Part shown: piece after piece, positions 1 through 58,433 of the stretch
How the letters are laid out: the number at the start of each line of letters is the position of its first letter
Numbering within the stretch: position 1 is the stretch's first letter
Assembly: GCA_030741355.1 (NCBI GenBank)
Contig: JASLVM010000006.1
Span: forward strand, 1 to 58,433
Direction: 5' to 3'
From: Poseidonia sp.
GTDB taxonomy: Archaea; Thermoplasmatota; Poseidoniia; Poseidoniales; Poseidoniaceae
Length of the DNA: 58,433 nucleotides
Notes under the pieces: model-generated
The model's database searches: none
What the model saw: the letters and a program-made list of their open reading frames with translations, nothing else
What the model was told of the DNA's origin: nothing
Position numbers and translations under genes: made by a program

Positions 1-1415
1 AATTCTTCCTCCAACATGACGCGGTGGCGCTCGTTTCTCCGGTTGATTTTCTCGATGTAGCCTTCCATTTCTTCGAGGACATCGTCTTGAAGCTCTTCCA
101 AAGCCAACAATTGTCGGCGCGTGATCACGTCCTCATCGCCCGAAAAGGAGGTATCCAATCCATCCAAGGCTTCCATGAGTTCCACGCGTCGGTCCCAACG
201 GTGCCGTTCCGCCGTCATTCGTTCCAAGGCGTTGAGCGGGTCCTCAAACACACGCTGCTGCCAAATCCCCACCGCCAAACCTGCATGTTCGTAAGATTGG
301 AGCAATTCCAAACCGTCCAATTCAATTTGTTTCCACAACGTGTCCAGTTCATCGACGGCGTTTTGCAAGTCATCGGTTTTTTCGAGGTGGCCGATAAGGC
401 CCCTGGATTCCTCTATCCTTGAGGGCCAATAACGGGCAAAGCGCTCCCATCGTTCCACCAATTTGAGGTGCCGCTCAACCGAAGCGGCAACGGTATCGTG
501 ATTTGCTTCCCATTCCATGAGGTCGCTGGGATGGAGTTCGCCCTCGTGAGGAAAAACAATGCCTTGCTGCCTCCATTCTCGGAGGCGGTCTGAAAACAGT
601 TGTCGGCGCTCTTCAAGCGCCTGGGCGAGATCGTGGACTTCTGCTGAGATGTCACTCAAAACGAGTTCGTTTTCTTTGTTGAGAAGTTGACTGCACCGCA
701 ATTCAAATTCAGCCGCCAAGGCTGGATCAAAGGGTTGAATCATCTGCACGGCCTTCAACCGAACTTGCTCCTTTTCGGCATGGAAACGCTGCCATTGCTC
801 GAGTTGATTGAGCGACTCAAGCAAAGGCAACTCCACCAAGTCTCCTGCTGCGTAGCCCAGTTCACGCAAATGGTCGGCCCCGGCTTGAATCATCTGACGT
901 TGTCGTTGTTCATCGTCTTCAATAAGTTCCAAATGACGCAAGAGTTCATCAGCATGAACGGGAGAATCAAACAGCCGATGAAGTGGAGCAACAGCGGCGT
1001 GACTTGAGACATCCAACGCCGCCAGTCGTTTGTAGAGCAAGGTCCACACCTCGCCATGCCCTTCTTCAAACCAGGTTTCTTTTTCTCTGTTGAGGGAAGG
1101 TTCCCAAGGTGCGAGAGAACGCATTTCTCGTTCCAACTCAAGGAATGTTTCTTCGATGGTAAAAGGGTCGTTGAGTCGATGTTTGTAACGGTCAACGGTC
1201 TCGACACCCACCGTTGAATATTGGGAAAAAGCAACCACCCGGTCCTCGAGCGCCGAAGCCGTTTCCCGGCGTTCTTCGAGCCAGGCCAACCGCTCACGAT
1301 GCGCTCCGTCATGTTCAGCGAGGAAGCCCTCGATATCGGCGCGGTTGAAACCAAACCGAACAAGCGAATTGATTCGCTCGGTTTCGGTGTCGTCCACCCA
1401 ATCCTCTCCGCTCAT
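1..1415 (-). CDS. Hypothetical all-helical acidic protein, 3' end beyond window edge
   Basis: Not in ORF track. Manual translation from ATG at 1415 (GAGGAG RBS upstream) gives MSGEDWVDDTETERINSLVRFGFNRADIEGFL... open to position 1 (~470 aa, E/L/R/W-rich). No family recognised. Confidence 0.8.
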   Translation of the reverse strand, partial: MSGEDWVDDTETERINSLVRFGFNRADIEGFLAEHDGAHRERLAWLEERRETASALEDRVVAFSQYSTVGVETVDRYKHRLNDPFTIEETFLELEREMRSLAPWEPSLNREKETWFEEGHGEVWTLLYKRLAALDVSSHAAVAPLHRLFDSPVHADELLRHLELIEDDEQRQRQMIQAGADHLRELGYAAGDLVELPLLESLNQLEQWQRFHAEKEQVRLKAVQMIQPFDPALAAEFELRCSQLLNKENELVLSDISAEVHDLAQALEERRQLFSDRLREWRQQGIVFPHEGELHPSDLMEWEANHDTVAASVERHLKLVERWERFARYWPSRIEESRGLIGHLEKTDDLQNAVDELDTLWKQIELDGLELLQSYEHAGLAVGIWQQRVFEDPLNALERMTAERHRWDRRVELMEALDGLDTSFSGDEDVITRRQLLALEELQDDVLEEMEGYIEKINRRNERHRVMLEEE

Positions 1416-1594
1416 CGCTCCTCGTTCGTGGGACGGTGGCAGGGGGCTTTCAATATGAGCGGTTCCAAACAGCAGAATCCCCCGTCTTGTGGACATCTTT
1501 GCAACCACGGCTGTTCTTTGAAGGGCCAAAAACGACCCTTTTGGGCCTCAAATCTTCCGCAGACCATAAAGGCGCAACGGACCGCTCGGTGTCA

Positions 1595-3883
1595 ATGAGT
1601 CTACTTGCTATCGGACTAGGTGCCCTTTCTGTTGGTGTTGCTGGAGGCCTTGGCTACTGGATGGTGCAAACCAACCAGAAGATGGTGCGATTGCTCGATA
1701 TGCAAACCCTGTTGAGGGAATCACAATCCACCCATTTCCATCACTTGAACGTCGCCACGGAAGGTGTGTTGTCCGACCTCAACGCTGTTCAGACCACCCT
1801 CGGCGCCCTGCGAGCAACGCATCCCGAGGTCGACGCTTCGATGACGGTCCATCAATTCCTTCTCACCTACGAAATCGACAACTCTCCGTCCATTGATATT
1901 CAACAGGCTTGCGATGTCCTTCGTTCTCTGGTTCAACATCAGCCGATTGAGCAGGGCGTTTCCTCTCACCTTTCGGTAAACCACACCGGCCTCCTACGTC
2001 GCTTACTCGATGTGTTTGAACATCATCAGATCGGTGTTTCAGCGTTGCACGTGGACGGAGATACAGCGCATCGACTTGGACTGGCGGCCGCCCATCTTCA
2101 GCGGTACGATTGGGCTGAAGGAGCGCTCGGCACGGCCTACCAACTCTCGCCGGGTCACGCAAGCGTGTTGGAAGGATTGGAACACATCGCTCGCCTGCGG
2201 GGTGACGATGCACTCCACCGACACTGGCTTGAAGCGCGCATGAAACTCACGCCTGACGACCCTGAACTTTTGCGCTCCCACGCCCATCTTCTTGCCTCCA
2301 TGGGCGACGAGGATGCCGAACACGCTGTTCGCCGACTCGAAGCCCTCGGTGTTGACACGGCGGCTGACCGCTCCCTTCTTTCCGGATTGCGAGCACGTGC
2401 TGGTGCACGGACAGAAGCCATCGAAGCGATTTTGCAGGCCCTGGAAGAAGACCCCAGCCGGTCCGCTGACTGGCTTCATTACGCTCAGTTGCTGGAGGAT
2501 GAAGGCGAACTTGAATTGGCGCTTGAAGCCAATGAGCGTTGCTTGACCCTCGACCGACAAAACGGCGAAGCATGGGCGCTCAAAGCCCGCCTCCTCGCTC
2601 ACAAGCAAGGCCATGCACGAGAGGCGCTGAAAGCGGCAACCCATGCGGTCGCTTTGGATGCTGGTGGCGTGGACACCATCTTCCTCAAATCCGAACTTCT
2701 TGAGATTGAAGGGTCCGTTGTCGCTGCCGAAGAAACCCTCCTCAAAGCGTTGGAGGCTCAACCTTACAACGGCGAACTGCGGGCCCGCATCGCTGGAAGA
2801 TACCTCATTCAGCATCGCGTTGATGCTGCCTCAAATCTCCTTTCAGCGACCCCAGATGGGATTGACCACGCGCTCTTGCACACCGTCGAGGGACGCCTTC
2901 ATCTCGCTCATGCCGATCGTCTACGCGACGGCACCGGGTTGACGGACGAAAATCTGCTTGAAGCAGCGCTGAGTGCTTTCAATGGCGCCCTGTCTTTGAA
3001 CCGAGAACTTGGTGTTGCTTGGCTTGGACTGGCCCGAACACAACGCATGTTGGGTGATGTCTCCACGGCACGTGAATCGCTTGACCGAGCAGAACGCTTG
3101 AGCCCTGAAAAAGACCCTTCCATCGCTTGTGAGGCAGCGCTCCTTGCGTTGGATAACGGTGACCTCCAAGCGGCCTTACTGCATGTCGACGCAGCGGAAG
3201 TTCACGGGCAAAAAGCGACGACCGCCTATATTCGCGGCAACATCGCTGCCGTCAAAGGACAACTCAAGCAAGCGCTCTATCACTACAGCGATTGTCTCAC
3301 ACTCGATGCGTCCCACATCCGAGCGCGTCTCAACCGCTCTTCGGTCTACATGGGGCTTAACGAAGCGAGAAAAGCGATGGACGACGCCGAGGCGTTGCTT
3401 GACCTTGCACCCCAACTCGCCGTGGCTCGTGTGCGAAAGGCCGATGCCCACATGCATCTTGCTGAGTGGGAATCCGCCTCAAAGGAATTCAAACACGTGC
3501 TTGAACATGCACCGCATCATACGCACGCCCTTACCCAACTGGCAGCTTGCTACATGAGCATGGACCGAGCAGAACGAGCTGAAGGACCCCTCAACGAAGC
3601 CCTCCGACAATCGCCGGACCACGCCCCTGCCTGGCATCAGCGCGGTTTGTACTACATGCACTTCAACAAAATCGACAACGCTCTCTCAGACTTTGAAGCG
3701 GCGGTACGATGCGACGGTCACCATCTCGACGCCCGTCTCCAGATCGCCGCTCACCACCACGGTCTTGGCAACATGGGCGAGGCTGAAACGGCATGGAAAG
3801 CCATATTGAGCATAGAACCAGACCATCAATTGGCCAAGACTCGGTTGCAAGAATGCGAGAAAAACTTGATGAAAAGCGCATGA
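1595..3883 (+). CDS. Tetratricopeptide-repeat protein with N-terminal membrane anchor
   Basis: Start moved to ATG 1595 (MSLLAIGLGALSVGVAGGLGYW, hydrophobic). Many TPR-like units, e.g. AWHQRGLYYMHFNKIDNALSDFEAAVRCD and AWLGLARTQRMLGDVSTARESLDRA. Confidence 0.85.
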   Translation: MSLLAIGLGALSVGVAGGLGYWMVQTNQKMVRLLDMQTLLRESQSTHFHHLNVATEGVLSDLNAVQTTLGALRATHPEVDASMTVHQFLLTYEIDNSPSIDIQQACDVLRSLVQHQPIEQGVSSHLSVNHTGLLRRLLDVFEHHQIGVSALHVDGDTAHRLGLAAAHLQRYDWAEGALGTAYQLSPGHASVLEGLEHIARLRGDDALHRHWLEARMKLTPDDPELLRSHAHLLASMGDEDAEHAVRRLEALGVDTAADRSLLSGLRARAGARTEAIEAILQALEEDPSRSADWLHYAQLLEDEGELELALEANERCLTLDRQNGEAWALKARLLAHKQGHAREALKAATHAVALDAGGVDTIFLKSELLEIEGSVVAAEETLLKALEAQPYNGELRARIAGRYLIQHRVDAASNLLSATPDGIDHALLHTVEGRLHLAHADRLRDGTGLTDENLLEAALSAFNGALSLNRELGVAWLGLARTQRMLGDVSTARESLDRAERLSPEKDPSIACEAALLALDNGDLQAALLHVDAAEVHGQKATTAYIRGNIAAVKGQLKQALYHYSDCLTLDASHIRARLNRSSVYMGLNEARKAMDDAEALLDLAPQLAVARVRKADAHMHLAEWESASKEFKHVLEHAPHHTHALTQLAACYMSMDRAERAEGPLNEALRQSPDHAPAWHQRGLYYMHFNKIDNALSDFEAAVRCDGHHLDARLQIAAHHHGLGNMGEAETAWKAILSIEPDHQLAKTRLQECEKNLMKSA

Positions 3884-3929
3884 CCACCCTTACGCGTAGG
3901 GGAGGGCTTGAATCACCGAAATCAAAGAG

Positions 3930-4943
3930 TTGAATTTGACAGAAATCCTGACTGCCCTTCAGGATTTTATGACCCAAGACGGGTCCATTTCCAACGAGCA
4001 GCGCGAATTTTACAGAATATTTTCGCAACACCTTCGGGGACACGACGGCGTGTTTACGGTTGAGGACATCGAACGCCTTTTGATGGAGGGAAAGAAGGAA
4101 GTTCCCAACCTCATCGATGAAGAATTTTTCAAGATGGGTGAAGCCATTTTGAACCGCTACAGAAACAAAAACGAGGACGCCATCAATGAACGCATTCGTC
4201 GTCTCGCAGAAGAAGAAGCACGAAAGCGCGCCATCGCCGAGGAAGAAGCTCGAAAACGTGCCGCCGCAGAAGAAGAAGAACGTCTGCGCAGGGAGGAAGA
4301 AGAGCGTATAGCCGAAGAGGCGCGTTTGGCCGAAGAGGCCCGTTTGGCTGAAGAAGCACGCATCGCTGAAGAAGCCCGCTTGGCTGAGGAAGCCCGCTTG
4401 GCTGAAGAGGCCCGTTTGGCCGAAGAGGCTCGTATGGCCGAAGAGGCTCGTATGGCCGAGGAAGCCCGTTTGGCCGAAGAGGCTCGTATGGCTGAAGAGG
4501 CCCGTCTGGCTGAGGAAGCCCGTTTGGCCGAAGAGGCCCGTCTGGCTGAGGAGACCCGTTTGGCTGAAGAGGCCCGCCTTGCTGAGGAAACCCGTCTTGC
4601 TGAGGAAGCCCGTTTGGCCGAAGAAGCCCGTCTTGCTGAGGAAGCACGTTTGGCTGAAGAGGCCCGTCTTGCTGAGGAGGCCCGTCTTGCTGAGGAGGCC
4701 CGTTTGGCCGAAGAAGCTCGCATTCAAGCTGAATTGGATGCTGGTGAAGCAGCGAAACAAGCGTACTGGGATGAACAAGAACTTCCAGGCGATGAGGCCA
4801 AAGTCGTCCCCGATCTCCCCGCTAGTGCTGCCCCTCTTCCCGAGGAAGGAGGCCGACGTGGAGGCTCCAAACTCAAATTCCTGGTGGTTATTGTGTTCGG
4901 GCTCATCGCTGGGGGAGCTGCATATGCGTACTTCCTCATGTGA
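3930..4943 (+). CDS. Tail-anchored membrane protein with long AEEARL-repeat helical stalk
   Basis: N-terminal globular part, 23 hexapeptide repeats, C-terminal TM (FLVVIVFGLIAGGAAYAYFLM) preceded by basic residues; TTG start. Confidence 0.85.
   Translation: MNLTEILTALQDFMTQDGSISNEQREFYRIFSQHLRGHDGVFTVEDIERLLMEGKKEVPNLIDEEFFKMGEAILNRYRNKNEDAINERIRRLAEEEARKRAIAEEEARKRAAAEEEERLRREEEERIAEEARLAEEARLAEEARIAEEARLAEEARLAEEARLAEEARMAEEARMAEEARLAEEARMAEEARLAEEARLAEEARLAEETRLAEEARLAEETRLAEEARLAEEARLAEEARLAEEARLAEEARLAEEARLAEEARIQAELDAGEAAKQAYWDEQELPGDEAKVVPDLPASAAPLPEEGGRRGGSKLKFLVVIVFGLIAGGAAYAYFLM
4311..4724 (+). repeat. 23 x 18-nt coding tandem repeat AEE(A/T)R(L/M/I)
   Basis: 414 nt = 23 units of gc(c/t)ga(a/g)ga(a/g)gcncg(t/c)nt(g/t), with synonymous variation between units. 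Confidence 0.95.
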
Positions 4944-4991
4944 GCCGCTGAGAAGCAAGCCATTTTGACCGATGAACGCTGAGAGACGCTC

Positions 4992-5534
4992 ATGCCCCTT
5001 TCAACCGGAGACACCGCCCCAGACTTTGAACTCCCCAACGCCAACGCCAACGTTGGCTCATCCACCGTTTCCTTTGCGGATGCAAAGATGGAAAACGGCA
5101 CACTGGTGGTTTTCGAATGCAACCATTGCCCCTACGTTGTAGCAAGCGTTGGTCGAATCAACGCCATGGCAGAAACGTGCAAAACCAAGGGAATCGGCTT
5201 TGTCGGCATCAATTCAAACGACCCCGTGGTGTACGAAAACGACTCCTTTGAACACATGGTTAAGCGAGCCGATGGTGGCATGCCCTATGCTTATCTTCAC
5301 GACGCAACCCAAACCGTCGCCCATGCCTATGACGCCAAGCGAACGCCGGAGTTTTTCCTCTTTGACGCTGATGACCGTTTGGTCTATCAGGGAAGGATGG
5401 ACGACAGTCCACGAAATCCCAACGATGTGACCACGAGTGAATTGGCTGATGCCATTGACGCCATGCTCAGTGGCGGCTCGATTGCGGTGGATTACACCGA
5501 ATCCATCGGCTGCTCCGTAAAATGGAAGGCGTGA
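4992..5534 (+). CDS. Thioredoxin-fold AhpC/TSA (PRX-like1) redoxin
   Basis: GDTAPDFELP, FECNHCPYV (CxxC), AKRTPEFFLFD, YQGRMDD, SIGCSVKWK: typical PRX-like1 signature. Confidence 0.9.
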   Translation: MPLSTGDTAPDFELPNANANVGSSTVSFADAKMENGTLVVFECNHCPYVVASVGRINAMAETCKTKGIGFVGINSNDPVVYENDSFEHMVKRADGGMPYAYLHDATQTVAHAYDAKRTPEFFLFDADDRLVYQGRMDDSPRNPNDVTTSELADAIDAMLSGGSIAVDYTESIGCSVKWKA

Positions 5535-5540
5535 GCAGGG

Positions 5541-5633
5541 ATGTCCGGTTGCCGCCGTCAGTGCGATTGGGATGACAACATGGTGTGCCGCTCGTGCGGC
5601 ATCGACTACTCTCCTCCGTCCGAGGAAGAATGA
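5541..5633 (+). CDS. 30-aa four-cysteine micro-protein (Zn-finger / DUF1289-like spacing)
   Basis: MSGCRRQCDWDDNMVCRSCGIDYSPPSEEE*. Starts 6 nt after the redoxin stop and fills the gap to the convergent Lrp gene; below the ORF-track length cutoff. Confidence 0.7.
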   Translation: MSGCRRQCDWDDNMVCRSCGIDYSPPSEEE

Positions 5634-5636
5634 ACC

Positions 5637-6059
5637 TCAGTACTGCTCCAACACAAGTTCGGTGGTGGTGCTGGCAATTTCGTTTGGTGCGGCCAACCAC
5701 ATCTTGTCCAACAATGCGCGCAGAGCCATGGTGTCGTCAACGTGCACAAGGGCCACGAGATCGGCTTCTCCTGAGACTTCGTACACGATTTCCACGCCTT
5801 CCCAGCCCGTGACTTCGGAGGCGAACGAGCCGATCTCCGAGCCTGGTGAGACCTTGATTCGGACGAGAGCGGTCAAGCCCACGCCACCTTCTCGAATGGT
5901 GTAGCCACGAATGGTGCCGTTTTCTTCCATGTTTCGGATGTGGGTCCGAACCGTTCGCTCGCTGGCTTCAACTTTTGACGCGAGGTCAACATAGGACATG
6001 CGTCCATTTTTTCGAAGTTGGGCAAGGATGGCACGGTCAATTTCTGCAATGCGGGGCAT
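5637..6059 (-). CDS. Lrp/AsnC family transcriptional regulator
   Basis: IDRAILAQLRKNGRMSYVDLASKV..SERTVRTHIRNMEENGTIRGYT HTH; C-terminal RAM domain VYEVSGEADLVALV. Confidence 0.95.
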   Translation of the reverse strand: MPRIAEIDRAILAQLRKNGRMSYVDLASKVEASERTVRTHIRNMEENGTIRGYTIREGGVGLTALVRIKVSPGSEIGSFASEVTGWEGVEIVYEVSGEADLVALVHVDDTMALRALLDKMWLAAPNEIASTTTELVLEQY

Positions 6060-6077
6060 GCCTCAGCCTCAACAAGG

Positions 6078-6088
6078 CCCTATTTCAA
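6078..6088 (-). promoter_or_regulatory. TATA-like box TTGAAATAGGG for a probably leaderless Lrp transcript
   Basis: Lies 22-29 nt upstream of the Lrp ATG; the same motif recurs upstream of tRNA-Cys and both TSP3-repeat genes. Confidence 0.55.
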
Positions 6089-6265
6089 ACCTTTTCCAGC
6101 AGGATATGGCTGTTTTATGGGAAAATATTGTTATAAAATGCCCTTTTCCCGAAGAACGAATCCCCAAAAAACCTCATCTTTCCACCGGAGACGATAAGGG
6201 ATTGTAAGGGAAAACCCCGTTTCATTCAAAGAGCGGCTGACCCTCGCCAAGGTTGAGGGAGCCTC

Positions 6266-7519
6266 ATGCCAGGACACATCTCAGGCCTTGATTCACGCAT
6301 GGTGTTGGACAGTCGTGGCCAGCCCACGGTCGAAGTGGATTGTTTTGTTGACGGCAATCTTCTCGGTCGAGCCATCGTTCCCTCCGGAGCCTCAACAGGT
6401 GCTTACGAAGCGCTTGAACTGCGAGATGGCGATGCCAACACCTACCTCGGAAAGGGCGTTTCAAAAGCGGTCAACAACGTGAAAGACCACCTTGAGGAGG
6501 CCCTTGTCGGTTTGCCAGTTGATGAACAACGCTTGATCGACGAAGTGATGATCGAACTTGACGGGACGCCCAACAAGTCCAAACTTGGGGCCAACGCCAT
6601 GCTCGGTGCTTCCATGGCTTGCCTCCATGCCGGTGCTGCTTTCCATGAACTTCCGCTTTGGAAGTACGTCGGCGGTGTAGCCGGCGGCCTGATGCCCGTC
6701 CCGATGCTGAACATTCTCAACGGAGGTGCTCACGCTGCATCAAACGTTGATGTACAGGAATTCATGGTGATGCCTCATGGTTTTGACACGTTTGAAGAAG
6801 GCCTTCGAGCCGGTGTTGAAACCTACCACGCCCTCAAGGCCGAGCTCAAGAAAGACGGTCTTCTGGGCGGTATTGGTGATGAGGGTGGTTTTGCACCCAA
6901 CTTACCGACCAACGAAGACGGCCTCAAGTACATGGTGCGCGCCATCGAGGGCGCCGGGTACTCGACCGAAGAAATCGGCATCGCCCTCGATGTTGCCTCG
7001 ACGGAATTTCTCAAAGACGACGGCTATCACATGGAAGGCAACGTCCTGTCATCCGAGGATTTGGTTGAAATGTACGGCGGTTGGCTGGATGATTACCCCA
7101 TTCTTTCCATTGAGGACGGGTTTGGCGAAGACGACTGGCGAGGTTGGGCTGCGTTCACCAAAGCCTACGGCCACCGCGTTCAAACGGTCGGAGACGACCT
7201 CTTTGTCACGCAGTCGGAACGCCTGTCTCAAGGCATCGAACTTGGGGCAGCCAACGCCATGCTCGTGAAGCTCAATCAAGTTGGAACGGTTTCGGAGACC
7301 CTGGAGGCCATGGACCTCGCCTCGACCAACGGCATGAACAACGTCGTCTCCCATCGAAGCGGGGAATCCGAGGACGTGACCATCGCCGACTTTGCGGTCG
7401 GTACACGAGCGGGACAGATCAAAACCGGCGCACCCGCAAGGTCCGATCGCGTGGCAAAATACAACCAACTCTTGAGAATCGCAGCGGACGTCCACGAATA
7501 CCGTTCACCGTTTCAGTGA
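6266..7519 (+). CDS. eno: Enolase (phosphopyruvate hydratase)
   Basis: LDSRGQPTVEVD, VPSGASTG, GDEGGFAP, VGDDLFVT, SHRSGE, GQIKTGAPARSDRVAKYNQLLRI. Confidence 0.98.
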   Translation: MPGHISGLDSRMVLDSRGQPTVEVDCFVDGNLLGRAIVPSGASTGAYEALELRDGDANTYLGKGVSKAVNNVKDHLEEALVGLPVDEQRLIDEVMIELDGTPNKSKLGANAMLGASMACLHAGAAFHELPLWKYVGGVAGGLMPVPMLNILNGGAHAASNVDVQEFMVMPHGFDTFEEGLRAGVETYHALKAELKKDGLLGGIGDEGGFAPNLPTNEDGLKYMVRAIEGAGYSTEEIGIALDVASTEFLKDDGYHMEGNVLSSEDLVEMYGGWLDDYPILSIEDGFGEDDWRGWAAFTKAYGHRVQTVGDDLFVTQSERLSQGIELGAANAMLVKLNQVGTVSETLEAMDLASTNGMNNVVSHRSGESEDVTIADFAVGTRAGQIKTGAPARSDRVAKYNQLLRIAADVHEYRSPFQ

Positions 7520-7584
7520 GGTCATGCATCGTGGACGCCTCAGCGGGAGTCGATACCGACAGTTGCATGCAGCAGGTGTGATGG

Positions 7585-7833
7585 ATGATTGATTTCGCTT
7601 GGTATTCTGTTGCGTTGATAGCATCGTTTGCAGGGGCCCGATGGTTCACCGAGAACATCAAATTTCATCTTCGCAACAAGCGATTTTGGCTTCATCACTG
7701 GTTTCTCGCCTTCATCACCATGGGGGTGCTGGTGGCGGCGGATGTCCAACAAGCGTGGATTTGGGGCGCACTTACCGGGGTCGCTCTCGAGGGCCTCCGC
7801 CGGGACCAGTGGTCTCTCCTCCGAAAGAAATGA
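7585..7833 (+). CDS. Small membrane protein (3 TM, LHHW motif)
   Basis: Three hydrophobic segments, WLHHWFLA motif, GALTGVALEGL; fills the gap after eno. Confidence 0.75.
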   Translation: MIDFAWYSVALIASFAGARWFTENIKFHLRNKRFWLHHWFLAFITMGVLVAADVQQAWIWGALTGVALEGLRRDQWSLLRKK

Positions 7834-7939
7834 AGGGCAAGGCATCATCTGACCTCCTGCATGACTCACGACAGGAGAACGGTTAGAGGGTGCAGGAAAA
7901 ATACCGCGCCTTAAGTATCGCCGAAATTGGGAAGTGCCC

Positions 7940-9322
7940 ATGAACCGTGCGATAACGCTCCTCATCGTTGCCTGCCTCAGTCTGTCCACCGTCGCTCTTG
8001 GCGTAGCGGCAGACGATACACAAGACATTCCAGCCAATGCCCAAGCGACCGGCGTTCACGACGCCCTCGTGGCCGCACTCGGGCATGCTGAGCTGGTTGA
8101 GACGCTCCAGGGCGACGGGCCGTTCACGGTCTTCGCACCAACCGACGAAGCCTTCACGGCCGCCGGTATTGACCTCTCGACGTTTGACAATGATGAAGCA
8201 AACGCCACCCTCTCAGACATCCTCCTCTACCACGTCTATGCTGGCTCGGTGGCTGCAGCCGATGTCACGGACGGCATGGTGGCTACCATGGTCAACGGCG
8301 ACAACGCCACCTTCACCGTGGACAACGGTTCGGTGATGATCAACGACGCCAACGTAACCACGGCCGATGTGGTGGCAAGCAACGGAATCATCCACGTCAT
8401 CGACAAGGTCCTGATGCCCCCAGCTGATGAACCCCAACCGCAAGACATCCCAACCATAGCCACCAACACCGGCGTGCACAATTCCTTGGTGGCCGCCTTG
8501 ACACACGCTGGGCTGGTCGCAACGCTCCAAGGCGATGGTCCTTTCACGGTCTTTGCACCAACCGACGAAGCCTTCGCTGCAGCAGGTATCGACCTCTCGA
8601 CGTTTGACAACGACGAGGCGAACGCCACCCTCACTGACATCCTCACCTACCACGTCTATGCTGGCTCGGTGGCTGCAGCCGATGTTACCGACGGCTTTGT
8701 GGCCACCATGGTCAACGGCGACAACGCCACCTTCACCGTGTCAAACGGCACCGTGATGATTGGAGATGCAACGGTGACTTCCGCTGATGTCGCAGCTTCA
8801 AACGGCATCATTCACGTGATTGACAAAGTCCTCACGCCACCGGCCGATGAACCGGTCGTGGAAGAGCCCGTGGTCGTTGACCCGTTCGAAGGCATTGACT
8901 GTGCGGCGACCGTCGGCATCGATACCTCCGGCTACGCCTTCTCCCCAACCGTGGTGAACATCGCTGTTGGCGAGACGGTGTGTTGGTCCTGGGAAGACGC
9001 CAGCATGCCCCACAACGTCAAGCAAGTTGATGGCTTCAAGTCAACGGATTACGTCGTTGGAGGCGTTACCTCCGGCGCTGCAGCCTCAACCGTTGCCTTC
9101 TCGTACACCTTCACCGAAGACACCACCTTCTACTATGCATGCGAGCCCCACATCGGCTTGGACATGTTCGGCGAGGTGGTTGTTGGCGACGGTGGCGCAG
9201 AACCTGCGTCAGAATCTTCCGACGAGAGCGAAGACACTCCGGGCTTCATGGTCATCTCTACCGTGATCGCTGTCATCGGTGCGTTGGCCCTGATGGGCCG
9301 CCAAAACGAGCGAGACCTCTGA
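7940..9322 (+). CDS. Secreted 2x fasciclin (FAS1) + cupredoxin protein with PGF-CTERM anchor
   Basis: Signal peptide; two GPFTVFAPTDEAF...NGIIHVIDKVL domains; type-1 Cu ligands PHNV...YYACEPHIGLDM; C-terminal TPGF + TM + GR tail. Start taken at ATG 7940. Confidence 0.9.
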   Translation: MNRAITLLIVACLSLSTVALGVAADDTQDIPANAQATGVHDALVAALGHAELVETLQGDGPFTVFAPTDEAFTAAGIDLSTFDNDEANATLSDILLYHVYAGSVAAADVTDGMVATMVNGDNATFTVDNGSVMINDANVTTADVVASNGIIHVIDKVLMPPADEPQPQDIPTIATNTGVHNSLVAALTHAGLVATLQGDGPFTVFAPTDEAFAAAGIDLSTFDNDEANATLTDILTYHVYAGSVAAADVTDGFVATMVNGDNATFTVSNGTVMIGDATVTSADVAASNGIIHVIDKVLTPPADEPVVEEPVVVDPFEGIDCAATVGIDTSGYAFSPTVVNIAVGETVCWSWEDASMPHNVKQVDGFKSTDYVVGGVTSGAAASTVAFSYTFTEDTTFYYACEPHIGLDMFGEVVVGDGGAEPASESSDESEDTPGFMVISTVIAVIGALALMGRQNERDL

Positions 9323-9397
9323 AGTGGACAACGCTGATTTCATCGAGCACATCGACGTGTGCGAATCGTTGAAAATCAACACGGAGGGTCGCAGCAT

Positions 9398-10465
9398 ATG
9401 ATGCGGCGACACCTGCTTGCTGTCGCCCTCTTCCTTGTAGCGCTCTTGCTGGTGAGGCAACTCTATCCTTACGTCTCTGGAAATGAACCCAGTGTTGTTG
9501 ATGGGTACGAAGTCTCTCGAGTTGCTTCGGATTTGGGAGGTCCGACGTGTCTGGTGTGGGCGAACGGAACGCACCTCTTGGTATGTGACCGAGACCGCGG
9601 GGCCATTGTTGAACTCAACATCGAGACCGACCAGCGTCGCACGCTTCTGGACGGGCTCGACCGTCCGCATGGGCTTGTTCTTCACGAAGGCCGAGCCATC
9701 GTATCCGAAGCAGGGCGTTTGAGTTCCTATGCCGTTTCACAGGAGGGGTTGTTCGAAGCGCGGGACGTGTTGGTTTCAGGGGTTCCTGTTGGCAACCACC
9801 AGACCAACACCGTTGACGTCATGCCCAACGGCACCTTACTCTGGCACAGCGGGTCAACATGCAATGTTTGCAACGAAGAAGATTCACGAAACGCCGCCCT
9901 TCTTTGGGTCAATGCCACAACGGGCGATCACGGTGTTCTTGCGAGTGGCGTTCGAAACTCCTTTGATGGTGTTTGGGTTGAAGGCCACGGGTATTTTTTC
10001 ACCGACAATGGAAGAGATTGGGAAGGCGATCACCCGCCGGAGGAACTGAATTTCATGATTCCAGGTGAGAATTACGGCTGGCCAAACGATGAGCCAACAA
10101 CACCGGTGCCTGCTGGGACCCAGGCTCCTGTGGGAACGTGGACGCCGCACACGTCCATGAACGGCATCGATGTACGCCCTCTCCACTCATCACTTCCCGG
10201 CCTCTCTCCCGCTGAGGGTTTTACCTTGTACGCCACCGTTTACGGCTCATGGAACACCCTTCTGCCTCAAGGTCATGAAATTCTAAGAATCGATGTTTAT
10301 CCAGGCGATTCAGCGACCACCTTTACGACCGAAATCACTCGGTTTGCTTGGGACGCAGGAACGCCGTTGCCGTTGGTGTTTCACCCGGACGGCACCTTGT
10401 ATTACGCCACGTTTGGGAATGGCGGGTCCCTGTTCACCATCGACGCTCTCCCACTTGCGTCCTAA
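9398..10465 (+). CDS. PQQ-dependent sugar / sorbosone dehydrogenase family beta-propeller
   Basis: N-terminal signal/TM, LDRPHGL, GNHQT, GSTCNVCNEED, GVRNSFD, TDNGRD, PEELN, YGWP, PHTS. Start ATG 9398 with GGAGG upstream. Confidence 0.85.
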   Translation: MMRRHLLAVALFLVALLLVRQLYPYVSGNEPSVVDGYEVSRVASDLGGPTCLVWANGTHLLVCDRDRGAIVELNIETDQRRTLLDGLDRPHGLVLHEGRAIVSEAGRLSSYAVSQEGLFEARDVLVSGVPVGNHQTNTVDVMPNGTLLWHSGSTCNVCNEEDSRNAALLWVNATTGDHGVLASGVRNSFDGVWVEGHGYFFTDNGRDWEGDHPPEELNFMIPGENYGWPNDEPTTPVPAGTQAPVGTWTPHTSMNGIDVRPLHSSLPGLSPAEGFTLYATVYGSWNTLLPQGHEILRIDVYPGDSATTFTTEITRFAWDAGTPLPLVFHPDGTLYYATFGNGGSLFTIDALPLAS

Positions 10466-10472
10466 CAGCGAT

Positions 10473-11138
10473 TCAGCTGAGCCGGTGAGCGAGCGCTTCA
10501 ATGGATTCTCCGGGCTCAGCCAGCGAGCGAACATAGCGAGCGACGGTGTGATTGGACCGTTGAAGGTCAACAAAATCGCCGCACCATTCCAGTGCGGTGG
10601 CGGGCGGGTTCTTTGAGTCCGAGGCTGATTCGACGGTCCACACCGAACAGCCGCTTCCATCGTCCGAAGCAATTTGAAGGCACCAAGGCGATGGAGCCAT
10701 TTTGCGTTGACTCGTCAAATGATGACGCTGGATGAATCGAACGATGCAATCGTCGACGATGTGGAGAATGCCCGCCTCGTTCAACATTTCCAAAACACCC
10801 TCATGTTCCGACCCCGGTTGGAACCAAAGCAGGGGCATGGCGCGTTGGTCAAATTTGACAATCAACTCCATCACCGCTTGTTTCGCCCGCTCAGGGGCGA
10901 GGAAGAACACCACCACCTCCGGTTGAACCCCGTCCTCAATGGAGGCCCGAACAGGCCTTCCAAGAATGGCGCCTCCGGCGTCATTCGGGTGGACGGGCAC
11001 CAACCTCCATCCTTTGTCTTGGAGATCATGAACGGCTTGGTGCGCTGGCCTTTCGGGCTTGAGTCCAGCGCCAAGGATGTGAATCGATGAGGCTTCGCTG
11101 ATCACGCCTTGAATGGCAGGATGAGCATCCCGAAGCAT
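10473..11138 (-). CDS. CoA-binding domain protein (YccU-like) with C-terminal extension
   Basis: IHILGAGLKPERPAH, LVPVHP, WFQPGSE, IVDDCI. Confidence 0.85.
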   Translation of the reverse strand: MLRDAHPAIQGVISEASSIHILGAGLKPERPAHQAVHDLQDKGWRLVPVHPNDAGGAILGRPVRASIEDGVQPEVVVFFLAPERAKQAVMELIVKFDQRAMPLLWFQPGSEHEGVLEMLNEAGILHIVDDCIVRFIQRHHLTSQRKMAPSPWCLQIASDDGSGCSVWTVESASDSKNPPATALEWCGDFVDLQRSNHTVARYVRSLAEPGESIEALAHRLS

Positions 11139-11224
11139 GGTTATTTTTTACAGCAATCCCTTTTCAAACGCTGTTCAACCCCCTAAAACAGCAGTATAAA
11201 AGGAACATGAAGTGTAATGAATCC

Positions 11225-11956
11225 ATGAGCAAATCATTTCTTTTGATAGGAGGCAGCAGCGATATCGCCCGCCATTTGGCCTCAATGTTGCTTGAAGACG
11301 GCCACCGCGTAACGCTCCTCGCACGGGACAGTGACCGCGTCACCGACCTTGTTGAGCAGGGCGCCGACTTGGTTCAAGGCGATGCTTTGGACGAAGCAAT
11401 CGTCCAGGACGCCGTGGCCCATGCGGTGGAACAGGGCGAACACGGGCTGTCTGGGATGGCCCACTTGGTTGGCTCCATCGCCCTTCGCCCGCCCCACGCC
11501 ACCAAACTGGAAGATTTCACCGCCGTTCTCCATACCAACCTCACTTCGGCTTTTCTCGCTCTCAAGACGGCGGGAAAGGCGATGCTCAAACCCGGTACGG
11601 GGCGCATGGTGTTCACCTCAAGTGTGGCTGGAAGTTATGGACTGACCAATCACGAAGCCATCGCAGCTGCGAAAGGCGGGATTGAAGCCATGGTACGTTC
11701 GGCTGCGTCGACTTATGCGCAACGCGGCCTTCGTGTGAACGCTGTTGCCCCGGGGCTGACCGAAACCCGGCTCGGTGGGCGTGTATTGCGCTCCGATGCC
11801 ATCAGGGAAGCGTCGGTCGGCATGATTCCGCTCAAACGGATCAACGAACCCTTGGAAATCGCTCAGAGCATGCATTGGTTACTCACGGCCGCCCCAGACA
11901 ACCTGACAGGGCAAATTCTCCATCTTGACGGTGGCATGTCAAACATCAGGGGTTGA
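11225..11956 (+). CDS. SDR family NAD(P)-dependent oxidoreductase
   Basis: IGGSSDIA Rossmann motif, GSIALRP, FTSSVAG, AAAKGG, RVNAVAPGLTET, TGQILHLDGG. Catalytic YxxxK appears as IAAAK. Start ATG 11225. Confidence 0.9.
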   Translation: MSKSFLLIGGSSDIARHLASMLLEDGHRVTLLARDSDRVTDLVEQGADLVQGDALDEAIVQDAVAHAVEQGEHGLSGMAHLVGSIALRPPHATKLEDFTAVLHTNLTSAFLALKTAGKAMLKPGTGRMVFTSSVAGSYGLTNHEAIAAAKGGIEAMVRSAASTYAQRGLRVNAVAPGLTETRLGGRVLRSDAIREASVGMIPLKRINEPLEIAQSMHWLLTAAPDNLTGQILHLDGGMSNIRG

Positions 11957-11959
11957 AGC

Positions 11960-13204
11960 ATGAAGATTGCAGTGGTCGGGGGCGGTCTAGCAGGACTGGC
12001 CATCGCACTCGGCTGTGAGGAAAACGGGTACAACGTGACGTTGTTTGAGGCTTCGACCGAACTTGGTGGGCGGATGAAAACACTTCGAGAAGGCAACCAT
12101 CCGCTCGATGTCGGATTTCACGTGCTCCACACCGCCTATTCCACGGTGAAAGACTGGATCGACCTCGACGCCCTCCACATCAAACCCATGGATGCCTGCA
12201 CCATGACCATTGCACCCTCCACCGGTCGCCGGCGCCTCCTCGGTGATGCTCTAAGAAGCCCCCGATACCTGTTCCCGACCCTCAAATCGGTCGGCGTATT
12301 TGACGGTCTTCGTTTCCTTCGATGGCGCATGCGCACCTCTGCACGCGACCTCGAGCGGGGCATGGATGAACCGACACCTTCCATTGCCGATGGCCTCCAC
12401 CAACGCAATTTCCGACCATCAACACAGCGAGTCTTGCGCTCTCTGTTCACCGGGATAACGCTCGACCCTACGCTTTCTGAACGGATCGCCTTTGCAGATT
12501 TCACATGGGGGGCCATGTCGCATGGAAAGATGGTCATGCCTCGAGACGGCATCGCCGCTGTACCGCACCAACTGGCTGCACGTCTGCGCTCCACGGAGGT
12601 CCGATTGAACACGCCCGTGGAAGCGGTCACCAAATCCAACGTCGTTGTCAACGGTCAAAGGGAAGTGTTTGACCGGGTCGTTCTGGCCGTCCCTCAACAC
12701 GTAGCGCAGAGGATGTTGCCGGGCTCCGTTGGAGAACACCGACCCAACGAACGAAGGACGACCACGGTGGTGTTCGTTGCTCCTGAAGCGCCGTTCAAGC
12801 AAGCGCGCCTGTTGTTGAATGAAGAGTGGGGCGAAGACGGACACCGCGTCCTTCACGTGCATCTTCCAACCAATCTTCACCCCCACCCCGATGGCCATCA
12901 TTGGGTGGTCGCCACCCTGGTGGGTGAAGACGCAGAAGAGGTGGATGTCGAAGCGGTGAAGACCGAGTTAATCGAATGGTTTGGGGCTTCAGTCAATCGA
13001 TGGTCACTCCTCACCACCACCACGGTAAGGCATGCCTTGCCCCACATTGACCCTTTACATCATGCACGAACACTTCCAGAGATTGAAATCGACGGGATTC
13101 TTTTGGCAGGAGACCATCGAACCCACCCGTCCGTTCAGGGAACGCTCCGAAGCGCTGAACGAGTGCTCAAACACCTCGACATTCCTGTTCCAAGGAGGCC
13201 GTAA
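11960..13204 (+). CDS. FAD-dependent oxidoreductase (amine oxidase / phytoene desaturase-like superfamily)
   Basis: VVGGGLAGL, FEASTELGGR, DVGFHVLHTAY, LAGDH..HPSVQGTLRSAER. Confidence 0.88.
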   Translation: MKIAVVGGGLAGLAIALGCEENGYNVTLFEASTELGGRMKTLREGNHPLDVGFHVLHTAYSTVKDWIDLDALHIKPMDACTMTIAPSTGRRRLLGDALRSPRYLFPTLKSVGVFDGLRFLRWRMRTSARDLERGMDEPTPSIADGLHQRNFRPSTQRVLRSLFTGITLDPTLSERIAFADFTWGAMSHGKMVMPRDGIAAVPHQLAARLRSTEVRLNTPVEAVTKSNVVVNGQREVFDRVVLAVPQHVAQRMLPGSVGEHRPNERRTTTVVFVAPEAPFKQARLLLNEEWGEDGHRVLHVHLPTNLHPHPDGHHWVVATLVGEDAEEVDVEAVKTELIEWFGASVNRWSLLTTTTVRHALPHIDPLHHARTLPEIEIDGILLAGDHRTHPSVQGTLRSAERVLKHLDIPVPRRP

Positions 13205-13205
13205 A

Positions 13206-13592
13206 ATGACATGGCATAATGTGATGAAATCAAGCAAATTGAAACCCGGCAAGAAGAAAATGAAGACGGTAAAGGGGAAGATGGTGATGGTGGGCCGTCA
13301 AGGCACCGCCCTGTTCGCCACCGAAGCGCTCTGCCGCCACATGCGATGGCCACTTGCTTGGGGAGCGAAGGTTGAGGACGACTGTGTTCGATGCCCGCTT
13401 CATCAAACGACGTACAATTTGGACGACGGGTCGGTCGTTGAGTGGTCACCGTTTCCTTTGCTTCCCCTGTACGGCAAATTGGTGGGCGCCATGTCGAGGA
13501 AGAAGGACCTCCGAATTTACGAGATCCGGGAACAGGACGGGATGATTCAAGTGAATTTTTCACCACCAGAACCCGTTGATGCGACCTCATAA
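13206..13592 (+). CDS. Rieske [2Fe-2S] ferredoxin
   Basis: CRH and CPLH ligand boxes; ATG 13206 immediately after the oxidoreductase stop. Confidence 0.9.
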   Translation: MTWHNVMKSSKLKPGKKKMKTVKGKMVMVGRQGTALFATEALCRHMRWPLAWGAKVEDDCVRCPLHQTTYNLDDGSVVEWSPFPLLPLYGKLVGAMSRKKDLRIYEIREQDGMIQVNFSPPEPVDATS

Positions 13593-13664
13593 TGATAGCC
13601 GGGTTCGAACACCCAAGCGTGCTGGAGGGGTGATGAAATCGACCTGCTTGTTCCGCTTGGCCTC

Positions 13665-14384
13665 TTGGGCTGCCTCTTTGCCGCGGCCCTCACCGTCCCC
13701 GCTGGTTTCGGGCTTGCCACGATGACGACGCCACTGTTTCTGATTTGGTTTGAACCGCATCATGCCATCGCTGGAGTGGCCATCGTCCACGGGGCTCACA
13801 ACGCCATGAAATCCCGTATGCTCAGGCAGCATATCGATGGTGATGCTCTCCGCCGATTTGGCTGGGCCCTCCTCATCGGTGCTCTGATGGGCGCGCTTCT
13901 CCAAAGCGTCATTCCCCCCGACCCTCTTCTGCTCTTGGTGGGCATCGCTCTCATCGTCTTACCCGTCCTCAAAATCAGCGAATCATGGACGTCCATCCGC
14001 CTGCCAGAGGCTGAAGACCGCCTTGGCGGCCTTGGCTCTGGGTTTCTTGGCGGTTTGACCGGCCATCAGGGAGCGCTTCGTGCGATGTTTCTCAAACAAC
14101 GCCTCCCCGATAAATCAGAGTACGCAGCTACCGCCGCCGTCCTCGCGCTGGTGGTTGATGCGACGAGAATTCCGATCTATCTTTGGAACGATAGCACGGT
14201 TTTGACCGTCGATGCATGGTTGCTGGGAGGCTTTGTCATCGCCGCTCTCCTCGGTGCACAAATCGGTCGCATTTGGTTGGAAAAATGGAAGAGCGACGAC
14301 ATCCAAAAAGGGATCATGGTCGGTCTTGTTCTCTCTGGAGTGCTCTATGTCAGAGAGGCGCTTCTTGCCCTCTCATTGACGTGA
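13665..14384 (+). CDS. TauE/SafE (TSUP) family membrane transporter; start uncertain
   Basis: AGFGLAT, GSGFLGGLTGHQGALRAMFL, ~7-8 TM. Reading frame stays open upstream of the TTG without an in-frame ATG. Confidence 0.85.
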   Translation: MGCLFAAALTVPAGFGLATMTTPLFLIWFEPHHAIAGVAIVHGAHNAMKSRMLRQHIDGDALRRFGWALLIGALMGALLQSVIPPDPLLLLVGIALIVLPVLKISESWTSIRLPEAEDRLGGLGSGFLGGLTGHQGALRAMFLKQRLPDKSEYAATAAVLALVVDATRIPIYLWNDSTVLTVDAWLLGGFVIAALLGAQIGRIWLEKWKSDDIQKGIMVGLVLSGVLYVREALLALSLT

Positions 14385-15512
14385 TTCGAGCCACACCCGA
14401 AGGCGGCGAACACCTTCGTGAATGTTGGCAATCGAGGTGGCGTAGCTGATTCGAATCAACCCATCTCCCCCTTCCATCAGGGAACCGGGTATGACTTGCA
14501 CTTGGGCGTTTTTGAGCGCATCTTGAGCAAATTCGATGTCCGTGAGACCCGTGCCGGTGATGTCGGCGAGAATGTAGAACGCCCCCTCAGGTTCGGGAAC
14601 AACAAATCCTGGTAGCGACGAAAGGCCCTGATGCATCAACAACCGGCGTTCGGCAAAAGCGTCTTTCATCACTTGGACCTCCTCATCAAGTGAGAGGGCT
14701 TTGGCCGCAGCGGACATCAAGAAGGTGGGGACATGGGTTGCAGAACTGACGTTGATGGTTTTCACCCCGTCCATCACCTTGGTTGGACCTGTAATCCATC
14801 CCAGTCGCCAACCGGTCATGGCCCATCCTTTGGACCAACCTCCGATGGTGATGGTTCGTTCACTTCCTCCCTCAAAGGCGCAGGGCGAGGTGTAGCCAAC
14901 ATCGGTCCAAACGAGGGTGGAGTAGATCATGTCATCAAGAATCCAAAGGTCGTGTTTGACGGCAAAATCAACGAGTCGTTTGGTTTCTTCTGGTGTGTAA
15001 ACCGCACCGGTTGGGTTGTTGGGCGTGTTGAGGATGATGGCTTTCGTGTTCTCGTTGACGTGCGCTTCGAGTTCGTCAAAATCCGGGTGGTAGTTGTCTC
15101 TTCGTACAGGAACGTGAACGGGGAGCGCTCCTGTGAGGCGGACCATGCCGTCGTAAGAAGGCCAAGCAGGAGAGAGGAGGAGGACTTCATCACCGGGTGC
15201 GAGGACCGCCATCATTCCGTAGAACAGCGCCTGCTTGCAACCGGGCGTGACCACCACGTCGTTGGGGTCGACGTTGATGTCAAATTGGGTCAAATGCTGT
15301 TGAACGGCCTCGCACAAAGCGACCGTTCCTTGGGGGCGCGTATAGGCGGTCTCACCTCGGTCCAAGGAGGCCTTTGCCTCGTCAACAACGGGCTGCGGCG
15401 TTCCAAAATCGGGTTGGCCGACGGTGAACCGAACCACCTCAGGGCCGGGCGGCGCAAGAAAGGCGGCAAAACCGATACCAACCTGACTCAAGACGGGATT
15501 GATTTCGGGCAT
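14373..15512 (-). CDS. PLP-dependent aminotransferase class I/II (aspartate aminotransferase-like)
   Basis: VGQPDFGTP, TPGCKQAL, NTPNNPTG, DDMIY, GWSKGWAMTGWRLG, PEGAFY, IRISYA. Confidence 0.95.
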   Translation of the reverse strand: MPEINPVLSQVGIGFAAFLAPPGPEVVRFTVGQPDFGTPQPVVDEAKASLDRGETAYTRPQGTVALCEAVQQHLTQFDINVDPNDVVVTPGCKQALFYGMMAVLAPGDEVLLLSPAWPSYDGMVRLTGALPVHVPVRRDNYHPDFDELEAHVNENTKAIILNTPNNPTGAVYTPEETKRLVDFAVKHDLWILDDMIYSTLVWTDVGYTSPCAFEGGSERTITIGGWSKGWAMTGWRLGWITGPTKVMDGVKTINVSSATHVPTFLMSAAAKALSLDEEVQVMKDAFAERRLLMHQGLSSLPGFVVPEPEGAFYILADITGTGLTDIEFAQDALKNAQVQVIPGSLMEGGDGLIRISYATSIANIHEGVRRLRVWLESRQ

Positions 15513-15593
15513 GATGCTCCTCTCCTATCTGTGGTCTGCTGACCAGTTTTCCCTTTGAAGGCTCGTATGATATTTTCAAAATGAGAAGTGTTT

Positions 15594-15667
15594 TGGAGCA
15601 CGGACGGAGATTCGAACTCCGGTCTCAGGATCTGCAGTCCCGCTCATAGCCACTCTGACATCCGTGC
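15594..15667 (-). tRNA. tRNA-Cys (GCA), CCA encoded
   Basis: GCACGGA/TCCGTGC acceptor stem, anticodon arm CGGGA-CTGCAGA-TCCTG, T-arm CGGAG-TTCGAAT-CTCCG, U73 discriminator + CCA. Confidence 0.96.
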
Positions 15668-15765
15668 TGTATTCACGCCCAGCGGCATGACCTATTTCAA
15701 CGCGCCTTTACCCTCTATGGCAAGGCGGGAGGATTGTTTAAACGGATTCACAACTACCATCCACC

Positions 15766-16653
15766 ATGGCAGAAGAAGAACAGAACCCGTCTCCGGAAGA
15801 GGGTGAAAAACCATTTTTTGCTCTTGATGCCGACGACGTCGCCAACGCTTCTGCGGAATCTTCTCTTCCACCTACCCCCATGGTCATGGGGTCTTTGGGG
15901 GGAGCTACCACGGCCTCGCCAGTGCAGGATGGACAACCCGGGGGGGGTTCAACGCCTCAGTTGTCTGGAGAGGTGATGGCATCTCCGGGTCAACAGATGT
16001 TCACCGTTCCAGGAGTCTATCAGAAAGAGCGATTTCGATGGAGTCAATTCTTCATCGGTTTAGCAGCGCCGTTCGCTGTTTTCATCATCGCGGCCATGAT
16101 TGGAAATGCGGTTGACCCCTCATGGGATGATGCCTATCGATTCGAGGTCATCACGGTTGAAAGTGAAGACGGCGTGAATTTTCAACATCAACTTCAGCCC
16201 GGCCCTGACGAAGTTTTCAGTTATTTCACTACAGAGTTTGAACATGAAGACGGATTTGTTTTCATCACGTGTTGGGGCGAACCATTTGAAGATGAACAGG
16301 AAGACATCGACGTTCAACAACAAATCAATTACAACAATCGCCAAGTTTCCATCGGCCATTATTATCCTGCCAATCAAACCATAGCGTTCACGTTGTCAGA
16401 GGGGTCCTCCGACCGACTTGATTTTGCTATCGAGTACGTGGATTCCGATTTAGAGGATGAAGAAGAGCGTGCTACGACGTACTTCGACACCATGTTTTGT
16501 CTCCTGCCACTTGGCTTCATTGTGGCCACCGGGGCCTCGTTTGTCAAAGGAAACCGGGCGCTTGGCTACGGGCTCCTCACTTCTCTTTTCCTTGGTGTTG
16601 TGGGCGGTCCGCTTCTGTTCCTCCTCATTTTATTGTTCGCTTTCGGGGTGTAG
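15766..16653 (+). CDS. Hypothetical membrane protein
   Basis: Disordered acidic N-terminus, TM, acidic extracytoplasmic domain, two C-terminal TMs; TTTAAA box ~25 nt upstream. Confidence 0.8.
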   Translation: MAEEEQNPSPEEGEKPFFALDADDVANASAESSLPPTPMVMGSLGGATTASPVQDGQPGGGSTPQLSGEVMASPGQQMFTVPGVYQKERFRWSQFFIGLAAPFAVFIIAAMIGNAVDPSWDDAYRFEVITVESEDGVNFQHQLQPGPDEVFSYFTTEFEHEDGFVFITCWGEPFEDEQEDIDVQQQINYNNRQVSIGHYYPANQTIAFTLSEGSSDRLDFAIEYVDSDLEDEEERATTYFDTMFCLLPLGFIVATGASFVKGNRALGYGLLTSLFLGVVGGPLLFLLILLFAFGV

Positions 16654-16655
16654 GC

Positions 16656-17177
16656 GTGCCAAGGATTCAGCACGTGCGCGGGATTCCATCGGAGCCCTAT
16701 TTCCGAACCCGATATGCGGTGTTGCGAGAACCGTTGGGGATGCCGCTTGGCAGTGAACGCCTCAGTGACGACGATCAAGCTGTTCATGTTTGGGCGGAAA
16801 TTGACACCGTCATTGCCGCCGTGGGGCGCGCCCACATCATCCCTGGGGATTCGGACGGCTCTGGAGCCGATCACAAAGGACCGGGAGCAGCCCTCATCCC
16901 GCCTTTTGGGCCGCTCGCCGACGCTTCCGCTCAGAGGCCCGCCTTTCAAATCCGGCAGATGGGAACCCTCCCTGAGCATCAACGCCAAGGGCTCGCAGCG
17001 GCTGTGCTCGGGGAACTTGAACGACTCATGTTCACAGAATACGGCTGTAAAACTGGGCTTCTGCAAGCAAGGGAGCATGCCATTCAATTCTACGAATCGC
17101 AGGGCTGGTCGGTCATCGATGAACCGTATGATATCGGGATTATTGGGCCACACAGGTCCATGATGAAGCGATTTTGA
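16656..17177 (+). CDS. GNAT family N-acetyltransferase
   Basis: RYAVLREPLG, QIRQMGTLPEHQRQGLA (acetyl-CoA motif), LQAREHAIQFYESQGW, IGPHRSM. GTG start at 16656. Confidence 0.88.
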   Translation: MPRIQHVRGIPSEPYFRTRYAVLREPLGMPLGSERLSDDDQAVHVWAEIDTVIAAVGRAHIIPGDSDGSGADHKGPGAALIPPFGPLADASAQRPAFQIRQMGTLPEHQRQGLAAAVLGELERLMFTEYGCKTGLLQAREHAIQFYESQGWSVIDEPYDIGIIGPHRSMMKRF

Positions 17178-17371
17178 ACATCCAAAGTATATATCCTCTC
17201 AATCGTTCAAGTTAGCATCGGCAGTTTCCATAAACGCCCATTGAATGTTAAAATGAACACATAAGACGGAACAAAAAGATGGATTTGCGCCCGAAAGAGG
17301 GAGTAGAGATGAGATCAACACCATACATAAAGACAAAAGAAAATAAAACATCCAGCGCACAGGATAGAAAC

Positions 17372-18121
17372 ATGAAAGATTCTCGTTCATCGAGAAGTTA
17401 CGCAAAATCGCAGCCCGATTTTGATTATTACGTAGCGAAAAAATACAATTCCAAATCGGAAAAAGAACGAGATTTGTATTTCCAAAAATTACTCGAAGCG
17501 TTTCGAACGCTTTCCGAAGAAGCCCCAGAAGTCTTTGATTCCATTGCGCCAGAAATGCTTCAGCGAAGCATTTGGTCGTGGAGAGGCGCAGATCCCCTGC
17601 TCTCCAAGAAATTCAACAATTGGCTTCTAGCAGATTATCAATGGACGCCGTTCGACGAAATTTTACCGAAAGAATCGGCGAACCATCGCCCGCTGCAAGT
17701 GCCGCCGCTTGACCCGGAGCATCTCAATGAGGTGCACCATGCTTTGATTGAAGCTCTTCAAGATCGATTCCGAGGAGATCCACACCGATGGGACGCTTCT
17801 CGTCGAGACCAGTTTGTCATTCTCGGCATGATGGCAACCGCCGGCGGTTACGGTGTGCGTCAAGGAAAATTGATCCACAGCCTGGGCATGGGTCTTGCAG
17901 AGAGCGGCGTTCGAGGTGCAAACACGGTTCGAGCAGCTAAAATTGCCCTTTCTCGACTTGCGAAACCTTTCGGCCTGCAACTTTTCGCTCCAGCGGTTGG
18001 CAACGGCCCAGAACGTATTCACATGTTCAGTGATGATGAACTCGCTGAAGTCATCGCTCGCTACGTCTTCAATCACGACGCTTCGATTTTGCTTCCGGCA
18101 ACCAACGTCCCCGGTGTTTAG
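17372..18121 (+). CDS. Hypothetical protein
   Basis: Long ORF following an AT/A-rich region; start could be 17309 or 17372; no family recognised. Confidence 0.7.
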   Translation: MKDSRSSRSYAKSQPDFDYYVAKKYNSKSEKERDLYFQKLLEAFRTLSEEAPEVFDSIAPEMLQRSIWSWRGADPLLSKKFNNWLLADYQWTPFDEILPKESANHRPLQVPPLDPEHLNEVHHALIEALQDRFRGDPHRWDASRRDQFVILGMMATAGGYGVRQGKLIHSLGMGLAESGVRGANTVRAAKIALSRLAKPFGLQLFAPAVGNGPERIHMFSDDELAEVIARYVFNHDASILLPATNVPGV

Positions 18122-18225
18122 GCGTCGTTGGCTGGAGAATCAATTCATCGCGCCTTTCATATAGGGTAGGGCCCTTGAATAGGGCAGAGGGAACGCTGGG
18201 TTCCCTATGAACAACCCGTGAAAAA

Positions 18226-18376
18226 CGATGCAAACGGAGGATTTGAACAAGTCAATGTACAAGGAAAATGGAGAGAGGGACAGCGATTCTCCCTCAAGCC
18301 CCCCATCAATTGGAGGCCGACCAACCCTTGTACAAGATTTGGCGACTATTCATCCAATCCGCGAAGCGTTGCATCG
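18226..18376 (+). ncRNA. Candidate structured RNA / 5' leader element
   Basis: Nested helices: CGATGCAA(18226)/TTGCATCG(18369); CGGA/TCCG; GGAT..GAA..AGTC/GACT.TTCATCC; TGTACAAGG(18256)/CCTTGTACA(18326); apical hairpins GAGGGA/TCCCTC and TTGG/CCAA. Confidence 0.55.
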
Positions 18377-18477
18377 ATCCCAAACGCCGAAGCCCACCAC
18401 GTGCGCTTTGACATTGGAAAGAGAGAACAGCGGGTTCTCTATGTAAAACAACCAAAAACAAAGGAAGTGAAAAAAAC

Positions 18478-20022
18478 ATGAAGACGAAAATGATGAGCGT
18501 GCTATTGGCTTTGTTCCTCGCCCTTTCCGCTGTTTCGGCAGCCTCGGGTGATGGATCCGACCCCCTCGACCCCTCAGACGGCGGCGCCGACTGGGACGGC
18601 GATGGTTTGACCAACGCTGAGGAGCAATCCCAAGGCACCAACATGAACAATGCAGACAGCGATGGCGACGGTCTCCCAGACGGATGGGAGGTTTCGAACG
18701 GACTGAACCCCACCAACGGTGGCGATGGAAACGCAGACCCTGACGGAGATGGCTTGACCAACTCCCAAGAGTATGCCTCGGGTACCAACCCGAACAACGC
18801 CGACACCGACGGTGACGGCAAGTCCGACGCAACCGACCAGTTCCCCAACGACCCCAACGACGGTGAGTACTCCGACTCTGACGGTGACGGTATTCCTGAC
18901 GCTTACGACCCAGACTTCCAGGAGTCTGGAGCAGGCGCAGGTAACGGCGACACCGAGGGCGGCGGCGAATCCGACGCTGGAACACCAACTCCTGGACAAG
19001 GTCAGGGACAAGGTCAGGGACAAGGTCAAGGACAAGGTCAAGGACAAGGTCAAGGACAAGGTCAGGGACAAGGTCAAGGCCAAGGTCAACAACAAGGCCA
19101 AGGTCAAGGTCAGCAAGGTCAGCAAGGTCAGCAAGGTCAGCAAGGTCAGCAAGGCCAGCAAGGTCAGCAAGGCCAGCAAGGTCAGCAAGGCCAGCAAGGT
19201 CAGCAAGGCCAGCAAGGTCAACAGCAAGACAACGGCCAAGGTCAACAACAGCAAGGCGGTCAACAAGGCGGCCAGCAAGGTGACCAGACCAGCCAAGACC
19301 AGAACGGTCAGAACCAGAACGGTCAGAACGAGCAACAGCAAGGTCAGACGCAGAACGGACAGCAGGGTCAACAAGGCCAGCAATCCGATCAGCAACAAGG
19401 CCAGCAGCTCGGCAACCAGGACGAGAACGACAACGATGGCGATGGTATCCCGAACGACGTCGACAACGACGACGACAACGACGGTATCCCCGACTCCGTC
19501 GATGATTCACCAATGGATCACGACAATGACGGCACCGACGATTTCGAGGATGATGACGCTGATGGCGACGGCATCGACGACCGCGAGGAAGTGAACGATG
19601 GCGACCCCAACACCAACATCTACGACCACGACAACGACGGCATCTCCGATGCTGTTGACTTGGACATCGACAACGATGGCATTGACAACCGAAATGACAT
19701 TGGCGACATGGGCGAAGACCTGTCCCGAGACCACGACAACGATGGTATGGACGACGCTGAAGACGACGACGATGACAACGACAACATCCTCGATGTTGAC
19801 GAAATCGACGGCGTTGCCGGAAGCTACCGCTACGACCATGACAACGATGGCATTTGGGATCTTACCGACAACGATGACGACAACGACGGTCTTATGGACT
19901 GGTTTGAAGTCAACGATGGCAACGATCTCACGGGTCAATTCGACGCTGACAACGACGGAACCGATGATTACGAGGACGACGACGACGATAACGACGGCAT
20001 CCTCGACATCTACGAACTCTGA
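18478..20022 (+). CDS. Secreted thrombospondin type-3-like Ca-binding repeat protein with central Gln/Gly low-complexity region
   Basis: Signal peptide; DxDGDGLxDxxE..GTNP repeats; (GQ)n and (QQG)n tract; C-terminal DHDNDG..DxDDDNDG repeats; no C-terminal anchor. Confidence 0.92.
   Translation: MKTKMMSVLLALFLALSAVSAASGDGSDPLDPSDGGADWDGDGLTNAEEQSQGTNMNNADSDGDGLPDGWEVSNGLNPTNGGDGNADPDGDGLTNSQEYASGTNPNNADTDGDGKSDATDQFPNDPNDGEYSDSDGDGIPDAYDPDFQESGAGAGNGDTEGGGESDAGTPTPGQGQGQGQGQGQGQGQGQGQGQGQGQGQGQGQQQGQGQGQQGQQGQQGQQGQQGQQGQQGQQGQQGQQGQQGQQGQQQDNGQGQQQQGGQQGGQQGDQTSQDQNGQNQNGQNEQQQGQTQNGQQGQQGQQSDQQQGQQLGNQDENDNDGDGIPNDVDNDDDNDGIPDSVDDSPMDHDNDGTDDFEDDDADGDGIDDREEVNDGDPNTNIYDHDNDGISDAVDLDIDNDGIDNRNDIGDMGEDLSRDHDNDGMDDAEDDDDDNDNILDVDEIDGVAGSYRYDHDNDGIWDLTDNDDDNDGLMDWFEVNDGNDLTGQFDADNDGTDDYEDDDDDNDGILDIYEL
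18994..19218 (+). repeat. Coding microsatellites: ~16 x GQ (6 nt) then 12 x QQG (cagcaaggy)
   Basis: ggncar units at 18994-19089 and cagcaagg(t/c) units at 19111-19218, read directly. Confidence 0.95.
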
Positions 20023-20067
20023 AGTTGACGCACCGACTGTCAAAGAACCGTCTCTGACGGGTACAAC

Positions 20068-20121
20068 AGGCGCTCCGGGGCCAAGGCCTCGGAGTGCCTC
20101 CTTTTCCTCCTCCTCCCTTTC
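20068..20121 (+). terminator. Strong hairpin plus pyrimidine tract after the 514-aa gene
   Basis: AGGCGCTCCGGGGC-CAAG-GCCTCGGAGTGCCT (14 bp, 2 G-U) followed by CCTTTTCCTCCTCCTCCCTTTC. Confidence 0.65.
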
Positions 20122-20251
20122 ATTGTAAATCGAAGGGTATCGACGTTCTTTCGTGTTGATACGCAGAGTGTTCTGTGATACGCAACCGCACAATCGCGCC
20201 AAGCCCTTGAAATAGGGTATTTTGGTGGAGAGGTGATTACGAGGTGCCCGC

Positions 20252-23200
20252 ATGCTGTCAAAACAACACACTCAAAAAATCGAAGAGCGACAACAACTCT
20301 CCATGGCCATTATCATCGTGTTTTTGATGCTGGCCAGCAGCCTCCTCGCCATTGTCCAGACCGTTCACGACGGACCAGAAGCCACCAAAGCGACTCAACT
20401 TGTTGACGGCGGGAGCCTCGGCATGACCCCCATCCAATCCACGGACCAAGGCGGCCAAGGTGGATGGGACGGCGTCCACGACAGTCATTATGACATGGCT
20501 CACGAAGCCCTGAGGGACCTCATGTGGTCGGACCCAGGCGTTTCCGCTGGTGTCATCGTTGACCTTTCCGTTCTCGAAGCTGCCATCCCCTCGTATTCCA
20601 CCTTCCTCGAAGAAACCCGGGCCGGCGACCACGACAACGACGGTATCGACGACCTTGCCGACCTCGACGACGATAACGATGGCATCTACGACTTGCTTGA
20701 GCGATTCGACGGATGTTACGGAACCGACCCATACGACCACGACAACGATGGCATTCTCGATGTTGATGATTGGGACGATGACAACGACGGCATCCTCGAA
20801 GGGCCCATTGATTACGCCGCTCTTGAGGCGCAGGGCCTTGACCCACGAAACGTGTCCACCGACCGCTACCTCGACCCGACCATCGACCACCCTCACCCCG
20901 ACATCGGGGCCATTGGCAACTTCTACCTCGCGGACCAGAACCCCATGGACCACGACAACGATGGCGTGACCGACGAAGACAATGACGGTGCAGGCCCCGG
21001 CCGGTACGATGAGGACGACGACAACGACGGCCGGATCGACCAATTCACGTGGCCTTGCGATTTGGATTCGGACGGAATTTCGGACTACTTCGACGCCGAT
21101 GACGACAACGACGGCGTTCTTGACGTTGAGGACGCCCACCCCTACGACGCCAGCATCACCACTCAAATGTCTACGACGGCTTCTCTCTACGATGCCTCCC
21201 GACTTTGGACGTTCAACGAATACCGCCAATACTCTGGCGGCGTTGATTATGTTGACTGGGAGCGTAACAGAGTAAACGCTCAGGGCGCTACAGCCTCGGG
21301 CTTCTTCGGCGGCCTCGATGACCTCATCGAATTGAGTGACTCCCATGGCACTCCTGCTTTCATCAACATTGTTGACGGCGACCTCGATGGTGACGGCTCC
21401 CCCAACTTCCTCGACCCGGACAACGACAACGACGGTACGCCGGATTCGGCTGACACCGACGATGACAACGACGGCATTCTTGACATGGTTGACCCCGACG
21501 ATGACAACGACGGCATCCCCGATACGTGCGTTGAAATTGACACCAACGGCGACCAGACCAGCGATTACACCGGGCTTCAGAACGGGGCTGTGACAGGATT
21601 CACCATCTCGACGGGTGGCGCGAACTACAACAGCGGCACCGATGTTGCGACGGCGAACGCAGGGAGCACTGGAACCGGGTTGACCGTTGACATCACGACC
21701 ACGGCAGGCGCCATCACGAACGCCGTCATCAACCGGGCAGGTTCCGGATACAGCGTCGGCGACATCGTGACCGTCAACGGTGGCGATTCCAAGGGCAACT
21801 TGACCATCACGAGTGTTTCGACCGCTATTTTCGAACTTCCGGGTGGAGACGGTGATGGCGACGGGCAAATCGATTGTGAAATCGATTATGACGGCGATCT
21901 CGACGACGATATTCGTCGGCCGTTTGACCAGAACTACAACGGCATCTACGACTGGCTCGACACCGACATGGGTGGAACGACCTCCCCCGACAATCTCGGC
22001 AACTTTGCCGTTGGTGGCGCTGACATCCCGTACGATTTGGACAACGATAACATCGAGAACGAAAACGACTCGTTCCCGCTGAACACCGCGGCGGAAGTTT
22101 CCACTTGGAACTGCCCTACGCAAGCCAACCCCAACCCCACCAACCCCGACCCACGATGTCAAACCCGCCGCGCCTCTTTCTCACAATTCAACGATTGGGA
22201 CGGCGACGGTATCAGCAACTGGGACGATGTTGACGACGACAACGACGGCATCATCGACGTCTTGGACATCGACTGGGACTGTGACCTCGATAACGACAAC
22301 GACCTCCACCAAATCAACGGTGGGTTGTACCGGGACGATGGGCCCAATGATGTGGATTCTGACGTGGACGGAGACGGCCTTGAGAACAGCATTGACTGGG
22401 ACGACGACAACGACGGCATCGCCGACCTCTTCGACCCCGATGACGGAAATTGCGGCATCGTTGATTTCGACGCCACCGACGCCTTCGGCACACCTTACTA
22501 TCCTGTGAACGACGGTGGCGCCCTCGATGGGTCCAGCGACAGTCAACTCTACGATACCAACTCCACCGACCACTGGAACTTGGTGTTCCAGCACTACCCC
22601 TTCGCCGATGTGGTCCTCAACTACAACGGCTACGACTCAACCACCAACCCTCCCACACCAGGTATCGTGCCTGAATTCTACTGGTTCCTCTTCGCTCGTT
22701 GGTCGCCCTACAACGGCGGTAACGACTGGGATATTGATTCGGATGGTGATTCCCTCATCAACGGCTTGGACATCGATCAAGACGCCGACGGGATGCCCGA
22801 TTGGTGGGACCAAGACGAAGGAAACGACGGTGTTTTGGATGTTGAGGACGTCAAGATGGGCGGTTCATTCGACCTTTCAACCTGCGGTTGGACGGCAGGA
22901 AACCTCGGGCAAGGCTTTGTTTGCGGCTACGCCTATGCGCTCGCATACAAGATGCCGCTCAACGGCGTCAACGCTCAGTTTGGTGCTCCTTACTCCACCC
23001 GGCCAGACGCTGCCTTTGACCAAGGCGCCACCGCCGGAGGTCCGTCAGGCAATTGGAGCTGCACTCCGGTTGAAGGCATCGGCTGCTGGCACTACGACTT
23101 CGGTGGCGACGGCACCATTGACTCTGCCATCACCTACACTCAGATGACCGATAACCGAGACGCATTCAACTCCTGGATTGGTTTGACCACTGGCATCTGG

Positions 23201-26200
23201 CAGTGGAACAGTGACAACGGCCCCGAAGCCGACTTCCCCGATGAATTGGGAGCCGACCTCCTGAAGAACGATGTCGATGGAGACGTTGACGGTGACTTCA
23301 CCAACTCCACCATCGATTTGGACGATGATTACGACTCCATCTTCGACTGGTTTGACGTGGATGACGACAACGACGGTGTATGGGATTACTTTGAGGTTGA
23401 CAGTAACTTCGACCTCGACGACGACACCGGCCAAAACAACGGGAACTTCTTCTCCGGGTCCAACTGCGATGACAACGACGATGACGGAAACGACGCAGAC
23501 GCCGATGACGACGGCTTCTACCAAGCGGTTTGGGACCAAGGAATCATGTCCCAAGGCCTTCGCCAACCAACCCTCTATGACGTTGACAACGACAACGACG
23601 CCATCCCTGACGGGGAAGATCCCGACGACGATAACGACGGTCGTTTGGATGTTGACCAAGAACGCCTCCCCGGTTGTTTCTGGGGCGAAGAACAGTCCAC
23701 ATGGGACAACGACAACGACGGTATCGTGAACTGGGCTGATGATGACTGGGACGGCGATGGCTTGACCAACGCTGCTGAACTTCTTGTGAGCATCACGGCG
23801 CCGTTTGACCACGACAACGATGGCGTCCGCGACGACCTTGACGAAGACGACGATGAAGATGGCATGCACGACGAAGACGAAGTGTTGCTTTGGCCCACTC
23901 GCTTCGACCGCAATTCCACCAACCCGTGGGACCACGACGACTTTGGCGACGGGGAAGCGCTTGCGAACCCGCTCGATGACTCGACGGGACCGGACGCTAT
24001 CGACAACGATGACGACAACGATACTCGAATCGACGTGGACTTTGACCAAACGGAGGACACCGAATTGACCTCTGACTGGGACAGCGACAACGACGGCATC
24101 TTGGACGCAGACGACAAGGCACCCACCTACATCACGCTCAATCTCCCCGATAACCTGTGGCTTGACGCACAAAGCCCAACCATCTTTGCCGGGCATGTTG
24201 ACTGGTTGAACCCGGTTACCGGCGTGGTTGAAGCGGCACCGCAACTTCCGGTTCAGGTGCACATCGAATGGGCGGACAACCAAACCACGGCTGTTGAAAC
24301 GATTGACGTCTTGACCAACGCAGCTGGAAACTTCAGCGTCGGACAATTCCTCTATCCCGAAGATTTGACGGTGGGCGATAACACGACTTACCGCGTCTAC
24401 GCAGAAGTGACGGAGATGTTCCTGTTCAACGGAAACGAGTCGCAGTCCTACTATGTCGGTGCTGAGGCCAACATGACCGTCGATTACTCGGCGTGGACCT
24501 ACTTCCGCAGCGATGAGCAACCGTTCTGGCTTGACTTCAAGGCCCACTATGCCGCTGACTGGGACCGAGGATTGTTTGACAACCGAATCAAGAACTCCCC
24601 CATCACCTTCTCCATCTTCGGTGGACTGTTTGGCAACCTAACCGCCCCCACCAACTTCACCGGTTTGGGTAACAACGGCTACCGAACGGACGCTTCCGGA
24701 TGGGCTTCACTCACCTTCGTTCAGGACTTGGGTATCGCTGGCACATGGAAGCAAGTGCAGTGGAATTCCACCGCCGACAACGGCGTTGGCCAAATCCCGG
24801 GTGGCTACGAAGAAATCGGATGGAACGATTTGACCAAGCAGCATGACGTGGTCCTCGACGGCGACGGCAACCCGTTGCGGTACAATTACACCAACACGAG
24901 TCTACCCGCAGGCGACATCGAAATCATTGCGCGTGTTTCACCCGAATTGGCGAACGAATGGCCGTTCCCGTTCCTGAATGGCGACGAGGCTGAACCGTTC
25001 TCTGTTCGCATCATGCACCGCATGAACATCGAGGGAACGCTGATCGTTGATGGCCTGAGCCCGATTTACTACTACGACTCCACCGTCAACAACGGTGACG
25101 GAACCTTTGGCGACTGGTCGACTCTGTTCCATCAGCCTGCACTGACCGCAGCCGGTGTCAACTACAACGATGTGGCCGCCTTCAAACCGTATCCAAAATC
25201 ATGGGACGGTACGCCAGAAGGTTTGACCGGTCAAGCAGCAGCTCTCCGACCGTTCCTCACTGGAAACGGCAGCCACTGGTTCATCGCTTTGGTGAACGGC
25301 GGCGACAGCAACCTGCCGCCTTGTGGACCTGTGGACCGAACGGACCCCAACAGCCCTGTTCGCTGTGAGATTGTCCCCGAAATGAACACGGGCGAATCTC
25401 TCCAAGTCGTTGGAAAGGTCACCAACCGCACCAACGAACCGTGGGACCAAGACCCGATCGCTCTGCAAGTTGACGTTGACAAGAACGGCCAATTCCTCGG
25501 CGCTGGTGAGACGGCTTACACGCAACGCCCCATCATGAAGGACGGCGATGCAGCCTACGATTACAACTGGTCTTGGTTCAGCCAATACGGTGCTGGAACC
25601 TACGGGCTCCGTGTCGACTTCACCAACTCTGCCTACTACTTCACCGGCAACTCATCGACGTTGGCTCCAACGGGTGCGTACATCAACGTCACCGTGGTCG
25701 GTACCACCGACTTCCAGACAACCTCGTTGCCTCGCCTTTACAGGAACACCAACACCACCATTCAGGCGAAGTTGGTTGACAATTCACTTCAACCGGTTCG
25801 AAACGCTCCGGTCAACTACACCTGGTCCTTTGACGGACGCACGGGCGTGAACTTCACAGACAACAACGGTTTCTTCGAAATTCCGTTCAATGTTTCCGCC
25901 ACCGACGACCTTGGCAACTTCACCTTGCAGTTCGAATACTCCGGAACATCACTCCTCAAAGGAACCTCAGTGAGTCAGTCGGTCTGGGTCGTATCTCGGA
26001 CCTACATGCAGGTGATTTCAACCGAAGACAACCTGCGGCGTTCGGGTGATAAATGGGATTTCACCGCTCAAGTATCGGACGATAACAAGACGAGTATACG
26101 GGATTCAGGAGGCACAGCGCTTTCAGGTTCCGAAACGCCTTACGGCGGTTTGGTTGATGTCATCTTCGAAGGCACGGACTTCCAAGGCACGTTGCACCGA

Positions 26201-28354
26201 CAGGTCGTGGCTACACTGGCGCCGAATGCCGGTGTGATTTCGCTTCCAGAAGTTGAACCGGATGGTTCCCACCTCTGTTTCTACGACGGCAACGGCGACA
26301 ACATCCCCGACCGAGACATCGACGGTGATGGTTTGGAGGTCGAGGAAACCGTTGGATGTTTGAAGTCCAACATTTCACCACTCAACCCCGCCTTGCTACG
26401 AGCCGACCCCGAATCCTTCTTGCCGAATGGATTTGGTCCAGTGAACGTGATTTTGCGATTCCAAGAGACGCTGCCCAATGAGGGCTGTCAACCACTTGAC
26501 GTCAGCTACCTTGGCATTCAAGGAGCATGGGACCCGTGTACTCAAATTCCTGGAAACGACCACTTCCGACTTACGATGACCAACAACGCCAACGGCTTCA
26601 ACCTCATTGGCCGCACCGTCATGTCGGTTGACGACCAAATTGTCTACACCAGCGAAATCGACCCGCTTACGGGTGAAGTCGTTCCCAAGCCAATGATCGT
26701 CACCGGGCAACTCAGCGATGAGTTGGGCGTGAACCTGACCGATCGAAGCATCCGCGTCAATTACGAGATGGTGAACGGTCAAACCGGTCCCGTCGCATGT
26801 CAATCCGGCACCACCAACGCTGACGGTTACTTCTCCATCATCTGTCCGCTCTCGGACGTGATGGCTGGTAAAGCCAAGGTGACGGTCTCGTACTCGGCTT
26901 ACGACAACAACGACGCCTACCGATACGAGAACAAGACGGTCCAAACCGAGTTCGACGTCTTCTCCAACTCTACGTTGCAGATCACCGAAGTTGGGCCGTT
27001 CAAGTCCAGCGTTGACCAGTGGGTTGCTCCGAACGGTTCTCGCTATCCAGTGTTGTACCTGAAGGAGTCGTTCCACATCGACGCGTTCCTCGCTCAGTCC
27101 AACGGACAGGCGGTTGGCGGTAAGTGTCTCAACATCTACCTCGACCCCGATGAGAACGTTCGCCCGCTTGCCACGGTTCGCACCAGCGACATCGATGGAA
27201 GCGTGGAATGGTTCAGCGGCGACCCTGTGCAAAACCCAACCTTGCGAGGCGTGGAAACCACCGGTGGTAAACTGGAAGGTTTCCGTACGCTCCAAGTGGC
27301 GTTTGAGCCCGACCGGAACATCCCCGGAGGTTGTGATAAGGACAGCAGTAACGCTCTGAACGGTTCAGCCATGAACATCGAAGTTCTCGTTCGTTCACGG
27401 GTTGACCTGCAAGTCAAGCAGACCTGGAGCAATAGCGGCGCCAACGGCGCCGATGAAGGCGACCTCATCACAGGACAAATCGCCCTCCTGCGCGACCGTC
27501 TTGACCTCGCTGTTGAGAACGAAGAAGTCATCTTCGCCTACGAATTCTTTGATGATGAAACCGGCACATGGGTTGTCTCTGATTTGAACAACAAGACCCG
27601 AACCAACGAGCAAGGTATTGCCTCCTTTGAATGGAGTTTCGTTGGTCAGAGTTGCGATGGAAACCCGTGTTCCGGTGTTTGGCGAATCACGGCCTATTAC
27701 CCCGGGTCGACGTACTTTGCACCATCACAGGACAACATCACGCACGAAATCACCTACAAGAAGGCCGAAGCCTTGGGCGACGCCAGTGGTTTGTTCAGCC
27801 CGAGCAACCTGATTGGTTTCGCCATCGTCTTGATGGCCTTGTTGATTGCAGGTGCGATCTATTACCAGCGAGTTCAGCAACAACGCCAGGTCCAAGCGCT
27901 CCGTGGTATTCTGACCGATGCCATGATGCAACTTGAAGCCAGCAACGAATACATTGCTGCCATCTTCGACTGCTACAAGAGCCTCGTGAAGCACTTCAAG
28001 AAATACGGCTTCATGAAGAAGGTCTACGAAACAGCACGTGAGTTTGAAGCGGCTGTCCGTTCGGCCTTCAACATGGTGCCTGTTGACCAATTGGATGACT
28101 TCCTGTCCATCTTTGAAGAAGCCCGATACTCCGAGCACACCATCGACGCAACGCATCGAGACCGTGCGCTGCAAACCCTCGGTGCCATCACCAACTCCTT
28201 GACGATGGCTCTGGGCGAAGAGTCGGTGGTCAAGCGCATCGATGCGACCAGCATTTACGACAACCTGACCAAGGCCGGCGAATTCGTCGCAGCAGACGGT
28301 TCAGTCCGCCAGGCTGGTATGGTTGAAGGCGAGAACACGGACTTCAAGATTTGA
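20252..28354 (+). CDS. 2700-aa surface protein: DHDNDG/TSP3-like repeats, Ig-like beta-sandwich stalk, TM, cytoplasmic DUF4129-like domain
   Basis: N-terminal signal/TM; ~1200 aa of Asp-rich repeats; beta-rich regions with TDxNG motifs; TM IGFAIVLMALLIAGAIYY; YKSLVKHF..ETAREF..IFEEARYSEH is DUF4129-like; GAGGTG RBS. Confidence 0.9.
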   Translation: MLSKQHTQKIEERQQLSMAIIIVFLMLASSLLAIVQTVHDGPEATKATQLVDGGSLGMTPIQSTDQGGQGGWDGVHDSHYDMAHEALRDLMWSDPGVSAGVIVDLSVLEAAIPSYSTFLEETRAGDHDNDGIDDLADLDDDNDGIYDLLERFDGCYGTDPYDHDNDGILDVDDWDDDNDGILEGPIDYAALEAQGLDPRNVSTDRYLDPTIDHPHPDIGAIGNFYLADQNPMDHDNDGVTDEDNDGAGPGRYDEDDDNDGRIDQFTWPCDLDSDGISDYFDADDDNDGVLDVEDAHPYDASITTQMSTTASLYDASRLWTFNEYRQYSGGVDYVDWERNRVNAQGATASGFFGGLDDLIELSDSHGTPAFINIVDGDLDGDGSPNFLDPDNDNDGTPDSADTDDDNDGILDMVDPDDDNDGIPDTCVEIDTNGDQTSDYTGLQNGAVTGFTISTGGANYNSGTDVATANAGSTGTGLTVDITTTAGAITNAVINRAGSGYSVGDIVTVNGGDSKGNLTITSVSTAIFELPGGDGDGDGQIDCEIDYDGDLDDDIRRPFDQNYNGIYDWLDTDMGGTTSPDNLGNFAVGGADIPYDLDNDNIENENDSFPLNTAAEVSTWNCPTQANPNPTNPDPRCQTRRASFSQFNDWDGDGISNWDDVDDDNDGIIDVLDIDWDCDLDNDNDLHQINGGLYRDDGPNDVDSDVDGDGLENSIDWDDDNDGIADLFDPDDGNCGIVDFDATDAFGTPYYPVNDGGALDGSSDSQLYDTNSTDHWNLVFQHYPFADVVLNYNGYDSTTNPPTPGIVPEFYWFLFARWSPYNGGNDWDIDSDGDSLINGLDIDQDADGMPDWWDQDEGNDGVLDVEDVKMGGSFDLSTCGWTAGNLGQGFVCGYAYALAYKMPLNGVNAQFGAPYSTRPDAAFDQGATAGGPSGNWSCTPVEGIGCWHYDFGGDGTIDSAITYTQMTDNRDAFNSWIGLTTGIWQWNSDNGPEADFPDELGADLLKNDVDGDVDGDFTNSTIDLDDDYDSIFDWFDVDDDNDGVWDYFEVDSNFDLDDDTGQNNGNFFSGSNCDDNDDDGNDADADDDGFYQAVWDQGIMSQGLRQPTLYDVDNDNDAIPDGEDPDDDNDGRLDVDQERLPGCFWGEEQSTWDNDNDGIVNWADDDWDGDGLTNAAELLVSITAPFDHDNDGVRDDLDEDDDEDGMHDEDEVLLWPTRFDRNSTNPWDHDDFGDGEALANPLDDSTGPDAIDNDDDNDTRIDVDFDQTEDTELTSDWDSDNDGILDADDKAPTYITLNLPDNLWLDAQSPTIFAGHVDWLNPVTGVVEAAPQLPVQVHIEWADNQTTAVETIDVLTNAAGNFSVGQFLYPEDLTVGDNTTYRVYAEVTEMFLFNGNESQSYYVGAEANMTVDYSAWTYFRSDEQPFWLDFKAHYAADWDRGLFDNRIKNSPITFSIFGGLFGNLTAPTNFTGLGNNGYRTDASGWASLTFVQDLGIAGTWKQVQWNSTADNGVGQIPGGYEEIGWNDLTKQHDVVLDGDGNPLRYNYTNTSLPAGDIEIIARVSPELANEWPFPFLNGDEAEPFSVRIMHRMNIEGTLIVDGLSPIYYYDSTVNNGDGTFGDWSTLFHQPALTAAGVNYNDVAAFKPYPKSWDGTPEGLTGQAAALRPFLTGNGSHWFIALVNGGDSNLPPCGPVDRTDPNSPVRCEIVPEMNTGESLQVVGKVTNRTNEPWDQDPIALQVDVDKNGQFLGAGETAYTQRPIMKDGDAAYDYNWSWFSQYGAGTYGLRVDFTNSAYYFTGNSSTLAPTGAYINVTVVGTTDFQTTSLPRLYRNTNTTIQAKLVDNSLQPVRNAPVNYTWSFDGRTGVNFTDNNGFFEIPFNVSATDDLGNFTLQFEYSGTSLLKGTSVSQSVWVVSRTYMQVISTEDNLRRSGDKWDFTAQVSDDNKTSIRDSGGTALSGSETPYGGLVDVIFEGTDFQGTLHRQVVATLAPNAGVISLPEVEPDGSHLCFYDGNGDNIPDRDIDGDGLEVEETVGCLKSNISPLNPALLRADPESFLPNGFGPVNVILRFQETLPNEGCQPLDVSYLGIQGAWDPCTQIPGNDHFRLTMTNNANGFNLIGRTVMSVDDQIVYTSEIDPLTGEVVPKPMIVTGQLSDELGVNLTDRSIRVNYEMVNGQTGPVACQSGTTNADGYFSIICPLSDVMAGKAKVTVSYSAYDNNDAYRYENKTVQTEFDVFSNSTLQITEVGPFKSSVDQWVAPNGSRYPVLYLKESFHIDAFLAQSNGQAVGGKCLNIYLDPDENVRPLATVRTSDIDGSVEWFSGDPVQNPTLRGVETTGGKLEGFRTLQVAFEPDRNIPGGCDKDSSNALNGSAMNIEVLVRSRVDLQVKQTWSNSGANGADEGDLITGQIALLRDRLDLAVENEEVIFAYEFFDDETGTWVVSDLNNKTRTNEQGIASFEWSFVGQSCDGNPCSGVWRITAYYPGSTYFAPSQDNITHEITYKKAEALGDASGLFSPSNLIGFAIVLMALLIAGAIYYQRVQQQRQVQALRGILTDAMMQLEASNEYIAAIFDCYKSLVKHFKKYGFMKKVYETAREFEAAVRSAFNMVPVDQLDDFLSIFEEARYSEHTIDATHRDRALQTLGAITNSLTMALGEESVVKRIDATSIYDNLTKAGEFVAADGSVRQAGMVEGENTDFKI

Positions 28355-28447
28355 AGCCCCCATCGGTGAAGTGCCGAGGTCCACTCAGCGTAAGCAAGAC
28401 CCGCTGAAGCCTTAACCTTCAAAGGCTGGAGGCCTGTGTGTTGGTTC

Positions 28448-28891
28448 ATGGACGACTGGAAGGCGCTCATTGACCAAGCCATGCAAATTGAAACGACCGA
28501 CACCATCGGAGCCCACGGGATGTACGAACACGCTGTTCGAGCGGCCCTCGCTCAGTCTCAGATGTTGCTGGGCGATTTGGAAGCCGCTCAAATCATCGAA
28601 TCCATTTACGGTGCTTTGGTGGCTTATTCACAGACCGTCATGCTTCGCATGAAAGCCGAAGACCCCGAGCCAGGGAGCGCCGACCACGCCTTCCGTGCTG
28701 GGCAAGCCTACGGCGTTAGCTGCATTCTGAACCACCTCATCGATCGCTTGACGGACGTTGCTGGCATCACCGCCTTGGGCGCTCTTGACGACTTTTCCGA
28801 TACACTCCACGACGAAATCATCGTCCAAGCCCGCGCGGCCGGTTTGATGGTTGAGTTGCTTGATGCGAAGGGCGAAATCCTTCTTGAGTGA
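28448..28891 (+). CDS. Hypothetical helical protein
   Basis: ATG 28448 (MDDWKALIDQAM...); coding-like composition; no family recognised. Confidence 0.75.
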   Translation: MDDWKALIDQAMQIETTDTIGAHGMYEHAVRAALAQSQMLLGDLEAAQIIESIYGALVAYSQTVMLRMKAEDPEPGSADHAFRAGQAYGVSCILNHLIDRLTDVAGITALGALDDFSDTLHDEIIVQARAAGLMVELLDAKGEILLE

Positions 28892-29009
28892 ACCTCGACA
28901 TTCTTGGGAAAACCGTGGCGCTCCGGCGCGATGGGAGTTCAACTCGCGTCGGTGGCTTCATAACGGGACGGACGGTCGGCAGGTTGCTTCATAGCATCGA
29001 GGGAGTCAA

Positions 29010-29375
29010 ATGAGCAACCCAGAACGTAAGACAAACGCCCAGTTGGTTGATACCATCAACCAGCTGAAAGCCCAGTCTCGCGACACCGGAGCTGCAGTTT
29101 GGCGAGATGTGGCCTTGCGCCTCTCAAAGAGTCGCAAGAATTGGGCCCAACCCAATCTGAGCCGTGTGAGCCGCTATGCCCCCGAGGGTGCCACCATCCT
29201 CGTTCCAGGCAAGTTGCTCGGCTCGGGTGAGTTGACCAACGGTCACACCATCGCCGCCTACAGCGTCAGCAACGGTGCCCGTGAGAAGATAGAAGCCGCT
29301 GGAGGTCGAATCATGACCTACGGCGAGCTGATGAACGAAAACCCAACAGGAACGGGGGTTGTTATCCTTGGCTGA
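29010..29375 (+). CDS. rpl18e: 50S ribosomal protein L18e
   Basis: KTNAQL..I..L, VWRDVA.RL, NLSRVSRY, VPGKLLGSG, AREKIEAAGG. Confidence 0.96.
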   Translation: MSNPERKTNAQLVDTINQLKAQSRDTGAAVWRDVALRLSKSRKNWAQPNLSRVSRYAPEGATILVPGKLLGSGELTNGHTIAAYSVSNGAREKIEAAGGRIMTYGELMNENPTGTGVVILG

Positions 29376-29856
29376 TGCAACCACCTACGTGTTCGATGCA
29401 GACGGCCTCATCTTGGGTCGTCTTGCGTCCGCTTCCGCCGACCTCCTGTTGAAGGCCGCACGCGAAGACCGCGATGACAAAGTCATCATCATCAACGCAG
29501 AGAAGGCCATCATCTCCGGTCGTCCACGATCCGTTCTTGACAATTATCACAAGAAGTACGAACTGAACCATGCCCGTAAGGGTCCGTTCTTCCCTCGTAT
29601 GCCCGACATGATTCTCAAGCGAGCCGTTCGAGGTATGCTGCCTTACCAAAAGAAGAGCAGCGGCCGACGAGCCCTTCGAAACCTCCGTGTCGAGATCGGT
29701 TGCCCCAACCACCTTTCAGGCGACTTGCCTGAAGGCCATGAGCGAGGCGACGATAGCAAATTCCGCCGAGACCTGCCTGACCGCTACATCCGTTTGGGTG
29801 ATGTCAGCGCAGACTTGGGAGCACCCGCTCACCGATGGACGGGAGGTGACCAGTGA
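29368..29856 (+). CDS. rpl13: 50S ribosomal protein L13
   Basis: DADGLILGRLAS, IINAEKAIISG, KGPFFPRMPD.ILKRAVRGMLP; TTG start overlapping the rpl18e end. Confidence 0.96.
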   Translation: MADATTYVFDADGLILGRLASASADLLLKAAREDRDDKVIIINAEKAIISGRPRSVLDNYHKKYELNHARKGPFFPRMPDMILKRAVRGMLPYQKKSSGRRALRNLRVEIGCPNHLSGDLPEGHERGDDSKFRRDLPDRYIRLGDVSADLGAPAHRWTGGDQ

Positions 29857-30287
29857 TGGCACGTAAGAAGAAGTCTGTTGAATCCTCTGGAAAGCGAAAG
29901 ACCGCCGTTGCCCGTGCCAGCGTCAAAGCCGGTAAGGGCCGTGTTCGTGTGAACTCCGAACCCATTGAAATCATGCAGCCCTCGCTGGCTCGCCGTAAGT
30001 CAATGGAGCCCCTTGTCATCGCTGACGCCATGAATCGATTGAGCAAAGTCGACATCTCGGTCACCACCAACGGTGGAGGCATCATGGGTCAAACCGACGC
30101 CATCCGAACCGCCATTGCCCGTGGTCTTGTCCACTACAACGGTGGCGCAGAAGGTGTTGATGAAGAACTTCGAGACGAGTATCTGCGATTTGATCGCAGT
30201 CTTCTGGTGAACGACCCGCGACGCAAGGAGCCCAAGCACCAACTTGGCCGTGGCGCTCGCCGAAAGAAGCAGAAGTCCTATCGATGA
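29853..30287 (+). CDS. rps9: 30S ribosomal protein S9
   Basis: SGKRKTAVARA, GGGIMGQTDAIRTAIARGL, DPRRKEPK..GRGARRKKQKSYR. Confidence 0.97.
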   Translation: MMARKKKSVESSGKRKTAVARASVKAGKGRVRVNSEPIEIMQPSLARRKSMEPLVIADAMNRLSKVDISVTTNGGGIMGQTDAIRTAIARGLVHYNGGAEGVDEELRDEYLRFDRSLLVNDPRRKEPKHQLGRGARRKKQKSYR

Positions 30288-30293
30288 GGTGAG

Positions 30294-30500
30294 ATGATGA
30301 TTATTCCAGTACGATGTTTCAGTTGTGGCGCTGTCGTCGCCCACAAGTGGGAAGAATTCAAGCAATTGGTTGCCGACGGTAAAAGCGATGCTGAAGCCCT
30401 TGATGAAGTGGGCTTGAAGCGTTATTGTTGCCGACGGATGTACGTTGGACACCTTGACCTCATCGAAGAGGTTGCACCGTTCAGCGCATCACGCAACTGA
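30294..30500 (+). CDS. rpoN: Archaeal RNA polymerase subunit N (Rpo10)
   Basis: [11 protein letters not shown]...[14 protein letters not shown]. Confidence 0.97.
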
Positions 30501-30510
30501 GGATTTCCTC

Positions 30511-30588
30511 GGGCCCGTGGGTTAGCTTGGCCTATACTTGGCGGCTGGGGGCCGTCAGACCCCGGTTCAAATCCGGGCGGGCCCACCA
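30511..30588 (+). tRNA. tRNA-Pro (GGG), CCA encoded
   Basis: GGGCCCG/CGGGCCC acceptor, GGCGG-CTGGGGG-CCGTC anticodon arm, CCCGG-TTCAAAT-CCGGG T-arm, ACCA end. Confidence 0.96.
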
Positions 30589-30639
30589 CCTTCCTTGCGT
30601 TGTGTGAACACATCCTAGACGCGAAGCCTTGGGGTTGAT

Positions 30640-33600
30640 ATGGCGCCACCGCAACGCCAGTTCATGCGACAAGGTCGTGCACTGAGCATGGTGACGCTTC
30701 TCCTGACGGTTCTCCTTCTCCCAATGGTGAGTGGAGCGGACAGTACCGTATCGACCAACACCACGTGGTCGGGAAACATGGTCCTTACCGGTAATGTGAC
30801 CGTTGCTAACGGTGTGACGCTGACCGTTTCCCCCGGAACCAGCATCGACGCCAAATCCTACGCCATCGTTGTCGAAGGGACACTGGTCGCCGACCAGGCT
30901 TCGTTTTACTCTTCCATCGTTCCGGAAACACAGGGGTCTCACGGTCAAGGGCTATGGCCCGGCCTTGTGATCGAATCAGGTGGCCAAGCCAATTTGACCG
31001 AAGTTACCGTGGCCAATGCTTCTGCTGGTGTGCTGGTTCGAGGTGCATTCAACGGTTCAGACGTGGTGTTCAACGACGCTTATCGTGGTCTTTCGGTGAT
31101 GGGCGGTCATGCCGTCGTCACTGGCTTTGAAGCAAATAGAATGGATTACGAAGCGCTGTATGTCGAAAGCGGTTCGCTTGATTTGAACAACGGAACGGCC
31201 ACGGAGGTGGCGGTTGGCCTGGCCAATTACGCCACGGCAAACCTGGTGGAATACACCGTTAATGAGGCGGGCGTTGGTGTTCAATCGTACGGTGGAACAC
31301 TCGACCTTAACGGCCTTGGTGTTTACAACGCAAGCGTTGGATTTGCTACCGCATCGGGGGCTTCGTCCTCGGTTCAGACATTCATGGGGAGCGGTCTGGC
31401 GTTGGCCATTGACGCTGGCGATGCCGATGATTTTGAAATGCACTTTGCACGCTTACAAGGCGAACGAATGGTGCTTGGCCAGAGCGTTTCTTCATTGCAC
31501 TTCGATGATGTTGAATTTGTATCTACATCCTCTACGGAGATGCGGCCGGTGTTTGATGTCAGTTGTGACGGCTTTTGCAAGCTGGAAAACAGCCTCATTG
31601 AGGGCGAGCCGCGCCTGGGAGCCTCTTGGTCGGGCATCGGAACATCACAGATGACGAACGTGTCCATTTTTGCTGCTGAGCAAGCGGTGGAAGCTACGGG
31701 CAGTGGCCATGCGGAATGGACAAACCTGACCGTTAACGCCTCTCAAACCGGCGTATCGGTTCAAACACCGACGAGTACGCTGTCTAACATCGTGGTTGAG
31801 CTGACATCAGCCGATGGCGTTGGCGTGGACGTTCTTGGCGGTGTGCACGATTGGGGGACCGTCACCGTGGAGAAATCCTTCCTTTCAACCGACACGACCT
31901 CCATCGGGTTGAAGGCATGGTACAGCGACCTTTCCATCGGTCATTTCACCTCGCGAAACACCTCGACCGGCATGATGTTGGAAGACAGTTCGGCGGTGGC
32001 CCAAACCGTTGAAAACAACATCGGAAGCCTCGTCGGCGTCCATCTGATCGATTCCACTTACCGTGGCTCGGACCTCACCACCATCGCACAGGACGAAGGC
32101 GTACTGATGGAAGGGGAAGCCGACCTCCACCTTTCGTCCTGGACGGCCCAACTTCACGACACACCTCTGATGATGTCTACAGGGAGCACCGCCATCGTCC
32201 GTGTGTTCAACCCGTTGAACACCGCTCCCACCTCTGCTGATGCGCTTGGCGACGGTACGCTGTATTACGGCTCAACCTACAATCCAACCATCAGCACATC
32301 CGCTTCCTATCGTTTGATTGAAACGGACGTCACTTTCACGGATTTGGCCGCTCAGCCGGTTGAGGCTCACGTTGTCGTTCACGGTTTTGCCTTGATGAGC
32401 AACAGCAACGGGGCTCTCACCGTCCCGCTTGTGAACAGTGGCTCGGTGGTCGACGCCACCCTGCAGGGTGCAGGGGTCCGCGTCACCCTTTACGGCGGCC
32501 AGACCGGTCAATCCGTTCAAGTTCCCGTGATTCCACAAGGAGACTGGACCATTTCTTCTGGTCAAGACGTCGTCCTCGGCCCTCGGCCCGACGGTCAACC
32601 CCACCAACTTTCAGGGGATTTGACGGTCGCCAACAACGGGGCTTTGACCTTGGTTTCTACGGATGTGACGTTGGCTCCAGGACAGACGATTACCGTGGAA
32701 GGTACGGGCCAACTCATCGGAGAAGACGCCACCATCACGGCCGACGCCCTCCAAGCCAGCGGCCAGAGCGTGTTGACCGGGACCGATTCTGCTTCACTCA
32801 CGCTCGACATGAACGTTCAATGGGGATGCTTGAGCGACCGGGAAGTGCAGCACCTCAACATCCTCGGTTCACTGGTTGTTCAACCGGGATGCGAGATCGA
32901 CATCATGGGCGGAAGCGTAGAAGGGACCATCACCGCCATGACGGGAGCCGTGTTCACCAGTTCGTCAACGCTTGACCTTGTGGTGCTGGACAAAGGCGAA
33001 CCGGTTGAAGGCGCTCTGATTTCCATTGAAGGAGCGGTTGCGATGACCGATGCCAACGGCGAACTGTCAACCGAAACCGTCGCACGGAGCGTCACCGATG
33101 TTGGTGAAACGTGGGAAGGCATCAAGACCGTTACCCTTCAACGCAACAACTTCTCTGACTTCGTCACATGGGACACCAACCGTTCACTGACGCACACGTT
33201 CATGGCGTCCACGGTACCCAGCGGCGAAATATCAGGCTGGCTTGTCCTCGAGCGCCAGTGGAGCCCCTACACGTTGGACCACTCTCTTGTCCTGCAAACC
33301 GCTTCCACCATGACCGTCCAAGACGGCGTCTCCCTGCGAATTTCAGAGAGCGCTACCATCACGGTGAACGGGGTGCTTGATGTCGGCGAAGCCACCCTCT
33401 CCTCCACGGGCTTTGGTGCTCGATGGGGCGGTCTTGCTCTCGGACCTTCAACGGCCGCCGTGATTGAACTCTCGGGGTCGCAACTGATTGAGTCTGCTCC
33501 AGCGTTGACCGTTTCTGGATTGGGTTCCGTCCAAGCGGACGGCGTGTTCATGGCGCGTTCCGCAAGCGACCCGTTGGTCGTGGTAGAATCCGGAAGTGCG

Positions 33601-35331
33601 GCCTCGTTGGTCGTTCGAAACAGCCACCTGCAAAACGGGAGCGGCTGTGCCCAAATTTACCCCTCTACCGGGTTGATCACGTTCAGCAACGTGAGTTTTG
33701 CCGATTGTGAAGAACAAGCGATTTGGGCGCAACAAGCCCCCTTGGATTTCTCCGCGTTAACGTTGGCGGAGGGTACGAATTGGGGCTTGGAGTTGACCGG
33801 TGTTTCAGGCTCGGTCAACGGCGTAGATGCAACCCAATTTCAAGGAACAGGCCCCATTCTCTCGTTGAACAGCATCATGTCGGATTTCTCGCTGACCGAC
33901 GTGGTGGGGACGGTATCGGGTCAAGCCGGGATCGTTGGTGAGAACAACGAAGACATCACCGTTGAGCGAGTTCATCTCACGGGTGCTCCCGCCATCGATG
34001 TCGACCGAACATCCGGCCTCTTCTCCGACATCACGCTGGAGGGAGAAGGCAGCGGCACCGCCTTCATCTCTCATCACGGTCGTTCATCGGATTCGCTGGT
34101 GGTGGAAAACCTCAACATAACAGGATACAATGTCGGTGTTTCGCTTCATTCGGACCCTGGTGAAATCAGTGCACCGTTGGTGCTGCGCAACGCCCACATC
34201 GTGGTCTCAAGCGCTTTGGCAACGGAAGAATTCCCGGTTCGCATGGAGTCTTGTTCCCTCGTTGGCGGGGTTGATGTCGCCTTCACCGAGGTGGTTTCGG
34301 TGGACGGTCAAGTCGGGACGGTCTCGGTCAGCGAGGGCGGTGAATTCTCGGCCTACCGCACGATGGTGCTTGATGCACAGCGAGCAGGAGTGCCGGTTTT
34401 GGCGACGTTTACGGTCGGTTATGGAAACGAACTTCTCGAGTCCTTCAGTATTCAAGGCACCACCGTCGATGTTGAACTTCTGTTGCGCACCATCACGGAA
34501 ACAGAAGAATCGGTGGCTTCCGAATGGGTGGTGCAGGCCGCAGTGTCCGGTTCACCGTTGGCCGAAAGAACGGTGGAATCGCCCGTGGCGGCCCCGTCGC
34601 TGTTGGTCATCACCGTTTTGGTGAACCAACCGCCTGTGGTTCAGTTGGTTGAACCCTACGCCGGTCAGCGCGTGATGGAAGGGGATTTCATCCGAGCCTC
34701 TGCTACGTTTACCGATGACATGGACGGTGACGGTGACTTGGTCATCTCTTGGCGGGTGTACGACCTCGCGGGCGTCACTGTGTCGCAAGCCGGAAACGAA
34801 CCCGTGTTCAATATCACGGATTTGACGGCTGGATTCTACATCGTGGAGGTCACGGTGACCGATACTTACGGAGAACAAGCGACGGCTTCCATGGACTTCG
34901 AATACACCTTGTTGGATACCGATAACGACTGGTCTTCATCGTGTTCATCGGACACGTGGTTTGACCCCAACACCGGGAAATCCTGCGGACCGAACATCTA
35001 CGACCAAGACGATGATAACGACGGGTTCAGCGATGAAAAGGACGCGTTCCCACTGGACCCTTGCGCTCAAATTGACACCGATGGCGATACCCAGCCCGAT
35101 GATTTGGACTGTCCCGACGGCTTCACGAGCTGGTTGACCGAGGACATGGACGATGACGGTGATGGAACACCGGACGTGTTGGAGGGCACCGAAACCAACG
35201 ATGCTGATGTAGACGTGAACGGACTGATGGTGGTCTTGGCCCTCTTTGTGGTCGTCGCCCTGCTCTTCTTTGCCCGTCTGCGCCGCGGGGGTCCGGGCGA
35301 CTTGACCTCGCTTGATCAACAACACCTCTGA
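30640..35331 (+). CDS. Large surface protein: parallel beta-helix (pectin-lyase-like) repeats, PKD/Ig domain, TSP3 repeats, C-terminal TM
   Basis: Signal peptide; NTTWSGNMVLTGNVTVANGVTLTVSPGT helix cap recurring near SPYTL..; VNQPPVV PKD-like start; DTDGDTQPDD repeats; TM + RLRR. Start may be ATG 30664. Confidence 0.85.
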   Translation: MAPPQRQFMRQGRALSMVTLLLTVLLLPMVSGADSTVSTNTTWSGNMVLTGNVTVANGVTLTVSPGTSIDAKSYAIVVEGTLVADQASFYSSIVPETQGSHGQGLWPGLVIESGGQANLTEVTVANASAGVLVRGAFNGSDVVFNDAYRGLSVMGGHAVVTGFEANRMDYEALYVESGSLDLNNGTATEVAVGLANYATANLVEYTVNEAGVGVQSYGGTLDLNGLGVYNASVGFATASGASSSVQTFMGSGLALAIDAGDADDFEMHFARLQGERMVLGQSVSSLHFDDVEFVSTSSTEMRPVFDVSCDGFCKLENSLIEGEPRLGASWSGIGTSQMTNVSIFAAEQAVEATGSGHAEWTNLTVNASQTGVSVQTPTSTLSNIVVELTSADGVGVDVLGGVHDWGTVTVEKSFLSTDTTSIGLKAWYSDLSIGHFTSRNTSTGMMLEDSSAVAQTVENNIGSLVGVHLIDSTYRGSDLTTIAQDEGVLMEGEADLHLSSWTAQLHDTPLMMSTGSTAIVRVFNPLNTAPTSADALGDGTLYYGSTYNPTISTSASYRLIETDVTFTDLAAQPVEAHVVVHGFALMSNSNGALTVPLVNSGSVVDATLQGAGVRVTLYGGQTGQSVQVPVIPQGDWTISSGQDVVLGPRPDGQPHQLSGDLTVANNGALTLVSTDVTLAPGQTITVEGTGQLIGEDATITADALQASGQSVLTGTDSASLTLDMNVQWGCLSDREVQHLNILGSLVVQPGCEIDIMGGSVEGTITAMTGAVFTSSSTLDLVVLDKGEPVEGALISIEGAVAMTDANGELSTETVARSVTDVGETWEGIKTVTLQRNNFSDFVTWDTNRSLTHTFMASTVPSGEISGWLVLERQWSPYTLDHSLVLQTASTMTVQDGVSLRISESATITVNGVLDVGEATLSSTGFGARWGGLALGPSTAAVIELSGSQLIESAPALTVSGLGSVQADGVFMARSASDPLVVVESGSAASLVVRNSHLQNGSGCAQIYPSTGLITFSNVSFADCEEQAIWAQQAPLDFSALTLAEGTNWGLELTGVSGSVNGVDATQFQGTGPILSLNSIMSDFSLTDVVGTVSGQAGIVGENNEDITVERVHLTGAPAIDVDRTSGLFSDITLEGEGSGTAFISHHGRSSDSLVVENLNITGYNVGVSLHSDPGEISAPLVLRNAHIVVSSALATEEFPVRMESCSLVGGVDVAFTEVVSVDGQVGTVSVSEGGEFSAYRTMVLDAQRAGVPVLATFTVGYGNELLESFSIQGTTVDVELLLRTITETEESVASEWVVQAAVSGSPLAERTVESPVAAPSLLVITVLVNQPPVVQLVEPYAGQRVMEGDFIRASATFTDDMDGDGDLVISWRVYDLAGVTVSQAGNEPVFNITDLTAGFYIVEVTVTDTYGEQATASMDFEYTLLDTDNDWSSSCSSDTWFDPNTGKSCGPNIYDQDDDNDGFSDEKDAFPLDPCAQIDTDGDTQPDDLDCPDGFTSWLTEDMDDDGDGTPDVLEGTETNDADVDVNGLMVVLALFVVVALLFFARLRRGGPGDLTSLDQQHL

Positions 35332-35340
35332 GGTTGAACC

Positions 35341-35895
35341 ATGGTTGAACTCCCTTCAGCAGAACCCGTGGCTGTTGCGGCTGTTGTGGTCCTTGCCTGC
35401 ATTGTGGTTTGGGACGCCTTTTGGCTGACCAAACAACGTCGAGATGTACCTGAATTGGGTCGCCTTCCTGGAGGTGGCTTTGCTTGGGCCAGCGAAGGCG
35501 TACACGAAATGGTCCGTCAGTGGGGGAACCTCGGGTCCATGGCCGCCATGATGGTGCTTCCATGGGCGTTGTTGGAAGCGAGCAACACACCGGTCATTTA
35601 CGCCATCCTTTGGGATGTGCTGCTGTCCCTCCATCTCATTTCCCTGCTCATTCCAAAACGCTACGCCATCACCTCGACTCATCTGTTTGCCGATGGACAA
35701 CGCTACCCTTGGGACCGTCTTCGCTTGGCGAAGCGTCAACCAAAGCGGCGCATCATGCTCCTGCGCAACGGTTGGGGGCCGTTTGGTCCACTTCCTCTTG
35801 GTGGCGATTCTGACTCGTTGGGGGTTGCCCGTGAATACATCAAGGCCATGGAGCAAGCACGCCGTAGCGATGTTCTCAGCACAGAGGACGAGTGA
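35341..35895 (+). CDS. Hypothetical membrane protein (3 TM + small soluble C-terminal domain)
   Basis: Three hydrophobic segments then YAITSTHLFADGQRYPWDRL, a pattern seen in bacterial PH-like membrane proteins. Confidence 0.75.
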   Translation: MVELPSAEPVAVAAVVVLACIVVWDAFWLTKQRRDVPELGRLPGGGFAWASEGVHEMVRQWGNLGSMAAMMVLPWALLEASNTPVIYAILWDVLLSLHLISLLIPKRYAITSTHLFADGQRYPWDRLRLAKRQPKRRIMLLRNGWGPFGPLPLGGDSDSLGVAREYIKAMEQARRSDVLSTEDE

Positions 35896-35932
35896 ACGGC
35901 AGCCTCATGACCCACCAACGTGAGCCCGAACC

Positions 35933-36361
35933 ATGGAGTGGACGCGTAGCGGTGACGACCTGTTTGTGAGATTGGATCCGGGCGAAGAAATTCATGCAAG
36001 TTTGCAGGCTTTGGCTGATGAAGTTGGCTTTGATGCTGCAGCCATCACCAGCGGTATTGGCCGAACCAGGAACAGCACCTACGGCTACATGGACGACGAC
36101 CATGTGTATCATCGCGTGAACCTTGAGGGCGGGTCAGAATTGGTCACGCTCCAAGGTAACCTTGCTCGTCGAGAAAGCGGGGAGGCGTTCACTCATCTTC
36201 ATGCAACCCTTTCCGACGATGACCTCAAGCCTCATGCAGGGCATCTGTTTTCGGCCACCGTTCACGTCGTTGCAGAAATTCACCTCCGTCTCTTGACCGA
36301 AGCCATCATGACGCGATGCCCACTCGTGGACAGTGAATTCGTCGCTCTGAAGTTTGGTTAA
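35933..36361 (+). CDS. PPC domain (DUF296) putative DNA-binding protein
   Basis: VRLDPGEEI, GIG, ELVTLQGN, HLHATLSD, AGHL, VAEI. Confidence 0.92.
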   Translation: MEWTRSGDDLFVRLDPGEEIHASLQALADEVGFDAAAITSGIGRTRNSTYGYMDDDHVYHRVNLEGGSELVTLQGNLARRESGEAFTHLHATLSDDDLKPHAGHLFSATVHVVAEIHLRLLTEAIMTRCPLVDSEFVALKFG

Positions 36362-38614
<2,253 letters not shown>

Positions 38615-39418
38615 TCAGCCGTAAAGCATGGCGTTGGAGGCCGGGCTGCCTTTGTCGGAGCCGCCAGCCGATTCCATCAAGGCCGAAATCTGGGCTTCAA
38701 GCATTTCAGCCTCGGCCAGCAACGGTTCCTGTGGTAGGTTGATGCTTGGCAACAGCGTATTCAGCCGTTCAATCAGCGCCGCTGCTGCTCGTGCGTCGGG
38801 CCAGCGTGGGTCGGCTTCCACCATGATGGACATCGTACCGAGCCCACGGCGAGAGGCTTCACTGAGGATACCAGCGTTCATGCCACGAATCACACCCGAC
38901 TCCAACAAAGGAATGTCCATCTCCTTGAGCATCTTTCGAACGGTTTCGTTGCAACCGATACCGACCACGTCAATCTCTTCGGTGTCTTCGTATTCCACCA
39001 CCGGGTCAACGCCCTCCATGCCGCTCTTCATGCCGGCTTTCGCAAAGGCGTCCACGACCACGCCTGCCAAGACTTGGTGTTCCTTGGACCACTCAAACAG
39101 CGCCCACACGATCTTGTGCACAAGGGATTCTGGAACCACCATTTCACTCATGAGCAAAATGACTTGGTCACATCCCTCAATCGTGCATTGAGGCTTACCG
39201 GCGTAAGCTCGGATGGGCGGGAGGGGAACGCCTTGATTGATCATGGCGAGAGCCGGAAGGCGTTCGTCAACGAGGCCGCCCACAAATTCCAAGTCAAGAT
39301 GGTCGATGAGATAATGCGCCACAATGCTTGAGACCATACCCACGCTTGGGAAACAGGCGATGACCATGGCATTCTCGTTCTCAATCAAGGCGTTGATGCG
39401 CAAACTGGGGCTATCCAT
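38615..39418 (-). CDS. PAC2 family proteasome assembly chaperone / activator (Pba-like), HbYX C-terminus
   Basis: ACFPSVGMVSSIVAHYLIDHL, PPIRAY, PDARAAA; ends MLYG. Confidence 0.9.
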   Translation of the reverse strand: MDSPSLRINALIENENAMVIACFPSVGMVSSIVAHYLIDHLDLEFVGGLVDERLPALAMINQGVPLPPIRAYAGKPQCTIEGCDQVILLMSEMVVPESLVHKIVWALFEWSKEHQVLAGVVVDAFAKAGMKSGMEGVDPVVEYEDTEEIDVVGIGCNETVRKMLKEMDIPLLESGVIRGMNAGILSEASRRGLGTMSIMVEADPRWPDARAAAALIERLNTLLPSINLPQEPLLAEAEMLEAQISALMESAGGSDKGSPASNAMLYG

Positions 39419-39502
39419 GAAGCAGGGTGCGGCTTGCTGCCCTTCAACACTTTCCCCGTTTGGTCACCAAACCTTCATCATCAACAACGCTCACCTCACA
39501 AC

Positions 39503-40687
39503 ATGGATGAGGGCGCTCCTGAGACGAAGAGAGCGCACCAACTCTCCCCCTCCGCTTGGAACCGGTACGAAACCTGTCCCCGAATGTATTGGCTGAGTCG
39601 ACAACGCCTTCCTCGTAAAGCGGGCATGGCGGCTTCATTGGGTACAGCGGTCCACGCTTCCATTGAAGACCTGCTCAACATGGATTTGACGGGCAGAGAC
39701 GACGGCGAGTCAGGCTGGCTACCTCTCCAAGCAGAACGATTTCTGAAGGCACGTTGGGACGAGGAGAAAACCGTCTTCATGGCCACGCCTCGACGCCCTG
39801 ATTGGAAGGATGCGAAATGGAGCGAAGCCAAGAAACAACAGCGCGGAGGGGTCGTCTTGCTTCTCGACCATATCGGCGCCAAACACCTCAGCCACGAGCA
39901 GGTGACCGTCGCCTTGTGGAAGCATCTTCAATCCTTGACCATCGCCGTAGAAGGTGAACTCCGAACCGGTGACGGACGTTTGATGGGGCGACTCGACCTC
40001 CTCTTTGCGGACGTTGACGAAGCCGGTGAAATGCAGGGTTGGTTGGTCGCTGATTTGAAAACCGGCCACGCTCCGACCGAAGAGCTGAAGCCCGAGGTGA
40101 ACCGACAACTTCGGATGTACCGGGACATCTTGTTGGCCAACAATCCCGCTGCCCCACCCGTTCGAACCGAAGGCTGGTACACCAAAACGGCCTCAAAATG
40201 GGCGGCTAAAGGCGAGAGTGTTCTCGAACAAGCCTACGCCGCTTGGGAGGCGACCCAGCCGACCACCATGCCCATGGTGCCAACGCCCGGGCCGGACAGT
40301 TGCGGTGGGTTTTGCGACTGGAAAGCGTGGTGCCCACACTGGTGGACATGGCGCCAAGAATCGGGCACACTGCACCAGGGTGATTTCTGCGATGCCGTGG
40401 TGCTCCTTCATCGGTACGAGCGAACCTCAGGGGCTGCGGTCTTGGAACTGTGTGAGCCCTTGGACGCCACCGGCCGGGCCATTCCGACCGGTCAACAAAT
40501 TTCAGCCAGATTTGACGGCCGAGGGAAAGAGGTGCTTGAAGCGCTCCAGGCTACGGGCCATCAGGGCGCGTTGTTCCTTGGTTCGGTCATGAAGAGTCGT
40601 GGAACCTGGCGCATTGGACCGTGGTGCGATGTGCTGCCGTGGTCGCCACTGCCCGATGATGTTCCATACGAGCGAGCGACTTCATGA
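39503..40687 (+). CDS. PD-(D/E)xK RecB/Cas4-like nuclease with 4-Cys Fe-S motif
   Basis: LSPSAWNRYETCPR, GTAVH, VEGEL, GRLDLL, DLKTG, QLRMY, CGGFCDWKAWC. Start ATG 39503. Confidence 0.9.
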   Translation: MDEGAPETKRAHQLSPSAWNRYETCPRMYWLSRQRLPRKAGMAASLGTAVHASIEDLLNMDLTGRDDGESGWLPLQAERFLKARWDEEKTVFMATPRRPDWKDAKWSEAKKQQRGGVVLLLDHIGAKHLSHEQVTVALWKHLQSLTIAVEGELRTGDGRLMGRLDLLFADVDEAGEMQGWLVADLKTGHAPTEELKPEVNRQLRMYRDILLANNPAAPPVRTEGWYTKTASKWAAKGESVLEQAYAAWEATQPTTMPMVPTPGPDSCGGFCDWKAWCPHWWTWRQESGTLHQGDFCDAVVLLHRYERTSGAAVLELCEPLDATGRAIPTGQQISARFDGRGKEVLEALQATGHQGALFLGSVMKSRGTWRIGPWCDVLPWSPLPDDVPYERATS

Positions 40688-41500
40688 GCGAAGGTGCTCT
40701 TTGATTCGCTGTTTTGTCGTTTCACAATCCAATCCATTGGAGGACAGGAGCCAACCAATGTACGAGGGGTCGTTCGTCTGAACCTCGGAGAGATACCGTC
40801 CTCGATGCCGCCCAAACGCAAGAACGAGTTCGTCCCCGTCTTCTCGAACCTTCCCCATGGCATCAACGGGTGTCAGGTCTTCGAGGCCGCGTCCCAACTC
40901 CGAAGCATCCTGGGGTTTGTCTCCGTGGGCAATCCAGCGTTCAAGTTCTGGAATCGAACGGCGGAACACGGACGCATGTTCAACAGATAGTCGCCAAAAC
41001 AGCAGCATGGTGGCCGCTGCATCGGCCGCTGCCGTGTGCGCCGCCTCAAGACGGATACCGTGGCGTTGGCAAAGGGCGCCGAGGTTGTGGGGTCTTGGAA
41101 GACGAAGCCGTCGAACCAATTCCAACGTATCGATGATCGCTTTGGGCTGCGGGGCGAGGCGACCCATGCGCAAAAACTCCGTTTTCAGCATGGCGTAATC
41201 GAAACTTCGGACGTTATGGCCAACGAGGATGGCGCCCTCAATCAATTCTGCCAACTCGTCAGCGACCTCGGCAAGCGGGGGCTTATCTCGGACATCTTCG
41301 TTGTATATGCCGTGGATTTGGCTGGCATCGTAGGGGATGCGGACGCTTGGTTTCACGATTTGCTCTCGGTTGACGGGCGTACCGTCCTCCAACGTCCCAA
41401 TGAGTGCAAATTGAACGATACGGTCGTTGTTGGTTGAGACTCCCGTAGTTTCCAAATCAAAGGCCAAGACCTTCTCTCCTTGGAAAAGATCCTGTGCCAT
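40682..41500 (-). CDS. DEDDh 3'-5' exonuclease (DnaQ/ExoX-like) with C-terminal FGRHRG domain
   Basis: FDLETTG, GHNVRSFD, IDTLEL, AHTAAADA; C-terminal LAFGRHRG..LSEV...DPSYIGWLL (ExoX C-terminal / DUF3820-like). Confidence 0.92.
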   Translation of the reverse strand: MAQDLFQGEKVLAFDLETTGVSTNNDRIVQFALIGTLEDGTPVNREQIVKPSVRIPYDASQIHGIYNEDVRDKPPLAEVADELAELIEGAILVGHNVRSFDYAMLKTEFLRMGRLAPQPKAIIDTLELVRRLRLPRPHNLGALCQRHGIRLEAAHTAAADAAATMLLFWRLSVEHASVFRRSIPELERWIAHGDKPQDASELGRGLEDLTPVDAMGKVREDGDELVLAFGRHRGRYLSEVQTNDPSYIGWLLSSNGLDCETTKQRIKEHLRS

Positions 41501-41567
41501 GAACAATTAACGGTGGGCACCCCCTTTGAACATCACTCTCAAACGCCATGACCCTATCAGGCGGTTC

Positions 41568-41948
41568 ATGGGCTTGCGCGACTGGTTCAAATCAGGTTCG
41601 TCAACCAAGGAATCTGCTGCTACTGAGGCCACACCGCTCGACGAAGATAGTCTTCAAGAGCAAGCGTTCGCAGAACTCCAAGAAGCCAAAACAGACGAGG
41701 CTCTTTCGCTGTTTGACGAGGCTGAAGTGACCCGTGCCGAGGCGAAACCGGTGGCCGCACCCTACGACGCAGGCGATGCATCGTTGGACGATTTGATGGC
41801 CGAAGAAGATGAGAGTTTCTCGCATGTGGATGAAGTGGATGTGGTCGATGTTGCCTCCCTCGACGACCCCTATCTCCATGCCAGCATTGAGGGCGATGTT
41901 CCCGAAGCGGTGGTCTTTGACGAGGATGAAAACCCCCCTTCTGTTTAA
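41568..41948 (+). CDS. Small highly acidic hypothetical protein
   Basis: MGLRDWFKSG amphipathic start followed by D/E-rich, probably disordered sequence. Confidence 0.7.
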   Translation: MGLRDWFKSGSSTKESAATEATPLDEDSLQEQAFAELQEAKTDEALSLFDEAEVTRAEAKPVAAPYDAGDASLDDLMAEEDESFSHVDEVDVVDVASLDDPYLHASIEGDVPEAVVFDEDENPPSV

Positions 41949-41994
41949 TCTGGACTCCCGAACCATTAGAAAGGGTAAGGTTAGCCTTGTTTTC

Positions 41995-43182
41995 ATGCTG
42001 GGTAGACGAACAGAGCGTAGGTTCGCTTTGGTCGTGGTGCAAACCCTTCTCCTGAGCCTCTTGGCAGGATGCACGGGAGCGCTCGACACCACCGTGGACC
42101 CGCGTGCAACCCTCGAGGCCTACCCTACCCTGATCCAAGAGGGCGAGATGGTGACTCTGGACGCCCGCGATTCCTCACCGATTGAAGGGGTCATCACAAC
42201 TTATGCTTGGGATTTTGGTGATGGCACCACCGCAGAGACGGTCATCGGTTTCACATCACATACCTACCTGACCTTTGGCCAGTATACGATTCGCCTCACC
42301 GTCACCAACGACCAAGGCGGGCAAGACGATGCCATCGCCACCATCGTTGTGAACGGTGCCCCCAGCATCAACATCTCCATGCCAACCTCCGTTCGTGCCG
42401 GCGATGCTGCTCTGTTGGATGCGAGTGCATCTTTTGACCCCGAAGGCGACGACCTCACCTTTCGTTGGGATTTGAACACGGCTGAGGACAACGATGGCGA
42501 TGGTGATGCTCGCAACGATGCCGACGCCATCACGCCCACCGTTTTGCTTGACACCTCCGCTTCCGGCATCATCAACGGTGTCTTGCGCGTGGATGACGCA
42601 GCGGGTGCCTTTGCTCTCCAACCGTTCGAGGTGAACGTGACCACGCGTACGTTCCAAGTGACTTGGATCACGGAGACCTACGAGATGTCATGGGACGAAT
42701 ACCTCGACCAAGGTGAGACTTGGTCGGGGAACATAACCCCCGGAGAAATTGGCCGGGTGATGTCGTTCAATGCCGTGTTGGAGTTGGACCGAGACGTGGC
42801 TCCACCACACGATAATTTCACCTTGGCCCTCCATATCGTAGAGGACAATTACAAGCGTTCAATCGCCACCGAGCCAGGCAACTACTCCACCAATGAACCC
42901 GCACGAGCCGAGATGGCCGACGACGAGATGAACCTCCGCGGGGAAGATGGCATGTACACTTCCGATTCCGCAGAAGCCCTGCTGCAAATGCTGTTGAGTT
43001 CGAAAGAAAGCAGGCAAGGTCAGGGGCCCTGGGTGTGGTCGGTTATTGCACAGCAATCCGACCCCGATGCCTTCATCGGAGAGCTCGACCCCGACCCAGG
43101 AAACGATTGGACCTTGACGGTTGAAGTGATTCTTATGCGCCCCTCACTCACCGAGGTCGCCGTCGGTTCCACGAGCGAGTGA
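41995..43182 (+). CDS. PKD-domain lipoprotein
   Basis: Arg-rich N-terminus + lipobox LAGC; PKD YAWDFGDG..HTY..FGQYTIRLTVTNDQG; second PKD-like SFDPEGDDLTFRWD. Start ATG 41995. Confidence 0.88.
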   Translation: MLGRRTERRFALVVVQTLLLSLLAGCTGALDTTVDPRATLEAYPTLIQEGEMVTLDARDSSPIEGVITTYAWDFGDGTTAETVIGFTSHTYLTFGQYTIRLTVTNDQGGQDDAIATIVVNGAPSINISMPTSVRAGDAALLDASASFDPEGDDLTFRWDLNTAEDNDGDGDARNDADAITPTVLLDTSASGIINGVLRVDDAAGAFALQPFEVNVTTRTFQVTWITETYEMSWDEYLDQGETWSGNITPGEIGRVMSFNAVLELDRDVAPPHDNFTLALHIVEDNYKRSIATEPGNYSTNEPARAEMADDEMNLRGEDGMYTSDSAEALLQMLLSSKESRQGQGPWVWSVIAQQSDPDAFIGELDPDPGNDWTLTVEVILMRPSLTEVAVGSTSE

Positions 43183-43229
43183 AAGCGAAAGGGGTATGAA
43201 GCGGGGCTGTTTGGCAAGGATTGGTTACG

Positions 43230-43583
43230 ATGGTGGACACGGTAGAAATTGGACGCGTTACCCTTCGAGACACGTTGTCGCTCGACCTCTCGGTTTGGAT
43301 GCATCACCCTGATGATTGGGATTTCCGCCCGACCTTGAGTTATGCCGGCAGCACCCTGACCATCACGTGCGCCAACGAAGGCACGACCCTCGCTACCGTT
43401 GACCTTGACGACGAACAGGACGAAGCGCTTCAGCGAGACCGTATGGCTGAATTGCGTGTCAAGTTCCAAGTTCACGGCATGCATGGTCGCCTCAACGACA
43501 TCCACCCCATCATCGCCGACGGGAAAGCCAAGAAGTTGGCGACGGCGAATTGGAAGACGACCCAACCGGTCGAATTCAAGTGA
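43230..43583 (+). CDS. Hypothetical protein
   Basis: Clean ORF between same-strand genes; no family recognised. Confidence 0.7.
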   Translation: MVDTVEIGRVTLRDTLSLDLSVWMHHPDDWDFRPTLSYAGSTLTITCANEGTTLATVDLDDEQDEALQRDRMAELRVKFQVHGMHGRLNDIHPIIADGKAKKLATANWKTTQPVEFK

Positions 43584-43629
43584 AGTCCCAACGAATCTTT
43601 GATAACGGTTCAATCCGTTTTCTCAGTTC

Positions 43630-43899
43630 ATGCCTCAACGAACAGGAAAAGGAAGTCAAAAACGAGCAAGATTTGAACGACTTGCGAAAGAAGTTCGCCA
43701 ATTCGTCTTTGCGAACCCGGGTTGTTCAGCACAAGCCATTGTAGCGAACCTCAACCACGATAAAAAATTACGAAACCACGGCCTTACTCCCCGTAAAGTA
43801 GGCTTCTTCATCACCCGTCATCTCCGCCAATCTCTGACGTGGTGGCAAGATCATCGAGCTGGCCGCCGTGTCTACGGACCTTCAGCGGATGAATCCTGA
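43630..43899 (+). CDS. Small basic winged-helix-like protein
   Basis: K/R-rich; VRQFVFANPGCSAQAIV..LTPRKVGFFI..RRVY resembles wHTH topology. Confidence 0.65.
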   Translation: MPQRTGKGSQKRARFERLAKEVRQFVFANPGCSAQAIVANLNHDKKLRNHGLTPRKVGFFITRHLRQSLTWWQDHRAGRRVYGPSADES

Positions 43900-43964
43900 A
43901 ATTGCACGGCCTCAACCCGGTGTCATGCGGTTCGCTCATGTAGGGTCGGCGACCTCGCCGATGC

Positions 43965-44630
43965 ATGGGGGGCAAGGTTGCTGCGTATTTCGACCTTGAC
44001 GGAACCCTTCTCAACGCGTCGAGTGAAAAGACCCTCACCGCTCACCTTGCACGGCGCCGCCCTTGGAGAATTCCGTGGGGGGCGTTGGCCTGGACCACCG
44101 GCTTCATCACCAACATGATTCGGGGCCGAGCGGTGTACGACGCAGCACGAAATCGTGGGCACCTGTCGCTTGCTTCATGGGCTATTCTTGAACGCTATTC
44201 CAAACAACTCGCCGGTGAGAAACTCAAGCCCTCCATCCCCCCTCAAGCGTGGGAAAAACTTGCTTGGCATCGAGAGCAGGGCCACCGCCTGGTGTTGGTC
44301 ACGGCGACCGTAGCGCCCATGGCCGAAGCCATGGCAGAGGTGCTCGGTATGGACGCCGTGTACGGATGCGGGCCCGAGGTGCGAGAGGGTATTTTGTCGG
44401 GTTCAGAACGGGGTTGGAGCGTGCCTCGACGCAAAGGCAAGGTACCGGTTGTTATGGCCGACGCCGAAGCCAACGGGCATGATTTAGCGGCATGTTACGG
44501 CTACGGAAACACCCTTGCCGACTCTTGGTTCATGGCGCTGTGCGGTCATGCGATCGCCGTCAGTCCCGAAGGCCCACTTCGCCGTCATGCAGAGGCGAAC
44601 GACTGGCAGATTGTCGACTGGACTTCGTAG
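43965..44630 (+). CDS. HAD-IB family hydrolase (phosphoserine phosphatase-like)
   Basis: FDLDGTL, HREQGHRLVLVTAT, GK, CYGYGNTLAD, AVSP. Confidence 0.9.
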   Translation: MGGKVAAYFDLDGTLLNASSEKTLTAHLARRRPWRIPWGALAWTTGFITNMIRGRAVYDAARNRGHLSLASWAILERYSKQLAGEKLKPSIPPQAWEKLAWHREQGHRLVLVTATVAPMAEAMAEVLGMDAVYGCGPEVREGILSGSERGWSVPRRKGKVPVVMADAEANGHDLAACYGYGNTLADSWFMALCGHAIAVSPEGPLRRHAEANDWQIVDWTS

Positions 44631-44651
44631 GTTTATATCCCCTCAAAAGCC

Positions 44652-45659
44652 ATGGATGGCATGAGCGAAGAGTTTGATGGTTTAGGTGCATTGTTTGGTG
44701 ATTGTTTTCGAGAAGGGACCGTCCAAGAGATTCGCCGAGATGACATGCTTGACTCCATGCTTAACATCGCCAAGTCCGCCAAGGTCGCCGCTCGACTGGT
44801 GACCGAAATCGTGGAAGAGCACGAAGACCGAATGCAGCTGGACCAGGAAGGACACCTCATCATCGTCGGCCGGCTGGCCATCTACCGAGTTGACGTGAAG
44901 TCCTTCATGGGGAAATTCGTGAATCCATTCAGTTACAATTCCTTTGACGTGGTGGAAGTTCATCCAAAGACCGGACTGGTCAAGGAGCCCAAAAGCGCTT
45001 GTGTTCAGGTGCGTCACCAAGAGAACATGCCCGCATACGACTTGTTTGCAGGCTACCTCCTCGGGCTGCTCAACGATGAGGTCTCTTGGCTTCATGAGAG
45101 TTTGAGTCCACTGCGACGAACCCTGTTCCAAATCTACGGACTCGCACGTTCTCCCCTTTCACCCAGCATGGAACGGCATTTTGCCAACACCGTGGGCGGC
45201 GAATTTGATTTCGTCAACGACACCTTCACCTTTGAAGGCACCAATGGATGGTCTTGGCGACTTCACTACGGGCTGCCGCTGAACAAGGGCTATCGCATCG
45301 AATACCAGAAACCACGACAGACCTGGTGGAACCTTCTCTTTGACGACCACGAAAAAGAAACCACAGGACACTATTCTGTGTGCGGCTTCTTCGAAGTGGT
45401 TGAACATCTTGGCGAAGCCCCCGGTGGTTTGAAGGGCGCCAGTGACTGGCAAACCGACCCCATTCTCTTGCGAAAAATCGCCGCAGATTACCCTGCTCTC
45501 GCCAAGTCTTTGGTTGGAAAAATCACCAGCAGTGATTACTCCCCAGATGAGATTTACACCGACTTCGAGGAACCCATCGACGGTGAGAAGGCTGACATCA
45601 TCAAGGACTTGGACATCCAGGTTCTTCAGACTGCAGGCGTACCGTTAGCTCACGCTTGA
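44652..45659 (+). CDS. Hypothetical protein
   Basis: 335-aa ORF; TTTATA box just upstream; no confident family. Confidence 0.75.
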   Translation: MDGMSEEFDGLGALFGDCFREGTVQEIRRDDMLDSMLNIAKSAKVAARLVTEIVEEHEDRMQLDQEGHLIIVGRLAIYRVDVKSFMGKFVNPFSYNSFDVVEVHPKTGLVKEPKSACVQVRHQENMPAYDLFAGYLLGLLNDEVSWLHESLSPLRRTLFQIYGLARSPLSPSMERHFANTVGGEFDFVNDTFTFEGTNGWSWRLHYGLPLNKGYRIEYQKPRQTWWNLLFDDHEKETTGHYSVCGFFEVVEHLGEAPGGLKGASDWQTDPILLRKIAADYPALAKSLVGKITSSDYSPDEIYTDFEEPIDGEKADIIKDLDIQVLQTAGVPLAHA

Positions 45660-45669
45660 GGATGAGGGT

Positions 45670-45746
45670 TGGCGGCCCCACCGCGATTCGAACACGGGTT
45701 CGAGGCTCCGCAAGCCTCTGTGATATCCAAGCTACACTATAGGGCC
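45670..45746 (-). tRNA. tRNA-Arg (GCG), CCA encoded
   Basis: GGCCCTA/TGGGGCC acceptor, GAGGC-TTGCGGA-GCCTC anticodon arm, CCGTG-TTCGAAT-CGCGG T-arm, GCCA end; TTAAAT box upstream. Confidence 0.95.
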
Positions 45747-45839
45747 ATTTCGCCCGAATGGCCGCCCCCATTTAAGCGCGAGGGTGAACCCTTTGGTGCA
45801 GAGGCAAGGGTTCATTGACGACGCCTCCGTGCTTCCTCC

Positions 45840-46253
45840 ATGGCGGTTGAAATTCAACGAGCGGTTGAGTTCTCAATGATCGACATGGCCAATGTGGCCT
45901 ACTATCCCCGAATCTTCGATCTCGCTCACAAGGTGTTTGAGGAGGCATGGCTTCTGATGTGCGGGGTTTCTTACCCCACGCTGATCAACGAACAAAGGGT
46001 TGGATTTCCCGTCGTTTCCTTGAATTCAACCTTTCACGCCCCCCTGCGTTATGGGGACATCATCACCGCCTCCGTGGGCATTACATCCATCGGCACCACG
46101 TCCTTGGGATGGAAGTACGTGTTTCAAAACCAATCAGGAGAGACCCTCTGGGTCTCTGAGCAAGCAACGGTTTGCGTTGACATGGACACCATGGAGAAAC
46201 AACCCATTCCTGAAGGCCTGCGTCAAGGTCTACAGCAACATTTGGAGGATTGA
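45840..46253 (+). CDS. Acyl-CoA thioesterase (hotdog fold, 4HBT/YbgC family)
   Basis: VEFSMIDMANVAYYPRIF, FHAPLRYGD, IGTTS, VCVD...KQPIPE. Confidence 0.92.
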   Translation: MAVEIQRAVEFSMIDMANVAYYPRIFDLAHKVFEEAWLLMCGVSYPTLINEQRVGFPVVSLNSTFHAPLRYGDIITASVGITSIGTTSLGWKYVFQNQSGETLWVSEQATVCVDMDTMEKQPIPEGLRQGLQQHLED

Positions 46254-46256
46254 CCC

Positions 46257-46835
46257 GTGGCAAACGATCCCTTGAACGACGTCAAACCCGACCGAACGGG
46301 CCCCAAAAACCTCGCCATCCTGCTCTTCCTTGGGTCACTCCTCGTCTTGGTGTACGGTTATGCGGACTTGCAGGCCCATCGGGTTGGATTGAGCGATGGG
46401 CAGGTGGACACATTGTTGGCCACCCCCAATGCACAAGGTGGCGAGCCCACGACGGTTGAGGACTATCGCGCTTTTGAGGAAGAAGCCCGTGAGAACCACG
46501 CCTTCCTCATCAGGGCTGTTTCCTTGTTGACGTCCGGCGGTTTGTTACTCGTTGGCGCCATCCTTCTTCATCGCTTACGACGACTGGGCGCCTACCTCTG
46601 TACGGGTGGAGCCCTCATCGGGTTATTGGGTGGAGTCGGTGCCAGTTTCATGGTACGCTCCTCAGCTCGAACGCATCTGCAAGAGGCCGTGGTGACCACG
46701 TACGAGGCTTGGGTCTACATTTGCGGCGCCATGATGGGGCTTTGCTTGGCGGTTGCGGCTTTGCCGTTGCTCAACCTTCGTGCCAGCATGGCGCTCCAAC
46801 CCGTGCGCTTGGTCGTGAACGACGAGTCAGAGTGA
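46257..46835 (+). CDS. Hypothetical membrane protein (4 TM)
   Basis: Four hydrophobic segments; GTG start 3 nt after the thioesterase stop. Confidence 0.78.
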   Translation: MANDPLNDVKPDRTGPKNLAILLFLGSLLVLVYGYADLQAHRVGLSDGQVDTLLATPNAQGGEPTTVEDYRAFEEEARENHAFLIRAVSLLTSGGLLLVGAILLHRLRRLGAYLCTGGALIGLLGGVGASFMVRSSARTHLQEAVVTTYEAWVYICGAMMGLCLAVAALPLLNLRASMALQPVRLVVNDESE

Positions 46836-47282
46836 TCACTCGGATGGGCGTGGCCACTTTTTGGCAAGGGCCTTTCTCAAGTCGTCATCCATGATGGCGT
46901 TCCACCAATCGCTTCCTTGCCAAATGGCGTATTTGCCTCTGATGCCTCGAAGGTCGGCGCCTTCAAATTGGCAGTTTTTGAAATTGGAAAGGTTCAGCCT
47001 TGCTTTTCGAAGGTCCGCTCCTCGGAAATCGGAGTGGTCAAAAGCCGATTTCATCAAATCCGCTTCCACCATCGATGCTCGCCGGAAATCACAGGACGTA
47101 AAATCCCCTTCCGTCAAGTCGGCTCGGTCGAAGATGGTCCGCCGGAAATTTGACCCGCTGTGACGTCCTTTCCGGAGAATGGATTCCGCATGATTTTGGA
47201 ACGAATAGTCCACAACCACGGCTTCTTCTGCCGTGGTTTCGTCGTCCCTTGGGTCGCCTTGTCCACCGCCCGACATCACCAT
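46836..47282 (-). CDS. Pentapeptide repeat protein
   Basis: SNFRR TIFDR ADLTE GDFTS CDFRR ASMVE ADLMK SAFDH SDFRG ADLRK ARLNL SNFKN CQFEG ADLRG. Confidence 0.92.
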   Translation of the reverse strand: MVMSGGGQGDPRDDETTAEEAVVVDYSFQNHAESILRKGRHSGSNFRRTIFDRADLTEGDFTSCDFRRASMVEADLMKSAFDHSDFRGADLRKARLNLSNFKNCQFEGADLRGIRGKYAIWQGSDWWNAIMDDDLRKALAKKWPRPSE

Positions 47283-47291
47283 GCATTCACC

Positions 47292-47780
47292 TCAAGCGTT
47301 GGAGCGCTTGTCGAGGTGTGCTTGGCCTTCGGGTGTAAGGATTGCGAATCGGTTTTTGTCGTCTTTTCCGGTTGGGACCATGAGGAATTTGCGTTCCTTG
47401 AGTCGGTTGAGGTACAAGGAAAGATTGCCGGGAGGTTCAATGCCTGCGTCGGTGAACAGTTCGTTGACGATCCGGGGGGGGCTGTCCTCGATTCCTTCAA
47501 CATCGCGCAAATAGTGGATGGCGCCGAGCACCTGGTCGGGCTTTCTGGTCAAGGCACAGTTTTCCAGCAGGGCGCGGAAGGCAGAGCCACGTTCGGGGAG
47601 CCCGGCTTCACGGGCGGCCGTGACAGCCGCTTCCATGGCCGATTCACGTGCCTCTCGGATGCGTTCAAGCAAGACCGTCCAAGTGTGTTCAGCCTTGACG
47701 TGACTGAGTTGTTCATCGATTTGAATGCTCGCGCCTTCCAGGTCGATTTCAACGTCGCCTGCTTGGATTGTGAGTCTCAA
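47292..47780 (-). CDS. Hypothetical protein with C-terminal winged helix
   Basis: N-terminal LTIQAGDVEIDLEG hairpin; C-terminal PGNLSLYLNRLKERKFL...FAILTPEG wHTH-like; TTG start. Confidence 0.78.
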   Translation of the reverse strand: MRLTIQAGDVEIDLEGASIQIDEQLSHVKAEHTWTVLLERIREARESAMEAAVTAAREAGLPERGSAFRALLENCALTRKPDQVLGAIHYLRDVEGIEDSPPRIVNELFTDAGIEPPGNLSLYLNRLKERKFLMVPTGKDDKNRFAILTPEGQAHLDKRSNA

Positions 47781-47924
47781 TATTCACGCCCTCACTACGA
47801 AACTGAATCTATTCATTCATAACCTTATGTTGGAAAAAAAAATACATTTTTGTGCGAATTTGGCGGTTCAATGAGGGGAAACCGACTTAAAAGTGAGGTG
47901 GCCACCTTGACATGAGGCCTTTCT

Positions 47925-50900
47925 GTGATTCGACGTCAGTTCCTTGGTCTGCTCTTTGTTTTCCTCTTCATCGCGCCAGCCTGGTCGGTGATGTTTGCTC
48001 AAGCAAGTGGCGGCAATATCGCCACGTTCTCGACGGGCAATGCGGAGGAAACCGTTGTCATCTCTTCCGGCCAGCACACCTCCCTCGGATTTGACCTGAA
48101 CCGAAACACCACCATCACCTCAGCTTCCTTTTTCATCAAACCCGCCACCACGGGTTCATCTGTGGGGGCCGTCGACATTGACGCCAATGCAGACGGCGTT
48201 CCCGAATGGTCGTTCAACGATACCGGCTACGGTGATTTTGGACATCAAACCCTGTTCACCAACGGCAACACTTCGGCGTCCCTCTCCATCAACCCGAACC
48301 AAGGAGCCGTGACGAATCCCGACTCTCCCCCGTTTTACTTGCCCTCAGGATCCACCGTCTCCAGCTCAACCCTTGAAATCGGCTTCTCACCTACGCTCAT
48401 CGGTGGATTCTATTCAACGGGCTACATCCATGCCGTTGACAAGGGCGATTTCAACAACGACAGCAACGTGGATTTCGCCCTCCTCTCGAGGACCGCCAAC
48501 GTCTCATCGGGCAACACCACTCAGCCCGGGCAAAGTTCGGTTGCGGCCTTCCGAGTTGCCTCCTATGACAACAACACAGGCATCACGCTCTCGTCTTGGG
48601 TGACCACTTGTGCCAACGCCACGCGGATCATGGCCGCCGACGTCAACGGTGACTCGTTTGATGATGTGGTCGGTTATGCTCCAGCCGACGACCAACTGTG
48701 CATCCATTTCACAAACACCACCAGCGGGGGCTTTGAGCCTCAAGTGAACGTAACGCACGTTTCGTCCATCATCGACTTGGCGTTTGGTGATTTTACTGGA
48801 AATGGCCTGGACGAGATGGTCTCCATTCAATCAAGCGGGAAGGTGTCTGTCGACCAGTTCAGCAACCGCACAAACGCCTTTTCAAACCGGGATTACACCA
48901 CGGTGAACATTGCAGGCACCGCCAACCCTGCCACCTTAACCCACATGTTGTTCGCTTATTTCGACGGACCTAACAACCTCCCCTCGCTGGTTGCTTGTCA
49001 ATCAAACGGCGCCGCCGACATCATGTTTTGGTCAACCACCACCGGCACCATCGCCACCGGTAGCAGCCTGACGGGCGTCTCATCCGACGCCGTTGTGGGT
49101 GATTTCGACGGGGACCAAGATTTGGACATCGTCGCCTCTACGCCAAACGGGCATCGCTCCATTGAAAATCGAGGCGGCACAGGCTGGGACGGCGATAGCC
49201 ACAACCGCCTCATCACGTTGACCAACGCCACCGTTCTCGATTACGATTTGGACTCTGCTTCTCATCTGCTCATCCCGAACGTGGGGACCGTCGACGCAAA
49301 TCCTGCCACCTTCACCGGCAACATCTCGGCTTACGGGTTCCAAAGCGGCTGGAATTACGACAACCGTGTTCGAAGCCAGACCACCGATGTATTCGAGCCG
49401 TGGACTTCGCCGCGAGCCATTCATTTTGGTGATATGGACGGTGATGGCTCCATTGAACAACTGATTCTCGCCGGAGAAGGCAGCAATCACGGTGTGTTCA
49501 TCTCAGCCTACCATCGCATCGGCTACGACATCGACAAGGACGGCGCCGTTGACGTTGAAGCGGGAGGATACGCAGGCAACGGCAGCAACGGTTTGAGTCC
49601 ACTCATGCTTCAAGACACCACGGGGAACTTTACCACGTCCTTGAACGTCCTTTCACCAGGTTTGCCTTACACCTCTGACGGTTATGGCACCCAAATGGCA
49701 GCGGTGAACCTCTCCATGCATTCCATCACCCAAGGGTCCTTCACCTTCGACAATTTGGACATTCGCTACGTCGCCAATTTCCTGGTCAACAGCAACCCTT
49801 CGCTCTCTGGAAACTTGAGCAATGTCCTCAATCAGCAGATGACCGCAGGTTCCGGTACCCTCCACGTTCCTCTTCATATCAACACAACTTCGAACGGAAG
49901 TGTGGAACTGTTCAGCCCGACCGTGGCTTATGTTGACGGCGCGCCGAACATTGCGTTGCCACCCACACCCGTGCTCACACTTGTGGACCTCGAGCCCGAC
50001 CGCGTCGTCATTGAATGGCAACCCATCACCGAATTCGGTGACGACCTGCTCGACTTCGTTGTCTATCGTTCGGTCATGGGCCAACCGTTGAACATTGAGG
50101 CTCCAATTGAAAACACCTTTTCCAACAACACCATTGACACCGGTGTACAACCGGGTCAGTCGTGGACCTATTGGGTGCAAAGCGTCCACAGCTTCGGCAT
50201 CACGAGCAACATTTCGGCGCCGCTCAGCGTCACTGTGCCCTACCCCGCGCCCAAATCCTTCATTCCCAACTTGACAGCGACGGACGTGCCGAACGACGAA
50301 GGTGGCGCCATGAACATCTCCTGGAGTGCCGGGGACGAGTCCATCGTGGAACACCACGTGTTCGTTCTGCCGTCAACATTCAACGATGTGAGTGGCCAAA
50401 CCACAACCATCACGGCAGAAGCGAACGCCACCTCCGTTGAGATTACGCAGGACAGTACGGGGACCCCCCTCGTCGATGGAACGCCGTACTTTGTCGCTGC
50501 CATCGGCGTGGATGTGTACGGTAACGCTTCAATGAACGTCACCGCCATTGGGCCAATCTACACTCGGAACGACACGAGCTTGACCACGACCTTGGACGTG
50601 GTCTACACCGACTTCACCCAAAACGAACTGACCGAGACGGTTCTGCTGGCCCGAACCAAGGGGCTGGTCGTTGAGGCGGACCTCCATCAAGCAGGAACAG
50701 CGATCGCCAACGCCACGCTGACCCTCACCATCACCGACGATGAGGATTCGTTCATGTTGGACATGACCACGGACGAAACGGGTCATGCCTCGCTGACCGT
50801 TGACGCATTGTCCAGTCTTGGTCCCATTGAGGCCTTGGGCGCCATGTCGCTCTCCGTGAGTTATTCCGGCAGCGAAGGCGATGAACAACACCAACCTTTG

Positions 50901-52253
50901 TTGGGCGCCAGCACCAGTCAAGATGCCTACGGGACCGTTTTGGTCACCATCACGCCCGATGAACCACTCCCACTACAGTCGAACGAACAATTTGAGACGT
51001 TGTTGATGGTGGACGCTGTTGACGCTACGCAAAACGCCTACCTTGCGAATCTCATGGTCCCTTGGAGCGCCACCGATGCAGAAGGGAACGAGACCAGCAA
51101 CGGTGTCGCTGAAGCCAGAGGAAACGAACTTGCTGTCGCTGGTCAGGGCGCATATGACGGACGTTTGACCGTGTATCTCAGCACCGACCCACCAGCCTAC
51201 TATCTTCCAGGCATGATGGCGTCCTACGCTTTCGAATCCTCTCCGGATACCGCCGACAACGAAACCAACACCACCGATGAGACCAATCAGACCACCGACC
51301 CGGTCTTCCCCGATGTCACCCTGCCTGCCACCGTGGATTGCGGAACGGCCACCTACGAATGGGACAGCAACGCTACGGATGTTCTCATCACCTGTACGGT
51401 GACCAATCCGAACCCGTTTGACGTGATGGTTGGGTTCGCATGGAAGGTCGTCCCGGGTACGCCACCCGCCATTGAATTGGTCCACAACGAGGCAGATGGC
51501 GACACACCCTCCTTGACTGCAGAGGCCAACGGTACAGTTGACCTCACCTTCTCGTTGGTCCGAAACGGCCCAACAGAAGGCATGTTCCCAGGCCTACAGG
51601 GTGAAGGCTACATCGTCTCTCTCACCTGTCTTGACTTCGGAGATAACGCTTGTAGTACCATGACCGATGACACGGCTTCTACCGAGGGAGAACTCCAGTG
51701 GACGCTTGGTGAGATGCCCGTCCAAACGGTGGATGACAACCCGATTCAGGACGAAACTGAGAATGCGATGACCCCCGTGCTTGTTGGCATCGGACTTGTT
51801 ATTGCGCTGGTTGTTGGCGTGATTGGTGTTCTCTACTTGCGAAGCAACATGGACGAGGATTTCTTTGATGACGATGACGATGACGAGGATTACTATCAGG
51901 AAGCCATGGACGCTCCGGAGATGGCTCCGGGCGCACAATCTCTGAATTTGGCCGCCTCCAAATCCCTTGATGAATTGAAGACTTCAGGCAAAGACCTTCA
52001 CAGCGATGCCCCAGAGGGGCTCGCCAGCTCGCCAACCCTCGGCAGCAGCGCCGACGCCTTTGAGTTCGGTGCGACTGCCGAAGACGCCGTTCCGGACGTC
52101 GAAGACGCCGACGAGGAGGAATGGGTCGAGGAAGAAGAAGGTGATGACGGCATCACCGTTGACGAAAACGGCACCGAATGGTGGGAAGACGAAGAGGGCG
52201 TTTGGTGGTACCGAGAAGAAGGATGGGAAGACTGGGCCGCTTGGGAAGAATGA
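47925..52253 (+). CDS. Large surface protein: FG-GAP/VCBS propeller, FN3 domains, TM, acidic Trp-rich cytoplasmic tail
   Basis: Signal peptide; GDFNNDSNVD, ADVNGDSFDD, GDFTGNGLDE, GDFDGDQDLD, GDMDGDGSIE repeats; FN3 (VVIEWQP..YRS..WTYWVQSV); TM VLVGIGLVIALVVGVIGVLYL. Confidence 0.88.
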   Translation: MIRRQFLGLLFVFLFIAPAWSVMFAQASGGNIATFSTGNAEETVVISSGQHTSLGFDLNRNTTITSASFFIKPATTGSSVGAVDIDANADGVPEWSFNDTGYGDFGHQTLFTNGNTSASLSINPNQGAVTNPDSPPFYLPSGSTVSSSTLEIGFSPTLIGGFYSTGYIHAVDKGDFNNDSNVDFALLSRTANVSSGNTTQPGQSSVAAFRVASYDNNTGITLSSWVTTCANATRIMAADVNGDSFDDVVGYAPADDQLCIHFTNTTSGGFEPQVNVTHVSSIIDLAFGDFTGNGLDEMVSIQSSGKVSVDQFSNRTNAFSNRDYTTVNIAGTANPATLTHMLFAYFDGPNNLPSLVACQSNGAADIMFWSTTTGTIATGSSLTGVSSDAVVGDFDGDQDLDIVASTPNGHRSIENRGGTGWDGDSHNRLITLTNATVLDYDLDSASHLLIPNVGTVDANPATFTGNISAYGFQSGWNYDNRVRSQTTDVFEPWTSPRAIHFGDMDGDGSIEQLILAGEGSNHGVFISAYHRIGYDIDKDGAVDVEAGGYAGNGSNGLSPLMLQDTTGNFTTSLNVLSPGLPYTSDGYGTQMAAVNLSMHSITQGSFTFDNLDIRYVANFLVNSNPSLSGNLSNVLNQQMTAGSGTLHVPLHINTTSNGSVELFSPTVAYVDGAPNIALPPTPVLTLVDLEPDRVVIEWQPITEFGDDLLDFVVYRSVMGQPLNIEAPIENTFSNNTIDTGVQPGQSWTYWVQSVHSFGITSNISAPLSVTVPYPAPKSFIPNLTATDVPNDEGGAMNISWSAGDESIVEHHVFVLPSTFNDVSGQTTTITAEANATSVEITQDSTGTPLVDGTPYFVAAIGVDVYGNASMNVTAIGPIYTRNDTSLTTTLDVVYTDFTQNELTETVLLARTKGLVVEADLHQAGTAIANATLTLTITDDEDSFMLDMTTDETGHASLTVDALSSLGPIEALGAMSLSVSYSGSEGDEQHQPLLGASTSQDAYGTVLVTITPDEPLPLQSNEQFETLLMVDAVDATQNAYLANLMVPWSATDAEGNETSNGVAEARGNELAVAGQGAYDGRLTVYLSTDPPAYYLPGMMASYAFESSPDTADNETNTTDETNQTTDPVFPDVTLPATVDCGTATYEWDSNATDVLITCTVTNPNPFDVMVGFAWKVVPGTPPAIELVHNEADGDTPSLTAEANGTVDLTFSLVRNGPTEGMFPGLQGEGYIVSLTCLDFGDNACSTMTDDTASTEGELQWTLGEMPVQTVDDNPIQDETENAMTPVLVGIGLVIALVVGVIGVLYLRSNMDEDFFDDDDDDEDYYQEAMDAPEMAPGAQSLNLAASKSLDELKTSGKDLHSDAPEGLASSPTLGSSADAFEFGATAEDAVPDVEDADEEEWVEEEEGDDGITVDENGTEWWEDEEGVWWYREEGWEDWAAWEE

Positions 52254-52307
52254 TTCTTCCGTGAGCCTTTTCATTGGTCCTTGATTGGGAGAGACGGAGG
52301 CAGAACA

Positions 52308-53066
52308 ATGGATGCCAACTTGCAGTCCTATTCGCTCGTTCTGCATCAAGACGCTGACCCACGAACGGGAGGCGTTGCTGTCTGCGGCTTCACGACCGCC
52401 GGCATGGTCGGCGTCATCTCCACCTCGCACATCATCAAAACGCTTGATTTGAGGCAACTCGGCACGGTCATGCACAAAGATTTCCCAGCAGTAGCCCTCA
52501 TTCACGACGAGGTGCCAAAACACCCTGTACGTGTTTACCAGGGCGAGAACATCGGGGTGTTCACTTCGGAAATCCAGTTTGGTACGGAGACGGACATCAT
52601 GTTCGCCTCCACCGTCTTGGAATGGTTTACCAAAGGTGGATTTGACCGATTGATCATCATCGACGGCATCACCCGTCCAGAAAAAGAATTGAACACGGGA
52701 GAATTGTTTGGTGTCGGTTCCATTCCAGCAGCACGGGCCCGTCTCAAGAAACTCGACATTGAACCCATTCAGCAAGGTATCGTCTCGGGAATAACCGGCT
52801 TTTTACTCGGGGAAGGCGATCGGCTTGGTATCGACATCACGGCCCTTCTCTCCGAAGCCAGTCCAATGTATCCTGACGCCCGAGCGGCCGCTCTTGCGGT
52901 GGAGGCGGTCAGCGACTTAACCGGATTCGAAATTCCTCTGACCGAACTTCTTGAAAACGCTCGCTCCATTGAAGACAGCGTTCGGGACATCATCGAAAAC
53001 GCATCACAAATGTTGCCAGCGCCCGATGAAGACAACATCACGGACATCGACCCGTCGTTCGGGTGA
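52308..53066 (+). CDS. PAC2 family protein, second paralog
   Basis: CGFTTAGMVGVISTSHIIKTL, HPVRVY, GIVSGITGFLL, YPDARAAA; ends DPSFG. ATG 52308 with GGAGG RBS. Confidence 0.9.
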   Translation: MDANLQSYSLVLHQDADPRTGGVAVCGFTTAGMVGVISTSHIIKTLDLRQLGTVMHKDFPAVALIHDEVPKHPVRVYQGENIGVFTSEIQFGTETDIMFASTVLEWFTKGGFDRLIIIDGITRPEKELNTGELFGVGSIPAARARLKKLDIEPIQQGIVSGITGFLLGEGDRLGIDITALLSEASPMYPDARAAALAVEAVSDLTGFEIPLTELLENARSIEDSVRDIIENASQMLPAPDEDNITDIDPSFG

Positions 53067-53068
53067 GA

Positions 53069-54424
53069 TTATTCCGTGGCAGCGGCGACCAATGTTCGGG
53101 TCGTTTCCATGACTTCCTCAAACGAAGCATCCGTGACAAAGAACGGGTCAATATCGGGAACCCGTGCCGCCGAGAAGCCCGCTTCGTCCAACGCCGTGAA
53201 CAAAGCCTCCATTTTGGGTGCTTGACCGACCCCAGCCATGTTCGGCAGGTCGTCCATGTGATACAGCGTATGTTCTCGACTCATCAAATCGGCTGCCTCA
53301 GCGATATAACGAACACTTCTTCGCAATTCTCGCTGAGCGTATTCTTGGTCGTCTTCGGTCCACACCAACCCCGCTTCTCGATGGGCTTTGAGTTCATTTT
53401 CTGATGGTGAACACACCGCCACCACCCGCTCTTCTGTCATGCGTCCAGCAATGTCCCTGTTCCAGAGGGGGCCGATCCACATGGGGCCACTGGCGCGTTC
53501 CACTTCATCGGGCGAGGGGTGGTGAACGAATCTGTAGGTGCCGTTGTCCGCTCTTACCCTCCATCCCATGTCATCCAACACATTGGACGCCCCGTCGCGA
53601 CTTCTTCGAACCTTCACGCTGACACGGACATGATGCCCATCAAAGAGCGCGAGAACCGGTTCAACGCATCGGTCATGACGGGCCGCCGTGGTGGCGATGA
53701 GGCCGAGAAGAACCCGAACAGCATCGTCGTGGGCATAACTGTCGACGATGCCCTTGGCGCCATAGCGTCGTTGTTGAGAAGAGGCGCTCGAACCCGTCAG
53801 GGCCGCCGTATCGGTGGCCGTAACTTCGAGAAAGGCCTTGCGGGATAGGCCTTGGATGGCAGCATCGAGGAAGTTGACGGGCGAACCGAAGGGGTCGATG
53901 TCAACCCACTGGTAGGCCGCTTCCATCAATGCGATTCTCGCATCGTTTTGCATGATGAACAGACCGTTGTGCATCTCGCCCTTCGGTACCCGTTCGTAGC
54001 GGTCGTCTTCGATGGCGTGGCCGACGGCTATTGCTGGAGGGTGGCGTTCGTGGGCCTCTTTCAGTTGTTCAAGAGCGACGTTGTCCAAATCATTGGCCGT
54101 GATTCGCAGGCGGTGCTGATGTTCCGCCATGATTTCGGTCCGCCATCGTCGAACACGAACACCGGTGGCACACAATGCATCCAGTGCCCGCACATCGTGC
54201 TCTGCCTTGACCAACCAGTCGTTTTCCAATGCATCCGCCAACAACAAGACAGAACGGGTTCTGGCCGGGGCCATGGCCGGGTTGAGAAAACCAGGCCCCG
54301 TTCGTTTTGCTGGACCTCGTGGCATGTGTGTAGGGCGTTCTTGGTCGCTGCGTAGCTTGACCAATGTTTTGCCTTCCATCCACAAATGGCCGGTCCCTGA
54401 GGGTTCCGAACGGTCGTCGGCCAT
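53069..54424 (-). CDS. trm1: tRNA (guanine-26-N2)-dimethyltransferase, divergent
   Basis: FLNPAM, LDALCATGVR, ANDL, DIDPFGSP, VTATDTAAL, RVLLG, GPMWIGPL. Confidence 0.88.
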   Translation of the reverse strand: MADDRSEPSGTGHLWMEGKTLVKLRSDQERPTHMPRGPAKRTGPGFLNPAMAPARTRSVLLLADALENDWLVKAEHDVRALDALCATGVRVRRWRTEIMAEHQHRLRITANDLDNVALEQLKEAHERHPPAIAVGHAIEDDRYERVPKGEMHNGLFIMQNDARIALMEAAYQWVDIDPFGSPVNFLDAAIQGLSRKAFLEVTATDTAALTGSSASSQQRRYGAKGIVDSYAHDDAVRVLLGLIATTAARHDRCVEPVLALFDGHHVRVSVKVRRSRDGASNVLDDMGWRVRADNGTYRFVHHPSPDEVERASGPMWIGPLWNRDIAGRMTEERVVAVCSPSENELKAHREAGLVWTEDDQEYAQRELRRSVRYIAEAADLMSREHTLYHMDDLPNMAGVGQAPKMEALFTALDEAGFSAARVPDIDPFFVTDASFEEVMETTRTLVAAATE

Positions 54425-54473
54425 GCACCTGCGAACACCCGCTCCCTCATGACCGCACCGCTGGGGCGCGGCC

Positions 54474-55586
54474 TCAGTAATGGGAGAATTCCACGCCTTC
54501 TATGGCGTGTTTGACACGATGACCTTGATCACGAACATGGCCGACGATGGCCACGCCCTCCATTCGTTCTTGCAACCAACTCAAGACCGTATCGGCGTGT
54601 TCTGCATCAACGGCGATGACCATGCCCATGCCCATGTTGAACGTCCTGTACATCTCACGGGTTTCAACACCGCCCGCAGATTGAAGCCACTGAAATTCAG
54701 GAAGCACGGGAAGTGGGGAATGGATGTCCCACCCGAGGGAAGGATGGAGTCGGAGCAGGTTGGAAAGTCCTCCTCCAGTGATGTGGCAGATGCCGTGGAT
54801 ATCGCTGATGGCGAACCCTTCTCCTTCACGAGCAGCGTTGAGGAGGTCCACCACGGGGTCGCAGTAGATGCGCGTTGGGTTCAGGAGGATTTCACCCAAG
54901 GTGGGCGCGCCTTCGGTCCATCGCATCAAGGTACGACCGGGGTGTTCCGCCTCAAAGGGCGCCGTATCGGTGTACGACAGACCTGCGTGTTCGATGATTT
55001 TGCGAACCAGTGAATAGCCGTTGGAATGAATGCCTGAGGCGGGCAGTCCGATGAGGGCGTCGCCTTCATCGAGGTGTTCACCCGTGATGGCTTGGCCTTT
55101 TGGCAGCCATCCAAGGGCGGTTCCGGAAAGGTCGAGTTCAGTGACGATGCCAGGTAGCGAAGCCGTTTCTCCGCCCGCCAGCGTGACCCGAGCGAGTCGG
55201 CAGGCTTCAGCCAGTGAGGCTCCAAGCGCCGCATGGATAGCGGGGTCGGGTTTGGGGACGGCCACATAATCGACAAAGGCGATGGGTTCGGCTCCAACGC
55301 ACAAGAGGTCGTTGACGTTCATGGCCATGCAATCGATTCCAACGCCACCCCATTGTTCGAGGGCTGTGGCGATCTGAAGTTTGCTCCCCACACCGTCAGT
55401 GGCAAGGGCGAGCAGGTTGTCGCCAAATTCGATCAGGCCGCCAAATCCGCCGGGCAAGTCGACCGGCGCACCGGGGGTGCCGGGCTGTCGTACGCTCTTG
55501 GAGAGTGCACCGATGAGTGAAGCAACCGCCGAACCCTCGAGGTCGATGTCGACCCCTGCGCTGGCGTAGTCCATGGGTTCACTCAT
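54474..55586 (-). CDS. purM: Phosphoribosylformylglycinamidine cyclo-ligase (AIR synthetase)
   Basis: YASAGVDI, TDGVGSK, AMNVNDL.CVGAEP, GGETA, SGIHSNGYSL, HITGGG, EMYRTFNMGMG. Start ATG 55586 with GGAGG. Confidence 0.97.
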   Translation of the reverse strand: MSEPMDYASAGVDIDLEGSAVASLIGALSKSVRQPGTPGAPVDLPGGFGGLIEFGDNLLALATDGVGSKLQIATALEQWGGVGIDCMAMNVNDLLCVGAEPIAFVDYVAVPKPDPAIHAALGASLAEACRLARVTLAGGETASLPGIVTELDLSGTALGWLPKGQAITGEHLDEGDALIGLPASGIHSNGYSLVRKIIEHAGLSYTDTAPFEAEHPGRTLMRWTEGAPTLGEILLNPTRIYCDPVVDLLNAAREGEGFAISDIHGICHITGGGLSNLLRLHPSLGWDIHSPLPVLPEFQWLQSAGGVETREMYRTFNMGMGMVIAVDAEHADTVLSWLQERMEGVAIVGHVRDQGHRVKHAIEGVEFSHY

Positions 55587-55630
55587 GATGCCTCCAACGG
55601 TCGGCGTTTCATGAAGGAATCGCTTCGGAT

Positions 55631-56239
55631 TCAAGCGTCCATCACGAGGCGAGACAACGGTATCAACGCCTCCAGACTCTGGTGAAGACGATGACCGTCT
55701 TCGACAACATGAAGCGAGACACCGTCGTTGTTTGCGGCCGCCATCTCACTGTTTGAAAGCGGCACGATATCATCCTCAGAGCCATGAAGAATGGCGGTGG
55801 GATGGGGTAAATCAGGCCACGCCAAATCACGAACAGCCTCCATGAACGACCAACTCAGAACGATCGGTTCTTCCCATCCCGGAGGGTGAAAGGCGTGGGT
55901 TCCGGTTTGTTCCCACAACGCCATGGCGTCACTTCCAAGCGTCTTGTTGACCAAGTCGGGATAGCCAAAAGCGGGGGCAAGCAAGACCAACCGGAGGTCG
56001 AGGTCGGGTCGCAAAGCCGCAGCGTTGGCCGTGGCCAGTCCTCCAAAAGACGACCCGATGAGCACGTCAAACGGCCCTTGTTCGTCAATCACTTCCAAGA
56101 CCGCCCGCGTTTGGCTGGCCTGGTCCCAACCGTGCTTTCGCATATCAACGGTCACGACCTCCCATCCTTGGGCGCGCATCCATGCCGCTTTGCTGCTGTC
56201 CGTGCTCGACCAGAGGCCGTGGGCAAAGGTCACTCTCAT
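55631..56239 (-). CDS. Alpha/beta hydrolase (YqiA-like esterase)
   Basis: HGL, GSSFGG nucleophile elbow, LLAPA, HGSEDDIVP, DGHRL. Confidence 0.9.
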   Translation of the reverse strand: MRVTFAHGLWSSTDSSKAAWMRAQGWEVVTVDMRKHGWDQASQTRAVLEVIDEQGPFDVLIGSSFGGLATANAAALRPDLDLRLVLLAPAFGYPDLVNKTLGSDAMALWEQTGTHAFHPPGWEEPIVLSWSFMEAVRDLAWPDLPHPTAILHGSEDDIVPLSNSEMAAANNDGVSLHVVEDGHRLHQSLEALIPLSRLVMDA

Positions 56240-56339
56240 GGAGGAAACACAAGGTCTGCGCTACAAGGATTCTTCGCCGCCGAGATTCTCCACATGACGC
56301 CTCGTCAATCCGAAACCATGCGTCTGCAGGGTTGTCTTT

Positions 56340-56360
56340 TTCCAGTGGAAAGCAAGGGGT
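56340..56360 (+). promoter_or_regulatory. Origin recognition box (ORB)-like Orc1/Cdc6 binding site
   Basis: TTCCAGTGGAAAGCAAGGGGT matches the archaeal ORB pattern TTCCAGTGGAAA..GGGG; 67 nt upstream of the mcm ATG. Confidence 0.65.
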
Positions 56361-56427
56361 ACTCTGTTTCGCGAAGAATCATTATATTGCTTCGCCAATG
56401 TTGTTCAGTGTCCCGGCGGTGCACACC

Positions 56428-58433
56428 ATGTCTGCGATTCAAGAATTTGACCTCCCCGCCCGTTGGACTTCCCTGCTTCAGGACAAGTATTCCGAGGCCA
56501 TTCACAATCTGGCAAAAATGTGGCCAGACGAAGGCTCTTTGGAGGTCTCTTACCGTGAAGTTGAGGGCTATGACCACGAATTCGCCCAAGACATTCTGGC
56601 CAACCCCGACCATCACTTCCAGGCCGCCAACCAGGCGCTTCGCCAATTTCTCCTCGATGCCGGAGAAGGCAATTTGATGCCCTTTGTCCGAATCATTCAC
56701 CTTCCAAGCGACCAAGTTCGCACGGTCTCTCAACTCCGTGCCGATGACATCGGACGAATGATCGCCATCGATGCGGTCACCACCAAAATCACCGGGGTTC
56801 GACCTCGTCTGTATTCGGCCGTGTTTGAGTGCGTTGCTTGTGGCCACACCATGGAGATCAACCAGCCCAACGAACAAGAACTCATCGAACCCCTTGAATG
56901 CATCCAAATTGACGGAGGTTGCGGCCGTCCAAAGCGTCAGACCAGGTTTCTTCTCCAACAACAGGCCTCTCACCTCATCAATTCCCAATTTATCGAACTT
57001 CAGGAACTTCCAGAGCAGATGAAAGGCGGTATTCAACCCGAACGCATTTTGTGCATTGGTGAACAAGATCTGGCGGGGCGTCTAAATCCTGGCGACCGTG
57101 TCAAAGCCAACGGCGTCCTCTTCATTCGCTCGCAACGAAAGGGAGGCAAGGATACGCCTGTTTTCGACATTTTCTTGCGCATTCATTCGCTTGAACGTCA
57201 AAACATCCCGCTTGAAGAGATCATCATCTCCGAAGAGGAGGAAAATGAGATCAAAGAAATTGCACGGGACGGCGATGTTTACCGCTTGCTGACGCGCAGC
57301 ATTGCGCCTTCCATCTTCGGCATGGACCACGTTAAGGAATCCTTGATGCTCCAGTTGTTTGGTGGTGAAGCCCAGGTCAATGAAGACGGTACACGAAACC
57401 GGGGCGACATCCACATCCTCTTGATGGGCGACCCCGGTGTTGCCAAGTCCCAACTTCTGCATTACATGTCGACCATTTCTCCACGTGGAAGATTTGCATC
57501 CGGGCAATCGGCTTCTGCGGCCGGTTTGACCGCCGCCGCGGTTCAAGACGCCGCTGCCGATGGCCGTTGGACGTTGGAAGCTGGGGCGTTGGTGCTCGCC
57601 GACCTTGGCCTTGCCGCCATTGACGAATTCGACAAGATGAACACCGCAGACCGTTCGAGCATGCACGAGGCCATGGAACAGCAGAGCATTTCGATTTCAA
57701 AAGCAGGTATCAACGCAAGTTTGCGAACCCGATGCGCCGTGTTGGCTGCGGCCAACCCAACCAGTGGGCGCTTCCAACCGGTGAGCGATGTCCCGTTTAC
57801 TTCACAAATCAACCTTGCACCACCCCTGATTTCCCGTTTTGACATCATTTGGTTGTTGACCGACACTCCTGACGATTCCCGCGACGAAAAGATCGCCTCA
57901 CACATCATCGAAAACCGCCTCAAAGGAAGCAGCGAATTGCTGGTGAAAGAAGGGACGATTCCCGACCCAACCCGCTCTGCCGCCCAACGAAAAGACGCCA
58001 AGAAGGTGGACGGCAAGTACGAGATTTTGCCCCGCGACCTCTTGCGAAAGTACGTGGCTTATTCCAAGCGGACCTTCCACCCGAAATTGAATGATGAAGC
58101 CAGAGCGAAAATCGTGGCCTATTACGTTGAAACCCGAAAGAGCGGGGGTGATTCCGAAGACAGCGTGGCCATCACGGCGCGTTCTCTTGAAGCACTTTCA
58201 CGTTTGGCAGAGGCCAGTGCACGTATCCGTCTCTCCGACAAGGCCACGGCCGATGACGCCGACCGAGCCATTCGTCTGACCAAGTTGTGGCGGCTTGAAC
58301 TCATGGGAGAGAACTTTGACATGACCACCATTGAATCTGGAAAGAAAGGCAAGGTCCGCAATCAAGAGAAGGTCATCATCGATATTGTCTCCGTGCTGCA
58401 AAACGACTCGGGGACATCGGCCAATCTGCTCGA
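56428..58433 (+). CDS. mcm: Replicative helicase MCM, truncated by window end
   Basis: Not in ORF track. Manual translation from ATG 56428: CVACG Zn finger, QELPE, IAPSIFG, RGDIHILLMGDPGVAKSQLL, WTLEAGALVLAD, IDEFDKM, HEAMEQQSISISKAGI, AAANP, SRFD, ITARSLE. No intein seen. Confidence 0.98.
   Translation, partial: MSAIQEFDLPARWTSLLQDKYSEAIHNLAKMWPDEGSLEVSYREVEGYDHEFAQDILANPDHHFQAANQALRQFLLDAGEGNLMPFVRIIHLPSDQVRTVSQLRADDIGRMIAIDAVTTKITGVRPRLYSAVFECVACGHTMEINQPNEQELIEPLECIQIDGGCGRPKRQTRFLLQQQASHLINSQFIELQELPEQMKGGIQPERILCIGEQDLAGRLNPGDRVKANGVLFIRSQRKGGKDTPVFDIFLRIHSLERQNIPLEEIIISEEEENEIKEIARDGDVYRLLTRSIAPSIFGMDHVKESLMLQLFGGEAQVNEDGTRNRGDIHILLMGDPGVAKSQLLHYMSTISPRGRFASGQSASAAGLTAAAVQDAAADGRWTLEAGALVLADLGLAAIDEFDKMNTADRSSMHEAMEQQSISISKAGINASLRTRCAVLAAANPTSGRFQPVSDVPFTSQINLAPPLISRFDIIWLLTDTPDDSRDEKIASHIIENRLKGSSELLVKEGTIPDPTRSAAQRKDAKKVDGKYEILPRDLLRKYVAYSKRTFHPKLNDEARAKIVAYYVETRKSGGDSEDSVAITARSLEALSRLAEASARIRLSDKATADDADRAIRLTKLWRLELMGENFDMTTIESGKKGKVRNQEKVIIDIVSVLQNDSGTSANLL

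Follow-up and report, generated by a model that had tools for sequence, protein, structure and literature searches.

Why is the gene for a secreted protein in this Poseidonia contig preceded by about 290 nt of RNA-coding DNA, and what does this leader do? The window, i.e., the whole 58,433-nt stretch of DNA that was analysed, was initially annotated with a leader of ~270 nt, folded into nested helices and regarded as a candidate cis-regulatory RNA. The long leader itself was retained, and its extent was revised to an inferred ~290 nt, running from ~18186 to 18477 directly before the main ATG (18478). The TATA-like box had been placed at 18175. This assignment was replaced, because the conserved box was TTCATATA at 18156–18163, while TTGAATAGGG at 18176 was not conserved. 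We infer the transcription start at the AGAG motif (~18186) from the TATA spacing only: a TATA-like box was located 29–30 nt upstream of AGAG in all three families compared. All the nested helices named in the initial annotation were found in the sequence at the positions assigned to them, and the AGAGAAC/GTTCTCT hairpin was likewise present at 18422–18440. The tiny ORF it had pointed out was kept in most of the genus and was lost in other genera, where, for instance, AAGACC or AGACTA stood in place of ATGAAC; beyond a part of the family, its ATG was not conserved. The features of the locus are collected in Table 1.

Table 1. Features of the leader and of the gene that follows it (positions in the window).
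Feature	Position	Strand	Remarks
Promoter, CGCG...TTCATATAGGGT	18149–18167	+	TATA box 18156–18163; unchanged in 22/22 aligned genus orthologs
hp1, AG + AGGGAAC-GCTGG-GTTCCCT	18186–18206 (hairpin 18188–18206)	+	7-bp hairpin; putative transcript 5' end
Tiny ORF MNNP*, ATGAACAACCCGTGA	18207–18221	+	Contains the GTGA box (18218–18221), putative Shine-Dalgarno of the sORF
P1, 5' strand, CGATGCAA	18226–18233	+	Pairs with 18369–18376 in the MFE fold; sORF start codon within
sORF, 72 codons	18228–18446	+	Start inside helix P1; TAA 3 nt past hp2
GGAGGA box, Shine-Dalgarno-like	18236–18241	+	Partly paired in P2; nearly all loci, three families
P3, TGTACAAGG / CCTTGTACA	18256–18264 / 18326–18334	+	Encloses P4a and P4b
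Junction hairpins P4a; P4b	18275–18295; 18298–18317	+	Inside P3
Mini-hairpin CGC-GAA-GCG	18360–18368	+	Closing pair (n = 7 sequences): C-G 3, U-A 3, unpaired 1
P1, 3' strand, TTGCATCG	18369–18376	+	Partner of 18226–18233
P5 stem-loop, TCCC (18378–18381) to GGAAAG (18416–18421)	18378–18421	+	Basal helix CCAA 18380–18383 / TTGG 18414–18417
hp2, AG + AGAGAAC-AGCGG-GTTCTCT	18420–18440 (hairpin 18422–18440)	+	Near-copy of hp1
A-rich spacer with main-gene Shine-Dalgarno GGAAGTGA (18463–18470)	18441–18477	+	Conserved
Main gene, secreted protein, TSP3 repeats and GQ-repeat region	18478–20022	+	Pfam TSP3_bac, E = 1.2e-10

The MFE fold of positions 18171–18477 reproduced the nested architecture, with an energy of −91.2 kcal/mol as compared with −73.9 ± 6.1 kcal/mol for 100 dinucleotide shuffles (z = −2.86). 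None of the 100 shuffles folded as well as the native sequence. For the orthologs, the core between the two hairpins was folded with the hairpins excluded; z was negative in 72/72 distinct sequences and below −2 in 53/72, with a mean of −2.84. The same architecture was found in all three families, including an equivalent of P1 built from different sequences. Replacement of the mini-hairpin by AGC-GCAA-GCU was observed in another group. The minus strand of the same segment was also stable (z = −3.84). Despite this value, we assign the element to the plus strand as an RNA, because the G.U pairs of the covarying helices fit that strand only; G.U variants were seen in hp1, hp2, and P5.

The pairing also covaried. 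In a sequence-only alignment of seven genus orthologs, double changes occurred in 18 of the 29 pairs tested for P3/P4; the counts were 9/10 pairs in P3, 4/4 in P4a, and 4/5 in P4b. Across these helices, 89% of the cells were paired, as compared with 35–50% when the strands were slid, and 0/500 shuffles reached the native level. A covariance model of P5 matched 74/74 loci; its basal pairs were exchanged between GC (32), AU (29), and GU (5) at one position and between AU (27), GC (20), and UA (8) at the other, and again none of 500 shuffles matched the observed covariation. For P1, we used an alignment-free test, which ranks the own partner strand of a lineage against those of the others. The own partner was among the best 10% in 16/39 lineages for P1 and in 25/39 lineages for the inner stem. 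These results upheld the fold that had been proposed, both against shuffled controls and with regard to compensatory change.

The primary sequence of the core is, in contrast to its shape, hardly constrained. The P2–P4 junction regions were hypervariable, with a mean column identity of 68–70% even within the genus, and the core evolved at a rate about equal to or above that of the synonymous sites in the neighbouring gene, while its helices covaried. Within the genus, the invariant columns were confined to the hairpins, the start region, GGAGGA, and TCCC. When RNAalifold was applied to a 22-sequence MAFFT alignment, misalignment of the hypervariable core hid the middle of the structure, and P5 and the hairpins alone were recovered. 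With 12 sequences taken from the family's other genera, the same misalignment left RNAalifold without any structure.

The gene downstream is the ortholog of the highly expressed "collagen-like cell surface protein" of MG-II, and contigs from seawater metatranscriptomes covered it. One of these contigs spanned P5, hp2, and the CDS. Among the assembled contigs, ends were found at three places, namely 27 nt before hp2, 1–2 nt after hp2, and at 18461, and an adapter junction lay inside the CDS. In four RNA runs, the core (18248–18409) was left uncovered at ≥90% identity; given its hypervariability and the assembled nature of these runs, this says nothing on its level. Metagenome contigs scanned for hp1 yielded 119 stretches, many of which were chance palindromes from non-marine samples, and the contig ends did not accumulate at the hairpin. 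In Table S5 of PMC5069720, the ortholog appears as one of the top MG-II mRNAs, with no TSS assigned to the gene itself; a TSS is listed upstream of a small hypothetical gene directly before it, whose RNA-seq coverage is ~100-fold lower. This published TSS lies 369 nt upstream of the 3' end of the small gene; in the loci of family f3 analysed here, the distance from hp1 to the sORF stop is 239–272 nt, ~100 nt shorter, which counts against our interpretation of the leader.

One alternative is that the leader is an RNA product in its own right. A stand-alone or processed RNA of ~255 nt (18186–18440) could act as a functional sRNA or a protein-binding scaffold, possibly with a dual function together with the sORF, while the main gene would be read through or processed away. 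Such a unit would be bounded by two like hairpins, its shape is conserved across the order, and contigs belonging to the main mRNA terminate close to hp2; the very different read levels that Table S5 (PMC5069720) assigns to the main gene and to the small gene before it would also fit. However, the element was always found directly upstream of the same gene, with no second conserved promoter before 18478, and one metatranscriptome contig extends from P5 via hp2 into the CDS. Moreover, the coverage published for the upstream part (PMC5069720) is low rather than high. We consider an independent small RNA unlikely, although it fares better than the other alternatives discussed below.

The two hairpins share the consensus AGRGAAC-N5-GUUCYCU, and their almost invariant stems frame the multi-stem domain formed by P1–P4 and P5. 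Among 76 loci, the hp1 stem read AGGGAAC/GTTCCCT in 70, with a G.U variant in three and an A.A mismatch in three. The hp2 stem read AGAGAAC/GTTCTCT in 67 loci; the remainder comprised two G.U variants (three loci), one compensatory A-U variant, and five A.A mismatches. Neither the hairpin copy at 18188–18206 nor the conservation of the 72-aa frame as an open frame had been recorded in the initial annotation. The exact hairpin pattern was detected in 302/401 genomes of the order and in 60/67 of the high-quality ones, usually in two copies per genome; a reversed-pattern control gave at most one match per genome and none in most. In a sample of the phylum, 19 of 24 genomes of the order carried the pattern, as compared with two single matches among 126 genomes outside it. 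The genome of the window had exact matches at this locus only, and BLAST matches to the element were obtained in 47/61 relatives. The pattern also occurs at other genes: a P5-like stem with the hairpin was found upstream of a second TSP3 gene in one genome (G046), and in genus g11, a T2SSE ATPase gene was preceded by the same palindrome close to a TATA-like box, the loop of the palindrome being read in either orientation.

Invariant stems combined with a loop that varies are typical of DNA operators, too. The palindromes AGRGAAC-N5-GTTCYCT may therefore be sites for a dimeric transcription factor, hp1 being a repressor site at the start and hp2 a second site, which is compatible with an RNA role for the rest of the leader. 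The half-sites are invariant and the spacer is variable, hp1 covers +3 to +21 of the putative start, and the orientation-independent palindrome of g11 near its TATA-like box would suit this explanation. Overlap with the promoter holds for hp1 and does not hold for hp2, which lies ~235 nt inside the transcript and adjoins the covarying RNA stem P5. Furthermore, hp1 has a G-C pair where hp2 has A-U, a symmetric difference that is kept across the order, the one-sided variants are G.U-compatible on the plus strand (3/3 kinds), one compensatory variant affects hp2 alone, and the loop GG is kept on one strand only. The spacing between hp1 and hp2 ranged from 172 to 327 bp across loci, making a fixed helical phase impossible. 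Taken together, operator function has a slightly lower probability in our estimate than an independent small RNA.

An open reading frame also runs from P1 through the folded domain and hp2. The sORF was open in all 25 loci of the genus and in 71/76 loci overall. Counting the cores, 68/72 were open as compared with 23 expected (40/43 by cluster; P ~7e-17), and all 10 length classes of the region found in the genus stayed in frame. The start was fixed at hp1+38..46, where ATG (55), GTG (6), and TTG (6) interchange at one position. The CCGTGA motif was widely conserved; its GUGA, 6 nt upstream of the start, is complementary to the 3' end of the genome's own 16S rRNA. The GGAGGA box is complementary to CCUCC of the same 16S 3' end, and occurred in the variants GGAGA, GGGGG, and GGAGC. 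The frame length varied between 59 and 103 codons, with the stop ~31–35 nt before the main start.

These features could indicate an ordinary small protein gene, i.e., a fast-evolving, probably disordered protein of 59–103 aa that is co-expressed with the surface protein, the RNA fold being secondary. The open frame, the fixed start, and the Shine-Dalgarno-like GUGA speak for this explanation, and gene callers predicted the sORF at least twice, as well as on two fosmids. The pattern of substitution argues against it. Changes were distributed 311/293/304 (34/32/33%) over the three codon positions, as compared with 10/4/86% in the main gene, and non-synonymous changes outnumbered synonymous ones by 608 to 116. 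The initial annotation had named conservation along the codon pattern as one observation that would contradict a structured RNA; no codon periodicity was found. The frame through hp2 and GGAGGA differs between the families. The box is read as E-[ED] or G-G depending on the frame, and the C-terminal residues differ, because of the shift through hp2, from ERENSGFS in one family to GKREQRVL in another. The peptide had no Pfam match, and the only two relatives returned by a protein search were hypothetical or bore no name; neither a signal peptide nor a membrane segment was seen, and no conserved regulatory codons or arrest peptide of the SecM/MifM/VemP type was found. In genus g25, the sORF was lost in 4/5 loci, with an A.A mismatch in hp2, while the fold was kept, which implies that translation is not universally required. 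A conventional small protein is accordingly improbable in our view, even more so than the operators. It appears that the frame matters and the peptide sequence does not. The candidate cis-regulatory RNA was borne out as a conserved structured RNA, though probably not a purely non-coding one: throughout the order, the 72-aa frame stays open from a start at a fixed place.

With regard to translation signals, the Shine-Dalgarno sequence of the main gene, GGAAGTGA, can pair at 8/9 positions with the 3' end of the 16S rRNA of the same genome and lies in the A-rich tail, which is predicted to be unstructured. The mean unpaired probability was predicted as 0.68 for the main RBS, 0.46 for the sORF site, and 0.39 for the whole leader; the accessibility of the sORF start was intermediate (0.42–0.46). 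Neither a conserved alternative helix nor a terminator–antiterminator pair was found in the leader. Riboswitch aptamers keep their core nucleotides. A riboswitch-like sensor, suggested initially with a cation as an example, could respond to a cation, a metabolite, or temperature and thereby gate translation of either the main gene or the sORF; it is the least probable alternative and a very unlikely one: the multi-stem junction, the long-range helix P1 with the sORF start codon inside, and the richness of the downstream protein in Ca-binding TSP3 repeats would suit it, but the junction and loop sequences are not conserved and the helix sequences are free, the conserved nucleotides are mostly those of the hairpin stems and the Shine-Dalgarno-like boxes, the main RBS is predicted to be open and the sORF start only half closed, no riboswitch of Rfam matched, and no conserved alternative pairing was detected, the local CCGU/ACGG hairpin at the sORF start being invariant within the genus and not kept elsewhere.

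Comparison with known RNAs yielded no identity for the element. Rfam 15 gave only two chance-level matches of 15.9 bits each for 17000–19500 at E ≤ 10, two tRNAs only for the whole window at the gathering score, and nothing in the element for six orthologous loci from three families. The same genome encodes its SRP RNA and RNase P RNA elsewhere (Archaea_SRP on contig C127, 128 bits; RNaseP_arch on contig C50, 232 bits). The literature and the RNA catalogues searched contained no description of the element, and its classification as a conserved structured RNA ahead of a highly expressed surface-protein gene, with neither an Rfam family nor a published description found, was supported. Tan1 ("Thalassoarchaea ncRNA 1", Hou et al. 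2016, PMC5069720) resembles the leader in that it comes from the same organisms, has a similar length (229 nt), and has a complex predicted structure; it is also abundant. It was rejected as a candidate on reading the sequence printed in Table S5 (PMC5069720), which has GGGAAAC-type repeats and no AGRGAAC-N5-GTTCYCT hairpin, and the consulted parts of that paper do not report Tan1 beside the collagen-like gene.

With the above results in hand, we interpret the element as a 5' leader of ~290 nt on the mRNA that encodes the collagen-like/TSP3 surface protein of Marine Group II, acting in cis as plus-strand RNA. Taken as a whole, we hold this explanation to be about as probable as its negation. 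Its parts differ in strength. That the element is a cis-acting structured leader is highly probable. Its most likely role would be to govern the stability, processing, and translation of the surface-protein mRNA; a mechanism of stability and processing specifically is a tentative proposal, somewhat short of an even chance. In this mechanism, transcription would start at AGAG, and hp1, as a stem-loop at the very 5' end, would guard the RNA against decay that depends on this end. Processing would yield a mature mRNA of much higher abundance, whose 5' end the P5–hp2 module may mark or protect, and one protein, either a binder or an endonuclease, may recognise both hairpins sequence-specifically. 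Ribosomes translating the sORF through the folded domain could cover or remodel the long leader and would be delivered beside the main start. A hairpin that precedes a cleavage site would protect the product upstream of the cut and not the downstream one; the single contig end right after hp2 fits a protective cap poorly.

A more far-reaching proposal has two connected parts. Here, AGRGAAC-N5-GUUCYCU would be a tag for a dedicated Poseidoniales RNA-binding protein or endonuclease at the 5' regions of cell-surface genes, i.e., the collagen-like gene, the second TSP3 gene in one genus, and the T2SSE pilus/archaellum-type ATPase gene in another. The domain between the tags would be a new translated RNA element, in which shape and frame are selected and the sequence is free to change at or above the neutral rate. 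We regard this combination as possible but doubtful.

The leader precedes one of the most highly expressed genes of MG-II and would be, within the literature searched, the first lineage-wide cis-acting RNA element described for the group. It may also serve as a rare archaeal example of a long, structured, putatively translated leader, offering a testable handle on post-transcriptional control in archaea through 5'-end protection, processing, and coupling between the upstream ORF and the main gene. The invariant hairpins around a core that varies between close relatives provide a natural strain marker. In addition, the locus represents a natural experiment on the compensatory evolution of RNA helices under the simultaneous constraint of an open frame.

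Long structured 5' leaders are known for the mRNAs of bacterial and archaeal S-layer and surface proteins, and 5'-terminal stem-loops are credited with the long half-life of slpA-type mRNAs. Our element shares with these the long leader before a very highly expressed surface-protein gene, a stem-loop no more than 2 nt from the putative 5' end, and an RBS predicted to be unstructured. It differs in its length of ~290 nt with a domain of five helices, the duplicated sequence-invariant hairpin, the embedded, putatively translated ORF, and the order-wide conservation. In attenuation leaders and in termination–reinitiation coupling, translation of the upstream ORF matters and its product does not. 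Features in common with such upstream-ORF and leader-peptide systems are the ORF located upstream on what is probably the same transcript, its unconstrained peptide, a start inside a helix, and the short distance from its stop to the main start. In contrast to classical leader peptides, the ORF described here is far longer, is devoid of regulatory codons, and runs through a conserved multi-stem fold.

The leader occupies the gap between an upstream ORF of unassigned function, for which Pfam gave no match, and the main gene. The main gene is a 514-aa ORF encoding a signal peptide, TSP3 repeats of the bacterial type, and an extended region of GQ repeats. The genome comprises 1.97 Mb in 127 contigs and is 88.7% complete. 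Each helix named for this segment by the initial annotation was found where it had been placed, and minimum free energy (MFE) folding of 18171–18477 recovered the nested architecture. The MFE was −91.2 kcal/mol, as compared with −73.9 ± 6.1 kcal/mol for 100 dinucleotide-preserving shuffles, none of which was as stable (z = −2.86). The complementary strand exceeded the plus strand in stability (z = −3.84); therefore, stability by itself does not fix the strand.

Features of the leader and its surroundings in the window
Feature	Position	Strand	Description
Upstream ORF	17279–18121		Function unassigned
hp1	18188–18206	+	AGGGAAC-N5-GTTCCCT
P1			Long-range helix; 5' strand contains the small-ORF start codon (MFE, three families)
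P2/P3			Long interrupted stem closing a junction with two hairpins (MFE, three families)
3' part			Mini-hairpin, then TCCC, stem-loop P5, GGAAAG, hp2 (MFE, three families)
Small ORF	18228–18446	+	72-aa frame
hp2	18422–18440	+	AGAGAAC-N5-GTTCTCT
Main gene	18478–20022	+	514 aa
Next gene	20252–28354		2700-aa surface protein
tRNA-Pro(GGG)	30511–30588		ARAGORN prediction; absent from the Rfam tRNA model output at gathering score

In a BLAST search with 18122–18477, 47 of 61 relatives had a match; two blocks, 80–100% identical even across families, proved to be two copies of one hairpin, hp1 and hp2. Of 401 sampled genomes of the order, 302 contained the exact pattern AGRGAACN5GTTCYCT, including 60 of the 67 that were at least 90% complete; it was represented in 24 of 26 genera. 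Most genomes carried two copies; the reversed-pattern control gave at most one match per genome and none in most. In a phylum-wide sample, the pattern was present in 19 of the 24 genomes belonging to the order, as compared with 2 of 126 outside it, where only single, mixed-type matches were seen. The window's own genome has just the two exact copies at this locus. The ortholog set consisted of 76 loci with both hairpins, four of them fetched twice (72 distinct sequences). Four more loci were left out, having no pair under a filter demanding a loop-terminal GG; this GG was also present at every paired site in the order-wide listing before filtering. One-sided stem changes were all of the G·U type on the plus strand (GAGGAC/GUUCUC, GAGAAC/GUUUUC, GGGAAC/GUUCCU), one lineage had the compensatory pair GAAAAC/GUUUUC, and hp1 and hp2 differed symmetrically, order-wide, by a G–C versus an A–U pair. 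These substitution patterns assign the element to the plus strand. An A·A mismatch at the same stem position, in hp1 of genus g24 and hp2 of genus g25 (8 of 76 loci), counts against perfect pairing.

Between the hairpins, the shape is conserved. In every one of the 72 distinct orthologs, the core without hairpins was more stable than its dinucleotide shuffles (n = 40; mean z = −2.84; z < −2 in 53), and the MFE structures followed one shared plan across three families. The helices of the initial annotation also stood up to a covariation check on seven genus orthologs of near-equal length, aligned by sequence only with MAFFT. In P3/P4, 89% of the cells were paired, as compared with 35–50% when the partner was slid by 1–3 columns, and none of 500 shuffles equalled the observed pairing or covariation, although the structure was taken from the same seven sequences and the comparison is somewhat biased in its favor. 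Both partners had changed in 18 of 29 pairs; among these were 9 of 10 in TGTACAAGG/CCTTGTACA and, for the two junction hairpins together, 8 of 9. For the P5 base together with hp2, a covariance model matched all 74 loci out of 74. At the base of P5, the two variable pairs were GC 32/AU 29/GU 5 and AU 27/GC 20/UA 8, with a covariation score of 0.195 versus ≤0.045 for slid partners in an alignment fitted to the model. An alignment-free comparison across 39 lineages showed that inner-stem halves bind their own partner better than those of other lineages (top 10% in 25 lineages, first in 11); the effect was weaker for P1 (top 10% in 16 of 39). The anatomy, conservation, covariation, and strand of the leader are established by these data.

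The initial annotation could not match the leader to tRNA, SRP RNA, RNase P RNA, or a known riboswitch, and the window and six orthologous loci from three families were likewise without an Rfam 15 family match. SRP RNA and RNase P RNA were rejected as identities, since the genome encodes archaeal copies of both on other contigs. Tan1, the sole MG-II ncRNA in the papers searched, differs in sequence, as given in the accessible part of PMC5069720. The leader is a new RNA family; no description of it was found in the literature searched, a scope that stopped short of subscription journals and preprint supplements.

The TATA-like box proposed at 18175 was not conserved. Instead, in three of three families, a TATA box (TTCATATA, TTGAAATA, or CTAAATA) begins about 30 nt (29–30) 5' of the AGAG preceding hp1. 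From this spacing we infer a transcription start at about 18186, so that hp1 would begin at RNA nucleotide 3. No conserved TATA box was found ahead of hp2 or of 18478. The main gene is expressed: seawater metatranscriptome contigs of four studies cover it. According to a 2016 study (Hou et al., PMC5069720), 13 mRNAs for disordered proteins, its family included, account for 93% of the RNA-seq reads of euryarchaea. The three contigs reaching its 5' end terminate near hp2 (27 nt 5' of it; 1–2 nt past it, adapter-joined; at 18461, adapter-joined), but an adapter junction also occurred within the CDS and the contigs are unreliable for starts. A relative's 398-nt contig over hp1 and its surroundings had a depth of 4.45; in that run, the CDS contig reached 89. 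Table S5 of PMC5069720, as far as accessible, lists no transcription start for the collagen-like genes. For two fosmids, the same source lists a small hypothetical gene directly preceding the collagen-like gene, with a start 369 nt 5' of the small gene's 3' end, about 100 nt above the expectation from hp1 in related loci; RNA-seq coverage was 6 for the small gene versus 489–630 for the main gene. The contigs and these partial published data fit, without proving, one promoter, co-transcription, and a far more abundant mature mRNA starting near hp2. A processed stand-alone RNA is an unlikely reading of the element. Many relatives' contigs break off 530–900 nt 3' of the element (window 19003–19400), at the onset of the surface-protein gene's GQ-repeat DNA, which apparently disrupts short-read assemblies.

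The hairpin also occurs at other genes. In G046, a genome of genus g3, a TCCC–stem–GGATAG–hairpin module resembling P5 plus hp2 (L211 395–470, G046:C6 ~13795–13870, TCCC...GGATAGAGGGAACAGCGGGTTCCCT) is also found in front of the cluster's second gene with TSP3 repeats, which encodes another secreted protein. A strong GC hairpin, CCTCCGGGGGC...GCCCCCGGAGG (L211 267–291), follows the first gene's stop. In genus g11, a third copy with another loop (AGGGAAC-CTATG-GTTCCCT, L084 1501–1519 of G052:C102, also in L085 and L086) has a TATA-like box nearby and lies 58 nt 5' of a gene for a T2SSE-family ATPase (pilus/archaellum type). It is flanked by an extra inverted repeat, ACACTA/TAGTGT, and one g11 genome has the loop oriented oppositely relative to the ATPase gene. 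The module is absent before the next gene of the window at 20252, which has its own TATA box (TTGAAATAGGG, 20207; window 20207–20254), a strong Shine–Dalgarno site (GAGGTGAT), and a short leader. The hairpin thus recurs as a tag 5' of surface-related genes, and this recurrence hints at a trans-acting partner with sequence specificity. It also leaves room for the reading of the hairpins as DNA operators, which is quite unlikely, given the G·U-type changes, and would not exclude an RNA role.

The 72-aa frame is not an accident. All 25 genus loci are open, starting at a conserved ATG and ending with a TAA 3 nt past hp2, and all ten length classes lie multiples of three apart after allowing 1-nt indels 5' of the ATG. 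Across the order, an open frame spans the entire inter-hairpin region in 71 of 76 loci. The core is open in 68 of 72 distinct sequences versus 23.0 expected from dinucleotide shuffles, and in 40 of 43 clusters (binomial P ~7e-17, approximate, since clusters were taken as independent). The start lies at hp1+38 to +46 in 67 loci (ATG 55, GTG 6, TTG 6); of the other loci, four are open but lack a start there, and five are not open. The stop lies 0–10 nt past hp2 in 64 of the 67. A GUGA box 6 nt 5' of the start complements the 3' end of this genome's 16S rRNA, GGAUCACCUCCU. The 16S rRNA gene is present as a 3' fragment at the start of contig C68 (1–590, L210; 3' end GGATCACCTCCT). Among the database relatives of the small ORF, one is named "Euryarchaeota archaeon".

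A genuine, fast-evolving small protein would account for the open frame, yet we consider it very unlikely. Conservation following the codons had been raised as the counter-reading to an RNA; the substitutions numbered 311/293/304 at positions 1/2/3 in 37 close pairs (leaving out same-cluster pairs with differing small-ORF length, three involving L003/L004–L006), versus 45/20/404 over codons 1–150 of the main gene. The frame through hp2 reads ERENSGFS or GKREQRVL, and through the GGAGGA box E-[ED] or G-G, depending on the family. Because the frame shifts between families, both blocks are conserved as nucleotides. In genus g25 (L070–L074), the long frame is lost in four of five loci, through a mutated start or early stops after it, and the leader still folds (z = −1.0 to −3.4) despite the hp2 A·A mismatch (GTACTCT). 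On these comparisons, the peptide is not conserved. We read this as selection on translation of the leader, not on its product, secondary to the RNA fold. Core divergence (18245–18415 and orthologs) was 1.8 times that of the main gene's third positions in 35 non-independent pairs with main-gene sequence; this may reflect constrained codon usage in the neighbor, recombination, or diversification of the leader.

A ligand or cation sensor, as the initial annotation had suggested, is highly improbable. We favor a structured leader acting in cis, which is very probable as a general statement. More tentatively, it may govern how stable the surface-protein mRNA is and how it is processed and translated; the stability and processing version is possible, at somewhat less than even chances. 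The RNA would start at hp1, which would shield its 5' end; processing would take place near hp2, a protein may bind the hairpins, and ribosomes would translate the small ORF. The element combines, unusually, invariant bounding hairpins with a core conserved in shape and reading frame, not in sequence. By type, it can be grouped with structured mRNA leaders and with uORFs that are translated.

Follow-up and report, generated by a model that had tools for sequence, protein, structure and literature searches.

The window, i.e., the whole stretch of DNA analysed here (58,433 nt of a Poseidonia sp. contig), contains two neighbouring genes that appear to be transcribed separately and probably encode constitutive outer-envelope components of Poseidoniales (Marine Group II, MGII). 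The first encodes a small, secreted, acidic protein and the second a giant membrane-anchored protein, which is named 'DUF4129 domain-containing protein [Candidatus Poseidonia sp. / Poseidoniaceae]' in NCBI sources. In surface seawater, Poseidoniales rank among the most abundant archaea; to our knowledge, no member has been cultured and the envelope of these cells has not been described. A sequence-only reading of the window had proposed that the two same-strand open reading frames form a calcium-binding cell-coat system, and both frames were recovered at exactly the coordinates that it gave (Table 1).

Table 1. Features of the two-gene locus (positions in the window)
Feature	Position	Strand	Description
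TATA-like promoter element TTTCATATAGGGT	18155..18167	+	ca. 29 nt before palindrome B1
First 'palindrome' copy GCCCTTGAATAGGG	18171..18184	+	Second TATA-like element; exact match
Palindrome B1, GGGAAC-N5-GTTCCC	18189..18205	+	In 25/26 small-gene upstream regions, three families
Palindrome B2, GAGAAC-N5-GTTCTC	18423..18439	+	39 nt ahead of the small-gene start codon; in 23/26 upstream regions
Small-protein gene	18478..20022	+	Secreted acidic protein, 514 aa; orthologues order-wide
GQ/Q-rich tract	18991..19422	+	aa ~172-315, 144 aa; alignment across three families
Conserved element downstream of the small gene	20047..20123	+	Short hairpin, GGTACAACAG, 14-bp GC-rich hairpin (20068-20099), C/T-rich run
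Direct repeat TGATAC-N13-TGATAC	20157..20181	+	ca. 25 nt ahead of the TATA element of the giant
Second 'palindrome' copy GCCCTTGAAATAGGG	20203..20217	+	TATA-like promoter element belonging to the giant itself, 35-49 nt ahead of its ATG
Giant DUF4129 surface protein	20252..28354	+	2700 aa
Distal acidic region	20603..24121	+	aa ~118-1290; contains 33 of 35 DxDxDG loops in the giant
Stalk of tandem beta-sandwich (Ig/MG-like) domains	24122..27751	+	aa 1291-2500
TM helix	27788..27868	+	Giant aa 2513-2539
Cytoplasmic DUF4129 domain	27971..28177	+	Giant aa 2574-2642

Architecture of the two proteins

The small protein carried a signal peptide (aa 1-22) and a single hydrophobic segment at its N-terminus (aa 4-24), and neither a later transmembrane (TM) segment nor a C-terminal sorting signal was found. 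Topology, Pfam matches and loop counts thus agreed with its earlier description as an unanchored protein with two acidic repeat blocks joined by a Q/G tract. The N-terminal repeats (ca. aa 25-150) comprised three TSP3_bac (PF18884) stretches (41.4 bits vs. a cut-off of 25), and the C-terminal part (aa 316-514) consisted of thrombospondin-type-3 (T3)-like Asp loops; 12 of the 17 DxDxDG loops in total lay beyond the Q/G tract, and the loop residues were invariant across 15 orthologues. The mature protein was strongly acidic (D + E, 26%; K + R, five residues only) with a single Lys, and Cys was absent. The tract itself began with a length-variable (GQ)n stretch followed by a Q/G/N segment of ca. 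90 aa, in which many Q/G/N columns were invariant in an alignment across three families. Comparison of this segment with that of a congener revealed 5 amino acid changes in 89 positions and 32 identical residues specified by different codons, a pattern that points to purifying selection.

The giant contained two hydrophobic segments (aa 14-39 and aa 2513-2539), the second being followed by the DUF4129 domain (PF13559), which exceeded the Pfam cut-off of 24.8 bits in the whole protein (28.6), in the tail alone (33.8) and in the genome scan (35.6). The previous assignment as a membrane-spanning protein ending in a DUF4129-like domain therefore held. A sequence search of the PDB with this tail gave no match at E ≤ 1. 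Of its 35 DxDxDG loops, 33 lay before aa 1290, and the Asp, Asn and Gly residues of the loops were invariant among 57 orthologues. The AlphaFold2 model of this acidic region had a mean pLDDT of 45 and almost no secondary structure. Ca-dependent T3 'wires' are expected to lack regular secondary structure, and the prediction conforms to that expectation; such a low-confidence model would fit intrinsic disorder equally well. The stalk was modelled as all-beta with a mean pLDDT of 85.4, and its Foldseek matches included alpha-2-macroglobulin/complement MG arrays and a Nitrosopumilus S-layer protein. It also contained 29 N-x-S/T sequons, compared with 13.3 ± 3.2 in shuffled sequences (0 of 1000 shuffles reached 29). 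These features suggest that the giant is a type-I membrane glycoprotein with predicted N-glycosylation and a probable location at the cell surface.

The two proteins shared a particular type of loop. DHDNDG occurred four times in each, the double-loop pattern DHD.DG..D..D.D[DI]D[ND]DG occurred twice in each, and the paired loops were spaced 13 residues apart in both. The His-containing TSP3 variant that had been noted as common to the pair was indeed present in both, but it was not private to them, as DHD[NGD]DG was found in at least seven other open reading frames of the genome. The DHDNDG arrays scored below the cut-off of 25 bits for Pfam TSP_3 (PF02412; 14.4 bits at aa 270-302 of the giant and 15.4 bits in the C-terminal part of the small protein), and the giant reached only 11.2 bits against TSP3_bac (PF18884; cut-off 25). 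The C-terminal array of the small protein aligned to the T3 repeats of COMP (PDB 3FBY) with E = 6.7e-4, which is a weak and composition-biased match. The Cys pairs that form stapling disulfides in animal T3 repeats were absent from the small protein and were not found in the giant, whose loop region contained 13 Cys residues in aa 101-1300 (at most 3 per 100 residues). Composition, loops and the COMP alignment together support the view that both proteins are extracellular, very acidic and built of T3-like Asp loops, which would be expected to bind Ca. The sole point in favour of a mineral-nucleating or Ca-buffering surface (e.g., for CaCO3 nucleation) is that the Asp loops are very densely packed. 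As we know of no calcification in MGII, this function is extremely improbable.

Separate cis-elements and order-wide distribution

The upstream region of the small gene contained several conserved elements. The TTTCATATAGGGT element matched the genome core TT[GC]A[AT]ATAG and lay in a column block that was conserved across three families in an alignment of 22 upstream regions; it is the conserved promoter-like element of this region. A promoter palindrome shared by both genes had also been proposed. The 1.97-Mb assembly did contain exactly two copies of its sequence, GCCCTTGAA(A)TAGGG (at 18171 and 20203), but its arms were only 4 + 4 nt, and at the position of the small-gene copy, 307 nt upstream of the ATG, most sister species had unrelated sequence. 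The underlying core was generic, with 19 genome copies, many of them 30-60 nt ahead of start codons. The supposed shared palindrome is the ordinary TATA consensus of the organism. Palindromes of the type G[AG]GAAC-N5-GTTC[CT]C were found at only two sites in the genome, B1 and B2, which are separated by an unconserved spacer of ca. 220-330 nt. A 73-codon leader ORF (18229-18447) was rejected as a gene, being unconserved and having stops or no start in other genera. The upstream neighbour hyp_17279 was considered as a regulator that accompanies the small gene and was likewise dismissed, as no homologue was present beside the small gene in the loci of family f3. An Rfam scan of 17900-20400 returned no family except a chance miRNA match.

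Different elements were found between the two genes. The strong hairpin reported previously at this site was confirmed by its 14-bp stem (z = −3.3), which is followed by a C/T-rich run, and by covariation (12 of 17 pairs changed on both sides among 14 sequences). It stayed with the small gene even at unlinked loci, and the 3' element as a whole resembles a terminator. RNA-library contigs from two studies ended at 20037, 20061 and 20072, which provides a weak hint of termination. At 21 of the 23 giant loci compared, which represent three families, the TGATAC repeat stood ahead of the gene, and its sole other match in the genome was intragenic. Because each gene has its own TATA element, B1 and B2 occur only before the small gene, TGATAC occurs only before the giant and the hairpin between them covaries, the two genes appear to constitute separate transcription units.

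Both genes were represented in RNA libraries, with exact-match contigs in four metatranscriptome runs from two studies; as assembled contigs, they reveal neither strand nor level, and DNA carry-over is possible. The small-gene contigs started at 18430 (run X3) and at ca. 18443-18460 (run X1), and the lack of cover from B1 to ca. 18430 in these two runs is not evidential. Similarly, 20122-20508 was without contig cover in every run, an absence that carries no weight.

Orthologue searches indicated that both genes are core genes of the order Poseidoniales. Strong matches to the giant were present in 34 of 41 relatives, and its N-terminal region was detected in 97 of 121 Poseidoniales genomes. 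The orthologous frames read from the loci encoded 2563-2713 aa; among the 120 database relatives listed, most were 2600-2720 aa, together with shorter entries of ca. 1500-2440 aa. In a phylum-wide sample, the full-length giant was confined to the order (20/21 genomes of family f1 and 13/14 of family f3), and only six weak single-domain matches were obtained outside it. The giant is not strictly universal, because one well-assembled genus representative (G033, 96% complete) yielded no orthologue with three queries. At all 15 loci holding the 3' end, the ribosomal genes L18e-L13-S9 directly followed the giant, with or without an intervening 151-aa ORF. Given its fixed length, its confinement to the order among the sampled genomes and its position beside ribosomal genes, the giant is a strong candidate for a structural component of the envelope. 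For the small protein, word-based homologue searches with the whole sequence were dominated by unrelated TSP3 repeat proteins.

Across MGII, the synteny of the pair was only partly maintained. Of the 68 genomes where both could be placed, 48, drawn from all three families, had the two genes side by side or no more than 4 kb apart. In the other 20 they were unlinked; among these was every sampled member of g5, g6, g7, g8 and g117, five genera that keep both genes. The notion of a two-gene system fits the linked majority but is weakened by these unlinked loci, by the separate TATA and cis-elements and by a hairpin that follows the small gene. These observations also bear on a two-component matrix, in which the small protein would be Ca-bridged to the distal loops of the giant to form a mesh or gel, with the hairpin raising the dose of the small subunit. 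The frequent linkage, the joint retention of both genes across the order and the related loop type are consistent with such a matrix. The k-mer depths of the RNA-library contigs in the four runs (5-26 for the small gene vs. 2.3-9.6 for the giant) point in the same direction, although such depths cannot rank genes. On the other hand, the conserved cis-elements are separate and different, the His loop is shared with the other open reading frames mentioned above, and the composition-corrected C-terminal array of the small protein had no match to the giant at E < 1e-5 in its own genome. A partnership of the two proteins is possible, but the matrix as a whole seems rather unlikely. A complex prediction for aa 101-450 of the giant and aa 300-514 of the small protein scored 0.00, i.e., 'no answer', and counts neither way.

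Envelope model and the question of cross-linking

The order-wide conservation and the two architectures are best accommodated by an outer-envelope canopy, for which the following arrangement is proposed. From the outside inwards, the giant would consist of ca. 1200 residues of T3-like Asp loops, ca. 1200 residues of beta-sandwich domains bearing most of the putative N-glycosylation sites, the TM helix and a cytoplasmic DUF4129 tail of 150 aa. The small protein would be secreted and unanchored, with its TSP3 repeats and T3-like array linked by the variable (GQ)n spacer and the conserved Q-rich segment. At the ca. 10 mM Ca2+ of seawater, the loops could be calcium-loaded and adopt a compact fold without regular secondary structure. 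The result would be a strongly anionic, Ca-stabilised glycoprotein canopy held off the membrane by the stalk, and the small protein might be a soluble or loosely associated member of this layer, produced from its own separately regulated transcript.

Since T3 repeats are found in many adhesive matrix proteins, the Ca loops could alternatively act in adhesion, fixing the cell to algal surfaces or organic particles instead of building its own coat. Typical adhesins, however, are variable and strain-specific, whereas the gene for the giant belongs to the core set, is single-copy and fixed in length, and has housekeeping neighbours; no lectin or adhesin-tip domain was recognised by Pfam or Foldseek. 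An adhesive role is thus judged unlikely, although thrombospondin-type genes of Poseidoniales were interpreted as adhesion factors by Rinke et al. (2019; PMC6461757). That general mention of thrombospondin was the only related statement found in the literature examined on thrombospondin, DUF4129, S-layers, calcium-binding in metatranscriptomes and transglutaminases of Marine Group II/Poseidoniales, in which no description of these two genes was encountered.

The association of DUF4129 with transglutaminase-like proteins had led to the further idea that the coat is possibly cross-linked, although no catalytic motif had been recognised in either protein. The latter observation was corroborated, since Transglut_core (PF01841) matched neither protein; the giant gave no hit whether searched whole or in pieces. 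A possible hidden core in the giant near GFVCGYAYALAY...CWHYDF was rejected because its His was unconserved and one orthologue lacked the stretch; across aa 860-960, Cys residues were conserved and no His was. The genome also encodes a second DUF4129 giant, a TgpA-like paralogue, in which the position of the catalytic His is occupied by Thr or other residues in 12 of 12 orthologues. The MoxR-DUF58 neighbourhood expected for a DUF4129 gene was not adjacent to the giant: DUF4350, MoxR and DUF58 were together on contig C39, and the two DUF4129 genes were on contigs C94 and C50. No linkage of either gene to any transglutaminase-like gene was seen.

Cross-linking is still conceivable because two other membrane-anchored transglutaminase-like proteins with intact Cys and His motifs are encoded in the genome (contig C50 near 63 kb and contig C63 near 5 kb), one of which bears DHDGDG loops. 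The Gln tract of the small protein, with its Q-rich segment apparently under purifying selection, might then serve as an acyl donor that is covalently linked into the envelope by such a surface enzyme. Nevertheless, the lack of a core in both proteins, the paralogue without a catalytic His, the Lys-poor ectodomains (one Lys in the mature small protein), the absence of a linked transglutaminase-like gene and the location of the MoxR-DUF58-DUF4350 cluster elsewhere all speak against it, and most prokaryotic members of the transglutaminase superfamily are thought to be proteases. Cross-linking of the coat is therefore very unlikely, and the analysis removes the attractive but unsupported idea of enzymatic cross-linking by the DUF4129 proteins themselves.

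A more elaborate version of the canopy would join the secreted Q-rich protein and both DUF4129 giants into a calcium-set, hydrogel-like anionic coat as the MGII envelope. The Q/G/N segment would provide cohesive low-complexity contacts, a dedicated regulator acting on B1 and B2, twin palindromes conserved order-wide in the long leader, would set the soluble dose, and the giant would be driven independently via TGATAC. This scheme is speculative and we consider it improbable. The idea that the small protein specifically bridges the two giants was rejected: its N-terminal part shared 47% identity with the TgpA-like giant's N-terminus, but several unrelated TSP3_bac proteins scored equally with composition correction.

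The analysis offers several starting points for experimenters, namely the giant as a candidate structural component, a secreted companion with a Gln-rich segment that is of low complexity yet apparently under purifying selection, and three cis-elements that are conserved (palindromes B1 and B2, the TGATAC repeats and the covarying terminator-like hairpin). Together, the proteins and elements supply labelling antigens, metaproteomics targets and sites for a regulator search.

Comparison with known systems

The loops of both proteins resemble the T3 repeats of thrombospondin/COMP (PF02412; PDB 3FBY) in the DxDxDGxxDxxD form and the equal 13-residue spacing, and COMP also contains His-bearing loops (DSDHDG). 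They differ from animal T3 repeats in lacking the disulfide-forming Cys and a C-terminal lectin-like domain, as well as in the sub-threshold TSP_3 scores. The N-terminal repeats of the small protein match bacterial TSP3 (PF18884), for which they pass the Pfam cut-off.

The stalk of the giant recalls archaeal Ig-like S-layer proteins such as that of Nitrosopumilus maritimus (PDB 8C8M), which share a long beta-sandwich array, a strongly anionic surface and likely N-glycosylation. The resemblance is one of fold class only, because the TM-scores were very low (0.1-0.17; 8C8M had the highest query TM-score among the Foldseek matches listed, 0.17); S-layer proteins, moreover, lack counterparts of the TM anchor, the cytoplasmic domain and the 1200-aa loop region of the giant. 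Matches to alpha-2-macroglobulin/complement MG domains had similar TM-scores (0.08-0.19), Pfam MG2 and MG4 were below cut-off and no thioester-domain family was reported by Pfam in the giant.

A close counterpart is the TgpA-like giant of the same genome (contig C50:108573-117503; 2976 aa), behind which stands TgpA (PA2873) of Pseudomonas aeruginosa (PDB 6G49). Classical TgpA is a protein of ca. 650-700 aa with a multi-TM N-terminal domain, whereas the 2700-aa giant has a single N-terminal hydrophobic segment and no multi-spanning domain. The 2700-aa giant further differs from its paralogue in wholly lacking Transglut_core, in having ca. 1200 aa of T3-like double loops instead of TSP3_bac repeats and in adjoining ribosomal genes, whereas the TgpA-like giant sits behind a 987-aa partner gene. 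In contrast to these differences, both giants combine an N-terminal hydrophobic segment, Ca-loop repeats, a long, sequon-rich beta-sandwich array, a single TM helix and a DUF4129 tail on the cytoplasmic side; their tails are 34% identical, and both occur order-wide. The 2700-aa protein may be regarded as the transglutaminase-less sister of the TgpA-like giant in the same genomes.

Sequence and linkage of the two genes

Both open reading frames (ORFs) proposed by the sequence-only reading were recovered on one strand (514 and 2700 aa; see table), in an archaeal window that also contains the L18e, L13, S9 and PAC2 genes. The small protein is unanchored, its sole hydrophobic segment being N-terminal (aa 4–24). 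Three TSP3_bac repeats scored above the Pfam cut-off, and a G/Q tract from ca. aa 172 to 315 does join the two loop blocks, followed by 12 more DxDxDG loops, of which four are DHDNDG. The mature protein is acidic (Asp + Glu, 26%; Lys + Arg, only 5) and has no N-glycosylation sequon. The gene is found order-wide, with the C-terminal array matched in 75 of 121 genomes (E ≤ 1e-45). Assembled GQ tracts differ widely in length among genomes, and this length is uncertain because nearly every assembly breaks inside the tract. Behind the variable (GQ)n, a Q/G/N segment of ca. 90 aa aligns as near-invariant between families; relative to a congener, it shows five amino acid changes in 89 positions and 32 identical residues with different codons, thus indicating purifying selection on the protein. 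On short extra contigs (C117:44–1054, C6:1–570, C16:5–523 and C24:7–513), the assembly (G000) also carries a diverged second copy of the small gene (76%–85% identity) and of a piece of the giant (72% identity); two loci likewise occur in G010. The extra copies in G000 could represent a co-binned relative or a genuine second locus.

Of 41 relatives, 34 gave strong orthologue matches to the giant; in the remaining seven (six 70%–87% complete, and G033, 96% complete), the sole match was to a paralogue, by way of its DUF4129 tail. Identity was 76%–98% inside the genus and 44%–62% against the other two families of Poseidoniales (Marine Group II). Within the order, 97 of the 121 genomes contained a match to the N-terminal region. 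In a 201-genome sample of the phylum, full-length giants occurred only inside the order (family f1, 20/21; f3, 13/14), and weak single-domain matches were found in six genomes outside it. Orthologues read from their loci measured 2563–2713 aa; among 120 listed database relatives, lengths of 2600–2720 aa prevailed, alongside shorter entries of ca. 1500–2440 aa, and close relatives are named 'Candidatus Poseidonia sp.' or 'Poseidoniaceae' in public records. L18e-L13-S9 lay directly 3' of the giant, with or without an intervening 151-aa ORF, in all 15 loci holding its 3' end. This ORF, which has no Pfam family, is present in the genus of the window, reversed at the same place in f2 and f3 (g3, g4, g11) and missing there in other genera.

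The proposed two-gene linkage was assessed in the 68 genomes where both genes could be placed, by merging the placements by hand and omitting genomes that matched only one query. The genes were adjacent or within 4 kb in 48 genomes: 39 of 40 in f1 (the exception being G258), the single f2 genome, and all eight f3 genomes of genera g3, g4, g11 and g115. They were unlinked in the other 20, including all 19 f3 genomes of genera g5, g6, g7, g8 and g117, where they lay on separate contigs or, if on the same contig, 245 kb apart; in at least 15 of these 19, the contig extended at least 10 kb beyond the partner's expected place. Given this distribution across families, adjacency looks ancestral and appears to have been lost in part of one family, with both genes kept.

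Cis-elements and transcription units

Coordinates of genes and elements in the window
Feature	Position	Motif or product	Location	Associated gene
Small gene	18478–20022 (+)	514 aa		
Giant	20252–28354 (+)	2700 aa		
TATA-like palindrome, one copy	18171			
B1/B2 region	18185–18444			small gene only
B1		GGGAAC-N5-GTTCCC	ca. 29 nt downstream of conserved TATA element	small gene only
B2		GAGAAC-N5-GTTCTC	39 nt upstream of ATG	small gene only
Direct repeat	20157–20181	TGATAC-N13/14-TGATAC (N13 in the window)	ca. 25 nt upstream of giant's TATA element	giant only
G/T/S-rich insert	21584–21841	aa 445–530	within giant	
151-aa ORF	28436–28891		between giant and L18e	
Large surface-type ORF	30640–35331	1563 aa, weak beta-helix match		
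NAD-dependent DNA ligase	36410–38614	bacterial type, LigA domains and BRCT		
Large surface-type ORF	41809–43182	PKD-domain protein		
Large surface-type ORF	47925–52253	1442 aa		

The palindrome GCCCTTGAA(A)TAGGG, previously read as a shared promoter palindrome, does occur in exactly two copies in the assembly, but the general TATA-like element of the genome, TT[GC]A[AT]ATAG (19 copies, many 30–60 nt before start codons), forms its core, and the copy at 18171 is not conserved in sister species. The copy upstream of the giant is the giant's own promoter element.

Other elements are gene-specific. B1 and B2, the only two sites of their type in the genome, were found upstream of the small gene in 25 and 23, respectively, of 26 regions covering all three families, unlinked loci included. 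The intervening 220–330 nt are not conserved, and a GGAGGA motif is kept ca. 30 nt downstream of B1. They share the 6-N5-6 layout of TrmB-type archaeal regulator sites; they could equally well be RNA hairpins, and covariation is uninformative on this choice because the stems never vary. The two may be an operator pair or hairpins at the ends of a long leader. In an f3 genome (G034:C6, locus L036), a third B-type palindrome (5848–5864) precedes an extra gene that separates the small gene from the giant and encodes a product with an N-terminus like that of the small protein (37% identity). B-type palindromes may be the signature of a small regulon for secreted acidic proteins. Across three families, the TGATAC repeat precedes the giant in 21 of 23 loci; its sole other match in the genome is intragenic, and it is likely a giant-specific regulator site.

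Downstream of the small gene's stop codon come a short hairpin, GGTACAACAG, then a 14-bp GC-rich hairpin and finally a C/T-rich run. The hairpin reported earlier between the genes is backed by double changes in 12 of 17 predicted pairs (14 sequences, one from an unlinked locus) and appears terminator-like. The gene-specific elements and this terminator-like hairpin therefore point to two transcription units. Metatranscriptome contigs (four runs, two studies) included exact-match pieces of both genes, and those on the small gene ended at 20037, 20061 and 20072, right at the hairpin. Contig depth was 5–26 for the small gene and 2.3–9.6 for the giant; as such depths cannot rank genes, the higher small-gene value is a weak hint only.

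A probable surface giant and the question of cross-linking

The giant spans the membrane, as had been read, with hydrophobic segments at aa 14–39 and 2513–2539 and a C-terminal DUF4129 domain at aa 2574–2642. Of its 35 DxDxDG loops, 33 lie N-terminal of aa 1290, and the Asp, Asn and Gly of the loops do not vary across 57 sequences. AlphaFold2, run on a 57-row orthologue alignment, gave almost no secondary structure for aa 101–1300 (mean pLDDT 45) and an all-beta model of sandwich domains in tandem for aa 1291–2490 (mean pLDDT 85.4). This stalk has 29 N-x-S/T sequons, where shuffled sequences average 13.3 ± 3.2 (0 of 1000 shuffles reached 29), and is probably glycosylated; in the loop region the count is 8, compared with 10.4 after shuffling. 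The G/T/S-rich insert (…GSGYSVGDIVTV…), present in the genus of the window and poorly conserved outside it (column identity 0.14–0.34), was modelled as a small beta unit with moderate confidence.

Neither protein contains a transglutaminase core, in agreement with the sequence-only reading. The suggested genome search did find a transglutaminase-DUF4129 protein and MoxR, although the latter is clustered with DUF4350 and DUF58 on a contig other than the window's. The former, a second giant (contig C50, 2976 aa), combines TSP3_bac repeats, Transglut_core, an MG/Ig array, a TM helix and DUF4129; aligned to TgpA (6G49), it has Thr in place of the catalytic His, which was absent in all 12 orthologues examined (30 loci fetched). 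Cys and His are both retained in two more transglutaminase-like proteins with membrane anchors (C50:62992–63300, which also has DHDGDG-type acidic loops, and C63:5183–5464), so cross-linking by an enzyme other than the DUF4129 giants is conceivable, if unlikely. No link between these intact genes and the small-gene/giant locus was found, and the idea of a cross-linked coat is not borne out here.

The giant is a core gene of fixed length in a housekeeping neighbourhood, lacks any recognisable enzymatic or lectin domain, and carries a probably glycosylated stalk and a distal half that should be Ca2+-saturated in seawater. A structural envelope component fits these features better than a variable adhesin does. 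The small protein is in the same extracellular, predicted Ca-dependent setting and is independently regulated. We found no description of either gene in the literature as accessible to us; the supplements of Rinke et al. (2019) may list both under 'thrombospondin'. The window also encodes a bacterial-type DNA ligase, kept right after ribosomal genes in several f3 genera too, and three more large secreted or surface-type ORFs (see table).

Likeness to known proteins

The DHDNDG arrays scored below the Pfam TSP_3 cut-off, and the small protein's array gave a weak alignment to the COMP T3 repeats (3FBY; E = 6.7e-4). The His-containing TSP3 variant noted earlier is present in both proteins, but the His-bearing loop is neither new nor private, since the COMP repeats also hold one (DSDHDG) and DHD[NGD]DG occurs in at least seven further ORFs of the genome. 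For the stalk model, Foldseek matched the MG-domain arrays of alpha-2-macroglobulin and complement and the Nitrosopumilus S-layer, with TM-scores of only 0.08–0.19, a likeness in fold class only.
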